A stretch of 64,000 nucleotides of DNA from an uncultured Glaciecola sp. (GCA_937770335.1 CALJHY010000005.1:219221-283220), one strand, 5' to 3'; counted from the first letter of the stretch, positions 1 to 64,000 are shown. The notes: generated from the letters alone by a model not told the origin. Program-made: numbers and translations.

Positions 1-1037
1 GCATTTGCATCAGACAAGTTAATAATAACATTATCCGAATTAAGTACATTTAGCACATCAATTAGGTACGCTACGTTAAAACCAATTTCCAACTCTTCAC
101 CTTCATAGTTTACGTCAACGACTTCTTCAGCCTGTTCTTGCTCTGGGTTGTTCGCTGTTATCTTCAACTCGCCTGAAGCAAGATTCAAACGCACACCTTT
201 GAATTTCTCATTTGAAAGAATCATTGCTCTAGAAAACGCAGCCTTTAGTAACTCGCGTGAAGACCAAACCGCCTTATCGGAACCCTTCGGTAGTACTCTT
301 CTATAATCCGGGAAACGACCATCAACCAACTTACTGGTGAAAATAAAAGACGCAGAAAAAATTCTTATGTGGTTGCTACCTATTTGAACCTTCACCATTG
401 TATCGTTGTATTCAATTAGCCTAATTATTTCCATGACACCTTTACGAGGAATAATCACTTGGCGATGCGGTAATGTAGAAGCTTCGTATTCAAGCGTTGA
501 AAGTGCAAGACGGTGACCGTCTGTCGCAACAGTTCGAATAGTATGTTCTTCCGTTTCCAAGCTCATACCATTCAGGTAGTAACGCACATCTTGCTGAGCC
601 ATTGAAAAATGCGTTTTCTCAATCAGTCCTTTTAGGTCTGATTGCTTAACTTCGAACTCGACCTCACCTTCCCAATCCTCAAGATTAGGATAATCACTTG
701 CAGACAATGTTGATAATGTATACTTACCACGGCCCGACTTAATAATGGCTTTGTTCTCTTCAACTTCAAAGATGATATTACTTTCACCATTAATACCGCG
801 AATAATATCTAACAACTTTTTAGCTGGAACAGTAATTTCACCGTCAGTGAAACTACCAGATAGCTTCACGCTTGACATCAATTCGACTTCTAAATCAGTA
901 CCTGTTAGCCAGAGTGTTCCCTCACTAACCTTTATTAATACATTCGACAGTATGGGCAGTGTGTGACGTCGTTCAACTGCACCAGAAACTAGTTGAAGCG
1001 GTTGTAATAAACCTTCACGGCTAATGGTAAATTTCAT
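1..1037 (-). CDS. dnaN: DNA polymerase III beta sliding clamp, N-terminal ~345 codons (gene runs off the left edge)
   Basis: Reverse-strand ATG at 1037-1035 opens an uninterrupted frame to position 1. It reads MKFTISREGLLQPLQLVSGAVERRHTLPILSNVLIKV..., a typical DnaN N-terminus. It lies 22 nt downstream of dnaA, the classic dnaA-dnaN arrangement. Confidence 0.93.
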   Translation of the reverse strand, partial: MKFTISREGLLQPLQLVSGAVERRHTLPILSNVLIKVSEGTLWLTGTDLEVELMSSVKLSGSFTDGEITVPAKKLLDIIRGINGESNIIFEVEENKAIIKSGRGKYTLSTLSASDYPNLEDWEGEVEFEVKQSDLKGLIEKTHFSMAQQDVRYYLNGMSLETEEHTIRTVATDGHRLALSTLEYEASTLPHRQVIIPRKGVMEIIRLIEYNDTMVKVQIGSNHIRIFSASFIFTSKLVDGRFPDYRRVLPKGSDKAVWSSRELLKAAFSRAMILSNEKFKGVRLNLASGELKITANNPEQEQAEEVVDVNYEGEELEIGFNVAYLIDVLNVLNSDNVIINLSDAN

Positions 1038-1059
1038 TTATGTCTTCTCGTTAAAATTA

Positions 1060-2877
1060 TTATGAAGAAAGCGTTCTTATTAAGTTTTTATAGTCTTCTT
1101 TTATATCATGACTTTCGTTACGAAGTTGAACAACTTTTCTCACAGCGTGAATGACCGTTGTATGATCTCGTCCACCAAAGGCATTACCTATTTCCGGTAA
1201 ACTGTGATTCGTTAGTTCTTTGGCCAAGGCCATCGCGACTTGCCTAGGACGAGCTACACTTCTGCTTCGTCTTTTAGATAGTATATCAGCAACTTTAATT
1301 TTATAATAATCAGCCACTGTTTTCTGTATGTTCTCAATAGTAACTAACTTGTCCTGTAAGGCAAGTAAATCCCGCAACGCATCGCGAACAAAATCAATTG
1401 TAATCGGTCTACCTGAAAAATTAGCATTCGCGACCACCCTGTTTAACGCCCCTTCCAACTCCCGCACATTCGAACGCAAACGTTTCGCCATGAAAAAAGC
1501 AACCTCAGTTGGAAGCCTAACATTGCACTCGTGGGCCTTCCTATTCAAAATCGCAACACGCGTCTCTAACTCAGGCGGTTCTATTATAACGGTTAAGCCC
1601 CAGCCGAATCGAGATTTGAGCCGATCCTCTACGCCATCGATCTCTTTTGGGTAACGATCGGACGTTAGTATTATTTGTTGGTTACCTTCTAACAACGCAT
1701 TAAAGGTATGAAAAAACTCTTCTTGTGACCGATCTTTATTTGCGAAAAATTGAATGTCATCGATTAACAACGCATCGACCGAGCGATAGAAACGTTTAAA
1801 TTCTTCTATCGCGTTATTCTGCAATGCTTTTACCATATCTTGAACGAACCGCTCAGAGTGCATGTAAACAATTTTCGCATCTGGCTTATTAGCCAATATT
1901 CCGTTACCCACTGCATGCGTTAAATGAGTTTTACCGAGACCGGTACCACCGTATAAAAATAATGGGTTATATGACTTACCAGGATTATTAGCTACCTGAA
2001 TTGCCGCAGCACGCGCATATTGGTTTGACTTACCTTCTACAAAATTCTCAAATGTGTATTCCGGGTTTACATTACTCTTATGCACGTTGACTGCCGGGCT
2101 AGCGGGTTTGCCAAACCGAGCCGCTTGATTCATTCCCGTATCGCCATTTTGCCCGGTGTACTGCTGATATTGATTTCGCTGCGAATCAGACTGGTTGTTT
2201 CGATTATGATTGACTAGGTTGATATCGATACCACCACCCACTTTAGGAGAAGCAGGCTGTATAATTTGTTTGTTTAAAAACGGATTTTGATTATTAACAT
2301 CAGCGCCAACAGATTGAAAACCAGCTTGGGAAGAGTTATTATTTTGTGCTGGTCGGTCATGCGAGGACCCACTTATGTGATCACCTACACTCACCTTTCT
2401 GCGCTCTAAATTGACACCTTCTTTATAATCACCGTTACCTTGGCCATCAAGCGAACCATTATTTCCTGATCTACGGTCTCCAACCTCACCCTGAACGTTC
2501 TCACGTGTTCTATCATATCCAGCGTTTGGACGATCATTGTAGTTTTGATTATTATTAATAGGAGATGATTGGTCCACTAATCCATTATTAACCGGATGAC
2601 TCACTGCGTGCTGCTGTGGTATCGGGCTTTGTTGAGCAATACTGCGCACTGTTATTATTAAATTAGGCGCATCTTGCCCATATAAAGAACGCAGACTTTC
2701 TGTAATCATCCCGTGGTACTTGTCTCTGACCCAATCGAGAATAAAATGATTGGTTGCAAATAAATGGAGGGATTCACCATTAAATTCGGATCGAAGCGGT
2801 TTTAGCCACATATTGAATTGTTCGGACGGAAGTTCTTCTTTTAGCAATTCGAGACAGTGATCCCAACTTATACTCAA
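1060..2877 (-). CDS. dnaA: Chromosomal replication initiator DnaA (605 aa, unusually long domain II linker)
   Basis: Track ORF. Domain I reads WLKPL...; the AAA+ Walker A is [14 protein letters not shown]. The C-terminal DNA-binding helix reads [16 protein letters not shown]. dnaN lies downstream and rpmH is divergent. Confidence 0.97.
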
Positions 2878-3124
2878 CTGACTTTCTCCATTCTAGGTCT
2901 ACCAAAACTAACTGCGTCCGTGCACTAAATTAACCAGATTACGATACAACTCTGTAAAGTATAAGTACGCAAAGTTTGCACGCACTAACCTGTCTTTAAA
3001 AATAACTTGATTGCAAAATAATGTTAACCCTAAACCGGACAAACATTCTTTATTGTAATAAAGAGCACGCTTACGTTGTTAGCCTTTTAAAAAAGGGCGA
3101 TAAGAATAGGGGATTTGCGCCTAT

Positions 3125-3336
3125 TTATCCACAGATAATTAGCAAATCTTTTAGTACAATTACCTCTAAGCAACCTTAAACACCTAAACTATTGTTATAT
3201 ATAGGCTTTTTCTGGGGATAACCTCCTGAATTAACTCACTTAATTGGCTTGCTTACAGCGTATCGTCCACTAATTAAGCATAAATCCTGCCAAATTAGGC
3301 TTTAAACCTCAATGGGGCCGTGACTAATGTGGATAA
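3125..3336. promoter_or_regulatory. dnaA/rpmH divergent promoter region with two perfect DnaA boxes
   Basis: TTATCCACA at 3125-3133 and its complement TGTGGATAA at 3328-3336. Both are 9/9 matches to the DnaA-box consensus. They sit in the 633-bp gap between dnaA and rpmH, the usual site of dnaA autoregulation. Confidence 0.7.
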
Positions 3337-3510
3337 AAATGACGAGTGCACAATATTTATGCACAATTTAAATAAACATCCCTTTCGCGCTTATAAACAT
3401 TGACAATGCACTCATACATCCCTATCATTCTGCGTCCATTTCCAAGCAAGGTTTCATAAAAGTTGAAACTCATGCTTCAACGTTACATTGAAACAAGTAG
3501 AGATTAGGTC

Positions 3511-3645
3511 ATGAAAAGAACTTTTCAACCAAGTAATTTAAAGCGCAAACGCTCACACGGTTTTCGTGCTCGCATGGCCACTAAGAATGGTCGTAAAATT
3601 CTTGCAAATCGTAGAGCAAAAGGAAGAGCGAAATTATCAGCTTAA
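3511..3645 (+). CDS. rpmH: 50S ribosomal protein L34
   Basis: 44-codon ORF, below the track cutoff: [44 protein letters not shown]. This is a near-invariant L34 sequence, immediately upstream of rnpA. Confidence 0.95.
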
Positions 3646-3670
3646 TGTGTAAGTAAAGCATATTAAACCG

Positions 3671-4033
3671 GTGAATCACTCATTTCCCAGGGAGTCACGT
3701 TTGTTGACTCCCAAAAACTTCTCCTTCGTATTTGAACAAGCTATTCCCGCGGTATCAAATCACATCACTATATTAGCAAGGCACAACGGCCTTGAAACAG
3801 CCCGTTTAGGTATTACTGTGCCTAAGAAAAAAGTCAAAAATGCCACTGATCGAAACACGATAAAAAGAATTATTAGAGAAAGCTTCCGATTACAAAGACA
3901 TCAGCTGCCAAATGTTGATATTATCGTGATCGCGAAACAAGGTATTGGTCAAATGGAAAACGAAGCACTGGCTACTCAATTAGAGAAATTATGGCGAAAG
4001 ATGACTCTTCGATGCAATCAACCGGCAAAATAA
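3671..4033 (+). CDS. rnpA: RNase P protein component
   Basis: Track ORF with a GTG start; 120 aa and basic, containing RLGITVPKKKVKNATDRNTIKRIIRESFR. It holds the conserved rpmH-rnpA-yidD-yidC position. Confidence 0.9.
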   Translation: MNHSFPRESRLLTPKNFSFVFEQAIPAVSNHITILARHNGLETARLGITVPKKKVKNATDRNTIKRIIRESFRLQRHQLPNVDIIVIAKQGIGQMENEALATQLEKLWRKMTLRCNQPAK

Positions 4034-4065
4034 CACCAGAAACAGTGGCTTCAAAGCCTATTTCT

Positions 4066-4362
4066 ATGTTTACACTGCCATTTAGATTATTGATAAAAGT
4101 TTACCAAACTATTATATCTCCGATGCTCGGTCAAAATTGTCGTTTTCATCCGACTTGCTCTTCTTACGCTCATCAAGCTTTAGAACAACACGGATTAGTG
4201 AAAGGTATTTGGCTTTCTGTAAAACGAATAGTGAAATGTAACCCAATGCACCCGGGTGGGTTTGACTACGTGCCCGGATCAAATGACAATGAAGCGACTC
4301 GTTCAGACTGCACTGAAACAGTAGCAACAACGTCAACAGCACCACCTAAAAATAAACTTTAA
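4066..4362 (+). CDS. yidD: Membrane protein insertion efficiency factor YidD
   Basis: Contains CRFHPTCSSYAHQAL, the YidD signature. The open frame starts at 3991, but the ATG at 4066 gives the usual size. The 3' end of rnpA overlaps the longer frame. Confidence 0.8.
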   Translation: MFTLPFRLLIKVYQTIISPMLGQNCRFHPTCSSYAHQALEQHGLVKGIWLSVKRIVKCNPMHPGGFDYVPGSNDNEATRSDCTETVATTSTAPPKNKL

Positions 4363-4374
4363 AATGAGAAAAAT

Positions 4375-6078
4375 ATGGAATCCCAAAGAAGTCTCTTAGT
4401 TATTGGCTTATTGTTAGTCAGTTATCTATTATGGGTTGAGTATCAGGACGCATACGGCCCAAAGCCAGCAACGATGCCTGTTCAACAAACCACTGCAAGC
4501 CAAGGTGTCCCTAGTGTTTCTGCAGCCAATGGAGAAATACCGACTAGTTCGTCTGTTCCTACTATCGGTAATAGCACTGCGTCTGACATACCATTAGAAC
4601 AATCAATTGTGCCTCAAGTTGGCGCTTTGGAAACCAACAGCGACCGGTTCATTACTGTTAGCACAGACACGCTTGACCTTACTATTGATTTAGTTGGCGG
4701 CGATGTCGTCCGGGCTGACTTATTTAAGTATCCGGTTACTCAAGGTGCCGATGATTCTTATCAGTTATTGAAACCCGATATTGCACGGCTTCATATTGCT
4801 CAAAGTGGACTAGTTGGAAAAGCAGGCCCTGACTCTAATGCTAAAGGACGACCTTTATATAGCACCTCTAAAGCTGATTTTATAATGGACGGCGATACCT
4901 TAAATGTTCCGTTAACCTGGTCTTCCGCAGACGGTCTTAGCGTCACCAAAACATTTGTATTCCAGCGTGACCAACATGTTGTTAAAGTTAACTATGATGT
5001 AAAAAATAACACCAATGCCCCTGCCTCTATGGCTCAGTTTGCACAACTAAAACAAACTACGGCAGATCAGCCCGGTGGCAGTATGTTTATGCCTATTTAT
5101 CGCGGTGGCGCTTACTCTACCCAAGAAGATAAATACGAAAAATTTGGTTTCGGTGATTTTGAAGACGAAAAACTGAATGTCGCCACTATTGGTGGCTGGA
5201 CCGGAATGATTGAGCATTATTTTGTTACTGCTTGGGTACCACCGCAGTTACAAACCAATACTATTACTAGCCGCATTGTTGACAGTAATTTTGCCATCAT
5301 TGGCTATACCGGAGAACCGGTGACAATCGCAGTAAACGGTGAGCGAACCATTTCAAGCCAGTTATACATGGGTCCAAAAACGCAAAGTGTTTTAGCTACT
5401 CTTTCACCAGGACTAGACCTTACCGTTGATTACGGATTTCTTTGGATGATTTCACAACCATTATTCTCATTATTAATATGGATACAAGGCATTGTTATCA
5501 ATTGGGGATTAGCCATTATTTGTGTCACTATTGTTGTCAAAGGTGCCATGTATTGGTTAACCAAGAAGCAGTACGAATCAATGGCCAAGATGCGTAATTT
5601 ACAACCTAAAATGGCGCAATTAAAAGAACGCTTTGGGGATGACCGCCAAAAGATGTCTGCCGCCATGATGGAAATGTATAAGAAAGAAAAAGTAAATCCA
5701 ATGGGTGGTTGCTTCCCTCTCCTACTGCAAATGCCAATATTTTTAGCCCTATATTGGGTGTTATTAGAAAGTGTTGAACTTCGTCACGCAGACTTCATAT
5801 TCTGGATAACAGATCTATCAGTCGCTGATCCATATTATGTATTGCCTATTTTAACTGGCGCTAGCATGTTCTTGTTGCAACGTTTACAGCCGATGACTAT
5901 CACTGACCCCTTGCAGCAAAAAATAATGACTTATATGCCTGTTGCTATGAGTATTTTCTTCTTCTTCTTCCCTGCTGGTTTGGTTTTGTACTGGTTAGTA
6001 AGTAACGTTATTACGCTAATTCAAGCAAAAATCATCTATGCATCGATGGAGAAAAGAGGAATTAGTAGTAAAGGGTAA
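4375..6078 (+). CDS. yidC: Membrane protein insertase YidC
   Basis: 567 aa with an N-terminal TM segment and a large periplasmic domain. The C-terminal region has the conserved GGCFPLLLQMPIFLALY and the 60-kDa insertase core. Confidence 0.95.
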   Translation: MESQRSLLVIGLLLVSYLLWVEYQDAYGPKPATMPVQQTTASQGVPSVSAANGEIPTSSSVPTIGNSTASDIPLEQSIVPQVGALETNSDRFITVSTDTLDLTIDLVGGDVVRADLFKYPVTQGADDSYQLLKPDIARLHIAQSGLVGKAGPDSNAKGRPLYSTSKADFIMDGDTLNVPLTWSSADGLSVTKTFVFQRDQHVVKVNYDVKNNTNAPASMAQFAQLKQTTADQPGGSMFMPIYRGGAYSTQEDKYEKFGFGDFEDEKLNVATIGGWTGMIEHYFVTAWVPPQLQTNTITSRIVDSNFAIIGYTGEPVTIAVNGERTISSQLYMGPKTQSVLATLSPGLDLTVDYGFLWMISQPLFSLLIWIQGIVINWGLAIICVTIVVKGAMYWLTKKQYESMAKMRNLQPKMAQLKERFGDDRQKMSAAMMEMYKKEKVNPMGGCFPLLLQMPIFLALYWVLLESVELRHADFIFWITDLSVADPYYVLPILTGASMFLLQRLQPMTITDPLQQKIMTYMPVAMSIFFFFFPAGLVLYWLVSNVITLIQAKIIYASMEKRGISSKG

Positions 6079-6131
6079 ATGGAAATAAACTATTAAAACT
6101 TATATTCGATTTTACTAAACTCTTTTTGAAA

Positions 6132-6157
6132 AGCCTGCTTACTGCAGGCTTTTTTGT
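6132..6157 (+). terminator. Rho-independent terminator after yidC
   Basis: AGCCTGC (6132-6138) pairs with GCAGGCT (6144-6150) and is followed by a T-run. Confidence 0.7.
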
Positions 6158-6245
6158 CAACAAAATTAAGATTTGCTAAACACTGCAGTAGTTACAAGAT
6201 ACACTAGCTAAATTAACACGCAAAAATACCTTTGGGAGAAAGCAC

Positions 6246-6728
6246 ATGCCTACATTTGATATTGTTTCTGAATTAAACGAAGAAGAAGTCAAGAATGCGA
6301 CTGAAAACGCAAACCGTGAATTAGCAACTCGATTTGATTTCAGAAACGTAGATGCTTCATTCGAATTCAAAGACTCAACAGTAATAATGAGTGCTCAGGA
6401 CGATTTTCAGCTCAAACAAATGCTGGATATACTTCGCAGCGCTTTAGTAAAGCGTGGTGTAAACACCTCATCCATGGACCGCAATGATAGTAATCACACT
6501 GGCAGAACTCACCGTCAAACGATTGGATTCAAACAGGGTATTGACCAACCACTAGCGAAAAAAATAGTTAAACTAATTAAAGATAAAAAGCTCAAAGTCC
6601 AAGCAGCTATTCAGGGCGAGCAGCTCCGTGTTACAGGCAAAAAACGTGACGATTTACAAGACGTCATGGCATTGTTGAAACAAGAAGACTTAGGCCAACC
6701 ATTGCAATTTAATAACTTTCGAGACTAA
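6246..6728 (+). CDS. yajQ: YajQ family nucleotide/cyclic-di-GMP-binding protein (UPF0234)
   Basis: MPTFDIVSE...[13 protein letters not shown]...[24 protein letters not shown]...QFNNFRD matches the remembered YajQ sequence end to end. Confidence 0.85.
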
Positions 6729-6774
6729 ACAGTATGGTCTCAGGTTATTGGTCAGAATAGGTTATTGATTAAAA

Positions 6775-8142
6775 ATGTTTTTGAATAAAGAAACCATTGT
6801 TGCACAAGCTACTGCCCCAGGTCGCGGTGGTGTTGGTATTGTGCGTGTGTCTGGCCCTAAAGCAACGGCAGTGGCTTTACGTTTATTGGGTGAATGCCCG
6901 CCAGTGCGTAAAGCAACCTACCTACAATTTAAAGACCAACACAACAACGTCATCGACCAAGGAATTGCGTTGTATTTTAAAGCTCCACATTCTTTTACCG
7001 GTGAAGATGTATTGGAGTTGCAAGGCCATGGCGGTCAGATCGTTATGGAACTATTAATCGACGCTTGTGTTGCCAGCGCTGATATCCGTTTAGCCCGACC
7101 AGGCGAATTCAGTGAACAGGCATTTATAAACGATAAAATGGACTTAACTCAAGCTGAAGCCATTGCCGACCTCATTGATGCAACTTCCAAACAAGCTGCT
7201 AAAAGTGCACTTCGTTCACTACAAGGTGAATTTTCCCAACAAATTAATATGTTGGTTGAACAAGTAATTCATTTGCGCATGTATGTTGAGGCTGCTATTG
7301 ATTTTCCCGAAGAAGAAATTGATTTCTTAGGAGATGGTAAGATACAGGGTGATTTACTAAAAATTTGTGCTCAGCTCGACAGCATTAAACATCAAGCCAA
7401 GCAAGGCAGCTTAATACGCGATGGTATGTCAGTGGTAATTGTTGGTAGACCAAATGCAGGCAAATCAAGCTTACTCAATGCACTTTCTGGTAAAGAGTCT
7501 GCTATTGTTACCCACATTGCCGGTACTACTCGTGATGTATTAAAAGAACATATTCATATTGATGGGATGCCACTGCATATTATCGATACAGCGGGACTCC
7601 GCGAAAGCACTGACGAAGTTGAAAAGATCGGCATCGAACGAGCCTGGACTGAAATTGAGAAAGCTGACCGAATTTTGTTTATGGTCGACAGTAACGACGA
7701 AAAAGCAGATCAACCCAGCGATATCTGGCCAGATTTTTATGCTCGCTTACCTGCTAATGCTAATATTACCGTTATACGCAATAAGTGTGACGAAAGCGGC
7801 GAAACCGTCGGTTTATCGACAGGCGCTACGTACCCCGTATTGCGCATTTCAGCCAAGCAGCAACAAGGTATAAATGAACTTCGAGATCATTTAAAAGAAT
7901 GCATGGGCTTTGAGCAAGCAGGCGAAGGCCAAGTCATTGCGCGCCAACGCCATATTATTGCATTACAACAAGCGGACGAGCACATCAATTTAGGTAAATC
8001 GCAACTTGAAGACAATATGGCAGGTGAGTTACTTGCTGAAGAATTACGTATTGCACAGCAGTATTTAAACGAGATTACTGGCGAATTTAGTTCTGACGAT
8101 CTATTAGGTAAGATATTTTCATCATTTTGTATTGGCAAATAG
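6775..8142 (+). CDS. mnmE: tRNA modification GTPase MnmE (TrmE)
   Basis: The N-terminus reads [21 protein letters not shown]. The G domain has [12 protein letters not shown] and DTAGLR. The C-terminal CIGK motif is present. Confidence 0.95.
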
Positions 8143-8296
8143 AAAGCAGACAGATAACCCAATTTACTCAATGTGACCACATTATTGTTCGTATTATTTC
8201 AATGCTAATGAATATCCGTGGTGAGTAAAATGCTTTATTGGATTTCCATTGCGATCAATAAACTAGACGACAACGTTCTTAATTTAAGGTAATTAT

Positions 8297-8737
8297 ATGC
8301 ACTTCGACATCATGGTAGGTTCTGTTCTGGGCGCCTCAGAATATGTTGCAGAGGCAATATTGGTGAGTATTATAGAAGCTGGTCATACGGGTGACTGTCA
8401 CTTTGAACCCAACGTGTCTACGTTAAATAAAGACAACATATTATTGATTTGTACATCTACACATGGCGCTGGTGACTTACCAGACAATATAGAACCCTAT
8501 GCAAAAGCGCTGCAAAGCAAAGACTTGAAGGGGTTTAATGCTATGATTATTGGACTCGGCGATAGCAGTTACGATACGTATTGCGGTGCTGCGATGAATA
8601 TGGAAACCCTGCTGCTTAATAGAGGAGTCACTTTATTAAGCGAACCCTTGCACATAGACGTCCTGAATCACCCTATCCCTGAGGATATCGCAGTGGAATG
8701 GTTTATAGCACAATTAGACAAAGTGTCAGGTAAATAG
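8297..8737 (+). CDS. mioC: FMN-binding flavodoxin-like protein MioC
   Basis: 146 aa with STHGAGDLPDN and an LGDSSYDTYCGA flavodoxin-like core. It sits next to oriC and is transcribed toward it, as mioC is in E. coli and Vibrio. Confidence 0.8.
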   Translation: MHFDIMVGSVLGASEYVAEAILVSIIEAGHTGDCHFEPNVSTLNKDNILLICTSTHGAGDLPDNIEPYAKALQSKDLKGFNAMIIGLGDSSYDTYCGAAMNMETLLLNRGVTLLSEPLHIDVLNHPIPEDIAVEWFIAQLDKVSGK

Positions 8738-8745
8738 ACATCTTT

Positions 8746-9396
8746 ATGAATAGCTTAGAATTAGACGCCCTTCAATTATCTATGAGCAATCATGCTAGAG
8801 CGCTCTACAGCGTATATTTAGCATCAAAAGGTAATTTAACAAAGGGTAACGTTACTCTTTCCTACAAAGACATTATGCAGTTTTTAAACGGTAAAGAAGA
8901 AATTGTAACGTTGGGACGACAGGTTAATTCGCTACTTAAAGAACTAGATAACGTAGGGCTAATTAAAATTAACAGTGAGCAATCATACAAACGAAGTTTA
9001 AATAACCAAATTATTTATTTACCCTTAAGTGTTAGTCCAGAAATTTCTGATATAACCACCGACAAACACCAGAGTTTTGTTAAGATGAATGTGAACTGGC
9101 GACCAAATGCTGAGTTATTTGAGCAGATTTGTCAGCTTGTTGGCGTAATCGATAAAGGGTATTCTGCTGATGAGTTGGGAGAATACATTGCTTATTGGTT
9201 AGGTTATCCTGAAAAACAGTTTACTGATTATCAGTGGACACAGAAATTTGTGTTAAATATAAAACAGCGCCGTCAACGACTACCGGTGAATAAAGAACAA
9301 ACTAAAGTCGGCCACCAATGGATAACTCCACAAGCAGGTCTTGAAATAGACGACAACGTTAAACAATTAGTTGAAAAATACAGCGGGAAATCATGA
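8746..9396 (+). CDS. dnaT: DnaT-like primosomal/replication protein (C-terminal DnaT DNA-binding domain)
   Basis: The C-terminal half reads FVKMNVNWRPNAELFEQICQLVGV..ELGEYIAYWLG..YQWTQKFVLNIKQRR. By eye it parallels E. coli DnaT ([45 protein letters not shown]). It overlaps the next gene by ATGA. Confidence 0.6.
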   Translation: MNSLELDALQLSMSNHARALYSVYLASKGNLTKGNVTLSYKDIMQFLNGKEEIVTLGRQVNSLLKELDNVGLIKINSEQSYKRSLNNQIIYLPLSVSPEISDITTDKHQSFVKMNVNWRPNAELFEQICQLVGVIDKGYSADELGEYIAYWLGYPEKQFTDYQWTQKFVLNIKQRRQRLPVNKEQTKVGHQWITPQAGLEIDDNVKQLVEKYSGKS

Positions 9397-10208
9397 AAAG
9401 TCTAAACGATAGAATTAATGAATTGGCAAGGTCTTTGGGAAAAGATCCGGAACCTGAAGCACAATTTAACTATAAAGAACGTCGTGAAGAATTTGACCGT
9501 TTAGCTAATCAAGATGTCCAAAAATTACAACAGGAAACACGCCATCAACGTGTCCAAAAAATACATGGTAAGTCAGAACTCGATCCAAAGTGGACTTTTC
9601 ATAACTTAGTTGAAGATGCACAAGATGTGGTTGAAGCCATTAATATTGCAAAGTCATTTATTGCAGCCCATGCTGATGCTAGTTGGCGAAATAGTGGTGC
9701 CCATATGATGATTTTTTATGGTGACTATGGTCGCGGTAAGTCACATATAGCGGGTGCTATTGCTCATCAATTAATTGACCAATACGAAACAACCGTAATG
9801 TATCGTCAACTTCAATCACTATTAGAAATGCGTTTCTCGTCTTATGATTTTCAATCTGCTGACAGTGCCCCTGAAAAATTTCGTCAAATAAATAAACAAC
9901 TACAAGAAGTTGATTTACTTATATTGGACGAAGTTTGTGTTAATGAAACTATGCTAAAAAAGACGACCCAAAGCTGGTTAGGTAGTTTGTTAAGACAGCG
10001 TCTTATTGATAATAAAAACTGCATCCTTATTACTAATCATAACTTAAAAGACCTCGAAACAGCTTTAGGTCGATACTGTTTTGAGTCGATTAAAGAATAT
10101 GATACCTATAAGGTGCGATTCCAAGGTCCTAGCCGGCGCAAACAAGTTGTTCCTGACTATGCAGAACCAAGCAGCGGCAATCAGTATCAACCTAATCAGG
10201 TCCGCTAA
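9393..10208 (+). CDS. dnaC: DnaC/IstB-type AAA+ helicase-loader-like ATPase
   Basis: Walker A is GDYGRGKSH and Walker B is DLLILDEV. ILITNHN follows, and the overall length and layout resemble DnaC. It appears translationally coupled to the DnaT-like ORF. Confidence 0.65.
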   Translation: MKSLNDRINELARSLGKDPEPEAQFNYKERREEFDRLANQDVQKLQQETRHQRVQKIHGKSELDPKWTFHNLVEDAQDVVEAINIAKSFIAAHADASWRNSGAHMMIFYGDYGRGKSHIAGAIAHQLIDQYETTVMYRQLQSLLEMRFSSYDFQSADSAPEKFRQINKQLQEVDLLILDEVCVNETMLKKTTQSWLGSLLRQRLIDNKNCILITNHNLKDLETALGRYCFESIKEYDTYKVRFQGPSRRKQVVPDYAEPSSGNQYQPNQVR

Positions 10209-10960
10209 CTTACTTTAAGTCAGTCCAATGATCCCTGCATTATTTGATTACTCCTCATTATTGCTGGTTTTAGCGCAGCTATCCTAAATACGGTAGCTGG
10301 GACTGACAGCTTCATTACACGTACCGCATTAACTCTCCTTGGTATCAAGCCCTATAGTGTCGTTACCGCAGTACTTCCAGTTTATATAGCTGTTGTGTGA
10401 CGTTTGAGCCACTGCATGAAAGCATCACATGCACTGCCATTGCTATACTTATTCAACCAAATCATAAAGTACAGCACCATTTATCCCATTCACTCCTGTT
10501 AGGCAGTGATTCACAATCTAAAATTATCATTAATAGGTTAATTTTAGATGCCAACCTGCTCTTTTTTTTAAATATAAACCCACAAAATACACGACAAAAA
10601 GTAAACCCTCCCTCAGTTCAGTTGTCTCTAACCGCATTTTCTTTATTATTTGTATATACCGTGACTACTTTATCGCGGTACTGCCATCATTTTACTAATA
10701 AAAATCGGACTTTTAGGTCTTAATAATCGAATATAAAATAATGGAATAACAAATATCCCGTCTGAAATACTCACTATTATTGGTTATTTCGTCAATATTA
10801 TAGGTGTCATACTAGAGGAGATGGCTATGCTAGTAATAAGTATTTAAGGTACCACTGAGGTTATATAGGAGCAGGTATTTCCTCTTAAATCGACGATAAG
10901 TGAGTAATTATTGTTATTATAGGTACCGGTTTTATTTCATTTATTCAGTTTATATAAAGA

Positions 10961-24262: not shown

Positions 24263-25102
24263 TTAGTGGGTATGACTATTGTTTTTAGTAGAATCGCCCG
24301 ACATTGGGTTTCCCTGAGTATCATAAAATCCTGAGGCTCCATGCTCGATGAACCCCAAATTCATCATTTTTGTTAAAAATGGATCGGTATGGTCATCACC
24401 AATGTCCGCGTAGTCGGTTGCGTAATAGGCGTACCGTGATTTAAAAAAGGGCGTTATTTGTTTATTAGACAATGTTAAGCTCTTCAAAGACCATGACTCT
24501 AATATGCGAGGAGAGTCTTTCTCTTTAATAATAAAGCTACTTACTAAGTGCAACTCAGAAAACCATGTGACGTCCATAGATAGCCTGTTATCGCTGAATT
24601 GTTTTGTTTCGATGCGATTGCATCCCTCATTAGTCACGTTGGTAGTGGTAAACTTTTTAAGTAGCGAATCACTTATTAATTGATTGCGATAGGACCAGTC
24701 GGATTCTGTCTTGCCGTGCACTTTTTCACCGGGTTGATATTCAATAGCGCGCTCGTGGAGGTCGAAAAATCGAGTGCTTTTTATTTGTTTCGCCTGATTC
24801 AATTGCCAAGATTCAGTGATCCCAGTTTGCGGATATTGATGCGCAACTTCGTTACCGTTTCTGATTAAGGTAACCTGCAATTTTTGCTCTAATCTATTAC
24901 TGGAGTTAGCGCTCTTTGCAATTTCATACACAGCAATAAGCTTGCTTGCTGGTGAAACTGGGTTTGAACATTGTTCATTCGAAACCATCAACTCGCTTGG
25001 TTTTATGAAATCACTTGTATCAATATTGTAAGGACTATTAGCGAATGCGCCAAACGCGGTAACACTTGCGATAAAAAGACCTAGTCTCTTGATGTTCTTC
25101 AT
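24263..25102 (-). CDS. Secreted hypothetical protein
   Basis: Track ORF. The internal ATG at 25102 gives a signal peptide MKNIKRLGLFIASVTAFGAFA. No family was recognised. Confidence 0.5.
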   Translation of the reverse strand: MKNIKRLGLFIASVTAFGAFANSPYNIDTSDFIKPSELMVSNEQCSNPVSPASKLIAVYEIAKSANSSNRLEQKLQVTLIRNGNEVAHQYPQTGITESWQLNQAKQIKSTRFFDLHERAIEYQPGEKVHGKTESDWSYRNQLISDSLLKKFTTTNVTNEGCNRIETKQFSDNRLSMDVTWFSELHLVSSFIIKEKDSPRILESWSLKSLTLSNKQITPFFKSRYAYYATDYADIGDDHTDPFLTKMMNLGFIEHGASGFYDTQGNPMSGDSTKNNSHTH

Positions 25103-25243
25103 CGAATTTACTGTAATTTCTATTAAAAACTTCATAAAGGGTACTTATCCGTTTTAATTTTGTGGTTTTATAATATCCTTTCATGCTTTCATTGCATGCT
25201 AGGTCATGCTTTTCCAATTATCACTATTAGCCTAAACAGAGAG

Positions 25244-25267
25244 AAGCGGATGAATCAACATCCGCTT
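25244..25267 (-). terminator. Hairpin downstream of the alkaline phosphatase operon
   Basis: AAGCGGATG (25244-25252) pairs with CATCCGCTT (25259-25267), a 9-bp perfect stem. The T-tract on the minus strand is weak. Confidence 0.4.
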
Positions 25268-25298
25268 TATATTAAGACCAGTTTAGTAAGACGATAAA

Positions 25299-27269
25299 CT
25301 ATTGAGTATTATTTACGCCACCGCTCAAATCAGACGCAAAGTCCATGACGTGGTAAATTATGTTTTGCTCATTGGTACCGTTTAATAAAAAAGCACCCGG
25401 TCCTTTTGCATAAATTCCTACATCCTCTCCTGAATGCGTCTCACTCGACAACGGCACCAAGGCTTCTTGATGAAAGCCGGCTGATACAGTATCGACGTCC
25501 GTCAAGTTTTGGCGTCCTGCAGCAATTGGCATAGAATAAGAAGCGTCAGCATCAGTAACTTCATTTCCTAAATTTTGGAAACCCCTGCCATTAGTGTAAC
25601 CCAATGTTGTGTATGGTTGTCCATCAGCAGCTAATGAGACTTCTGTTTGACCGACGCTAACCACTTTGCCTAGTATTGGATTGCCACGCTTAGGGTATCC
25701 AGCAATTGTAAATACATGACCATGATCGGCGGTTACGATAATTAATGTATCCTCATCATTGGTCATCTCATCGGCCATGGCAACGGCATCAGAGAACGCA
25801 ATGGTATCAGTTAGAGCGCCAAAGGCACTGCCTGCATGGTGGCTATGATCGATTCGACCGGATTCAATGGATAGGAAAAAGCCCAATGGATTGTTATCCA
25901 AAATTGCAATTGCCTTAGCTGTCATTTCTGCGATGCTCGGCTCACCCGCAATATCATTGGCTCTGTCAGCTTCATACTGCATGTGTGACTCATTGAACAG
26001 ACCAAATACATGAGTCGTGGTTTCAGTATCAATTGCATTGAACCCTATTTGGTCAAATATATAAGAACCTGCAGGATACGTTAGCGACCATTCTGCCGTT
26101 AAGTCGCGGCCATCTGTACGATCTCCCTCTACTGCACTAGCCGCATCCGAGCTATTAAATGCTGCGTCTCTAGGTAAAAAATGTCTTCTACCGCCACCAA
26201 AAACGACTTCCAGTCCATTCACATTGCTACCTTCAAAACGCATTTCTAAATTTGCTTTAAAATTAACAAGTTGTTCTGCTATATCTCTGCAACCCGCTGT
26301 AACTGCGGATTCTGGCATATCAGAGATATCTTCCCAATTACGATCAGCTGATTTTGCATACGTTGCCGCGGGTGTTGCGTGCGTGATCCTAGCTGTGGAT
26401 ATAATACCTGTCGACTTACCTGCTAACTCGGCAAGTTCTAGCGCGGTAACAAGTTCATTTCCCGCGACCGTTGAGCAATTACCTCGTTCAATATTTTCGT
26501 CTACGCCAATAACACCGACATCCGTTTTAACACCGCTTACCATTGCGGTCATGGTGCCAGCTGAGTCAGGTGTTTGTGCATCAACATTGTAGGTTTTTGC
26601 TAAGCCTGCAAATGGAAAGCGGTCAAAGGAAAGACTGTTTTCTTCGCCGAATTGACCATTCATCTGGCCTTCTAATATGCGTGAGGCTGTAACCGTTGAA
26701 ACTCCCATCCCATCACCAACAAACAAGATAATATTCTTAGCAGAACCTTTTAGTTGCTCAATTAAGGCTGCTTGCTGAGCTGGACTGTTAGTTTCATATG
26801 ACGTAACTTGTTGCTCAATGTTGGTATTGCCGTTAGTGCTTTGCGCGCCTGCCCCACTAGTGGCGGTTAGCCATGTATTTTTGTTTTGTGAAACGAGCGC
26901 TGCACCATCTATAAACCATTGGTTATTTAAGCTGGTGAGCAATTGCGTTGAGCTCACTTCGGTAATGCCAGGAGCGCATACGTAATTTGTGCTTGTGATT
27001 TCACTTGGTTCTAACGTACCATTAGTGTCAACGTCAATCCCAGAATCAAATCTCACACCACTATTCGGACAGTTTATGTCGCCAATAATTAAATTGGTTT
27101 GCAATAGTAGGCTGGTGTTTCCGGCCGAACCATCTTGGCCATTAGTACCATTTTGTCCTGTAACTCCATTAATACCGTTAGTACCATTGGTGCCATCATC
27201 ACCTTCTACAAAACAACCATTTAGTCCAATTACGGCAATTGCGATAAGACTGAGTTTTATATTTTTCAT
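25299..27269 (-). CDS. phoA: Alkaline phosphatase (PhoA/PF00245-type) lipoprotein with a collagen-like N-terminal extension
   Basis: The lipobox is IGLNGC. A GXY run follows (GTNGTNGINGVTGQNGTNGQDGSAGN). The catalytic core has FVGDGMG, TPDSAGTMTA, GRIDHSHH and TADHGH. Confidence 0.88.
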   Translation of the reverse strand: MKNIKLSLIAIAVIGLNGCFVEGDDGTNGTNGINGVTGQNGTNGQDGSAGNTSLLLQTNLIIGDINCPNSGVRFDSGIDVDTNGTLEPSEITSTNYVCAPGITEVSSTQLLTSLNNQWFIDGAALVSQNKNTWLTATSGAGAQSTNGNTNIEQQVTSYETNSPAQQAALIEQLKGSAKNIILFVGDGMGVSTVTASRILEGQMNGQFGEENSLSFDRFPFAGLAKTYNVDAQTPDSAGTMTAMVSGVKTDVGVIGVDENIERGNCSTVAGNELVTALELAELAGKSTGIISTARITHATPAATYAKSADRNWEDISDMPESAVTAGCRDIAEQLVNFKANLEMRFEGSNVNGLEVVFGGGRRHFLPRDAAFNSSDAASAVEGDRTDGRDLTAEWSLTYPAGSYIFDQIGFNAIDTETTTHVFGLFNESHMQYEADRANDIAGEPSIAEMTAKAIAILDNNPLGFFLSIESGRIDHSHHAGSAFGALTDTIAFSDAVAMADEMTNDEDTLIIVTADHGHVFTIAGYPKRGNPILGKVVSVGQTEVSLAADGQPYTTLGYTNGRGFQNLGNEVTDADASYSMPIAAGRQNLTDVDTVSAGFHQEALVPLSSETHSGEDVGIYAKGPGAFLLNGTNEQNIIYHVMDFASDLSGGVNNTQ

Positions 27270-27284
27270 TCTAATTCTCCCTAA

Positions 27285-28868
27285 TTATTGGTTGATAAGA
27301 TCAAGTGCTTGATTAATGACGTGAAATAAAGCGCTTTGCTCAATAACACCTTGTACTAACTGCGCACCTGGACCATTTGCGTGTAATGCTACGTCTTCAC
27401 CGCTATGGGTTTCGGAGCTTAGTGGTACCAACGCTTCTTGGTGAAAGCCTGATGATTCAGTGTCAATGGCAGATATGTCTTTGCGACCTGCATTTATAGG
27501 CATTGCGTATGAGGCATCGGCATCTGTTTCATTACCCAAATCCATCATTCCGCGGCCATTGGTATAGCCTAGCGTTGTGTAGGGTAGGCCATCGGCATCT
27601 TGAGTTGGCGTATCTGAATTAACCCCTATCACTTTGCCTAGAATAGGGTTACCGCGTTTCGGATACCCTGCAATCGTGAATACATGACCGTGGTCAGCGG
27701 TAACGAGAATTAGGGTGTCTTCACTGTTGGTCATGTCATAGGCTTTTTTAACTGCATTGGATAGTTCAATGGCATCAGTAAGTGCGTTATATGCGCTACC
27801 AGCGTGATGGCCATGATCGATGCGGCCAGATTCAACCATCAAGAAGAAACCTTTTTCTTGATTATCTAATATATCGATCGCTTTTTCGGTCATCTGCGTC
27901 AAGCTAGGTTCGCCTGCGATATCATTGCTACGGTCAGCTTCATATTGCATATGAGACTCGTTGAATAGACCAAACACCTTCGAAGTCGTTGCCGCATCAA
28001 TTGCGTCAAATCCTGTTTGGTCAAAAACGTAATTTCCAAGCGGGTATTTTGCTTTCCATTCTGCAGTAAGGTCTCGCCCATCCGTGCGATCACCTTCAAC
28101 TGCGCTAGCTGCATCGGCGCTATTGAATGCTGCATCTCTAGGGAGAAAGTGACGGCGTCCGCCACCAAAAGCGACGTCAATTCCGTCTACATCAACTCCG
28201 GTATAACGCTTTTCCAAATAGTTTTCAAAATTGACTAACTGATCAGCAATATCCTTACAACCTCCAGTTATTGCCGCTTCAGGCATATCAGATATGTCTT
28301 CCCAGTTTCTATCTGCAGATTTAGCATACGTTGCCGCTGGAGTAGCGTGAGTAATGCGTGCGGTTGAAATAATACCTGTGGCTAGGCCTTTAATTTCAGC
28401 CAGTTCGAGTGCAGTGATAACTTCATTCCCAGCAACGGTAGAGCAATCACCACGACTAATATCTTCATCAACGCCAATAACGCCCACGTCAGTTTTCAAG
28501 CCTGACATCATTGCGGTCATTGTGCCGGCAGAGTCGGGTGTCTGTGCATTAACGTTATAAGTCTTGACCAGCGCTGTGTGAGGAAATGATTCAAAACTCA
28601 GGTAACCTTCTTCACCTAGTTGGTCATTTAACTGTCCTTGTAAAATTCGAGCAGATGTTAGTGTTGAAATACCCATTCCATCACCAATAAATACAATGAC
28701 ATTTTTAGCTTTAAAGCGGTTATTAGTTTGCAGTTTTTCCATCAATTTAGTCTGAGCTTCGGTGTACCAAGCATTTGATGTTTGGTGCTCAGGCAGCGGT
28801 GTTGCACCAGCAGCCGCACTAAGGCCTGCTGTAAGTGATAAAATAGCTATCTTTCTGATTAAATTCAT
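27285..28868 (-). CDS. phoA: Alkaline phosphatase (PhoA/PF00245-type), secreted paralog
   Basis: The signal peptide from the ATG at 28868 is MNLIRKIAILSLTAGLSAAAGA; the frame opens at 28889. It has the same catalytic motifs (FIGDGMG, TPDSAGTMTA, GRIDHGHH, TADHGH). It lies 15 nt upstream of the second paralog. Confidence 0.9.
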   Translation of the reverse strand: MNLIRKIAILSLTAGLSAAAGATPLPEHQTSNAWYTEAQTKLMEKLQTNNRFKAKNVIVFIGDGMGISTLTSARILQGQLNDQLGEEGYLSFESFPHTALVKTYNVNAQTPDSAGTMTAMMSGLKTDVGVIGVDEDISRGDCSTVAGNEVITALELAEIKGLATGIISTARITHATPAATYAKSADRNWEDISDMPEAAITGGCKDIADQLVNFENYLEKRYTGVDVDGIDVAFGGGRRHFLPRDAAFNSADAASAVEGDRTDGRDLTAEWKAKYPLGNYVFDQTGFDAIDAATTSKVFGLFNESHMQYEADRSNDIAGEPSLTQMTEKAIDILDNQEKGFFLMVESGRIDHGHHAGSAYNALTDAIELSNAVKKAYDMTNSEDTLILVTADHGHVFTIAGYPKRGNPILGKVIGVNSDTPTQDADGLPYTTLGYTNGRGMMDLGNETDADASYAMPINAGRKDISAIDTESSGFHQEALVPLSSETHSGEDVALHANGPGAQLVQGVIEQSALFHVINQALDLINQ

Positions 28869-28962
28869 AATTTTTCCTAGAAAATCCAAGTCAAGTTAAT
28901 CGATTGAGGGCGAACTGATGAAAATAAGGTTTCATCGAACTGATGCATATTAGAAATTAATT

Positions 28963-29035
28963 ATGACAATTTCGGGACATAAAAATGAACAATTAGTGTA
29001 TAAAAAGTGACAGTAATTTTACGTTTTCATGACAA
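28963..29035 (-). promoter_or_regulatory. Pho-box array (PhoB-type binding sites) upstream of the alkaline phosphatase operon
   Basis: The minus strand carries seven heptamers at exact 11-bp phasing. They read TTGTCAT-gaaa-ACGTAAA-atta-CTGTCAC-tttt-TATACAC-taat-TGTTCAT-tttt-ATGTCCC-gaaa-TTGTCAT. Three are 6-7/7 matches to CTGTCAT. A TAATAT -10 candidate lies at 28952-28947. Confidence 0.65.
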
Positions 29036-29379
29036 GGAGCGGGATGAGTAACTTACAGCATATTAGAAAACAGACGAGTTGGAGAACAATACTCTAAAGT
29101 AAAAGAATAAGTGTAAGCATAAGCATAACGTTGAGGTTATTGAAAAGCGTTATCTATTAGAAACAAGTTTTGGGCGATGGTTGTGTTCGTGTATAAGTAA
29201 ACGAATGTCATTTAGCTGTCGAATTTCTCGAGACACTTTGTTAGAGGAAATATAACCAAAACAAACGAGGTTTAAGATGTGTAGAAGACGTTTCAGTTCC
29301 AAATCCTAATATTCTTAAAGTCAAAATCGATATCTTGAGTATGCAGCCGCAACCACTCCATTAAGCGCAATTGATTGTG

Positions 29380-29496
29380 TGATCTTCGCTGATTAACATG
29401 AGTTGTTGTTTTGGATTCAAACGAGTATTGTTTTACTTAAATGGCTAACGCAAGGAGACATGGATTGTTGTATCAAAACCGCAGTAAATTCAAAGT
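29380..29496 (+). repeat. Conserved leader module upstream of VCR-like attC (copy 1)
   Basis: It aligns with 32351-32468 over about 117 bp and with 30331-30407 over about 78 bp. AAACGAGTAT sits 78 nt before the attC. It contains AAGGAGA followed by an ATG. Confidence 0.6.
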
Positions 29497-29610
29497 GCAT
29501 AACAAACGCATTACTTTACTCCCTTTGGTTGCTGGGACAACTTTACGTACGCATTTCGCGTTGCTCAAAAGCTGCACCCATCAACTTACCCTTTATGCGG
29601 GGCGTTGTCT
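29497..29610 (+). repeat. attC site, VCR-like long class (114 bp)
   Basis: The 5' end is GCATAACAAACGCAT and the 3' end is ATGCGGGGCGTTGTCT. The ends are imperfect inverted repeats with unpaired bases. It shares the internal GCGCATTTCGCG core with the sites at 30408 and 32469. Confidence 0.7.
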
Positions 29611-29630
29611 CTCAGTTAGATTTATATCCA

Positions 29631-30119
29631 ATGAATATTAGAGAAATAGATGAGTCAGAATTTGAAGCTATATGGCCGATTTTTAGACCAATAGCTAGGG
29701 CGGGGGAAACCTACGCTTTTTCAAAGGGTATTTCGGAAAGTGAAGCTAAGAAAGTTTGGGTTGATACGCCACGCAAAACCTTTATTGCTGAAGATGATGG
29801 GCAGATTCTAGGAACCTACTACCTTAAAACTAACCAAGCAGGTCCCGGAATGCATGTTTGTAATTGTGGTTACATGGTTTCATCTTCGGCACAAGGCAAA
29901 GGAGTGGCGACTGCCATGTGCATTCATTCTCAGCAAGTAGCAAAAAATCTAGGATATGAAGCAATGCAATTTAACTATGTTGCATCAAGTAACGAAGGTG
30001 CTATTCGGCTATGGTTAAAGCTCGGTTTTGATATAGTAGGACGTTTACCACGAGCTTTTAATCATCCAACAAAAGGGTACATAGATGCGTTGGTTATGTA
30101 CAAATGGCTTGAGACATAA
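29631..30119 (+). CDS. GNAT family N-acetyltransferase (cassette gene)
   Basis: The ATG at 29631 lies 21 nt after the attC. The protein reads MNIREIDESEFEAIW... and has the acetyl-CoA motif region QGKGVATAM. The track ORF start at 29403 reads through the attC and is rejected. Confidence 0.8.
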   Translation: MNIREIDESEFEAIWPIFRPIARAGETYAFSKGISESEAKKVWVDTPRKTFIAEDDGQILGTYYLKTNQAGPGMHVCNCGYMVSSSAQGKGVATAMCIHSQQVAKNLGYEAMQFNYVASSNEGAIRLWLKLGFDIVGRLPRAFNHPTKGYIDALVMYKWLET

Positions 30120-30179
30120 CAAAAACACTAACCGGACATTGGACAGAGCGCCCAAGGCCCCTTATGTATGGTGTTATGT
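30114..30179 (+). repeat. attC site, short class (66 bp)
   Basis: ACATAAC...TAACCGGACATTGG...GGTGTTATGT. The GNAT stop codon TAA lies inside the 5' heptamer. It is about 80% alike to the site at 31027. Confidence 0.7.
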
Positions 30180-30330
30180 GGTGTCTATTAAAGGAATTAT
30201 ATGAACAAAAAAATTGAAAGACTTGAAGAAAAAACCAAACGTTATGACCTACAATTATTAATTATTTTGGGGTTCGCGAGCGCATAATATTTGATTCCTA
30301 CTGGACAGCATCGGTTGCTGTATAGACACT

Positions 30331-30407
30331 AAACGAGTATTGCTTTACCAAAATGGTTAACTCAAGGAAACAGGGAATGTTTGGTCAAATCGCATTGAAT
30401 TCTGGCT
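30331..30407 (+). repeat. Conserved leader module upstream of VCR-like attC (copy 2)
   Basis: AAACGAGTAT sits 77 nt before the attC. By eye it is about 75-80% identical to copies 1 and 3, with indels that break any common reading frame. Confidence 0.6.
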
Positions 30408-30521
30408 ACCTAACAAACGCATTAGCTCACTCCATTCGGTCGCTGGAACAAGTTTACGGGCGCATTTCGCGTTGCCCAAAAGCTGCCCCCATAAACTTGC
30501 CCGATATGCGTGGTGTTATAA
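30408..30521 (+). repeat. attC site, VCR-like long class (114 bp)
   Basis: ACCTAAC, a perfect RYYYAAC, begins the site, and TAACAAACGCAT follows. The 3' end ATGCGTGGTGTTATAA carries a GTTATAA core. TAACA/TGTTA and ACGCAT/ATGCGT pair around a bulge. Confidence 0.8.
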
Positions 30522-30537
30522 CTACAAGGAATACTGA

Positions 30538-31026
30538 GTGAAAGTCTTTACCGTACTAATTGTTCTACTTTGTCTTTTTGGTTGTGATGTTAATACTGTA
30601 AAAGTGAAAAGGTAGGGCTCTATAGATAATGATTTCGTTGAAGATCCGATGCCCGATGATTATAAAAAGGTCATTCTCACCTCCAATTTAATAATAGACT
30701 TGTTAAAAAAGAGTGACTTTAAAACTATAAATACTCATTTTGTTCACGAAACTGCACGTGAAACGATCACAGAATCCGAATTGGCTAATATTTTTGACCA
30801 ACTAGAAAAGCAAATTGGTACAATTGATATTTACTTAACAAGCCAATGGGGTATTCGACCAAAATCGAGAGACGGAGTGCTTTATACATACTCTGTCAAA
30901 ATTGTTAAGCATCAAAACGCTTATATGAATTATTTTTTTGTGTTCGACCTAGCTTTGTCCGACAGTGAGATAGTAGGATTGTATTTTAAGGAAAAAAATG
31001 GCGTTCGTTCAGCCAGTGAGTTGTAG
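30538..31026 (+). pseudogene. Cassette lipoprotein gene interrupted by an in-frame TAG
   Basis: A GTG at 30538 encodes VKVFTVLIVLLCLFGC, a lipoprotein signal plus lipobox. A TAG follows at 30613-30615. The same frame continues into the 125-aa track ORF at 30649-31026. Confidence 0.55.
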
Positions 31027-31092
31027 ATATAACAAATCTATTAACCGGACATTGGCAAGAGCAGCCAACGCCGGTTATGGAAAGTGTTATGT
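31027..31092 (+). repeat. attC site, short class (66 bp)
   Basis: ATATAACAaatctatTAACCGG...CCGGTTAtggaaagTGTTATGT. It has two nested perfect inverted repeats, ATAACA/TGTTAT and TAACCGG/CCGGTTA. Confidence 0.8.
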
Positions 31093-31152
31093 CAGAGTGG
31101 ATTATTAAGCCGCAAATAAAGCGCAAACATCCTGAAATTTATATATAGGAAA

Positions 31153-31407
31153 ATGGTTTTGAAACGAATTATATTGCTTTTATCTTTTTTTGTATGCATA
31201 CAAGGTTGTCAGGCAAACTATGGTTTAACTGATAAGCACAGGACTGATGGCGCTCACCCGAGGGTTGAATTTGGAGCTACTTGCAATCTAAATTACAACA
31301 ACGAATCTCGGGTTAGTACTTGCCCAATAGGCGGCCAAGATCTATTAGGAACGACTTGCTCATGTAACACTGAAAATGGCATCCAATATGGGGTTGTGGG
31401 TAGATGA
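31153..31407 (+). CDS. Small Cys-rich lipoprotein (cassette gene)
   Basis: 84 aa with the signal/lipobox LLLSFFVCIQGC. It is bounded by attC sites. Confidence 0.55.
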   Translation: MVLKRIILLLSFFVCIQGCQANYGLTDKHRTDGAHPRVEFGATCNLNYNNESRVSTCPIGGQDLLGTTCSCNTENGIQYGVVGR

Positions 31408-31445
31408 CGTAAAGGGCGAGAATGGATAAAACTCGTTATTTCAAG

Positions 31446-31532
31446 AGTTAACCTCACCTATTTTTAATGCCCCATTTTCGCGTTATTCAAAAGCAACACA
31501 AATAAACTTGCCCTCTATGCGGGCTGTTAGGA
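31446..31532 (+). repeat. attC site (87 bp) sharing its 3' half with the VCR-like class
   Basis: The 5' end is AGTTAAC. The 3' half reads CATTTTCGCGTT...AAATAAACTTGCCCTCTATGCGGGCTGTTAGGA, which aligns with the 3' halves of the long sites. Confidence 0.6.
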
Positions 31533-32125
31533 CTCACTCAATTATCACATATCGCTTACAAATCATCCTATTGATTGTCCTTGTGACCGTCAGCTCGATA
31601 GTAGCGGCTCAAACAGGTCGTGTCGCCTTGGATCAAGCAATTTATGGATTCGAAAAAGCCCTTCCTCAAGGCTGGAAAATCATAGAGCGGCAATTGGATA
31701 CCGTCCCATATGGCCATCACTTCTGCGACGACTATAGGGGGCCGAAAGGTACAAAACTCATCGTTATCGGACCAGAGCCCGTCCAAGTTGTATGGACGTC
31801 TCTCTCGGGAGAGACAATATCAACAACTCTCGCAAAGGAATCGTTAGAACTTTGGTTTATGCCCCCGAATTATCGAGACAGTCAGACGGCTTGGCTATGT
31901 TTACATCGTCCAATTCAGCCAGTCGCAATTCTTGAGGATCCATCAATTGTCGTCTTTGGGCGTCCAAGTCATCAACTTAATTCAAAAACAGCATGGCTTG
32001 AATTGCTCACTAAAGCCCAAGCAATAAGTTGGCCGGAATCGCCGGCGAATGACCGTTCCAAAATCTCTTGGTCTAACTGGCAGCAGGATATCCGTATCGC
32101 CGTGCAAAAATGGCTGCAAAAGTGA
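31517..32125 (+). CDS. Secreted hypothetical protein (cassette gene, about 50% GC)
   Basis: The ATG at 31517 lies inside the 3' end of the preceding attC. It gives the signal peptide MRAVRTHSIITYRLQIILLIVLVTVSSIVAAQ. The cassette is clearly more GC-rich than its neighbours. Confidence 0.6.
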   Translation: MRAVRTHSIITYRLQIILLIVLVTVSSIVAAQTGRVALDQAIYGFEKALPQGWKIIERQLDTVPYGHHFCDDYRGPKGTKLIVIGPEPVQVVWTSLSGETISTTLAKESLELWFMPPNYRDSQTAWLCLHRPIQPVAILEDPSIVVFGRPSHQLNSKTAWLELLTKAQAISWPESPANDRSKISWSNWQQDIRIAVQKWLQK

Positions 32126-32126
32126 G

Positions 32127-32185
32127 GCCTAATCTCCAGTCAACCCAGATATGCCAATGCGCGCTGGTTACTGGGAGCGTTAATT
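32127..32185 (+). repeat. attC site (59 bp)
   Basis: GCCTAATCTCCAGTCAACC...GGTTACTGGGAGCGTTAATT. The long imperfect inverted repeat starts 2 nt after the stop codon of the preceding ORF. Confidence 0.65.
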
Positions 32186-32350
32186 GCCGAGGGCAATAAC
32201 GCTAACAGGTTCGATATATCAATAAGGCTTAACCATAAAAGCATAGGAACAAGATCGAATGGAAGTGAGTGGTCTTTCATGATATTACTTGAAGCATTGT
32301 TTAGGCAGTTCAAGTATCAGCACAAACAGCGCGGCTGCGATAAACACTCA

Positions 32351-32468
32351 GTGGTCTTCGCTAATTAACACCAGTTGTTGTTTCAACTTCAAACGAGTAT
32401 ATTTTTACCTAAATGGATAACGCAAGGAGACAAGGAATGTTTAGTCAAAACCGTATTAAATTCCGGCT
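32351..32468 (+). repeat. Conserved leader module upstream of VCR-like attC (copy 3)
   Basis: AAACGAGTAT sits 78 nt before the attC. The stretch GTGGTCTTCGCTAATTAACACCAGTTGTTG matches GTGATCTTCGCTGATTAACATGAGTTGTTG of copy 1. Confidence 0.6.
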
Positions 32469-32581
32469 ACCTAATAAAAGCATCAGCTCATTCCCTGCGG
32501 TCGCTGGGACAATTTTACGAGCGCATTTCGCTTCGCTCAGGAACTGCAACGATAAACTTGCCCCTATGCGGGGTGTTATAC
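32469..32581 (+). repeat. attC site, VCR-like long class (113 bp, more diverged)
   Basis: ACCTAATAAAAGCAT...GCGCATTTCGCTTCGC...AAACTTGCCCCTATGCGGGGTGTTATAC. It is collinear with the sites at 29497 and 30408. Confidence 0.65.
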
Positions 32582-32598
32582 AAAAAGAGAGGACACAA

Positions 32599-33231
32599 AT
32601 GAAGTTCTATACGGTTTTAGTTTTATGTTTTTTTGCATTTAGTGCTGTTGCAAGTAAAAAAGCGATTACGGATGAAGGTGATGTTGTAGTTTTAAATGAC
32701 GATGGAACCTGGATATATGAAAACGAAAAGGCTGAAAATGAAATTAAACTGGATATGAATCCATTAGCTTTCTCTAAGAATTCTGACTCTAAATTTATGC
32801 TAAAAAGTGGAAAAACCAACAATGCTTTTTGGATAAATCCCAAAAAATGGACATTCAAAAAAAATGATAATGAACATGAGGCTGCAGAATATACATTCGA
32901 TGTTAAAGGGAGTGACCTATATGGAATGGTTATTTCTGAACAGTTAGAAATTAAACTTGAAACTCTTGTAGAGCTAGCATTCGATAATGCAAAAAGTGCT
33001 GCGCCGGATATGAAAGTTGTAAAAAAAGAATATCGTATGGTGAATAATCAGAAGGTTATCTACATGGAAATGAAAGGAACAATTCAAAGTATGAAAATCA
33101 CATATTTAGGTTACTACTTTTCTGATCCATCAGGTTCAACTCAATACTTAACTTATACAGGTACTAATTTAGTTAAAAAATATAGAAAAGATATAAATGA
33201 TTTTTTAAATGGTTTCGTAAGTCAATTGTAA
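32599..33231 (+). CDS. Secreted hypothetical protein (cassette gene)
   Basis: The RBS AGAGAGG precedes the ATG at 32599. The signal peptide is MKFYTVLVLCFFAFSAVASKK. The upstream part of the track ORF (32413-32598) is an attC read-through. Confidence 0.65.
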   Translation: MKFYTVLVLCFFAFSAVASKKAITDEGDVVVLNDDGTWIYENEKAENEIKLDMNPLAFSKNSDSKFMLKSGKTNNAFWINPKKWTFKKNDNEHEAAEYTFDVKGSDLYGMVISEQLEIKLETLVELAFDNAKSAAPDMKVVKKEYRMVNNQKVIYMEMKGTIQSMKITYLGYYFSDPSGSTQYLTYTGTNLVKKYRKDINDFLNGFVSQL

Positions 33232-33235
33232 TTTT

Positions 33236-33327
33236 GTACAACAACTTGTTTAAACGGAATAATAACAGTTGGCCATCACTTCGCGATTATAGCAAACCAT
33301 TATTTTCCGCTTAGCAAGTCGTTCTGT
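33236..33327 (+). repeat. attC site (92 bp)
   Basis: The 5' arm is TGTACAACAACTTGTTTAAACGGAATAAT. It is the imperfect reverse complement of the 3' arm ATTATTTTCCGCTTAGCAAGTCGTTCTGTGCA. The site begins 5 nt after the stop codon. Confidence 0.65.
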
Positions 33328-33345
33328 GCAAGATGGAGGTGCAAC

Positions 33346-33846
33346 ATGAAAGTACATTCAAGACCGTTAAATGTCGCTGATTTTGAACAGATGAGAAAAA
33401 TCTTATTCCGAGATGGCTTAAATGAATGGAATTACATTACAGATGAAAGCATCGATCTGCAGTTTCAGCTAATACGAGATGGAAAAGCGATTGCTATTTT
33501 AGCCGAAGCGAGTGAAATCACAGGGTTAGCGATTTTAATTTTTAAAGATGCATGTCCTTCAAATCTACGTCAATACTCCACTTTATCAACAATGGCATAT
33601 ATTAATGATGTGGTAGTTAATATGAACTATAGTGGCAAAGGAATTGGAAGCACGTTACTACAAAAGGCAATTGAGTTGGCTCAAAAAGAGCAATGTGAAC
33701 ATGTATATATTGAACGCCACGAAGAAAATTTAGCATCCGTAGGGATGATGAGAAAGGCATCGTTTAAAATTGTTGATACGTTTTATGATCCAAACAAACG
33801 AACAACAGGCTCAAGAAATACATCATTGCTAGTACATAGTAAATAG
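33346..33846 (+). CDS. GNAT family N-acetyltransferase (cassette gene)
   Basis: The RBS GGAGG precedes the ATG at 33346. Motif A reads VVVNMNYSGKGIGSTLLQKAIELA. Confidence 0.8.
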   Translation: MKVHSRPLNVADFEQMRKILFRDGLNEWNYITDESIDLQFQLIRDGKAIAILAEASEITGLAILIFKDACPSNLRQYSTLSTMAYINDVVVNMNYSGKGIGSTLLQKAIELAQKEQCEHVYIERHEENLASVGMMRKASFKIVDTFYDPNKRTTGSRNTSLLVHSK

Positions 33847-33971
33847 TAAGTCATTTAAAAGGACTAAATACAGCATACTGTTGGCTTAGCTCCATTTTAG
33901 ACCGATAAATTTAGCCGCTTGATGAGGCGTCATGTTCATAATCGCCATCTGCTAACTAAATAGGTAAATTT

Positions 33972-34247
33972 ATGCTGATATACTTACATATCATCATGGG
34001 AGCATTTGCTCTGATCTCAGGAATAACTGCATTTTCTGCTAAGAAGGGAGCCTCCCTACATAAAAAGAGTGGGCTGATTTTTGTTGTCACTATGTTAATC
34101 ATGTCTAGTACAGGCGCATTTCTCGCTGCTTTAAACGGAGAAAAGTTGAATATTGTGGCAGGCTGTCTCACTTTTTATCTTGTGGCAACAGCTTACTTAG
34201 TCGTTCACTCATTGAAAAAAATGATCGCCTTTACAACACGCTATTAA
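33972..34247 (+). CDS. Small membrane protein, possibly a truncated gene
   Basis: 91 aa with three hydrophobic segments. The downstream frame (34246-34340) looks like a shifted continuation. No clear attC follows it. Confidence 0.35.
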   Translation: MLIYLHIIMGAFALISGITAFSAKKGASLHKKSGLIFVVTMLIMSSTGAFLAALNGEKLNIVAGCLTFYLVATAYLVVHSLKKMIAFTTRY

Positions 34248-34334
34248 TGGTCTTTGGGCTTATGGCGGCTTATATTTCCGACACTCATTTGCTTCTTAGA
34301 AGGCTGAGGTATCGAGCAAGAATATGCGGTACAT

Positions 34335-34365
34335 CATAAAAAAGCCGATTCACAGAATCGGCTTT
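34335..34365 (-). terminator. Rho-independent terminator of fadH
   Basis: AAAGCCGATT (34341-34350) pairs with AATCGGCTTT (34356-34365), a 10-bp perfect stem. A T-run follows on the minus strand. Confidence 0.75.
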
Positions 34366-34390
34366 AAGCGATGACTTTATGATGGTTATT

Positions 34391-36463
<2,073 letters not shown>

Positions 36464-36480
36464 TTATTGAATGATCGGTC

Positions 36481-37332
36481 TTACATACCCGAAGATTTTT
36501 TATGTAGCTCAGCATAAACAGGCAGACGCTGCGCCTTTCCCGCGGCCATCGCTTCCTGCACATCGGGCATTTGGAACATGCCGCTTTGCCATGTGGCCAT
36601 GTAGGTCAGACTATCTGAGACATTATGATCACGGGTGTAGTTAATCATTTCTTTACAACCGGCCACAGCCATAGGTGAATGCATGGCAATTTTGACTGCT
36701 ATTTTCATTACACCTTCTAGCATCGCTTTTTGATCTTCAAACACTTGATTAACAAAGCCACACTCTTTGGCTTCACTGCTTGGCATGTTGCGCCCCGTGT
36801 AGGCCAATTCACGGACCAAACCTTGTGGCATTAGATGAGGTAAACGTTGCAGCGTGCCCACATCAGCAGTCATACCTAACTCTGTCTCTTTAATAGTGAA
36901 ATAAGCATCCTGAGTGCAATAACGACTATCTGCAGCACAGATCATATCCACAGCACCACCTATCACTCCACCCTGAACGGCGACCAATACAGGCATACGT
37001 ATTTCTTCGAGTGCATTAAAGCTATCTTGTAATTCAAGTACTAATCTGCGAGTTCGTTCTGCACGTCGTGCGGGCTCACCTTGAAAGTCTTTTGCCATAT
37101 TAGTAAATACAGACAAATCCATTCCGGCACTAAAATGTTTACCCTGGGAGGAGATCACAATCACCCGCGCTTGCGACTCTGCATCGATTTGTCTAACCAC
37201 CGCAGGTAGCTCTCGCCAAAAAGCAGGCACCATACTATTAAGTGCTTCTGGCCGGCACAATTGGATATGAGCAATATGATTTTCGATGCTCACCGACAAC
37301 GTTTCCAGTGCAGATAAATCTATATTAGGCAC
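36481..37332 (-). CDS. Enoyl-CoA hydratase/isomerase (crotonase) family protein, dienoyl-CoA isomerase-like
   Basis: 283 aa with GKHFSAGMDL and a crotonase fold pattern. It is co-directional with fadH. Confidence 0.75.
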   Translation of the reverse strand: MPNIDLSALETLSVSIENHIAHIQLCRPEALNSMVPAFWRELPAVVRQIDAESQARVIVISSQGKHFSAGMDLSVFTNMAKDFQGEPARRAERTRRLVLELQDSFNALEEIRMPVLVAVQGGVIGGAVDMICAADSRYCTQDAYFTIKETELGMTADVGTLQRLPHLMPQGLVRELAYTGRNMPSSEAKECGFVNQVFEDQKAMLEGVMKIAVKIAMHSPMAVAGCKEMINYTRDHNVSDSLTYMATWQSGMFQMPDVQEAMAAGKAQRLPVYAELHKKSSGM

Positions 37333-37485
37333 AATTTTTCTCCTTAGGGTAGCTATCCGTTTAAGACTTAAAGTCAGTGGATAAAGCCTACACGGTTAAC
37401 AAAAAATTAAACTAGACAGCGTCAAGATAAAAGCATATGTTGATGCTGTCAAGATAACAAACATCAAATTTATTAATAGACGTTT

Positions 37486-38100
37486 ATGAGTCATCAAGCA
37501 GAACCAAAAGAAAATAAGCCGAATTATCATCATGGTGACTTGCGAAGCACTCTTCTCAGTGCCGCCAATGTACTTTTAAAAGAAACGGGCATTGAAGGGT
37601 TATCGCTACGTAAATTAGCCGACAAGGTAGGGGTGTCTCGCACCGCTCCCTATCATCACTTTAAAGATAAAAATCAATTGCTTTGCGCTATAGCTGAACA
37701 GGGTTTTGTCCACTGGCAACAAGACGCTGAATTTATTTTTAACCAAACTGAGTTACTTCCCAAAGAAAAATATCGGCAGTTTTTTCATCGTTATATTAGC
37801 TACGCAGCAGATAATCCAGAATTGTACGACTTGATGTTTGGCCGCACCATTTGGAAACAAAATAGTGCCACTAATGCATTACGAAATGTCGCTTACCCGA
37901 GCTTTTATCACCAGGTAGAAATGACCAGGAAATGGCAAGAACAAGGATTAATGTCCAGCGCTGAAGATACCTTGCGTTTATCGCAAGTTACATGGGGCAC
38001 TATGCACGGCATAGCGCGGTTATTAATTGATGGCATTTATGCTGACCGAAGCCATATTGATGAAATGTGTGATTGCGCGATTAATTTATTTACACAATAA
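37486..38100 (+). CDS. TetR family transcriptional regulator
   Basis: The N-terminal HTH reads LSLRKLADKVGVSRTAPYHHFKDKNQL. It is divergent from the fatty-acid genes. Confidence 0.85.
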   Translation: MSHQAEPKENKPNYHHGDLRSTLLSAANVLLKETGIEGLSLRKLADKVGVSRTAPYHHFKDKNQLLCAIAEQGFVHWQQDAEFIFNQTELLPKEKYRQFFHRYISYAADNPELYDLMFGRTIWKQNSATNALRNVAYPSFYHQVEMTRKWQEQGLMSSAEDTLRLSQVTWGTMHGIARLLIDGIYADRSHIDEMCDCAINLFTQ

Positions 38101-38273
38101 ATAACATAAGCTGAGGAATGAACTGACGAGTGGCGATACATTATAATATTTTGCCTTTTTCGCTATCCGGTATTGTCGCAATTGAACAACACCTAAAAAC
38201 TCCATTACGGTTCTTGAGCGCTAGCTCTATAGCGTCTACAATAGCACAATATTATCTACTTCAGGTTACCAAT

Positions 38274-38522
38274 ATGAATGACTCTACATCACTACCATCT
38301 TTACCGGATCGCCTTTCGGGGAATTCTCGCAGCCCACATTACGTGGAAGAAATTTTTCAGCATAAAATAGGTATTTTGCTTAACGGCAAAGAGCGTAACA
38401 ATGTCGAGGAATATTGCATAAGTGAAGGTTGGGTAAAAATACCGTCTCCAAAAGCGTTGGACCGTCGAGGAGAACCGCTGCTAGTTACTCTAAAGGGAAC
38501 CGTGGAAGCATTTTATAGTTAA
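38274..38522 (+). CDS. DUF3297-like small protein
   Basis: From the ATG at 38274 it reads MNDSTSLPSLPDRLSGNSRSPHYVEEIF..GILLNGKERNNVEEYCISEGWVKI... This matches my recollection of the DUF3297 family. The track frame opens at 38130. Confidence 0.55.
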   Translation: MNDSTSLPSLPDRLSGNSRSPHYVEEIFQHKIGILLNGKERNNVEEYCISEGWVKIPSPKALDRRGEPLLVTLKGTVEAFYS

Positions 38523-38732
38523 CTAGTTAGGTCCTTGAGGGGCAGATGCGTGTGTAAAAAGCGCATCAACTTACTCAGTTCATTTTCGTTGAGGAGGTCT
38601 AATGGGCGCTTGGGTGACCATAACGTTTCGCTTGTTACTTAGTAGATTATACAACTAAGGAAAATTAGGTATGAAACTAACCATTATCTCTTTATTTTTA
38701 CTCGGCTGCGCAAGCCCAGATAGTAGGCGTTT

Positions 38733-39101
38733 ATGAGCTTAGTTTATACCTATAGGCTGTTGTTCCTATCAACCCTTCTTTTCGCCGTTATTCTCCCTTA
38801 TTTTTGGGCATACAATTTTTCATTGATACGCGAAGTTGATTATGCACAAGGTATTTCACATTTTTTCCCAGAAATAGTTTTTTCAGTTTTGGGTCTGCTC
38901 GGGTTACTTGGCATCTGGCAAAGGTTTAAACATGCTGTCGCATTCTCACTATTATCGTGTCTGCTTATATTTCCAATTTTAAAAGTGTTTATCGGAAGTC
39001 CGGCAATGGACGGTTGGTTTGTAAGTTCAATCCTGATGGTTGCGCTGTGTGTTTCGAGTATTCAACTAAAGGAAAAACATGATGATACGCAACCAATGTA
39101 G
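38733..39101 (+). CDS. Hypothetical membrane protein
   Basis: 122 aa with four hydrophobic segments. No family was recognised. Confidence 0.4.
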   Translation: MSLVYTYRLLFLSTLLFAVILPYFWAYNFSLIREVDYAQGISHFFPEIVFSVLGLLGLLGIWQRFKHAVAFSLLSCLLIFPILKVFIGSPAMDGWFVSSILMVALCVSSIQLKEKHDDTQPM

Positions 39102-39184
39102 TGACTCACTCTTTGCCTTCGTGACCGCCTTTTTATCGGCGGCCTGCGATCCGCGTTTATCTTTTATATAGGGCCGAAGTCTTT

Positions 39185-39580
39185 ATGCGTAAATCTAAAC
39201 TTGAGCGTGTTTTCAATTATTTCAAAGCCATCACTTTTGGTAACTTGGCCGGCGGCTTAGTGACTTTCATCGCAGCATTAATTATATTTTTCTTATGGAA
39301 GAATCAAGCATCTAATGCGCAACAATCTGTCTTTGATGATGCGTTAAACGTCAGTATATTTTTATTTCCTGTGGGTTTAATGTATAGCCTTATCGTTATT
39401 AGCCCGATTACTCTTTTGTTACAAAATCGACCACGAGCATTTCAAATTTGTTGTCTGGTTGCTGTCGTTTTACCTGGGCTATTACTGCTAGGAAGTGGTT
39501 ACTGGGGTTTGCTTGCACTGAGTTATGGATTATCAACAATGCTCATCTTTTTGAAGTTGTATTCAATAGATTCAAACTAA
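39185..39580 (+). CDS. Hypothetical membrane protein
   Basis: 131 aa with three or four hydrophobic segments. Confidence 0.4.
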   Translation: MRKSKLERVFNYFKAITFGNLAGGLVTFIAALIIFFLWKNQASNAQQSVFDDALNVSIFLFPVGLMYSLIVISPITLLLQNRPRAFQICCLVAVVLPGLLLLGSGYWGLLALSYGLSTMLIFLKLYSIDSN

Positions 39581-39647
39581 CAAAAATGCCAGTTATGCCG
39601 GGTGTTAGGTCTTTTAAAAAGTGCCTTTTTATAGAAGGGTTTTAAAA

Positions 39648-39932
39648 ATGAAATTTGTTTTGTGTGGCTTGTTTGCGCTGGCGTTAATGACTGGCTGCGT
39701 AGTAGTGCCAACTGATGATATATCAGCAGTAAATAAATGCGAAATATCAAGCGATCGTAAAACGCTAAAGATGATCAATGGTTTTGAAGACACCAACACA
39801 TACTATTCGGTTAGCGGGTTGATATTAGTGCCTATTTCAGGAGTAGTGTCGGGAGTGTATGTTGCCATCAACAATATTTATCATATTGGTGAAGAGATTA
39901 TTGTTTGTGGTACAGGCAAAAAACAGCGATAA
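39648..39932 (+). CDS. Small lipoprotein
   Basis: The ATG at 39648 gives MKFVLCGLFALALMTGC, a signal plus lipobox. Confidence 0.5.
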   Translation: MKFVLCGLFALALMTGCVVVPTDDISAVNKCEISSDRKTLKMINGFEDTNTYYSVSGLILVPISGVVSGVYVAINNIYHIGEEIIVCGTGKKQR

Positions 39933-40150
39933 ACGTCAGGTTTTGTAGGTGTTACCGGTGAGATTCTTTCTTTGATTAAAGTAATCCTCAGGATTATACT
40001 TATTTTGTGCGAACCACAGTAACTGATCTAACAGAATACATTACGCATGCTGATAGTCTGCTAACTGGATGTAAGCGAAATGAGTAAGTAGATTAATTTG
40101 TTTATCCACTATTTGTTATATTATTTATTGTAGAGGAAAGGTAATTAGTA

Positions 40151-40573
40151 ATGATTAATACTAAAATATATAAGACCGTTTATAAACTATCTGAAAAGTT
40201 AATGGACGCTGCCAATGAAGAAAACAGGGAAGCATTTGACACGCTCTATGCAGAATTAGAGTCTATTTGTATCGATAATGAAAATACGCCTAAAGACCAT
40301 CCTGAACAATGGGAAACGCTGGCTGATTTTACAGAAGAGTTAGAGGACGCAATTCTAGGTTATGCAAAAGCGCTTGAAAAAGCCGTTGCAGTTAATTCCA
40401 AAGATCACTTGTCGTCGATTGCATTTTCTATGGCTAAATTGCAACTTGAATTAGGTCAGACCGACGCCGCTATTAAAAATCTCGAAGATGCAAAAGTCAG
40501 CGCTAATAAAATCGCAGATAGAGAACTTAAAGAAGAAATTGATGAACTACTGGAAAAGCTATCAGTAGATTAA
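40151..40573 (+). CDS. Hypothetical acidic helical protein (TPR-like?)
   Basis: 140 aa. The RBS GGAAAGG lies upstream. The sequence is helical and acidic. Confidence 0.45.
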   Translation: MINTKIYKTVYKLSEKLMDAANEENREAFDTLYAELESICIDNENTPKDHPEQWETLADFTEELEDAILGYAKALEKAVAVNSKDHLSSIAFSMAKLQLELGQTDAAIKNLEDAKVSANKIADRELKEEIDELLEKLSVD

Positions 40574-40594
40574 TGACAAAGGGGGGAGTAAAAA

Positions 40595-40780
40595 ATGGCT
40601 GAAGCAGTATTGAACAATGGTTCATATTTTGTCGGTTGGGGAACATTAGCATTAATAAATGCAGGGCTAGCACAAGGTAAAGGACGAGGAGGGTTTAATT
40701 GGTTCTTAATATCGTTACTGTTAGGGCCTATTGCTACATTTCTCTTAGTCGTAATGCCGGATATGCGCTGGCAGTCTTAA
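40595..40780 (+). CDS. Small membrane protein
   Basis: 61 aa with two hydrophobic segments and the RBS GGGGGAG. It starts 21 nt after the previous ORF. Confidence 0.4.
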   Translation: MAEAVLNNGSYFVGWGTLALINAGLAQGKGRGGFNWFLISLLLGPIATFLLVVMPDMRWQS

Positions 40781-40904
40781 TTAAAAAGTCGATTGTGCTG
40801 CTCGCCAACTAACAATAGAGGTGGGCATTGTAAAAGCGCAGTATGTTAATTTTTACCTTACAAGACCACTGCATTTTAATGTGGCAGACGTTAGTCGAGT
40901 TATA

Positions 40905-41120
40905 ATGAATCAAATAAACCCCAAAAAATTACTCAAAAGTAAGTGGACGGCAGTGACACCAGTGAACAAAGAAAAACACTTTATTATTTCTGAAATCGAG
41001 TTTGATGAAGAAGATACTGTTGTTGCTTGCTGTATAGAACCAGTCATGTCAAGACGCACCATACAGATTAACTGGCTCGACTTAAAAGATGACAGTATTT
41101 GGATACATGGTTGGAAATAG
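40905..41120 (+). CDS. TIGR02450-like tryptophan-rich small protein
   Basis: From the ATG at 40905 it reads MNQINPKKLLKSKWTAVTPVNKEKHFIISEIEFDE... This fits the remembered TIGR02450 pattern. Confidence 0.5.
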   Translation: MNQINPKKLLKSKWTAVTPVNKEKHFIISEIEFDEEDTVVACCIEPVMSRRTIQINWLDLKDDSIWIHGWK

Positions 41121-41165
41121 CGGGCCAAGTGGTTAATTTTAAAAAAATTATCGAGTGAGGGATAA

Positions 41166-41486
41166 ATGAGTTTTTTTACTTTATTAAGAAAAAAATTAAC
41201 CGAATTTAAATATCATTATTATGGACTCTTTATTATCCAAGAAGTCCGAGCTGACCGATTTCATTCCATCATTTTACAGTACATAGAACGCGGTTGGGAA
41301 CTCAGCGGAGACTATAACGAAATAGAAGACGCAATTTCGCAGTGGTCATGCAAACTCAGAAAAGGCACAAGTACACTGGTTTGTGAATGGGATGAAAACA
41401 TACAAGGTAGCTTTATTGGGCCAGAAAGAATCGTTTGTGGCTTAGGACAAGAATTTTGTTTTACTGCAAATAATGCACCTCAATAA
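41166..41486 (+). CDS. Hypothetical protein
   Basis: 106-aa track ORF. No family was recognised. Confidence 0.35.
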   Translation: MSFFTLLRKKLTEFKYHYYGLFIIQEVRADRFHSIILQYIERGWELSGDYNEIEDAISQWSCKLRKGTSTLVCEWDENIQGSFIGPERIVCGLGQEFCFTANNAPQ

Positions 41487-41523
41487 CCGGCTAGCGTCGA
41501 AAATATTTTTGTAGGGAAGTTAA

Positions 41524-42042
41524 ATGCACTTTATTTTAGGGATACTCTCCACCGCAATTACAATTCTTGTGTTAATAAATCGCTTGAGGCAAACCGGTAT
41601 TGATTTTGGTTGGCTTAACCCATTTAGTTGGGCGCGGCGACGTCGGTTTCGTAAAGAATACGAAATGCACCCTGCATACACACTAGAGTCTCCTATGGAT
41701 GTGGCTGCGTTATTGATGGTCGCTGTAGCAAAAAGTGATGACGATATGACAAAGGGTCAAAGAGAAAAAATTCTTTCGCTATTTGCTACTGAATTTACTC
41801 TTAACAATGCTAAATCGATAGCGTTGTTGGGTTCGAGTGTGCATATTTTTGGTCGTGGTGACGACGTACTTGATAATCCAAGTCGAGTTTTATCCCGCAC
41901 TATGGATAGGTTTACTGCTACCCAAGTTGCTTCGGTCTTGTCTATGCTTAAACAGGTCGCAAATGCTGAAGGTGAGCCGAGTATCTCACAGCAAAAACTG
42001 ATCAAAAAAATCGCATTAGCGATGCCGAATTCAAAGCAATGA
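41524..42042 (+). CDS. TerB-like (tellurite-resistance TerB/DjlA N-domain family) membrane-anchored protein
   Basis: It has an N-terminal TM segment. Two repeats of the AxADG-type pattern follow, MVAVAKSDDDMTKGQREKI and LKQVANAEGEPSISQQKLI. Confidence 0.45.
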   Translation: MHFILGILSTAITILVLINRLRQTGIDFGWLNPFSWARRRRFRKEYEMHPAYTLESPMDVAALLMVAVAKSDDDMTKGQREKILSLFATEFTLNNAKSIALLGSSVHIFGRGDDVLDNPSRVLSRTMDRFTATQVASVLSMLKQVANAEGEPSISQQKLIKKIALAMPNSKQ

Positions 42043-42341
42043 GTGAGCTGTTCGCGGCCTAACACCTGATCGATTGGTGCTTTTTAGAGGGAAGTTTTTG
42101 CATGACGGAAATGTTATTCTTGCTACAAGTGCAAACTGGTACCTAGATCACTATTTGAAAGCCATGCTCAGTAGATAATAGTTTGCACAACTATTAAAAA
42201 GCGTTTTACATGAACCTAATTAGCTATTTTAGAGAATAAATAATACACCCAAGTGTTGGCTTACAATCGCGATGTATCAACCTTTGCTTGTATTGATAAT
42301 TTTACCAATAACCAGCGGCATTAATAACAAGAGAGAACATA

Positions 42342-42548
42342 TTGCAAATAACTGATAAAGGAAAGCTGTCGTTGAGCGTCCGTATTATTGTGGGTGTACT
42401 CTCCCTACCATCATTATTTCTCGCTTTTATGCTTATTTCAGAAGCCCTTAAGGGCAATTTTGATGGTATCGGTGCATTTGAGATTATTTATGCTTTAGTC
42501 GGTTTCTTTGCGATTTATATTGCCCTTACAGGAAAGAAATTTTTCTAG
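42342..42548 (+). CDS. Small membrane protein (TTG start)
   Basis: 68 aa with two hydrophobic segments and a non-ATG start. Confidence 0.3.
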   Translation: MQITDKGKLSLSVRIIVGVLSLPSLFLAFMLISEALKGNFDGIGAFEIIYALVGFFAIYIALTGKKFF

Positions 42549-42633
42549 AATGGCTAGTGATCGATACATTGAGTAAATCAGGAGTATGACTAATCTGGGT
42601 ATTAATTAGATTACCAAGTAGGCTGAACATACA

Positions 42634-42900
42634 ATGGAATTAGCAGTAAATGTAATTATAATCATACTGATAGGTATTGGCGCAGCCTTGTTCTTTGTGG
42701 GCTCACTGATTGTTGTTGTAACCGCATTTGGGCACAAACAATATGCTTATGGTGTGCTTTCGTTACTGTTTTTCCCCTTAAGTGTTGCCTACTGTTTGCA
42801 ATACAGAAAGGAAGGCGCTTATGCATCAAAGTTTCTTATTAGCGGTACACTTTTGGTTGCAATGACCTTTGGTTTAGCTAATCTATTTTATAAATTGTAA
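42634..42900 (+). CDS. Small membrane protein
   Basis: 88 aa with three hydrophobic segments. Confidence 0.4.
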   Translation: MELAVNVIIIILIGIGAALFFVGSLIVVVTAFGHKQYAYGVLSLLFFPLSVAYCLQYRKEGAYASKFLISGTLLVAMTFGLANLFYKL

Positions 42901-43029
42901 TGCCCTTTTTGTTATAACCTCTCTACACTACCTTAGTGCTTGAATTACTCATCAGAGGCTCGCTAATAAAAAGTAACACTTTCTGATAGAATTATAAAAA
43001 GCATCAATTTTTATTCGGATAATCTCCTC

Positions 43030-44004
43030 ATGAATATACGCTTCATCAATAGCGCGTTATTTCTTTTAATAGGTGCCTTTTCTGCATCACTCAAAGCCGA
43101 ATGGTATTCGGACAGTGCTGGCATTATGGGTACGAATATATACGTTGAAGTTTGGGCTGAAACACCAGTTCAGGGTGAGCTGGCGTTGCGAACCGTTATG
43201 GCAGAAATGGAGCGTATTAACCAACTAATGAGCCCTTATATTGACACTAGCGAATTGAGTGTTATCAACGCAAAAGCTGGCCAACAGCCGGTGGTGATCA
43301 GTGATGAAATGTTTGAGTTGATCGACAAATCAGTGAAAATTTCAAAGCTTACAAAAGGCGCGTTTGATATCACCTTTGCCAGTGTGGGTTATATGTATAA
43401 TTACAAACAAAGCGAACGCCCAGACGAGGCAATGATTGCCTCGTTACTCGACGCAATTAACTACAAACATATCAAACTGAATACAGAAAATAAAACCGTT
43501 GCTTTCACACATAAGAAAGTAAAAATTGACTTAGGTGGAATTGCTAAGGGTCATGCCGTCGATAATTCTATCTCATTATTGCAGCGCATGGGCATTATGC
43601 ATGGCCTGGTAACTGCTGGTGGCGATACGCGGTTAATTGGCGATCGGCGCGGTAAGCCTTGGATTGTCGGCATACGTGATCCAAGAAACAAAGACAAACA
43701 AGCCGTAGTTATGCCATTACAAGACTCAGCTATGTCAACCTCAGGTGACTATGAACGTTACTTTGAAGAAGACGGCAAACGTTATCATCATATATTGTCG
43801 CCTAAAACAGGTAAGTCGACTTACGATGTGCAGTCAGTATCGATTATTGGCCCAAGTAGCACATTCAATGATGCGCTGTCGACGGCCGTTTTTGTAATGG
43901 GTTTACGAGAAGGGCTGGGTATGATCAATCGCATTGACGGTTATGATGCGGTGGTAATGGATAATCAGCGCAAAATGCATTATTCGACTGGCCTGCAACA
44001 ATAA
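43030..44004 (+). CDS. apbE: FAD:protein FMN transferase ApbE
   Basis: 324 aa with a signal peptide. It carries FDITF, DLGGIAKGHAVD and STSGDYERYFEEDGKRYHHILSPKTG. Confidence 0.85.
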   Translation: MNIRFINSALFLLIGAFSASLKAEWYSDSAGIMGTNIYVEVWAETPVQGELALRTVMAEMERINQLMSPYIDTSELSVINAKAGQQPVVISDEMFELIDKSVKISKLTKGAFDITFASVGYMYNYKQSERPDEAMIASLLDAINYKHIKLNTENKTVAFTHKKVKIDLGGIAKGHAVDNSISLLQRMGIMHGLVTAGGDTRLIGDRRGKPWIVGIRDPRNKDKQAVVMPLQDSAMSTSGDYERYFEEDGKRYHHILSPKTGKSTYDVQSVSIIGPSSTFNDALSTAVFVMGLREGLGMINRIDGYDAVVMDNQRKMHYSTGLQQ

Positions 44005-44159
44005 GACGTTGTAGGTGATGGACTATTATTAATAAGTTTTCGATGCCCCTATCCATCTCTCTACGGAACATAATAAATTCATAATTGAATTTTCTATACC
44101 AAGTGGTAATATTGGTCGGGTAAAGTAAAGAAGTTGATATAATTTCAGGAGTATATACG

Positions 44160-44762
44160 TTGACTAGTGGCCGTAAGCGCGAGTTTGATTATGACATAGC
44201 ACTTGATGCCGCAATGCATGTATTTTGGCTGAAGGGCTATGCTGGTGCTTCATTTAGCGACCTCATTGAAAAAATGAATATCAATAAACCCAGTATATAT
44301 CGAGCGTTTGGTAATAAAGAAGATCTTTTTATTAAAGCTACTCAGCGCTACCTCGACACCAAAATGAAGACTCATATGGCATTGTTATTTGAGGAAGGTG
44401 TTGCGCTAAAAACTAGATTTAAACAACATATGATGTCGATTGTTGATATGCAATGCAGCACTACTAATGCAAAAGGCTGTTATTTGGCCTTATGTCAATC
44501 AGAGTTGATTGGCGGTGGTATACCTTTGCAAGCTGAGTTAATGCTAAAAGAGACTGATGGAATTCTAACAAAATGTTATGAAGAGATTTTTAGCAATGAT
44601 CCTGAAGCCATTTTGTTAGGGTTAGACAAAAATGCTAAATCCAATAGCTTATCTCTTTATACAATATTGAAAGGTACGGCCTCTATGGCTCGGTCTGGCG
44701 CGGTAAAATCGGAATTGGAATATTCTGTAGATACTATTCTTGCTGGAATTGGGCTTCATTAA
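44160..44762 (+). CDS. TetR family transcriptional regulator
   Basis: The HTH reads ASFSDLIEKMNINKPSIYRAFGNKEDLF. The start codon is TTG. Confidence 0.8.
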   Translation: MTSGRKREFDYDIALDAAMHVFWLKGYAGASFSDLIEKMNINKPSIYRAFGNKEDLFIKATQRYLDTKMKTHMALLFEEGVALKTRFKQHMMSIVDMQCSTTNAKGCYLALCQSELIGGGIPLQAELMLKETDGILTKCYEEIFSNDPEAILLGLDKNAKSNSLSLYTILKGTASMARSGAVKSELEYSVDTILAGIGLH

Positions 44763-45154
44763 AACTGGCTAGCTATATCCAGCGTGAGAGCTCTTTATTG
44801 AATTATTGCATCGCACTGTGAGTTTAATGTCAAACCATGCTACGGGTAAAGTCGTCGCCCCAAGGGTCACATAATTTGGCCCTGCTCAGGCCGATTTTGA
44901 GTATTGTTAAATGCCTATTTGTTCGAAGATTAGTTAGGATCTGGGGATTATGCTATATCCTTTTTATCATGATAAGCCTAACCATCTAGGCAAACAGCTA
45001 GAGATTTTGAATGCGCACAGGGCTAACCCTCTGCCGGTAATGTTATAGGGCTCGCTGGTCAATGAAAGTGTTCACCAAACGATGACCGATAGTATCTTCA
45101 TATTAGTGATTAAAACGATACACAATAATGTTACTTTGAACGGCTAACAATGGG

Positions 45155-45277
45155 TTAAAAAAGTAAAATTTTAAAACCGATCAAAATTAAGACAACACCG
45201 CCTAATAGCCTCGCTTTGCTCTCTAGATAAGGACCGTTTTTTGCGCCGATTAACAGAAGTTTGGACGAACACCTCAT
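45155..45277 (-). pseudogene. C-terminal remnant of an MntP/LysE-like small-solute exporter
   Basis: The reverse frame reads MRCSSKLLLIGAKNGPYLESKARLLGGVVLILIGFKILLF*. The LGGxxLIxIGxKIL ending is typical of MntP-type proteins. It ends against the IS debris. Confidence 0.3.
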
Positions 45278-45308
45278 AGTAAGCGCGACAATTAAAATTG
45301 AATGAGCC

Positions 45309-45596
45309 TCATACTTTTAATCCTTGCTCAAGTTGCTCTTTAATATGACGATTAGGTGATTCTCTAACATTTTCATGTGTAATACCGGTGTTATTGCGCG
45401 TTGCGATAAACCTATAATGCGCTATCAGTTCTCGGTAGCGAGCAGTGAAATCCTCAGCCGAGACACTGCTTTTATAGGCTGCACTTAAACTATCCGAGCG
45501 CACTTCTGTCGGTGCACCATTGCTTTTGGTAAACGCATTTTGTAACCCGTCAGAGAAGGCTGCGAAGCTCTCGCCACCATACGTTAATTGCGTGTA
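45309..45596 (-). pseudogene. C-terminal fragment of a DDE (rve-type) transposase
   Basis: It reads ...LTYGGESFAAFSDGLQNAF..APTEVRSDSLSAAYKS..RYRELIAHYRFIATRNNTGITHENVRES..HIKEQL. This carries the DSLSAA and NNxGxxHEN signatures of a transposase catalytic core. The N-terminal two thirds are missing. Confidence 0.55.
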
Positions 45597-45597
45597 T

Positions 45598-45717
45598 ACG
45601 CATTCCCAAGAACGACTAAGTGAGGTTGCAGCCCAACTAAATGAACGCCCAAGGAAAACATTGAAATTTAAAATACCATCACATATGATTGAAACGAGTG
45701 TTGCGCTGTTAGCTTGA
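45598..45717 (+). pseudogene. C-terminal fragment of an IS30-family transposase
   Basis: SQERLSEVAAQLNERPRKTLKFKIPSHMIETSVALLA* is the IS30-family LNxRPRKxLxFxTP tail. It abuts the minus-strand transposase fragment. Confidence 0.55.
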
Positions 45718-45858
45718 ATCCTCATCGGCGTTTTTCGCAAAGGAAATGAAATAAAGTATTCATTTATAACAAGTTTAGGTAGGCAGTAACTAGTAGCTAT
45801 GTCATGTAAAGTGATGTGCGTTAGCAAATCTGCTTACTATGCTTAGCGAAAGCGCCCC

Positions 45859-46625
45859 GTGATGATTATTAGTGCACGAACACTGAATTTACACCGCAGG
45901 GCGAAGGCCCTTTTTACAGCAAGTCGCGAGAGCTTGGGTAGTCGTGAGTTGGGTAAAAAGCGTCGTAAAGAGGGTTTTGATATTACGCGGTATCGTGTCA
46001 TCAGATTGATGGAATGCTTGGGCCTCGTTGTTACGCAGCGCATTGCTTATAAAGTCACAATCAAGCGCAAGCACCGTGATGCTGTCTCTGGCAATTTGTT
46101 GAACATGAATCTTAATCCGCCAGGTCCAAATCAAGTGTGGGCAGACGGTGTGAACTATATGAAAACGGGCGAAGGCTGGCAATATTTAGCTATCGTGATG
46201 GATTTATTTGGTCGCCGTATTGTTGGCCGGCACACATCGAAACGTATGACGACTGACTTGATTGCACAAGCATTTTTGAAAGCGCATCGTCTACGCCAAC
46301 CGCCAAAGGGGTTAGTATTTTACAGTGATAGAGACTCGCAATACACGAGTAAACGCTTAAAAAGATTATTAAAGGGGCTTAATTGTCGCGCTAGCATGGG
46401 TGATGTAGGTGCTGGTTGTGACAACGCGGTGGTTGAAAGGTTTTTTTTGGCAGTTTAGAATATGATTGGTTGTTCAAAGTAGCGCAACCAACCCGAGAGC
46501 ATATTACGCAAGATGTTGCTGCATATGTAAAATATTACAATCTGGAGCGATTGCATTCGTCGAACGACGATCAATCACCCATTGAGTATGAAAATTCCTT
46601 TAGGAAAGTGTCCGGTTCGACTTGA
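45859..46625 (+). pseudogene. IS3-family transposase orfB, 5'-truncated and frameshifted
   Basis: It carries RYRVIRLMECLGL, PNQVWADGVNY..EGWQYLAIVMDLFGRRIVG, YSDRDSQYTS and DNAVVERFF. The frame then breaks in a T8 run (46441-46448). It resumes as GSLEYDWLF...YYNLERLHSS...SPIEYE, stopping at 46623-46625. No orfA or left end is present. Confidence 0.8.
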
Positions 46626-46863
46626 CCAGAACAGTCAGTGGTGCGCTAAATTTTTGGGAATCCACATCCACGTTTAAATTGGTTAACACATCCTTACCAT
46701 CTACCCCAATTTTAGGGTATAGGGGTAGATGTGTAATCATCACTTAAATAAGAATCACCTCGATAGGTTTTTTGATTTACATTATTTTTAATAGCGTAAT
46801 GTGTTCTCTTTTTTAAAACGTATCAAACCATTATTAACTCTGATGTGCTTACGAGAAAAGGTC

Positions 46864-47754
46864 CTAAAAAACTTTGACGAAACGGACATTAAGCCTGTCA
46901 TCCTCAAAAAATCCGTTATGAACATCAATGCTACGGCCATACTCAATCATCACCTGAACATCAGGTTGGATGAAGTGACTTAACGTGATGTTGAAACTAC
47001 TATTATTTAGTTCATCGTTTTGTTTAACATTGTTCAGACTCGTCTCACCACCAAAATCATGGTAATAACTCAGCGAAGCACTTGTTGTTGGGGTGAAATT
47101 TTTGGTTAAATGTACTTGTATACCATACTGATCATCTTGATCTTTGGTGACTGTATTGAAATCATCATTTTCACCAAAAAAAGTGTATTCAGCGATAAGG
47201 GTTAAGGAATACACCTCTGTTAGTGGAGTGGTATAGGCGGCTTGTGTGATAAGTTTCCACCTATTCTCACCTATATTAACGGGACCTCTACTCCCTTTAT
47301 ATTCACCTACAGGAATAGAAACAAGACCAGTTAAGCCAAATGCTTTTTTTGTTTTTGTATCGTTGTAAATCCACATTGTGGCACCGATGAGAGGATCACC
47401 TACACCGCTACTGCTTGTTGTTCCTCCAGTAGTATCGAGAGACACCTCTCCAAAAGGAATTATAATTTGTGGATCAACTATATAGCCGCCAAGATCAATA
47501 TAATGCACCCAGCGGAATACGCCAATGTCAGTCGTTAATTTATCAATACCTGCAGCATCTGAAACTTCCTTACCTGAAGAATAAAAATCTTCATGTTCTG
47601 TGTGCTGTAAATAAAAGATCGCTAAATCTAGTCCCGCAGGTAAAGGTTTATAATCACCAGGATCGGTTGTAACTTGTGCGGATAACACTGACATTGAAAG
47701 GAGAGAGAGAATACCAGTAAGCGTATAAGTTTTTTTATTCATTATTAATTTCAC
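46864..47754 (-). CDS. Outer-membrane beta-barrel channel (MetA-pathway/phenol-degradation-like transporter family)
   Basis: It has a signal peptide (LLSMSVLSAQV) and an alternating beta-strand pattern. The C-terminus is ...RFVKVF with a terminal Phe. The family assignment is from memory only. Confidence 0.55.
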   Translation of the reverse strand: MKLIMNKKTYTLTGILSLLSMSVLSAQVTTDPGDYKPLPAGLDLAIFYLQHTEHEDFYSSGKEVSDAAGIDKLTTDIGVFRWVHYIDLGGYIVDPQIIIPFGEVSLDTTGGTTSSSGVGDPLIGATMWIYNDTKTKKAFGLTGLVSIPVGEYKGSRGPVNIGENRWKLITQAAYTTPLTEVYSLTLIAEYTFFGENDDFNTVTKDQDDQYGIQVHLTKNFTPTTSASLSYYHDFGGETSLNNVKQNDELNNSSFNITLSHFIQPDVQVMIEYGRSIDVHNGFFEDDRLNVRFVKVF

Positions 47755-47832
47755 TTTTTATTATTGAGTATTAATTTTATTTAGCCTTAATTAAAACCAT
47801 TGAAATATTTGAAGTCCCAATGGTCTTTTAAC

Positions 47833-49563
47833 TTAACCGATCAATATATCAGCCATACGTTCACCTATAATAATGGTTGGCGCCATTGTATTCCCAGTAG
47901 ATACTCGTGGCATTATTGAAGCGTCTGCTATGGATAACCCCTGAACGCCATAAACTGAGAGTTTACTATTCACTACGGACATTTCATCACGACCCATTTT
48001 ACATGTGCAGCTTTCATGAAAATAGGTTCCTGTGGCATTACGTGCAAAATTTTCTAATTCTTTTGCTTTTAATGGGCCAGGCATGATTTCACGTTTTACA
48101 AACTCTTTCATCGGGCCCGAATTTCCAATTTCTCGACATAATTCTATTCCCCGAAGCAGCGCTGTTAGGTCCTCGGGCTCTTTCAAGAAGCCGCCATCGA
48201 TAAAAACATTATCAGCGGGATTTGATGATCTTAAACTCACACTGCCTCGACTTTTAGGACGGACTAATCCAGGTGCCATCGTCCAAGCTCCTGGAACAAC
48301 ATCATATTGAGCTCCAGTACTTTCTGTAACATAGGGGACTTCGATTTGAAAAGGTTGTAAATCTGGTGTATCTAACTTACTGTCACTTTTCCAGAAAAAT
48401 GTCGCTTCAGCGGCATTGTTATGTGGCGGTAATGGCTTTTTATATTCCCAAACACAACCTGCAGCAAGAATATGATCTTGGAAATTTTTACCCACGCCAG
48501 GCAAATTCACTTTTGATTTGATACCGTGGGCTGCTAGTTCATCCGCCGCACCGATACCTGATAGCATCAATATTTTGGGGGTATTGATTGCGCCTGCTGC
48601 CAAAATAATACGAGTGGTTGCACTGATATTATGAACCTTGCCATCTTTAATGAAATTGACGCCTGTGGCTTTTGTTCCTTCCATAATCAGCTTGTTAACT
48701 GTTGCCCCTGTCAGTAAAGTAATATTTGGTTTCGCTAGTACATCGTAGAGGTAATCAGAAGGTAAGTTTTTACGTCGGCCATTTTTAATTCGAAGGTTAG
48801 CTATAGCTGCTCCGCCATCACCTTCCATCATTTTACCGTTTTGATCTTCAAATGCTGGAATTCCTACAGATTCTGCTGCAGACAACATAGCAGGGGCTAT
48901 TGGATTCGGGTTTTTCGCAGGTTCAACCCAAAGTCGCCCGCCTTTACCTCTGCGTTTATCATCAGGTATTCCTTGCCAATCCTCAATTCGTTGGTAAATT
49001 TTTAGTACGTTTTCATAATTCCAGGCGCTGTCACCAGCTTCTTCAGCCCACATATTAAAATCATTTTTGTGTCCGCGAGAATAAGCAGAAGCATTAATGG
49101 ATGAACCACCGCCAACAACCTTGCCCATTGGTAAGATTAAGGAACGACCGTTAACTGTAGGACTTGGTTCTGCTTTATAACCCCAATCACGCTCACTCAT
49201 TATATTGGTTGGCCACAGACCTGGTATCTGCACCGCGTCGACCTGATCGCTTCCACCTGCTTCTAATAGCAAAACTTGTGCATCAGTTTCAGCTGCTAGC
49301 CGACCAGCAACTACAGCACCGCCTGTGCCACTGCCAATAACAATATAATCATATGAAGATTTTAATGCTTGTGAGTTATAAAGTTGATTTATTGCGACAG
49401 CCTCACCTTGCTTTGCAATAACACTAGCAGCAGCAAGACTGACTCCAGTAGCCACAGCCATCTTTATAAACTCTCTACGGCCAATCTTTCCTCGAAAAAG
49501 TGCAGACTCAAGTAAATTTAAGTGATCGCCAGAAGTAAGATCACCAGTAATTATGGCTTTCAT
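47833..49563 (-). CDS. Tat-exported GMC family flavin oxidoreductase (choline/alcohol dehydrogenase-like)
   Basis: The twin-arginine signal reads GRREFIKMAVATGVSLAAA. The FAD motif is YDYIVIGSGTGGAVVAGRLA. GMC signatures run along the whole length. Confidence 0.85.
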   Translation of the reverse strand: MKAIITGDLTSGDHLNLLESALFRGKIGRREFIKMAVATGVSLAAASVIAKQGEAVAINQLYNSQALKSSYDYIVIGSGTGGAVVAGRLAAETDAQVLLLEAGGSDQVDAVQIPGLWPTNIMSERDWGYKAEPSPTVNGRSLILPMGKVVGGGSSINASAYSRGHKNDFNMWAEEAGDSAWNYENVLKIYQRIEDWQGIPDDKRRGKGGRLWVEPAKNPNPIAPAMLSAAESVGIPAFEDQNGKMMEGDGGAAIANLRIKNGRRKNLPSDYLYDVLAKPNITLLTGATVNKLIMEGTKATGVNFIKDGKVHNISATTRIILAAGAINTPKILMLSGIGAADELAAHGIKSKVNLPGVGKNFQDHILAAGCVWEYKKPLPPHNNAAEATFFWKSDSKLDTPDLQPFQIEVPYVTESTGAQYDVVPGAWTMAPGLVRPKSRGSVSLRSSNPADNVFIDGGFLKEPEDLTALLRGIELCREIGNSGPMKEFVKREIMPGPLKAKELENFARNATGTYFHESCTCKMGRDEMSVVNSKLSVYGVQGLSIADASIMPRVSTGNTMAPTIIIGERMADILIG

Positions 49564-49722
49564 TGTAATTTCCTCTATTGTTAAATTTTTATTGTTATAA
49601 ATGAGTTATTAAGCGTTAGGCTTTAACTTAGGCCCAAATTCACTCAGAAAAAAAGAGATTGTACGCCATTAAATTAAAAAGTATTTCAACCGTAAATAAC
49701 TGATAATTATTATATTTCCATT

Positions 49723-51192
49723 TTAAAAAGGGTATGCACGTTTTACTTGTTGAGTAGATATCCAACGTTGCGCTGTAAATGCTTCTATTGCACCAGTGCC
49801 TCCCCATTTACCTATACCTCCCGAATCTTTCATACCACCGAAGGGACAGTGAGGCTCATCGTGAACAGTTGAATCATTAATGTGCACCATGCCTGAATCA
49901 ATCTTTAGTGCCATTATTGAGGCATGGTGTGTATCACCACTAACAATTGCCGCGGTTAAGCCGTAAGGCGTATCATTAGCTATGTTGATGGCTTCTTCTT
50001 CACTGTCTACGGGGATTATTAGAGCTACAGGACCAAATATTTCATCACGATAAATTTCCATATCAGGGGTAATATCAGTTATTACTGTAGGTTGATAAAA
50101 AGGACCTTCTATATTTCCTCCCGTTTGTATGACTGCCCCATCTTTTTTAGCTTCACTGACAAGGTAATGAATGCGCTTTAGTTGGCGATCATTAATAATA
50201 GGACCTATGACGGCATATTCACTATGCGGATCCATTGGGCTGAAGTTTCGTACTTTTGAAGTGAATTTTTCTACGAATAAAGCGTATAGACTGCGGGGTA
50301 CAATAATTTTGTCAGCAGACATACATATTTGACCTTGATGCAAAAATGCACCGAAAAAGGCCACATCAACCGCATAATTTAGATCTGCATCCGCTAAAAT
50401 AATGATAGGATTTTTTCCACCCATCTCAAGCATTACACGCTTGAACCTTTGTGCACATGCGATTGAGATTTGCCGGCCCACTGCCGTTGAGCCCGTAAAG
50501 CTTATGCAATCAATACGAGGGTCTTCAATCATTTGATCTGCTAGCCTTTTTACATTGTCTCGGCTGCAAGTGATAACATTTATAACCCCTCTTGGAAATC
50601 CAGCATCTTCTAACAATTCCGCTATCATTAATCCGCCTGTTAACGGTGAGTCTTCTGAAGGCTTCAGGAGAGCGGTATTACCAAGCGCTATTGCATAAAT
50701 GAAACTGCGTAAGGATAGATATAATGGAAAATTCCAAGGAGATATAGCACCAACGACTCCCAGCGGTTGTCGAATGATAGTATTGACTTTTCCCGGTACA
50801 TTAGAAGGGAGTATTTCTCCATTAGGACGTGTAGTTAAGGCTGCAGCTTCACAGAAGGCTAAAGGGATAATGCTGCACTCATACATTGCCTTGCCAAGCG
50901 TTGATCCCGTTTCTTCTATAAGTGTGTTAACAAAATGTTCTTCACGGAGCTTAAATAGTTCTGCTGCTTTGTAAAAAAAATCTGCACGAGTGGTTGGTGG
51001 TAATGCGGCCCATGCTTCTTGCGCCTTGCTTGCAGCAGTAATAGCATCGTTTACGTCAGTACCGGTCGCATCTGCTATTGAGCGAAAGGTTTTCTGAGAT
51101 GTTGGATTTATGTTGTTAAAATACTGATCCAACTCAGGTTCTACCCATTTTCCGTCTATAAAGAGTTTGCTTGAATTTAATTTGTTTTTCAT
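49723..51192 (-). CDS. NAD(P)-dependent aldehyde dehydrogenase
   Basis: 489 aa with FTGSTAVGR, the LEMGGKNP catalytic Glu region and the GQICMSADK catalytic Cys. Confidence 0.88.
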   Translation of the reverse strand: MKNKLNSSKLFIDGKWVEPELDQYFNNINPTSQKTFRSIADATGTDVNDAITAASKAQEAWAALPPTTRADFFYKAAELFKLREEHFVNTLIEETGSTLGKAMYECSIIPLAFCEAAALTTRPNGEILPSNVPGKVNTIIRQPLGVVGAISPWNFPLYLSLRSFIYAIALGNTALLKPSEDSPLTGGLMIAELLEDAGFPRGVINVITCSRDNVKRLADQMIEDPRIDCISFTGSTAVGRQISIACAQRFKRVMLEMGGKNPIIILADADLNYAVDVAFFGAFLHQGQICMSADKIIVPRSLYALFVEKFTSKVRNFSPMDPHSEYAVIGPIINDRQLKRIHYLVSEAKKDGAVIQTGGNIEGPFYQPTVITDITPDMEIYRDEIFGPVALIIPVDSEEEAINIANDTPYGLTAAIVSGDTHHASIMALKIDSGMVHINDSTVHDEPHCPFGGMKDSGGIGKWGGTGAIEAFTAQRWISTQQVKRAYPF

Positions 51193-51312
51193 TGTTAGTC
51201 TCCTTTACTTTTAGTAAATGCTAACAACTTTTATATATCTCTAGCATGATGAAACTATCAATATATGGTACAAAAATATCAAAATTAACGTTTTAAATTT
51301 TTATTATTCTGT

Positions 51313-52182
51313 TTATCGACCTCTAAATTGACTGGGTGTTTCACCGGTGATTTGACGAAAAACCCGATCAAAATGACTGCTGTCAACAAATCCAAGTTCA
51401 TGGGATAAAATTGAAATCATTGTTTCCTTTTTCTTAAGCGCTTTCTTGGCTAGGTCAATACGATTTTGATTGGCGAAACGTGTAGGAGTGACACCAAAAT
51501 GTGTTCGAAACTTTCGAAAAAAACTGGATGAACTCATACAAGCTATTTTTGATAATACTTCTGTAGAAAACCGAGAGTGAGGAGTTCTAATAATATGATC
51601 TGAAGCTGCAAGGATACCCTTACTCGGCACTGTCGTTATGCGTTTGACTAAGACGTTATGTGATTGTGACTGCAGTAAGCGTGTGAAAAGACCATTTAAT
51701 TTTGATTCAACTAATACCTCCCGAAATTCTGTGCTTTTTTCAGAAAAAAGTGAAAGTAGACGATCTAGTTGAAAGTCAAATTCATTATCATCTGAAAATA
51801 TAAGGAATCGACTCCAGTCAATGTGAATTTCCCCACTGATAGCTTGGTGAATACGAGCCTGATTTATACTGTTAATAATGCTGTCAATCCTGTTTCTTCC
51901 TATTTCAATACACACACATTCTGTTGGGTTTCTGATACTGGTATCAGGAAAAAGAATAGAAAGTTTCATTCCGGGAGGTAAAAACATAGTTTGGCCAGGT
52001 AACAATTGGAATGGTATTGAATCGTCAACTCTAATGATTTTTCGGCCAGACTCCATTCGGAACAAAATTAGATTTGAGAAGCAGAGGTCGACACTTACTT
52101 GCTGGTTAGTTATGTAAGTTGAAACTTCTGAACCTGAGCTATAATGCACTGTTCTATACTCTATTAGTTTTTCAGCATTCAT
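51313..52182 (-). CDS. AraC family transcriptional regulator
   Basis: The C-terminal double HTH includes SSSFFRKFRTHFGVTPTRF and GFVDSSHFDRVFRQITGETPSQFR. Confidence 0.85.
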   Translation of the reverse strand: MNAEKLIEYRTVHYSSGSEVSTYITNQQVSVDLCFSNLILFRMESGRKIIRVDDSIPFQLLPGQTMFLPPGMKLSILFPDTSIRNPTECVCIEIGRNRIDSIINSINQARIHQAISGEIHIDWSRFLIFSDDNEFDFQLDRLLSLFSEKSTEFREVLVESKLNGLFTRLLQSQSHNVLVKRITTVPSKGILAASDHIIRTPHSRFSTEVLSKIACMSSSSFFRKFRTHFGVTPTRFANQNRIDLAKKALKKKETMISILSHELGFVDSSHFDRVFRQITGETPSQFRGR

Positions 52183-52310
52183 AAATAGAAACTCCTAAAT
52201 TATTACTTGCGATGTATTTTTTATATCTCTTGGATTTATCTCATATATGAATAGCTTGGATAAATAACATGAATGTCGTAATTAAGACTCAATAAGTAAA
52301 ATAAATGCCT

Positions 52311-53525
52311 TTATTGTCGATTCAATGGCCATTTATCAAAGAATGTATTAAAAAGTAATATACACATTAAAAAGGAAAATTGGCCAGCAAGGACCCCTAA
52401 TGATGTAACACCCATGCCTATGTCATTAGATCCAATTGGTAATAAGTGGTATGTTTTCAACCATATAATACCAAAAATCGCACCCCCTACAAACCATATA
52501 GCTATTCTACACCATATTCTTAACGTATCATTTTGAACTAACTCTTTGCTTGGATAGTCATCAAATAAATGATGCCATGCGAGCATAAAAACAATAACGG
52601 AAAGTTCCAGAGAAGCCACTAACACATCAATGGGTAGCCCAGGTACCAAATTGTAAGGTTCTATAATACCTCTAATAAGAGGTGGCAATGTAAAACCACC
52701 TATTAGAGCAATAACAAAACCAATAATACCCATTCGGGGTTGTTTTTTAGCAAAAAACTTCATGGGATACATTTCAGCACCCTCTACGGGCATAATCGCG
52801 AAAATCACATATGCTTGGCAAAAAGCAACAAATGCAGGCCAATTACCAAAGGGTTTATTAAAGACATCGTGACCGTTAATTGTAAAATGCATCAAACTAG
52901 GCACAATTAAAGTCATCCAAACCATCCACGTAATGGCAATACCGAGTAATAAAACACTTAAATGGTCGCTTAAATTGTCTACTTTTTTAGTAAAAGGCCA
53001 TTTATGAAATAACGCAATTAACGGTATCTGGGTAATAATTACAGCTAATGCAAAAAAATTACTTGCTTCCCAAGCTTCAATAGCAATATGCACTTCTTCA
53101 ACAGATTGAGGGGTAAACATTATCGAGAGGCTAAAAGGATGCCACCAAATCCCTAGTAAACTAATTAGGATTAAAAAGGCGCCTATCCCTAAAGCACAAC
53201 TGACCAGAGTATAATATAGACCTGCAAAAGGTTGCTTGGTAGTGAATGTCGTTTTACCGAAAGTTCCTAAAACAATAGATAACCAAATCCAGCCATTAAT
53301 AATCATCCAAAAAAAAGTACCTTCGGAAAAAGCTTTTAATAAATGATGCTGTTGATCAAGAGACGCAACAGTCATACCAACTTTCGCAATGCTAATATAT
53401 ATAGCTTGTGACGCTAATGACCATATTGGCCAAAGAATACAAGCCGCAATGAAACTCAATATCAGAGCAACTGTTCCTGTAATCAGTGGACTACTAAACA
53501 TTCTTTTATGTTCGACTACCAGCAT
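52311..53525 (-). CDS. Polytopic inner-membrane protein of unknown family (about 10-12 TM segments)
   Basis: 404 aa, highly hydrophobic and Trp-rich. No transporter signature was recognised. It sits between the TonB-dependent receptor and the AraC gene. Confidence 0.6.
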   Translation of the reverse strand: MLVVEHKRMFSSPLITGTVALILSFIAACILWPIWSLASQAIYISIAKVGMTVASLDQQHHLLKAFSEGTFFWMIINGWIWLSIVLGTFGKTTFTTKQPFAGLYYTLVSCALGIGAFLILISLLGIWWHPFSLSIMFTPQSVEEVHIAIEAWEASNFFALAVIITQIPLIALFHKWPFTKKVDNLSDHLSVLLLGIAITWMVWMTLIVPSLMHFTINGHDVFNKPFGNWPAFVAFCQAYVIFAIMPVEGAEMYPMKFFAKKQPRMGIIGFVIALIGGFTLPPLIRGIIEPYNLVPGLPIDVLVASLELSVIVFMLAWHHLFDDYPSKELVQNDTLRIWCRIAIWFVGGAIFGIIWLKTYHLLPIGSNDIGMGVTSLGVLAGQFSFLMCILLFNTFFDKWPLNRQ

Positions 53526-53632
53526 AAATACCTCTTATTAAACCAAGACTATTCGTAGAATATATAACTAAATATTAAAGCAAAAAAACAGCCAGTTAAC
53601 TCTTCAGTTAGCTGGCTAGAAGTACTACATAT

Positions 53633-56008
53633 TTAGAATCTATATTTTGCTGATAATGACCATTCGCGTCCACGTGCAAATACGACTTCTGAATATGATG
53701 ATGATTCATTTAGTGCCGTGTTACCTGCTACTTTGAATAGCTCATCTGATAAATTAGTCACACCAAAAGTTACGCTATATATATATTCAGGAGAGACCCA
53801 ATTAACAGACGCATTAATAAGATTATATCCATCCTGACTAATTTCAGGTGAATTTAGTGAATCAAAGAAAACATCATCACGATATGCCCAATCTACTCTG
53901 GGTGTAATTATTCCTCCTCCTGATATTTCATACGTGTATACTAAACCTAAACTCGAATTTAGCTCGGGTACATGAGGCATTTTATTACTCAGTTTAACCC
54001 CTGCATCCTGAATATCTTGACTTAAATCTGTATATTCAGCATCTACATAACCTAAGCTACTAACTACTTCTAGATTTTCGCTTGCCAACCATGTAACTTC
54101 AAGTTCTAGCCCTCTAATTTCAGCTTCACCTGCGTTAAACACAATTGGTGCAAAGTCTTCTCTGATTACAAATTGAAGTTCTGTATATGCAGTACTAAAT
54201 ATCGCACCATTGACTCGTAATCTGTTTTCTAGCAAGTCGGCCTTAAAACCAAATTCAAATGTTGCAGCCTTTTCTGGTTCAAACGTCCTAACTACTGGGC
54301 CTGGTTTAATATTACGTGCATTATAGCCACCGCTTTTAAAGCCTTCTGAATAACCAAAATAAACCATGGTTTTATCATTTATTTGATACGATAAATTAAA
54401 CATAGGCGTAGTATCGGAGTATTGTTCTTCATTCCAATCTAAAGGGAAAAACAAGGTTCCTTCAGGAACAACTGCAACATTACCGCCCCCTACCGTAGGA
54501 TAAATATTACCGTCAAACGGATGAATATAACCACCGTCCCCATCCTGCTCTTCACCAGCAATAGGGAATAAATAGGTGCTTTCAGTAAATTGTATTGGGA
54601 AGAATCCTTTATTTTCTTCTGTCCACCTTGCACCTACAGTCAACGATAACTGTTTTGTAAAATCATAGGTTAGCTGTCCAAATGCTGCGATAGAATCATT
54701 TTCAACTAAGCCACCGGTATTAAAAATACCCACAGCAGTAGGGACATAATAATCATCAGTTGCCTCTTCATTAAAATAATAAACTCCCGTTAACCAGTTA
54801 AACGCTCCATCGTAAGCATCACCTGTTAATTGAATCTCTTGGCTGAATTGATTTTGAGTATCGTCATTTCGAGTATGCAATATAACCAAAGGTGTATTAT
54901 CGGCATCTCTGGCACTAGACCACTCCATTTCTCTATAGGAAGTAATAGATTTTAGAGAGAAATTAGTGAAATCAGCAGTTACTATTAAACTCGTACCCCA
55001 ACTTTCAAACGTTGACTCCACTTCGCCAGTACCATAATTAGCATACGGCCCCGCATCCCAATCGCTATTTTCACAACGTGTTCTCAAGTCGCCTTCATCA
55101 AATGTTGCACTAGCGCAACCAGTATCAGGATTAGCTTTTGCCAATCGAGTAAAGAGCCCTTCACCTAATCCATTAAACGCTATAGGTGAGCCTGTTTCGT
55201 TCTCATCTATATAATCGGTTGTCCAGTAAACATTCAAATTATCTGATGGTAACCAGTTAACAGCAAAACGACCACCTTGACTATTATCATCACCTAATTT
55301 TGTACCATCAAGTAAACGTGTAACGTAGCCATCTCGCGTACGTGAACCTAATGATAAGGAGGTTAAAAGCTCATCATTTATTGGCATGTCGAGTGATAAC
55401 TTTAATTCTTGACGGTTATCAGAGCCGACTTTAGCGTCCACATAGCCTTCAAATTCGTCCCTAGGACGACGTGTTGTTAAACTTATCGCGCCACCAATTG
55501 TGTTCCGTCCAAAAAGGGTGCCTTGGGGGCCGCGCAGTATTTCTATTTGCTGTAAATCAACAAAGTCTAATGTTGCTCCAACTGAACGGGCCATGTAGAC
55601 CTCGTCTATATATAAACCTACCCCCGGATCTGTTGTTGGTAAAAATTCGGTTTGGCCAATACCTCTTATAAATATTTGAGAAGAAGCATTATTACCAGAA
55701 GATGGTGCATTTGAGGAGAAAGATAAATTAGGTGTAATTTGAGTTAATTGATCAGAAGAGTCTATTTGTCTACTTTCTAATTCATCAGCACTGAAGGATG
55801 TTATTGATATGGGCGTCTCTTGTAAGTTTTCAGTTCTCTTGCGAGTAGTAACAATGATCTTTTCTAAACCTTCAAATTTTTCTGGATCGGCTTTTTTTTC
55901 TTCGTCAGCGGCATATGTTGGTGTGATACCTAAAATGGCGGTTAACACGGCAATTGAAAGCGCACTGATTTTTACTTTACTGGTTCCTGATTGTATACTC
56001 TGATTCAT
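53633..56008 (-). CDS. TonB-dependent outer-membrane receptor
   Basis: 791 aa with a signal peptide. The plug region has EKIIVTTRKR and IEILRGPQGTLFGRNTIGGAI. The C-terminus ends ...SAKYRF. Confidence 0.9.
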   Translation of the reverse strand: MNQSIQSGTSKVKISALSIAVLTAILGITPTYAADEEKKADPEKFEGLEKIIVTTRKRTENLQETPISITSFSADELESRQIDSSDQLTQITPNLSFSSNAPSSGNNASSQIFIRGIGQTEFLPTTDPGVGLYIDEVYMARSVGATLDFVDLQQIEILRGPQGTLFGRNTIGGAISLTTRRPRDEFEGYVDAKVGSDNRQELKLSLDMPINDELLTSLSLGSRTRDGYVTRLLDGTKLGDDNSQGGRFAVNWLPSDNLNVYWTTDYIDENETGSPIAFNGLGEGLFTRLAKANPDTGCASATFDEGDLRTRCENSDWDAGPYANYGTGEVESTFESWGTSLIVTADFTNFSLKSITSYREMEWSSARDADNTPLVILHTRNDDTQNQFSQEIQLTGDAYDGAFNWLTGVYYFNEEATDDYYVPTAVGIFNTGGLVENDSIAAFGQLTYDFTKQLSLTVGARWTEENKGFFPIQFTESTYLFPIAGEEQDGDGGYIHPFDGNIYPTVGGGNVAVVPEGTLFFPLDWNEEQYSDTTPMFNLSYQINDKTMVYFGYSEGFKSGGYNARNIKPGPVVRTFEPEKAATFEFGFKADLLENRLRVNGAIFSTAYTELQFVIREDFAPIVFNAGEAEIRGLELEVTWLASENLEVVSSLGYVDAEYTDLSQDIQDAGVKLSNKMPHVPELNSSLGLVYTYEISGGGIITPRVDWAYRDDVFFDSLNSPEISQDGYNLINASVNWVSPEYIYSVTFGVTNLSDELFKVAGNTALNESSSYSEVVFARGREWSLSAKYRF

Positions 56009-56023
56009 TTAACTATCCCCTTT

Positions 56024-56071
56024 AATAAACTAATAAACTACTAAACTACTAAACTACTAAATTGCTAAATT
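56024..56071. repeat. Six tandem 8-bp units (NNTAAAYT) in the leader of the TonB-dependent receptor gene
   Basis: AATAAACT AATAAACT ACTAAACT ACTAAACT ACTAAATT GCTAAATT, lying 16-63 nt upstream of the receptor ATG (56008). Confidence 0.9.
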
Positions 56072-56176
56072 ATTGTGTATATTACAACTGATGCAACGAG
56101 CTAGCATAACAATGTCCCGCCCTAATATGCAGGATGTCTCATTGGAACTAGCACACCTTCTTATTTGCTTATATCA

Positions 56177-56295
56177 CAATAAAATTGCCGCGAATGGAAT
56201 TGTTAGGCATGGCCCTTGGCGTCATCGACAACTTATAACTTTCGAATTGTCTGTATTTGAATAATAAAAGTGCTAATTTTTTCAATTAATATCAT
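56177..56295 (-). pseudogene. Decayed 5' remnant of a muconate cycloisomerase (catB) copy
   Basis: The reverse strand from the ATG at 56295 reads MILIEKISTFIIQIQTIRKL*. Its first 54 nt are 46/54 identical to catB at 63695. After a deletion of roughly 190 bp it matches again: TCCATTCGCGGCAATTTTATTG versus 63977-63998. Confidence 0.8.
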
Positions 56296-56381
56296 GTTAA
56301 ATAATTGTTGCTGTATGGTTAACGTTTGATTAACTTAATGACTATTTACATCAATAACCAATATCAAATTAGTCGGTAGCG

Positions 56382-56396
56382 ATACCTTGGAGGTAT
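56382..56396. promoter_or_regulatory. LysR-type operator ATAC-N7-GTAT (BenM/CatM/CatR site-1 consensus), copy A
   Basis: ATACCTTGGAGGTAT overlaps the LysR start codon. The 99-bp divergent region 56296-56394 is 86/99 identical, without gaps, to 63596-63694 in inverted orientation. Confidence 0.6.
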
Positions 56397-57297
56397 GATG
56401 GAATTACGGCACTTAAGGTATTTTTGCGTGGTAGCGGAAGAGCTAAATCTGACTAAAGCTGCGGAAAAGCTATACATTTCACAACCTCCCTTAACAAGGC
56501 AAATCAAGCAGTTAGAGGAAGATATTGGTGCGGTTTTGTTTATTCGCCAAGCACGAGGGTTGGCACTGACTCAGGCAGGCCAGTACTTTTGGCGACACGC
56601 GAAACAAATTTTAGCCAAAGTAACGGTAACTGTCGAAGAAACCCGCCGAGTTGCTGAACATGGTAAAGATTTATTCAGAATCGGCTTTGTGCCGTCGGTA
56701 TTTTACGGTCAGTTACCTTCTCTTGTGAGACGGTTACGGCAAAATACGAATGCTGAAATAGTGTTGCATGAGTTGAAAACAGGGGAGCAACTTGAGGCTT
56801 TAAAAATCGGAGAAATTGATATTGGATTTGGTCGCCTGCATATTGAGGATCCTGAAATCGAGCAAACCATTTTATTTCAGGAAACAATGTTGGCTGCGCT
56901 GCCTAAAGGCCATAGTCTCGCTGTCCAGTCACCTTCAATGGCAGAGCTGGCGAAACTACCTATGATTCTATACGCTGCGGGACAAGGTCTAACATTTGCA
57001 GATATCTGCATGGGGCTATTTACCCGCAGTGGCCTGCGTGTAAATGTTGCTCAGCAAGTGAATGACATTCAAACTGCACTAGGACTAGTGGCGTCAGAGA
57101 TGGGTTTTACACTCGTGCCCGAACAAATGAAAAGGCTTAACCGCGACGATGTTGCGTTTGTGTCCTTGCAGGACAAATCCATTACAAGTCCGGTTATTTG
57201 CTCTCGCAGAAAAGAGCCCTACAGCGATATAATGATAATAGCGTCTGAGATCTTAGATGAGTTGGTCGAAAACCGGTTAACCGGTCGATACCCATAA
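56395..57297 (+). CDS. LysR family transcriptional regulator (CatR/CatM/BenM-like by context)
   Basis: MMELRHLRYFCVVAEELNLTKAAEKLYISQPPLTRQIKQLEE is the LTTR winged HTH. The protein is 300 aa. It is divergent from a catB remnant. Confidence 0.88.
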   Translation: MMELRHLRYFCVVAEELNLTKAAEKLYISQPPLTRQIKQLEEDIGAVLFIRQARGLALTQAGQYFWRHAKQILAKVTVTVEETRRVAEHGKDLFRIGFVPSVFYGQLPSLVRRLRQNTNAEIVLHELKTGEQLEALKIGEIDIGFGRLHIEDPEIEQTILFQETMLAALPKGHSLAVQSPSMAELAKLPMILYAAGQGLTFADICMGLFTRSGLRVNVAQQVNDIQTALGLVASEMGFTLVPEQMKRLNRDDVAFVSLQDKSITSPVICSRRKEPYSDIMIIASEILDELVENRLTGRYP

Positions 57298-57336
57298 AGA
57301 AATAGCATTGCATTATATTTAATTGTAAGAAGGTTT

Positions 57337-58116
57337 TTATCTGGTGTGCTCAATAATTTTTTTGGCTGCTTCCTGCAGATCAATCAAATAATCGTCGACA
57401 AGCTGTGCCAAACTTACACGTAATGCATTAGTACTGATATTAATGGCACCCAGTAACTTGCCGTGATAGTTAAAAAGGGGAACGGCTAATGAACGTAAAC
57501 CCAGTTCTAGCTCCTGATCGACAATACAATATCCTTGATGTTTAACCTCTTTTAGCATTTCAATAAACTTGGATTTATCTACGATACTTTTTGTGGTGTG
57601 TGAATTTAATACAAGAGATTCAATCCACTGATGCTGTTCCGATTCAGCAAGTTGAGTTATTAAAATCCTACCCATTGACGTATATGCTGCAGGCAATCGG
57701 GTTCCGGGTGTTAGATTAATCGACATCAGTCGGTGAGCAGCACTTGAGCGTACCAAATAAACAATTTCTTGATTATTAAGCACTGCCAGCGAACAGGATT
57801 CGCCGAGCTTAGTTGTAATCTCTTCAAGGTAGTGCTTCACGACATCGAGATGGTTATTTGTAGCGGTATAGGCATATCCCAACTGCAGTACTTTAGGAGA
57901 GAGCATAAACTCTCTGCCATCTTTCTGGATATAGCCCAATGAATGCAGGGTTAATAAAAAACGCCTAGCTTTAGCTCTGTCCATCCCAGTTCGTTCTGCT
58001 ACTTCAGACAAAGTCATTTGCTTGTGCTGAGTATCGAATGCTCCAATAACTTCAAGTCCCGATGCTAGGGCACCAACATAATCTCGATGGGCGGGGTACA
58101 ATTTCTCATCATTCAC
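57337..58116 (-). CDS. IclR family transcriptional regulator (PcaR/PcaU-like by context)
   Basis: 259 aa. The N-terminal HTH reads MTLSEVAERTGMDRAKARRFLLTLHSLGYI, followed by an IclR effector domain. It is divergent from pcaIJFD. Confidence 0.85.
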   Translation of the reverse strand: MNDEKLYPAHRDYVGALASGLEVIGAFDTQHKQMTLSEVAERTGMDRAKARRFLLTLHSLGYIQKDGREFMLSPKVLQLGYAYTATNNHLDVVKHYLEEITTKLGESCSLAVLNNQEIVYLVRSSAAHRLMSINLTPGTRLPAAYTSMGRILITQLAESEQHQWIESLVLNSHTTKSIVDKSKFIEMLKEVKHQGYCIVDQELELGLRSLAVPLFNYHGKLLGAINISTNALRVSLAQLVDDYLIDLQEAAKKIIEHTR

Positions 58117-58265
58117 GGATAAAGCCTCTTTAATCTACGATGTTTAAATTATTTTAGGTCTACTCTTAAGGTCCTAGTATAACTATTTGTTTATCATGGA
58201 GTTAATAATAAACACTAGGGCTCTTTCATGATCTAACTTGACTATCCGTTAAGTATAGATTAAGT

Positions 58266-58301
58266 TGTTCGCATAGTAAATTTAAATTCGCTATGCGAAC
58301 A
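58266..58301. promoter_or_regulatory. Perfect 11-bp inverted repeat just upstream of pcaI (candidate IclR-type operator)
   Basis: TGTTCGCATAG (58266-58276), a 14-nt spacer, then CTATGCGAACA (58291-58301). It ends 12 nt before the pcaI ATG. Confidence 0.55.
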
Positions 58302-58312
58302 CAAGAGGTGTT

Positions 58313-59128
58313 ATGGCTACTTTCATGTCACTTGCCCAAGCAATAGAGGCAGGAGTAAAAAATGGTAATTCTGTTGCGATGGAGGGGTTTACTCACCTTA
58401 TACCCTTCGCTGCTGGTCACGAAATAATTCGTCAGAAAAAGCAAAATTTAACTCTTATCCGTATGACACCAGACTTAATTTATGATCAACTGGTGGGTGC
58501 GGGCTGCGTTAAAACGTTAGTCTTTTCTTGGGGGGGTAATCCTGGTGTAGGATCCCTACACCGTGTGCGAGATGCTATTCAGAATGGATTCCCCAAGGAT
58601 TTAGAAACGGTTGAGCACAGCCATGCTGCAATGGCTAACGCCTATGAAGCTGGTGCCGCAGGTTTACCTATGGCGGTTTTTCGTGGCTATATTGGCAGTG
58701 AATTATCAGATGTAAACGACCAGATAAAGTTCATAACCTGTCCATTTACGTCTGAAAAACTGGCCTGTGTACCAGCGATTAAACCCGATGTTGGTATTAT
58801 ACATGCGCAAAAAGCTGATCGCCAAGGTAATGTATTAATTGAAGGTATTATTGGTGTACAGAAAGAAGTGGTGCTGTCAGCTAAACACAGCATTGTAACT
58901 GTTGAAGAAGTTGTCGATAAGCTTGACGCACATCCTAATTCCTGCGTATTACCTGCTTGGACCGTTGATAGTATTGTCGTGGCCAAAGGCGGTGCACATC
59001 CTTCTTATGCCCATGGCTACTATATGCGCGACAACCAATATTATAAAAATTGGGACGCAATAAGTCGCGACCGGGAAAGTTTCAGTCAATGGTTGCAAAG
59101 CGAAGTCTTGCAAGCGGGAGGACAATAA
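58313..59128 (+). CDS. pcaI: 3-oxoadipate CoA-transferase subunit A (glutaconate-CoA-transferase-like type)
   Basis: 271-aa CoA-transferase A-subunit pattern. It is followed by the B subunit, a thiolase and an enol-lactonase. Confidence 0.7.
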   Translation: MATFMSLAQAIEAGVKNGNSVAMEGFTHLIPFAAGHEIIRQKKQNLTLIRMTPDLIYDQLVGAGCVKTLVFSWGGNPGVGSLHRVRDAIQNGFPKDLETVEHSHAAMANAYEAGAAGLPMAVFRGYIGSELSDVNDQIKFITCPFTSEKLACVPAIKPDVGIIHAQKADRQGNVLIEGIIGVQKEVVLSAKHSIVTVEEVVDKLDAHPNSCVLPAWTVDSIVVAKGGAHPSYAHGYYMRDNQYYKNWDAISRDRESFSQWLQSEVLQAGGQ

Positions 59129-59129
59129 T

Positions 59130-59948
59130 ATGGCTACAAATTATACTTCGACTGAAATGATGACCATTACAGCTGCTCGGTCTTTGAGTAGTCACATGAC
59201 TTGTTTTGTTGGTATCGGTCTACCCAGTGAAGCGGCTAATGTTGCGCGAATGACGCACGCGCCAGATATTACCCTTATTTATGAGTCTGGCACTATCCAG
59301 ACTCAACCAAAAATTTTACCTCTTTCCATAGGTGATGGCGAACTATGTGAATCGGCGCTGACCACCGTCTCAGTGCCTGAAATGTTTCGTTATTGGTTGC
59401 AAGGAGGTCATGTCGATGTTGGTTTTTTAGGGACGGCACAAATTGATAAATATGCAAATCTTAACACTACAGTAATCGCTACGAAGTATGATAAAAATGG
59501 CAAAAATGGCAAACAAAGTTACGCTCATCCTCGCGTAAGGTTACCAGGCGGTGGTGGGGCGCCAGAAATATCTACTAATGCTAAAGAGGTATTCATCACA
59601 GTTAAACATTCAACTCGTACTTTTGTAGAAGAAGTCGACTTTGTCACTACAGTTGGTTTTGGCCGTGATGGTAAAGCTCGTGATAACCTTCCCCAGGTAG
59701 GACTTGGACCAACCGCAGTCATTACTGATTTATGCATTTTAAAACCACACCCTCAAACCAAAGAACTTATAGTTGTTAGTCTCCATCCATGTGTCTCCCG
59801 AGATCAGGTTATTGAAGCAACAGGTTGGCAAATTAAGTTTGCCGATACCCTTTCTACAACAAAAGCCCCTAGCGATATTGAACTAGAAATTTTACGAGAT
59901 CTAAAAGCTAGAACTGAAAAAGCGCATAACCAACAGGAGGATCAATAA
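59130..59948 (+). CDS. pcaJ: 3-oxoadipate CoA-transferase subunit B
   Basis: 272 aa, starting 2 nt after the pcaI stop. It contains a LPGGGGAPE loop. Confidence 0.7.
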   Translation: MATNYTSTEMMTITAARSLSSHMTCFVGIGLPSEAANVARMTHAPDITLIYESGTIQTQPKILPLSIGDGELCESALTTVSVPEMFRYWLQGGHVDVGFLGTAQIDKYANLNTTVIATKYDKNGKNGKQSYAHPRVRLPGGGGAPEISTNAKEVFITVKHSTRTFVEEVDFVTTVGFGRDGKARDNLPQVGLGPTAVITDLCILKPHPQTKELIVVSLHPCVSRDQVIEATGWQIKFADTLSTTKAPSDIELEILRDLKARTEKAHNQQEDQ

Positions 59949-61150
59949 TGTCAGTGTATCTTTGTTCGCCTAGGCGCTCTGCTATTGGTCGCTACGGCGG
60001 TGCTTTAGCTAATGTTCGCCCTGATGATATGCTGGCACAGGTTATTCGTGCCGTGATTGCCGATGCGAGCAAACTTGATGTTAGTCAAATTGATGATGCA
60101 ATTTTTGGTTGCGCCAACCAGGCTGGGGAAGATAACCGTAACGTTGCTCGTATGGCAACTCTTCTCGCGGGATTGCCATTTGGGGTTCCCGCGACGACGA
60201 TCAATCGTTTATGTGGTTCTGGTATGGACGCAATAGGCACCGCGTTTAGAGCCATCGTTGCATCAGAGGCCAGTTTGTTGCTTGCAGGTGGGGTTGAATC
60301 AATGTCACGAGCGCCATTTGTCTTAGGCAAAGCCGGTGGACCATACGATCGTACTCAACATATGGAAGACACCACTATGGGTTGGCGTTTTGTTAATCCA
60401 GCTCTCGACGCCCTTTACGGAACAGAAACGATGCCAGAGACAGCGGAAAATATCGCCGAACGGTATAATATTTCACGTCAAGATCAGGACAAATTTGCTT
60501 TAATGTCGCAAAAGAAAGCGCATCAAGCGCAGCGTGCTGGGCGGTTTAGCAAAGAAATAACGCCGATCAACTTTCAACCTCGACGAGGAGATGCGGTAGT
60601 GATTACCGAGGATGAGCACCTTCGTCCACAGACTACGCTTAAGGCGCTGGCTAGTTTAACGCCCTCGTTTCGTAAAAATGGCAGTATTACAGCAGGTAAT
60701 GCCTCTGGGATTAACGATGGCGCGGCAGCGATGTTGATTGCCAGTGAGCAGGCAGTGGTTCGTTATGAATTAACACCACTGGTGCGGATAGTAGGTATGG
60801 CTACCGCAGGCGTTGAACCTGCCTATATGGGAATTGGCCCCGTTCCAGCCGTGCGTAAACTACTTGACCGTACCAATGTGAAACTTGCGGATATTGCTGT
60901 AATTGAATTAAATGAAGCTTTTGCGGCTCAAGGCTTGGCCTGTATGAGAGAATTAGGCTTGGCAGATGATGACCCTCGTGTCAATCCAAATGGTGGGGCA
61001 ATAGCCTTAGGTCATCCATTAGGCATGTCGGGTGCGCGCTTAGTGCAAACCGCTGCCATCGAACTGCAACAGATACGAGGACGTTATGCACTATGCGCTA
61101 TGTGTATTGGTGTAGGGCAAGGTATCGCAATGTTAATTGAACGAGTTTAA
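59948..61150 (+). CDS. pcaF: 3-oxoadipyl-CoA thiolase (acetyl-CoA C-acyltransferase family)
   Basis: 400 aa with the thiolase active-site region INRLCGSGMDA. The C-terminus has NPNGGAIALGHPLGMSGAR and CIGVGQG. Confidence 0.8.
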   Translation: MSVYLCSPRRSAIGRYGGALANVRPDDMLAQVIRAVIADASKLDVSQIDDAIFGCANQAGEDNRNVARMATLLAGLPFGVPATTINRLCGSGMDAIGTAFRAIVASEASLLLAGGVESMSRAPFVLGKAGGPYDRTQHMEDTTMGWRFVNPALDALYGTETMPETAENIAERYNISRQDQDKFALMSQKKAHQAQRAGRFSKEITPINFQPRRGDAVVITEDEHLRPQTTLKALASLTPSFRKNGSITAGNASGINDGAAAMLIASEQAVVRYELTPLVRIVGMATAGVEPAYMGIGPVPAVRKLLDRTNVKLADIAVIELNEAFAAQGLACMRELGLADDDPRVNPNGGAIALGHPLGMSGARLVQTAAIELQQIRGRYALCAMCIGVGQGIAMLIERV

Positions 61151-61158
61151 GGCTTATT

Positions 61159-61944
61159 ATGCATCAATATCACCCATCTATAAACGCAGTCGTAAACGGC
61201 GACAATAAACATCCTGCTTTAGTCTTGGGGCATCCTTTAGGGATGAGCTTGCGGGCCTGGGAAGATGTTGCTATAGCGCTATCTGAATATTATTTCGTTG
61301 TGCGCTGGGATTTGCCGGGCCATGGTCAAAGTAACCCTGTAGCGAAAAGTACGCAACAATTGAATGAACTTGAATTGGTTAACCAGATTATTGAAATTTG
61401 TGCTGCTCTAGACATCAAGCAGTTTCATTATGCAGGTACGTCAATTGGTGGAATTATAGGTCAGCAACTTGCAATATACCATCCAGATAAATTGTTAAGT
61501 CTTACACTGACCAATACAGGGGCCAAAATTGGTACCAACGAAGCTTGGTTGCAGCGCAAAAAAGATGTTGATCAAAAAGGACTTGCAACCATGAGCGAAG
61601 CCATAGTTGCACGCTGGTTTAGCCCAAAAATTATTAGTACCAACCCACAAATTAAAATTGACTGGCAGCGACAGTTGTCTAATACGGATGATCATTCGTA
61701 TGGTTTGTTATGCGCTTGGTTAGGTGAACAAGATTACTGCAATGTATTAAAACCTAGCTCATTACCCATGAATTTTGTAGCTGGGGAAGATGATGTAGCC
61801 ACGCCGCCAGATTTGGTTCGTGAGTTAGCTTATTTACTGGGGAATAATGATGTTATCCAATTGAGCGGCGTGGGTCATGTACCCGGTGTTGAAGCGCCTG
61901 CAAGTATGATTAACATACTACAACACTCTAAAAATAGAAATTGA
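61159..61944 (+). CDS. pcaD: 3-oxoadipate enol-lactonase (alpha/beta hydrolase)
   Basis: 261 aa with the nucleophile elbow GTSIGG and HVPGVEAP near the C-terminus. It holds the expected position in the pca operon. Confidence 0.65.
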   Translation: MHQYHPSINAVVNGDNKHPALVLGHPLGMSLRAWEDVAIALSEYYFVVRWDLPGHGQSNPVAKSTQQLNELELVNQIIEICAALDIKQFHYAGTSIGGIIGQQLAIYHPDKLLSLTLTNTGAKIGTNEAWLQRKKDVDQKGLATMSEAIVARWFSPKIISTNPQIKIDWQRQLSNTDDHSYGLLCAWLGEQDYCNVLKPSSLPMNFVAGEDDVATPPDLVRELAYLLGNNDVIQLSGVGHVPGVEAPASMINILQHSKNRN

Positions 61945-61965
61945 AAATATGGGGCAACATATAAT

Positions 61966-61992
61966 GTCATTTTATGAAAAATGACGTTTTTA
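61966..61992 (+). terminator. Rho-independent terminator after pcaD
   Basis: GTCATTTT (61966-61973) pairs with AAAATGAC (61978-61985) and is followed by GTTTTTA. Confidence 0.65.
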
Positions 61993-62088
61993 TCTTTCTA
62001 ATAGTCAGATAAAGATCTCCGCGTGCAGGTTCGCAGGTGTTTTCAAACGGTCATACTGTAGTAAAAGAATAATCAGGGAAAACGGCTC

Positions 62089-63330
62089 ATGCCCCACAAT
62101 AAATTGAAAACTATTTTTGCATCCTCTACCGACCTCTCATCCGGCTACTCACTCCGAGATGCATTCAATTTTAAGTCTGTCAGTGGAGGGGTAACTGCTG
62201 CGCTATTCGGCTGTTCTGGGCCGGCGTTGATAATCATTAGCGCAGCCAAAGCGGGCCATTTGAGTGATGGCCAGACGGTTTCCTGGCTATTTGCCATTTA
62301 CGTGCTTAGTGGACTGATCAGCATAGGCATGGCGCTCCGTTACCGTCAGCCAATCTGCGGCGCTTTTTCGATAACTGGGGCGGTTATCATGGTCACGGCG
62401 CTCGACGGGCTGGACTTCCGTGCGGCGGTCGGTGCTTTCATCATGAGCGGTGTGTTGGTCTTGTTGCTCGGCTTGAGCGGGGTGGTTAACAAGCTGATGC
62501 GCTGGATGCCGATGCCTATCGTTATGGCAATGATCGTCGGGGCGATGATTCGATTTGCTGTCAGCGCCGTAGAAGCAGTCGACAGCTTTCCTCTAATGGC
62601 CGGTCTGGCTGCGCTGACCTACTTTATATTCATGCGTTTTTTCAAAGCCGTGCCGCCGGTGCTGGCAGCCGGAGTGGTGGGGTTCGCCGTGGCATTGGCT
62701 TTGGGACTACTGAATCCGACGGATGTGGATATTGCCTTCGTTATGCCAGCTTTTACCACTCCTATGTTCACCTTTGCCACTTTCTTCGCTATATCGGTAC
62801 CGCTGGCAGCGCTGATAATCGGTGCTGACAATGCCCAGGCCACCGGCGTTTTGATGGTCGAGGGTTATAAGCCACCGGTCAATGCGATGACGGTTGTGTG
62901 CGGTTTGGGTGGTATTTTTTCTGGGATTTTAGGTGGGCATAGCATCATTATCGCCGGACCGATGACGGCGATTTGCGGTTCTGCGCAGTCCGGAGACGAT
63001 CCACGTCAACGATACGGGGCGGCTTTGGTGAATGGAGTGCTGTTTACCCTATTCGGTGTTTTTGCCGGCCTCGCCGTACCATTCCTCCTCGCCTTGCCGC
63101 GCGAGTTGATCATGGTAATTGCTGGACTAGCGATGATCGGAGTTTTGCTTAGCGCACTGCAGCAGGCGTTTCGCAAAGAAACTGGCTTCCAGATTGGTGC
63201 ATTCGTCGCCTTAGTCGTAGCTATGAGCAAATTCAGCCTGTTCGGTATTAGCGCACCGTTTTGGGCGCTGGTGATCGGCATAGCACTTGCTTGGTTGCTC
63301 GGCGAGTTCCGCCGTGAGCATGCTGACTAG
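62089..63330 (+). CDS. benE: Benzoate/H+ symporter BenE family membrane transporter (GC-rich relative to surroundings)
   Basis: 413-aa polytopic protein. The N-terminal region reads SGGVTAALFGCSGPALIIISAAKAGHLSDGQTVSWLFAIYVLSGLISIGMALRYRQPICGAFS, which resembles BenE/YdcO. Confidence 0.7.
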   Translation: MPHNKLKTIFASSTDLSSGYSLRDAFNFKSVSGGVTAALFGCSGPALIIISAAKAGHLSDGQTVSWLFAIYVLSGLISIGMALRYRQPICGAFSITGAVIMVTALDGLDFRAAVGAFIMSGVLVLLLGLSGVVNKLMRWMPMPIVMAMIVGAMIRFAVSAVEAVDSFPLMAGLAALTYFIFMRFFKAVPPVLAAGVVGFAVALALGLLNPTDVDIAFVMPAFTTPMFTFATFFAISVPLAALIIGADNAQATGVLMVEGYKPPVNAMTVVCGLGGIFSGILGGHSIIIAGPMTAICGSAQSGDDPRQRYGAALVNGVLFTLFGVFAGLAVPFLLALPRELIMVIAGLAMIGVLLSALQQAFRKETGFQIGAFVALVVAMSKFSLFGISAPFWALVIGIALAWLLGEFRREHAD

Positions 63331-63454
63331 AGGCGATTTACTACTGGCCTGCACTGACAAACCGCACATTTTCAAAGGCGTTATCCAACCGGATTTTCCA
63401 AATTCGTAGCTTAATCAAACTGCACATCAATAAGGGTAAACTACCCTAGATGAT

Positions 63455-63595
63455 TGATTATACCAGTATGTTGCTCTGGCTACATAATTTGCCTTATTAA
63501 GGGCGGTTGTGGAATGAATCATTTTTCAACCGTTTTAATTAGATTTAGCTTTCCAGCTACTACCCAAAAAACTTTAATTACCATAGTTTTATCAT
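63455..63595 (-). pseudogene. Decayed 5' remnant of a second copy of the LysR (catR-like) gene
   Basis: The reverse strand from the ATG at 63595 reads atgataaaactatggtaattaaag... It aligns with codons 1 to about 45 of the intact LysR gene at 56395, roughly 70% identical by eye. It carries stops at codon 6 (TAA) and later (TAG, TAG) plus 1-nt indels. Confidence 0.75.
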
Positions 63596-63608
63596 ACCTC
63601 CAAGGTAT
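63594..63608. promoter_or_regulatory. LysR-type operator ATAC-N7-GTAT, copy B (upstream of intact catB)
   Basis: ATACCTCCAAGGTAT begins 101 nt upstream of the catB ATG. The motif and spacing are the same as in copy A. Confidence 0.6.
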
Positions 63609-63694
63609 CGCTGCCGACTAATTCGATATTGGTTATTGAAGTAAATAATCATTAAGTTAAGGGGACGTTAACTATATGGTAACAGTTATTTAAC

Positions 63695-64000
63695 ATGATA
63701 AAGATTGAAAAAATCAGCACCTTTATTATTGATATACCGACAATTCGACCTCACAAATTATCAATGACGTCAATGGCAATACAATCTATGGTGATTGTGC
63801 GGATCCGTGATTCACAAGGTTTAGAAGGCATCGGTGAAGGCACCACAATTGGCGGTTTGGCATACGGCCCAGAAAGCCCAGAAAGTATTAAAACCAATCT
63901 TGATACTTATTTTATCCCACTACTTTGTAATAAACCCCTGGACAGTATAAAAGAACTAATGAACATGCTGAACAGGTCCATTCGCGGTAATTTTATTGCA
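63695..64000 (+). CDS. catB: Muconate cycloisomerase (mandelate racemase/MLE family), 5' part; runs off the right edge
   Basis: MIKIEKISTFIIDIPTIRPHKLSMTSMAIQSMVIVRIRDSQGLEGIGEGTTIGGLAYGPESPESIK... is a typical CatB N-terminus. Confidence 0.8.
   Translation, partial: MIKIEKISTFIIDIPTIRPHKLSMTSMAIQSMVIVRIRDSQGLEGIGEGTTIGGLAYGPESPESIKTNLDTYFIPLLCNKPLDSIKELMNMLNRSIRGNFIA

Follow-up and report, generated by a model that had tools for sequence, protein, structure and literature searches.

Integron integrases (IntI) recombine attC sites, folded as bottom-strand hairpins, with attI, and promoter-less cassettes come to be stacked in one orientation. Clusters of attC sites without an integron integrase have been termed CALINs (Cury et al. 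2016, PMC4889954), and a remnant of intI lies within 10 kb of only 15 of the 279 CALINs surveyed in that study. Xanthomonas has an ancestral chromosomal integron at ilvD (Gillings et al. 2005, as summarized in bioRxiv 10.1101/2025.06.18.660453). Short ORFs are described at the recombination sites themselves, ORF-11 and ORF-18 at attI1 and others inside attC sites (review PMC8876359).

The integron cassette array considered here occupies positions 29377-34270 (+) of a stretch of 64,000 nucleotides from an uncultured Glaciecola sp. (the window), and it now contains eight full and two partial cassettes, with 8 or 9 attC sites between them. Judging from comparison with related sequences, it is very probably the remnant of a sedentary chromosomal integron ancestral to the Glaciecola/Brumicola lineage (Alteromonadaceae), which lost its integrase through decay in place. 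Since the repeats are attC sites of a cassette array and an integrase ORF is absent, the locus fits the definition of a CALIN. It is a CALIN produced by in situ decay of the integrase, an element of a type already known. To count as a CALIN, a locus without an integrase needs two or more attC sites on the same strand at a spacing of less than 4 kb; here five sites matched by a covariance model, all on the + strand, lie within 3.1 kb. The 64 kb searched holds no intI gene with an integron-specific domain beside the array, as a complete integron would, and the array, whose 8-9 sites represent four or more sequence types, falls short of the more than 19 homogeneous attC sites of a large array. 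Like a sedentary chromosomal integron, the array keeps a constant position, adjacent to atpC, across related species.

The array resembles other CALINs in its co-oriented attC sites less than 4 kb apart, in its lack of intI, and in its cassettes, mostly without assigned function and none conferring antibiotic resistance. Unlike most of them, it adjoins a recognizable remnant of intI, and its origin through decay in situ can be demonstrated directly from relatives. (The remnant would fail the 50% profile-coverage requirement of PMC4889954, since it is only 25 codons long.) As with the ilvD integrons of Xanthomonas, so far as the summary describes them, the ancestral integron has a constant chromosomal position and the arrays differ between lineages, but here the host belongs to the Alteromonadaceae, the locus is downstream of atpC, and contigs about 95% identical share different deletion junctions in mosaic fashion.

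The original prediction listed eight co-oriented sites, and all are present where it placed them, on the + strand. Three are long (class A): S1 (29497-29610, 114 nt; R'' GCATAAC, R' GTTGTCT, GTT core 29604-29606), S3 (30408-30521, 114 nt; R'' ACCTAAC, R' GTTATAA, GTT core 30515-30517) and S7 (32469-32581, 113 nt; R'' ACCTAAT, R' GTTATAC, GTT core 32575-32577). S7 carries an AAC to AAT mutation in R'' and a mismatch in L''. The distinct 66-nt class that had been noticed (class B) consists of S2 (30114-30179; R'' ACATAAC, R' GTTATGT, GTT core 30173-30175), a hairpin from end to end, and S4 (31027-31092; R'' ATATAAC, R' GTTATGT, GTT core 31086-31088), and the two repeat classes are real. Two more sites are S6 (32127-32185, 59 nt; R'' GCCTAAT, the canonical GCCTAAC in contig L029; R' GTTAATT, core G at 32179) and S8 (33236-33327, 92 nt; R'' GTACAAC, R' GTTCTGT, GTT core 33321-33323), the homologue of which in contigs L001 and L002 has R'' GTATAAC and R' GTTATAT. 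Fold z scores are -3.2 for S3 (bottom strand), -4.85 for S4 and -3.5 for S8. Stop codons had been said often to lie in or beside R'', as they do at S2 (where the stop of the upstream ORF is inside R''), S4, S6 and S8.

S5 (31446-31532, 87 nt, or from 31431 with its leader motif; R'' AGTTAAC, R' GTTAGGA, core 31526-31528) is a defective site that joins the start motif of a leader to the L'-R' (3') half of a class A attC. No left arm matching the right arm was found in it, its AAC heptamer lacks complementarity, and folding gives no hairpin; yet its GTT is the exact left edge of the homology of cassette 5. A degenerate candidate for a ninth site lies at 33847-33935 (+), with core GTC where L001 and L002 have GTT and with no clear R''; like S5, it fails the structural tests. 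The imperfect inverted repeats proposed for the site ends are missing from S5; the alignment of the family shows paired R and L boxes. The end heptamers hold for S1 to S5 and S8, which have AAC and GTT, and not for S6 and S7, with their AAT; the four flanking positions of the heptamers fit RYYYAAC/GTTRRRY only loosely. About six of the eight sites appear either competent for recombination or independently verified as cassette ends.

The long class, some 114 nt and homogeneous within arrays, begins TAACAAACGC and ends GCGGGG(T/C)GTTA, a form that we take to be like that of the VCRs of Vibrio. The likeness had been claimed for all three sites of 113-114 nt, of which S7 begins TAATAAAAGC instead. 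Arrays related to this one are, like the sedentary chromosomal integrons of Vibrio, large and furnished with toxin-antitoxin cassettes (metagenome contig L008), while the integrase of the lineage is only about 55-60% identical to more distant IntI matches. The comparison also parts ways upstream: attC here is usually preceded by a conserved leader of about 190 nt, a feature that we did not find described for VCRs.

A covariance model (R1) was built from 60 attC copies of Glaciecola and Brumicola arrays, none from the window, and is thus specific to the lineage and distinct from that of IntegronFinder. It matches five of the eight sites, all on the + strand. The original prediction staked the attC reading on significant matches of this kind, and S3 (104.6 bits, E = 1.7e-23), S1 (93.3 bits, E = 1e-20) and S7 (80.6 bits, E = 1.6e-17) supply them. 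The class B matches are weak (S4, 24.8 bits, E = 0.0012; S2, 17.9 bits, E = 0.065). Nothing else in the 64 kb is significant, the best match outside the array having E = 0.7.

Among the same 60 copies, 85.7% of positions in the family structure are paired, a share that drops to 29-43% if the 3' partners are shifted by 1-3 columns. Sixteen pairs have changed on both sides, none of 500 shuffles attains the score observed, and the L box, 95% paired, goes from CG/GC to TA/AT in seven copies. Pairing of the R and L boxes appears in this alignment to be maintained by compensatory change. Column 17 is unpaired between the L-box helices, and the left arm has 18-22 extra bases. Read on the top strand, the non-Watson-Crick cells comprise 115 C.A and 39 G.T. 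A top-strand C.A reads as G.T on the bottom strand, and the excess is what folding of the bottom strand predicts; pairing rises from 85.7% on the top strand to 89.4% on the bottom, which by these counts would be the strand that folds and recombines.

The cassettes begin with a partial one, a truncated leader (29377-29496, +) joined directly to the intI relic. Cassette 1 encodes a GNAT acetyltransferase (29634-30119, +; PF00583, E = 8e-15) with 95% identity to the first cassette of L001-L004. Cassette 2 is gene-less, its leader (30257-30407, +) having the motif TTTTGGGGTTCGCGAGCGCAT at 30265-30285 and the conserved leader elements. The DUF3887-like lipoprotein gene of cassette 3 (30538-31026, +) is a pseudogene, with an in-frame TAG at 30613-30615 that is TCG in L029. 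Cassette 4 (31153-31407, +) encodes by translation an 84-aa lipoprotein, conserved in L029, and cassette 5 (31527-32179, +; GC 47%) a 205-aa secreted protein, neither with an assigned function; by comparison with homologues in L027 and L028, the start codon of the latter has changed from ATG to ATT (31541-31543). Cassette 6, also gene-less, has part of a leader (32351-32468, +) with the conserved elements. Cassette 7 (32599-33231, +; GC about 30-31%) encodes a 210-aa secreted protein with no assigned function and matches, at 87.5% identity, a cassette that L001 and L002 have elsewhere in their arrays. A second GNAT acetyltransferase (33346-33846, +; PF00583, E = 3e-13) occupies cassette 8. Cassette 9 is a remnant (33972-34247, +) in which only the first 91 codons, for the N terminus of a DUF2306 membrane protein, survive the deletion that closes the array near 34268-34278 (34268|34278 in the window aligns with L002 19147|20918). 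The two GNAT genes and the lipoprotein or signal-peptide ORFs visible in translation are the content that had been foreseen. So is the jump in GC, 47.1% for 31517-32125 and 30.3% for 32599-33231; whole cassettes span 31% to 47%.

Homology of cassette 5 to L027 and L028, where the genomic context is different, covers only 31526-32183, from core G to core GTTAA. The junction of a rearrangement between the window and L002, by which five cassettes differ, falls on CGTT at 33320-33323. Beyond the five sites matched by the model, three junctions are confirmed in this way, homology to other contigs starting or stopping exactly at the GTT core. These edges place the cassette boundaries, on homology, between the G and the TT of the core.

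The left flank had been said to lack a tyrosine-recombinase ORF. There is indeed no integrase ORF in the window, but the flank keeps a relic of intI at 29296-29370 on the - strand: 75 nt, comprising 25 codons (LRLMEWLRLHTQDIDFDFKNIRIWN, then a stop) equivalent to IntI residues 134-158, and the only IntI-like sequence in the 64 kb. Over these codons it is 80-88% identical to the intact IntI proteins P0001, P0002, P0008 and P0009 (tblastn, E = 3e-9). In L004 and L005 the same segment is part of longer intI pseudogenes, with matches to VchIntIA (2A3V; E = 1e-56) and TIGR02249 (216 bits). The relic is fused directly to mid-cassette sequence with no attI between them, and the attI-like sequence GGGTAATARRTTGTTATGT, common to Glaciecola sp. 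MH2013 and L005, is absent from the window at up to 3 mismatches.

The integron's place is downstream of atpC, in the gidA-gidB-parA-parB-atp block, with the atp operon on one side and a fadH-like gene on the other. MH2013 has an intact intI of 321 aa directly beside atpC, facing away from an array of at least 46 class A attC copies, which qualifies as large, and L008 has one of 306 aa in the same place. Six contigs about 95% identical to the window (L001-L006) have other pseudogene fragments of intI and different sets of cassettes. The order atpC, intI, array holds for MH2013, L008 and L001-L004 (intI being a pseudogene in the last four), and atpC, phosphatase block, intI pseudogene, array for L005 and L006. 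Comparison of these arrangements shows that the ancestor had intI next to atpC on the strand opposite the array. In the lineage of the window, by the same comparison, the 3' half of intI was replaced by a 5.8-kb block (a gene of 290 aa and two alkaline phosphatase genes), and a second deletion took the 5' half of intI, attI and the start of the array, leaving intI codons 134-158 fused to the middle of a cassette. Further decay is seen in four altered sites (two with AAT for AAC, one with GTC for GTT, and one reduced to a half-site) and in three damaged cassette genes. The array is probably decaying without a local integrase or Pc promoter; S1-S4 and S8 look intact, but their recombination would depend on an integrase provided from outside the locus.

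An invariant, syntenic locus would have spoken against the integron reading. Instead, when close relatives were compared, as the original prediction had advised, cassette sets differed with junctions at attC cores, and content varies even among contigs with identical AtpD protein. In the sole indel compared between close relatives (L001 and L002), 224-nt near-identical leader repeats flank the difference, so variation in the array may arise in part by ordinary homologous recombination rather than through the integrase.

What the long repeats include is wider than first supposed: the starts given for the attC sites do not bound the repeat, which runs about 120-150 nt further left. This is the leader that usually precedes class A sites, and all three in the window carry one: at S1, core 29419-29444, Shine-Dalgarno 29452-29457, start TTG 29465; at S3, core 30331-30356, Shine-Dalgarno 30364-30369, ATG 30377; and at S7, core 32391-32416, Shine-Dalgarno 32424-32429, ATG 32437. 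An ORF extending across the entire attC has its Shine-Dalgarno sequence and start codon in the leader, and stop codons are selectively depleted in its frame. A start codon (ATG, TTG or GTG) is present in 66 of 66 leader units, and AAGGAG or AAGGAA stands 7 nt upstream in 56 of the 66. The ORF reads through attC in 55 of 58 units, 21 stopping at a TAG in core positions 3-5, and a second leader variant shows the same behaviour in all eight of its copies. Leader and attC are separable, since 9 of 71 class A sites have no leader and L014 pairs a leader with a different attC.

Could the repeats belong to some unrelated interspersed family, such as a MITE, a REP element or a small-RNA gene, that merely resembles attC? 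In relatives they extend to about 300 nt, much longer than an attC, and a generic scan for heptamers plus arms did no better than chance. Yet they occur in one orientation only, in arrays beside intI; they show compensatory R and L box pairing with a bottom-strand bias; cassette homology stops at G|TT; leader and attC come apart; and Rfam gives no match. So such a family is scarcely credible. Only slightly less far-fetched is the view that an integrase encoded somewhere else brought the cassettes to a secondary chromosomal site, giving a CALIN with no resident integron behind it. Insertions of this sort are documented (Cury et al. 2016, PMC4889954), and L027 and L014 look like small clusters at secondary sites in other loci. 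But an intI relic abuts the array, and the same atpC-adjacent position has an intact intI and its array in MH2013 and in L008, as it has intI pseudogenes in L001-L006; because of this, the integron is judged to have decayed where it sat.

A decayed resident integron might nonetheless still be a working reservoir, with cassettes excised and reinserted by an intact integrase elsewhere in the genome. S1-S4 and S8 keep AAC/GTT and the pairing of their arms, close relatives differ in cassette sets with junctions at the cores, and about half of CALINs are in replicons that also encode IntI (Cury et al., PMC4889954). Against this, no IntI-like sequence occurs elsewhere within the visible 64 kb, all six close contigs have only pseudogenes at the locus, and the inactivating changes in four sites and three genes suggest relaxed selection. 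On balance, continued use of the array seems unlikely.

In the chromosomal integrons of Glaciecola and Brumicola, most cassettes have the leader in front of their lineage-specific attC. A conserved leader with a small ORF running through attC has apparently not been described before. ORF-11 and ORF-18, as far as review PMC8876359 presents them, are similar in that a Shine-Dalgarno sequence about 7-8 nt before the start opens a short ORF across a recombination site, as the leader's does, often ending either at a TAG in core positions 3-5 or shortly after the next cassette begins. They differ in that the leader stands before attC, not in attI, and recurs ahead of most cassettes in a chromosomal array, and in that its ORF spans the whole 114-nt attC (about 47 codons). 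Perhaps ribosomes that start in the leader melt the attC hairpin in the mRNA, coupling translation to the next cassette. The leader would then be a built-in expression device, in which translation of about 47 codons through attC unfolds the hairpin and passes ribosomes along, a tentative proposal that we hold to be somewhat improbable as it stands. Since unrelated genes share the same 300-nt tail, the leader might alternatively be a trace of the way in which new cassettes are built in this lineage. If the proposal of an expression device is true, the leader would be an array-wide, attC-linked counterpart of attI1 ORF-11.

A run of about 5 kb of short + strand ORFs interspersed with repeats is flanked on one side by two alkaline-phosphatase genes (24263-28889, - strand) and on the other by a fadH-like reductase gene (34391-36463, - strand). 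All eight sites of the original prediction are present on the + strand, S1 to S8 at 29497, 30114, 30408, 31027, 31446, 32127, 32469 and 33236, with lengths of 114, 66, 114, 66, 87, 59, 113 and 92 nt, respectively. The two proposed site types, class A (the long type: S1, S3 and S7) and class B (the short, 66-nt type: S2 and S4), were borne out by a repeat search, which found a long family with three copies (29379-29612, 30309-30523 and 32351-32578) plus an additional 59-nt partial copy (31476-31534), and a 68-nt family with two (30112-30179 and 31025-31092). The cassette products include the expected two GNAT acetyltransferases and lipoproteins or secreted proteins (a DUF3887-like lipoprotein, an 84-aa lipoprotein, and secreted proteins of 205 and 210 aa with no family match), as well as a DUF2306 fragment. 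A scan of the cassette proteins for defence systems gave nothing beyond a weak GNAT-type match. The predicted jump in GC content is real, but the values are lower: 47.1% for 31517-32125 (about 50% had been claimed) and 30.3% for 32599-33231 (about 32%). The window as a whole has 40.6% GC, and entire cassettes span 31% to 47%.

The identity of the repeats as attC sites was addressed through a covariance model built from 60 distinct class A copies, all from DNA outside the window (Glaciecola sp. MH2013, MF2-115, Brumicola blandensis, MAGs and metagenome contigs). The common fold proposed for them has three helices, at alignment columns 2-9/110-117 (R box), 12-20/99-106 (L box) and 39-57/81-98 (inner stem). 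Pairing across the 60-copy alignment is 85.7% and falls to 29-43% if the 3' partners are shifted by 1-3 columns; both sides have changed in 16 pairs, and the observed covariation score was reached by none of 500 shuffles. In seven copies, the L box has gone from CGCAT/ATGCG to TACAT/ATGTA. Non-canonical cells in the top-strand alignment are C.A 115 times and G.T 39 times, and since a top-strand C.A is a bottom-strand G.T, this excess is the skew that folding of the bottom strand would produce. When both strands of the entire 64-kb window were searched with the filters off, this lineage-specific (Glaciecola/Brumicola class A) model found S3 (104.6 bits, E = 1.7e-23), S1 (93.3 bits, E = 1e-20) and S7 (80.6 bits, E = 1.6e-17) on the + strand with strong significance, followed on the same strand by S4 (24.8 bits, E = 0.0012) and S2 (17.9 bits, E = 0.065); the best match outside the array had 13.7 bits (E = 0.72). 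In single-stranded DNA folding of the bottom strands, S2, S3, S4 and S8 form end-to-end hairpins (z -1.5 to -4.9), S1 and S7 do so only in part, and S5 and S6 form none.

Sites missed by the model were checked through the edges of cassettes in other contigs. Cassette 5 recurs along with cassettes 3 and 4 in comparison contig L029, where the counterpart of S6 has a canonical GCCTAAC, and it recurs in an unrelated genomic context in contigs L027 and L028, where homology is confined to window 31526-32183, starting at the G of GTTAGGAC and ending with GTTAA. The window lacks five cassettes that L002, a close relative, has, and the junction falls at CGTT (33320-33323) within S8, whose copy in L001 and L002 has GTATAAC and GTTATAT as its outer heptamers R'' and R'. 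S5 consists of a leader fragment and the 3' half of a class A site joined together, with no left arm; the notion that it is a short functional attC site was rejected, as it has no fold in the window, although its copy in L029 does have an internal hairpin. A candidate ninth site (33847-33935) has GTC where relatives carry GTT, and its R'' is not clear. Rfam scans at gathering and E-value thresholds gave no match, Rfam apparently being without an attC model, and a generic scanner (AAC...GTT heptamers plus arm complementarity) was dropped as insensitive, catching only S4 and finding 3 matches per strand, compared with about 2.8 over both strands in shuffles. The S4 equivalent in L029 (535-603) is a perfect palindrome in which the left arm has been rewritten as an exact match to the right, whereas the window copy retains an unpaired spacer; hairpin-templated repair or gene conversion may account for the palindrome. 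L027 (5200-6650), from a different genome, carries at least two attC-like sites around a GNAT cassette and the homologue of cassette 5, with a serine dehydratase gene on one side of the cluster and a SWEET-family gene on the other. That cluster looks like a small secondary-site CALIN (a cluster of attC sites lacking an integron integrase), and it may point to a higher-GC source of cassette 5.

Where did the array come from? An exact match to the AtpD protein of the window retrieved six metagenomic contigs (L001-L006) about 95% identical to it in DNA. In L001-L004, atpC is followed by a frameshifted tyrosine-recombinase pseudogene on the opposite strand and then by a cassette array extending to fadH. 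Reconstructed, the pseudogene matches residues 134-317 of Vibrio cholerae IntI4 (PDB 2A3V; E = 1.2e-56) and scores 216 bits against the integron-integrase model TIGR02249. L005 and L006 have the window-type phosphatase block, then N-terminal fragments of intI (TIGR02249 positions 26-103), then an attI-like GGGTAATAGATTGTTATGT and a different first cassette. Among intact IntI proteins, the closest have 73-77% identity. One strain, MH2013, has a 321-aa intI adjoining atpC, downstream of gidA-gidB-parA-parB and the atp operon, with a cassette array oriented divergently from it, and the same layout is found in a metagenome contig, L008, which carries toxin cassettes (HigBA and ParE-type) as well as a reverse-transcriptase gene. 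The window locus is thus that of a sedentary chromosomal integron of this lineage. The reverse-transcriptase gene of L008 (7747-8568; 273 aa, RVT_1) lies in opposite orientation within the array, among the HigBA and ParE cassettes, and may belong to a group IIC-attC intron. Glaciecola-type leaders and attC sites also appear in a contig labelled Flavobacterium sp. W21_SRS_FM6 (NZ_JBGQOM010000019.1), and a protein from that assembly (P0045) is a Glaciecola-type IntI, which suggests that the assembly is contaminated or mislabelled.

The original prediction saw no tyrosine-recombinase ORF to the left of the array, and indeed there is no intI gene, but a relic of one remains: LRLMEWLRLHTQDIDFDFKNIRIWN (29296-29370, - strand), which matches residues 134-158 of intact relatives at 80-88% identity over its 25 codons (E = 3e-9). 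No other IntI-like sequence was found across the 64 kb, and no attI-like sequence is left in the window. The left junction of the window, with the phosphatase block, is that of L005 (and L006), while its right junction, a fusion to mid-cassette sequence, is that of L004 (common to L001-L004), as seen by comparing window 29296-29376 with L004 12606-12680 and L005 at about 17840, in lineages about 95% identical. The window therefore carries both deletions, and this mosaic points to recombination between lineages within the population. The left-hand block, 5.8 kb in length (23515-29296), comprises a 290-aa gene and two PhoA-family genes, paralogues about 69% identical. Because it is missing from L001-L004 and MH2013, where intI abuts atpC, it looks like an insertion that took the place of the 3' half of intI. 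Upstream of a phosphatase gene (28963-29035, - strand) are seven 7-nt units at 11-nt spacing (TTGTCAT/CTGTCAC and similar) that look like tandem Pho boxes, which fits the earlier description of the operon as Pho-regulated.

The array itself shows decay, of which the halved S5 and the GTC of the candidate ninth site are two signs. R'' of S6 and of S7 has changed from AAC to AAT; cassette 3 has a nonsense TAG at 30613 (TCG in L029, whose cassette 3 has a different nonsense mutation of its own); cassette 5 begins with ATT rather than the ATG of L027 and L029; and the DUF2306 cassette was truncated by a deletion that also took distal cassettes present in L002. The changes to cores, S5 and genes would presumably abolish recombination or expression. 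The locus is variable: cassette sets differ between contigs with identical AtpD. Two array junctions fall on attC cores, which fits the action of an integrase. L001 and L002, however, differ by a 2.5-kb indel with a 224-nt repeat on either side, the two copies being 98% identical, so homologous recombination is also able to reshape the array with no need of integrase. These are leader repeats (L001 13771-13994 and 16312-16535), and the segment between them is missing in L002.

The leader is a conserved segment of about 190 nt. In relatives, class A attC makes up the final 115 nt of a unit of about 300 nt placed after unrelated ORFs, and the leader motifs keep fixed distances ahead of it: GCTCGTTCTTTCAAGAGTCAC at -188, TTTTCGGGTTCGCGAGCGCAT at -143, AAACGAGTATTGTTTTACCTAAATGG at -77 and AAGGAG at -49. 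Among 71 class A sites with sufficient upstream sequence, 38 have the full motif set, 10 have a second variant and 9 have no leader motifs. A scan of a genome collection found the leader core only in Glaciecola, Brumicola and the one Flavobacterium-labelled contig. MH2013 also has a separate locus (L014) at which a different, short attC follows the leader. Copies were noted in the window (29377-29496, 30257-30407 and 32351-32468) and in contig L007 (1-9470).

Several other readings of the leader region were considered and rejected: a sigma-70 promoter, as no consensus match occurs in the window or MH2013; a structured RNA, given fold z values of +1.2 and -0.8 and an empty alignment fold (nor is there a match to known families in Rfam); and a hidden short attC between ORF and leader, there being neither inverted repeat nor core pair. 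It does contain a reading frame. In 66 unique units, the start codon (ATG in 43, TTG in 22, GTG in 1) invariably lies seven bases past a Shine-Dalgarno-like motif. The frame is open across the entire attC in 55 of 58 units, ending at a TAG at core positions 3-5 in 21 and within 30 nt beyond the crossover in 26, and all eight copies of the second variant behave likewise. Under column-specific substitution rates, 23.7 new stops would be expected in this frame and one was observed, compared with 42 (46.3 expected) and 27 (29.7 expected) in the other two, though the copies are related and so these events are not independent. A randomised-base control attained the observed depletion in 0.1% of trials. 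A conventional protein was rejected, as the third codon position shows no excess (entropies 0.76, 0.65 and 0.75); indel lengths were uninformative on coding. With no codon-position periodicity, the sequence of the peptide itself seems unselected.

Translational coupling to the next cassette is a plausible candidate role for the frame. All three leader frames of the window end at, or enter, the start of the next cassette: that at 29441-29641 stops 5 nt beyond the GNAT ATG at 29634, that at 30353-30541 ends in a TGA overlapping the GTG at 30538, and that from 32413 is in frame with the ATG at 32599. The leader frame has a precedent in ORF-11 of attI1, described in PMC8876359 as having a Shine-Dalgarno sequence 8 nt ahead of its ATG and a TAG stop usually at core positions 3-5. 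The same source relates a proposal that short ORFs within attC relieve the block that hairpins pose to ribosomes.

The reading of the locus as CALIN-like is thus supported, the array falling within the definition. Cury et al. found a neighbouring intI pseudogene for 15 of 279 CALINs, about 5% (PMC4889954), and the window array, with its adjacent remnant, belongs to that minority. In evolutionary terms, the nearest parallel is the ilvD integron of Xanthomonas, with an intI described as inactivated in most strains (bioRxiv 10.1101/2025.06.18.660453). There are earlier reports of integrons in Alteromonas and of attC sites in a strain of Glaciecola; literature searches found no description of the atpC-linked integron or of its leader, and within the array only the leader ORF is potentially new.

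With the help of the relatives, each stage between a working integron and an orphan array can be traced. Cases that can be reconstructed so directly are rare, and this one supports the view that CALINs do arise by integrase loss. A relic of 25 codons would evade standard pseudogene searches, so the origin of CALINs by integrase loss may be under-counted. The comparison also shows that Glaciecola and Brumicola have a lineage of chromosomal integrons located next to the atp operon. If the leader ORF acts as proposed, it would give cassettes distant from Pc a route to be translated past attC hairpins, and the leader would be a concrete sequence to set against ideas of how cassettes originate.

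Follow-up and report, generated by a model that had tools for sequence, protein, structure and literature searches.

Inverted copies of a LysR-catB control region at both ends of an inverted catabolic gene block in an uncultured Glaciecola: the probable scar of a staggered-break inversion

The window analysed here is a stretch of 64,000 nucleotides from an uncultured Glaciecola sp. (GCA_937770335.1 CALJHY010000005.1:219221-283220). In its last part, an intact LysR-type regulator gene faces a catB stub alone and an intact catB gene faces a LysR stub alone, and these pairs lie at the two ends of a block of catabolic genes. The features of the locus are as follows.

53633-56008, minus strand: TonB-dependent receptor gene, its start codon bordering the left junction spacer
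56009-56142: left junction spacer, separating the receptor start codon from the distal end of the catB stub
56143-56295, minus strand: catB' stub (copy A), consisting of catB nt 1-86, nt 271-~325 and the remainder up to nt 370, the pieces being separated by deletions of 184 and 31 bp
56296-56394: control region copy A, 99 bp, in the ancestral position and adjoining the intact LysR gene
56382-56396: ATACCTTGGAGGTAT dyad of copy A (ATAC-N7-GTAT, LysR-type 'Site 1' box), overlapping the LysR ribosome-binding site and ATG
56395-57297, plus strand: intact LysR-type regulator, 300 aa, CatM/BenM-like; the first 135 nt are part of arm A
57337-58116, minus strand: IclR-family regulator of the PcaR/PcaU/PobR family (TIGR02431, 296 bits vs cut-off 284.75)
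58313-59128 and 59130-59948, plus strand: CoA-transferase subunits A and B (profile matches)
59948-61150, plus strand: 3-oxoadipyl-CoA thiolase pcaF (profile match)
61159-61944, plus strand: 3-oxoadipate enol-lactonase, pcaD-like (profile match)
62089-63330, plus strand: benE-family benzoate transporter, last gene of the inverted block (TIGR00843, 224 bits vs cut-off 203.4)
63331-63461: right junction spacer, separating the LysR stub's distal end from the benE stop
63462-63595, minus strand: LysR' stub (copy B), covering LysR nt 1-135 and interrupted by seven in-frame stops and a 1-nt deletion
63594-63608: ATACCTTGGAGGTAT ATAC-N7-GTAT box of copy B
63596-63694: control region copy B, 99 bp, preceding the intact catBCA-benABCD operon
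63695-64000, plus strand: 5' part of the intact catB (muconate cycloisomerase; TIGR02534, 1.1e-33), 102 aa within the window

Profile matches assign these genes at family level: a CatM/BenM-like LysR regulator, a PcaR/PcaU-family IclR regulator, pcaF, pcaD, benE and muconate cycloisomerase. The first-pass annotation of this DNA had used the same names for LysR, IclR, pcaF, pcaD, benE and catB, and at that level they stand; its two 'pcaIJ' genes encode CoA-transferase subunits, which scored far under the PcaI and PcaJ cut-offs (39.9 vs 128.5 and 37.4 vs 243.6, respectively). Against NCBIfam, the LysR regulator matched CatM with 1.7e-62 (211 bits vs a cut-off of 580) and BenM with 5e-57 (193 vs 600), and its best PDB matches were CatM 2h98 (6.5e-56) and BenM 3k1n. 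Judged by these scores, it resembles CatM/BenM as a family member and is not an equivalog. Downstream of catB follow catC, catA and benABCD, the whole operon being visible in two rearranged relatives of the window (L001 and L073). On the other side of the locus, the minus strand of 46864-56008 carries a co-directional string of genes for the TonB-dependent receptor, a 404-aa unknown protein, an AraC regulator, an aldehyde dehydrogenase, a GMC oxidoreductase and a MetA-type outer-membrane protein.

No recombinase or insertion sequence was found at the junctions; the genes in and beside the block are all catabolic, regulatory or transporter genes, and the nearest insertion sequence remnant is a degenerate rve-domain fragment about 10 kb away (45859-46458). 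The wider region also carries a duplicated TetR fragment. The left junction spacer showed no homology to catBCA or any other window sequence, and the right one none to LysR or any other window sequence. Within the left spacer, an 8-mer tandem repeat (TAAACTAC x5.5) occupies 56026-56069, some 75 nt away from the left junction; lineages differ in its repeat unit and copy number.

The first-pass annotation had reported that the 99-bp gap at 56296-56394 matches the reverse complement of 63596-63694 without gaps at 86 of 99 positions, and a computed alignment reproduced this exactly. It also bore out the homology claimed for the coding sequence on either side: blastn extended the gapped match to 56242-56529 vs 63462-63748 (235/289, 81%, 3 gaps, E 1e-64), and a second HSP paired 56177-56211 with 63964-63998 (30/35). 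A repeat search across the 64-kb window returned a single long inverted repeat (arms 56242-56424 and 63566-63748, 84%, 7141 nt apart). This confirms the repeat, which far exceeds anything expected by chance. In full, the arms span 56143-56529 (A) and 63462-~64064 (B), the latter overrunning the window end by about 64 nt to reach catB nt 370. They lie in inverted orientation at the two ends of the inverted block, and the duplicated interval comprises catB nt 1-370, the 99-bp gap and LysR nt 1-135, about 604 bp. The two copies thus bracket the LysR-IclR-CoA-transferase-pcaF-pcaD-benE block as had been described, copy A keeping LysR and copy B keeping catB.

Both stubs are degenerate. The catB stub starts with a minus-strand ATG at 56295 and, as first noticed, runs into a stop at codon 21. 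The deletion that had been estimated at about 190 bp measures 184 bp (catB nt 87-270); the stub itself reaches to about 56143, beyond the 56177-56198 match at which it had been thought to end. The LysR stub starts with a minus-strand ATG at 63595 and is homologous to LysR up to nt 135, which is codon 45; the count of about 45 recognisable codons with stops and indels therefore holds, in the form of seven in-frame stops and the 1-nt deletion.

The ancestral arrangement could be read directly from related genomes. Ten related loci (L007-9, L012-13, L016 and L078-L081) share the order catA<-catC<-catB<-|99-145-bp gap|->LysR<-IclR->CoA-transferase-pcaF-pcaD, so that the single LysR-catB unit that the first-pass annotation expected to find in relatives does exist. 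Three Aliiglaciecola genomes, two of Alteromonas and one Marinomonas MAG show this order. Among the other Marinomonas genomes, three have catBCA on that side too but at a distance of 1.4-4.4 kb, and one gave no detectable catBCA. Closer metagenomic relatives, which make up three lineages, are un-rearranged as well (L078, L080 and L081 by tblastn, L079 by called genes), with 82-85% identity to the window in LysR and 87-89% in catB. LysR and catB form a divergent pair in all un-rearranged relatives, the outgroups have one LysR-catB unit per locus, and the order CoA-transferase A/B-pcaF-pcaD is the same across all relatives. By the gene order in these relatives, copy A occupies the ancestral position on the LysR side, and a single inversion suffices to turn either order into the other. 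The flanks beyond benD differ between the window and its un-rearranged relatives, and the L078 sequence past pcaD had no match to benE or the TonB receptor. At the second breakpoint (benE and the region upstream of the TonB receptor gene), no duplication was detectable.

The rearranged order with both stubs was recovered again from independent assemblies of several samples, over a range of divergence from the window: L001-L006 (L001 at 99%), L073 and L074 (97.7%), L075 and L076 (about 88-90%), L072 (88.8%) and L077 (86-95%). The inversion polymorphism that had been suspected was not found, as all 11 metagenome contigs examined are consistent with the window order, six of them spanning both arms. 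The two outer junctions match base for base across the rearranged lineages. At nt 370, the catB junction ...CCTATTTCAA| has stayed intact in L072 and L076, and the window and L074 retain it in an eroded but still recognisable form; the LysR junction ...TGGT|ATAATCAAT (nt 135) is present in the window, L073 and L075, the corresponding stretch of L077 having been lost through a later deletion. No trace of further catB, catC or LysR sequence past the junctions was seen in any rearranged lineage. The 184-bp deletion of the catB stub is common to the window and L072, and L076 has a larger one (about nt 17-315).

In neighbour-joining trees, all A and B copies formed one clade without the un-rearranged relatives, within which A and B were separate subclades, and the joint clade was recovered with the full unit and with each of its three parts. 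Copies A and B differ by about 21% from each other and by about 21-23% from their nearest un-rearranged relatives; they are 79% identical to each other vs about 69% to Aliiglaciecola. Since the sequence is single in the outgroups and the A/B clade excludes them, the duplicate arose within the lineage. Together with the common outer junctions, the one clade of A and B copies indicates that the rearrangement happened once.

Following the duplication, the parts of the two arms evolved under visibly different constraint. Polarised differences were stub-derived in 23 cases vs 8 in catB' and in 21 vs 4 in LysR', and were split 5:5 in the gap. Between the window and a lineage about 88% identical to it, divergence was 8.1% in gap A and 9.1% in gap B, with 9-13% in coding DNA, 37% in the catB' stub, 27% in the LysR' stub, 27% in the left spacer and 24% in the right spacer. 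The gaps were significantly less diverged than the stubs and spacers (Fisher p = 2e-8). This pattern points to purifying selection on both 99-bp copies and to stubs drifting as pseudogenes. The stubs of the window lineage are 2-3 times more diverged than those of the sister lineages, while functional genes have equal rates in these lineages; such unequal stub divergence is not predicted by a simple neutral clock.

The half-sites ATACC-N5-GGTAT are kept in all A and B copies and in all genera compared. The complete box ATACCTTGGAGGTAT is identical in all A and B copies, Aliiglaciecola and Marinomonas, and the Alteromonas box, ATACCCGGGAGGTAT, retains the ATACC/GGTAT half-sites. ATAC-N7-GTAT is the Site 1 consensus of PbenA/PcatB (PMC6628147), and the box in both gaps is a candidate regulator site of the CatM/BenM type. 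A simple promoter scan of both 99-bp gaps gave nothing convincing. Judging from their conservation, both control regions are probably active, and the catB-proximal half of copy A is itself still conserved.

Inverted duplications of once-unique sequence flanking an inversion are the signature of staggered breaks (PMC1885836). We consider it likely that the locus arose through a staggered-break inversion of the LysR-benE block, with about 604 bp copied to both ends and both control regions held thereafter. The starting point was the usual divergent unit, catA<-catC<-catB<-|99-bp control region|->LysR, with <-IclR next in line and then ->CoA-transferase A/B, pcaF and pcaD. Inversion of the 7-kb block from LysR to benE would have taken place in the ancestor shared by a small group of uncultured marine gammaproteobacteria, with one inversion end staggered between breaks at catB nt 370 and LysR nt 135. 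Copying of the roughly 604 bp between these breaks (the catB 5' end, the whole control region and the LysR 5' end) would have placed them in inverted orientation at both block ends. The intact LysR gene would thereby have kept its own promoter and operator in copy A, followed by a truncated catB, and the intact catBCA-benABCD operon its promoter and regulator-binding site in copy B, with a truncated LysR ahead of it, so that LysR would have to act on copy B across 7 kb. Afterwards the stubs would have gained stops, indels and lineage-specific deletions while purifying selection held both control regions.

Because the junctions are common across lineages and one staggered inversion explains the gene order, neither the second catB nor the second LysR is likely ever to have been complete, and both have eroded further since. 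The first-pass annotation was thus right to see an inversion with an inverted duplication; its reciprocal gene loss, if from two complete units, is not supported, the duplicated interval having sharp ends at catB nt 370 and LysR nt 135. As for the breakage mechanism, staggered-break inversions are documented mainly in flies, and classical end-joining is absent from many bacteria, for which reason a replication template-switch route may be more realistic here than end-joining. As none of the un-rearranged relatives found is close enough to share the flanks, a simple inversion is not separable from an inverted copy-and-paste followed by deletion.

An unlikely alternative with the same end product is that a larger inverted duplication took in complete LysR and catB genes, perhaps the whole cat-ben operon, and was then reciprocally reduced by two deletions, one taking a LysR copy from nt 136 on and the other a catB copy from nt 371 on, ahead of the lineage split. 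Later stub deletions clearly occur and the flanks cannot be polarised, both of which favour this course of events; a remodelled tandem inversion duplication would be covered by it, and those of Salmonella, described by Kugelberg et al. in 2010, are reportedly remodelled by junction deletions. It requires, however, at least three events before divergence (one duplication and two deletions) vs one staggered inversion, and in no lineage does a further catB, catC or LysR remnant lie past the junctions. Clusters of cat/ben genes are often mobile, and the rve-domain remnants and the TetR fragment in the wider region could be taken to suggest that a second LysR-catB unit was gained by horizontal transfer beside the resident one and that each then lost one gene. 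We regard this as very improbable, given the clustering of A and B apart from the un-rearranged relatives, their higher identity to each other than to Aliiglaciecola, the length of exactly 99 bp in both gaps and junctions without a mobile element.

That inverted repeats bracket a block containing regulators would also suit a programmed switch, in which the repeats serve as recombination sites and the 7-kb block flips expression. This is scarcely credible for arms that are only 81% identical, that have a longest exact match of 22 nt (33 nt in L001) and that consist of decaying pseudogene sequence outside the 99-bp gap; moreover, neither the block nor the genes next to it include a recombinase gene, and the 11 contigs examined, from several samples and lineages, fit one orientation. 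The chance of an assembly artefact or chimeric contig is close to negligible. Although the window is of metagenomic type and assemblers can be misled by repeats, the structure emerged from separate assemblies of several samples, among them lineages that differ from the window by about 12%, and arms of 81% identity would not collapse or cross-join.

The staggered-break inversion that we favour resembles the cases described by Ranz et al. (2007; PMC1885836) in being one inversion away from the outgroups, with a single-copy stretch and gene fragments now found at both ends, in having breakpoints without a transposable element and in the degeneration of the duplicated gene pieces. Unlike those cases, from Drosophila and other eukaryotes, it is bacterial, measures 7 kb and has a duplication detectable at one breakpoint only; a complete bidirectional control region was duplicated and appears to be kept by selection on both sides, and the repair need not be end-joining. 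The ancestral pair, a CatM/BenM-like LysR gene divergent from catB, recalls catM-catB and benM-benA of Acinetobacter baylyi ADP1 and CatR-catBCA of Pseudomonas; as in the ADP1 control regions, an ATAC-N7-GTAT dyad occupies the expected Site 1 position, about 93 bp from the catB ATG, with catechol-branch genes downstream. In contrast to both, the regulator and the target operon of the window are 7 kb apart, each with its own copy of the control region, and the operon is catBCA-benABCD with a single regulator, which remains far from the CatM cut-off (211 vs 580 bits). Salmonella tandem inversion duplications are said to offer a bacterial route by which a segment can end up inverted between inverted copies of unique sequence; they are described as unstable, selected laboratory intermediates, whereas the structure in the window is old and fixed in its clade. 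The locus retains both control regions and amounts to a tidy rearrangement scar, not a new kind of system.

The 153-nt catB stub of copy A contains no convincing or conserved terminator. It is conceivable, though rather doubtful, that the putative muconate-responsive catB promoter of copy A reads through the stub toward the gene string headed by the TonB-dependent receptor, so that the inversion would have recruited this string into the CatM-like regulon. If so, recruitment would help to explain the conserved catB-proximal half of copy A; a string of uptake and upper-pathway genes would have joined the regulon, and the duplication would have done more than preserve old wiring.

The 99-bp gap beside the intact LysR gene (56296-56394, copy A) matched the reverse complement of the gap beside the intact catB (63596-63694, copy B) at 86 of 99 positions in an ungapped alignment, which reproduces exactly the value claimed in the first-pass annotation. 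Its further claim, that homology continues into both flanking genes, was confirmed by a gapped blastn match of 56242-56529 to 63462-63748 (235/289 identical, 81%, 3 gaps, E = 1e-64). Past a deletion, blastn matched another segment (56177-56211 vs 63964-63998, 30/35 identical). According to a repeat search, these arms are the sole long inverted repeat in the 64-kb window, and 7141 nt lie between them. The locus comprises the following features:

53633-56008, minus strand: TonB-dependent receptor gene
56143-56295, minus strand: catB stub of copy A
56395-57297, plus strand: LysR-type regulator gene (best solved relatives CatM and BenM)
57337-58116, minus strand: IclR regulator gene of the PcaR/PcaU family
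58313-59128 and 59130-59948, plus strand: two CoA-transferase subunit genes, which occupy the pcaIJ position and score far under the PcaI/PcaJ cut-offs
59948-61150, plus strand: pcaF
61159-61944, plus strand: pcaD-like lactonase gene
62089-63330, plus strand: benE
63462-63595, minus strand: LysR stub of copy B
from 63695, plus strand: catB

Downstream of catB, the metagenome contig L001 (99% identity to the window) continues with catC, catA and benA, and the complete catBCA-benABCD operon is visible in L073, a contig from a 97.7% strain.

The description of both gene remnants also held up. The catB stump of copy A has its minus-strand start at 56295 and a stop at codon 21, and the deletion put at about 190 bp measured 184 bp (catB nt 87-270). 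The LysR remnant of copy B, said to keep about 45 recognisable codons, covers 135 nt (45 codons) from 63595 on the minus strand and contains seven stops and a 1-nt deletion. Antisense to the catB stub lies a 63-codon open reading frame (56073-56264, plus strand), annotated by JGI as a 57-aa gene in the metagenome contigs L001-L003, and antisense to the LysR stub lies one of 55 codons (63454-63621, plus strand). Both frames are broken by lineage-specific deletions and are most likely spurious.

In a genome-collection scan with the LysR protein, the nearest sequenced relatives belonged to Aliiglaciecola (72-73% identity), Marinomonas (67-69%) and Alteromonas (66%), and no species representative in the collection carried the locus at a LysR identity above 73%. 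Six loci from these genera (Aliiglaciecola L007-9, Alteromonas L012-13 and the Marinomonas MAG L016) share the order catA<-catC<-catB<-gap->LysR<-IclR->CoA-transferase A/B-pcaF-pcaD, and the gap in Aliiglaciecola is exactly 99 bp long. Nearer uncultured relatives, retrieved by protein search with LysR identities of 82-85% (contigs L078/L079, L080 and L081), have the order benDCBA-catACB<-gap->LysR<-IclR->... These un-rearranged orders identify copy A as the ancestral catB position next to LysR. In the window clade, the intact catBCA-benABCD operon lies beyond pcaD-benE and is inverted relative to LysR; a single inversion of the LysR-to-benE block interconverts the ancestral and the window orders. 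For the left-hand genes of the window, only weak paralogous matches were obtained in the relatives' loci. Past benD, rearranged and un-rearranged loci have no sequence in common, and these flanks therefore cannot polarise the event.

Independent assemblies from several metagenome samples (L001-L006) contained the window arrangement with both arms, and four further metagenome contigs were found through a pattern scan with the shared box. Besides L001, the rearranged contigs represent several levels of identity to the window (L073/L074 97.7%, L075/L076 ~88-90%, L072 88.8% and L077 86-95%), and the LysR protein of L002-L006 is identical to that of the window. All of L001-L006 and the scan contigs have the window gene order and, where covered, both stubs. 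Since the same structure was recovered from independent assemblies at several divergence levels, an assembly artefact was excluded. A plasmid database contained no match for 56000-64000.

The junctions were mapped by aligning the stubs of all rearranged lineages to the intact genes. Homology to catB ends sharply at nt 370, directly after ...CCTATTTCAA; this junction is intact in L072 and L076, and in the window and L074 it is eroded yet recognisable. At the LysR end, the junction between ...TGGT and ATAATCAAT (LysR nt 135) is present in the window, L073 and L075, while L077 has lost this stretch through a later deletion. These sharp ends give an original duplicated unit of 370 + 99 + 135 = 604 bp. 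Outside the junctions, the spacers at 56009-56142 and 63331-63461 had no match elsewhere, and no inverted homology, which would indicate a duplication at the second breakpoint, was found between them. Over the full unit, copies A and B are 79% identical to each other and ~69% identical to Aliiglaciecola. Neighbour-joining trees were built for the full unit and for its three parts separately, and every one of them grouped all A and B copies in a single clade to which L078, L080 and L081 did not belong. Within this clade, A copies and B copies fell into separate subclades in the trees of the full unit and of the gap. Together with the shared junctions, the trees indicate that one duplication took place in the ancestor of all rearranged lineages. 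Horizontal acquisition of a second cluster is ruled out by the single A+B clade and the common junctions.

Decay of the stubs differed between lineages. The 184-bp catB-stub deletion is common to the window lineage and L072, and an additional 31-bp deletion occurs in the window lineage; the catB stub of L076 lacks nt ~17-315, the LysR stub of L077 has additional deletions, and the LysR start of L075 has undergone a small tandem duplication. When substitutions were polarised against the outgroup Aliiglaciecola, the catB part had 23 in the stub vs 8 in the intact copy, the LysR part 21 vs 4, and the gap 5 and 5. Between the window and the ~88% lineage, divergence was 8.1% in gap A, 9.1% in gap B and 9-13% in coding regions, compared with 27% and 37% in the stubs, 24% and 27% in the junction spacers and 21% in the pcaD-benE spacer (Fisher p = 2e-8 for gaps vs stubs and spacers). 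Across all copies, fixed A-vs-B differences within the gap were restricted to three positions, and the 70 nt nearest LysR were nearly invariant. Hence, purifying selection acts on both control-region copies but not on the stubs. The divergence of both stubs in the window lineage is 2-3 times that in the sister lineages L072, L075-76 and L077. A lineage-wide rate difference was rejected as the cause, because functional genes are equidistant from the outgroups. One possibility is that, in the sister lineages, the intact copies occasionally converted the stubs, and locally raised mutation could also account for the uneven divergence; recent within-genome gene conversion received no clear support.

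The dyad ATACCTTGGAGGTAT overlaps the ribosome-binding site and start codon of LysR (56382-56396; 63594-63608 in copy B). All A and B copies, Aliiglaciecola and Marinomonas have exactly this sequence, and its ATACC/GGTAT half-sites are retained in Alteromonas. Judged by its sequence, the dyad fits ATAC-N7-GTAT, the Site 1 motif in the CatM/BenM-regulated PbenA and PcatB promoters (PMC6628147). Its centre lies ~93 bp from the catB ATG, a distance compatible with the usual -65 position plus a ~29-nt leader, and TTGGTT-17 nt-TAAGTT, picked by eye, would fit a weak activator-dependent promoter. Scans of both arms for consensus promoters and terminators yielded sites no commoner than in shuffled sequences and none in the gaps. 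In L082, an independently rearranged relative (LysR 80%), the sequence more than ~60 nt upstream of the LysR ATG is gone and the box is kept, which suggests that the LysR promoter and operator lie within these ~60 nt; this contig also raises the possibility that breaks recur in the LysR-catB gap. An aminotransferase gene stands in place of catB in L082 (2962-3268), and its junction contains an 11-mer tandem repeat (TTTAAATTAAC x4). The gap of the Marinomonas locus L016 is longer and has, besides the dyad at the LysR start, a second copy (GATACCTTAAAGGTATTGA, ~7010-7030) nearer catB.

The terminator scan gave just a weak terminator-like hairpin (56115-56134), which is not kept in other lineages. 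RNA folding of the minus strand of 56000-56300 revealed no structure (z = -0.14), and an Rfam scan of 55500-64000 at E ≤ 1 gave no match. An 8-mer tandem repeat upstream of the TonB-receptor gene (56026-56069), near the left inversion junction, has equivalents in L072, L074 and L076, and its unit (TTTAGTAG, TTTAACAA or TTTAGTAA, minus strand) and copy number vary between lineages.

In structural terms, the locus is an inversion with inverted copies of once-unique sequence at its ends, and mobile elements are absent from the junctions. Such a signature has been explained in Drosophila by staggered breaks at the breakpoint (PMC1885836), and like these inversions that of the window is flanked by an inverted breakpoint duplication. 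The most economical account would be a single inversion with one staggered end, through which the breakpoint interval was duplicated, and we consider it quite probable that one ancestral inversion was coupled to a breakpoint duplication of ~604 bp. The same product could result if a small inverted duplication arose first and its copies then recombined, or if a larger inverted or tandem-inversion duplication was later trimmed by deletions, as Kugelberg et al. reportedly described in 2010. No un-rearranged relative with the same outer flanks was found among the relatives examined, and for this reason the three routes are not separable. A programmed switch that flips the block is very unlikely, as the arms are 81% identical with a longest exact match of 22 nt (33 nt in L001), a recombinase is absent nearby, and the opposite block orientation was not seen among the metagenome contigs examined. 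The inversion with inverted duplication proposed in the first-pass annotation stands, but the 'reciprocal loss' read from it is probably overstated, since the additional copies were likely incomplete when they arose. A literature search returned no bacterial precedent joining inversion, inverted duplication and a divergent promoter.

In L073, the 3' 429 bp of the TetR-family gene that the window has at 44160-44762 occur again at 95% identity directly after benD (L073 9111-9539), ~26 kb to the right; the window counterpart is 44349-44776. A direct repeat thereby flanks the whole aromatic-catabolism region (~44.8 kb to past the window end), a layout that would fit its integration or duplication in one piece. 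In the L077 lineage, no such fragment follows benD. Insertion sequence remnants (45309-46458) lie beside the TetR gene at the left end of the catabolic region, with an ORF encoding an rve integrase-core domain (45859-46458) and an unassigned 172-aa ORF on the opposite strand. Between 29379 and 33231, short cassette-like ORFs in series (GNAT acetyltransferase, DUF3887 and others) are separated by repeated ~60-210-nt modules, and a 68-nt imperfect palindrome with the pattern AGACATAAC...GTTATGT comes after each of the ORF ends at 30119 and 31026. The region resembles an integron-type cassette array with attC-like sites; no integrase was identified within the window. Two neighbouring paralogous alkaline-phosphatase genes on the minus strand (25299-28889; 656 and 534 aa) form a tandem duplication with ~70-74% nucleotide identity, and the 656-aa protein has an additional N-terminal DUF7151/collagen-like segment.

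When an inversion breaks within a bidirectional control region of 99 bp, the regulator or the operon would normally be severed from its promoter/operator; here, neither was severed because the breakpoint interval was duplicated. As far as the gene arrangement tells, the LysR regulator must act in trans on copy B, 7 kb off, and presumably continues to control its own gene at copy A. In copy A, the catB-type promoter is predicted to be aimed through the dead stub at the TonB-receptor gene string, and the LysR-type promoter of copy B through the LysR stub at the 3' end of benE. The finding is a rearrangement scar, an inversion-duplicated bidirectional control region with selection keeping both sides, and does not reveal a new molecular system; the type of event is known and the bacterial case is new. 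It is a natural example of regulatory DNA duplication without gene duplication, of a divergent LysR/target pair that was separated yet persists, and of the occurrence also in bacteria of a duplication-plus-inversion signature best known from Drosophila. With two dated pseudogene stubs in three or four independently decaying copies, the locus is usable for studying neutral decay and deletion bias in an uncultured lineage.
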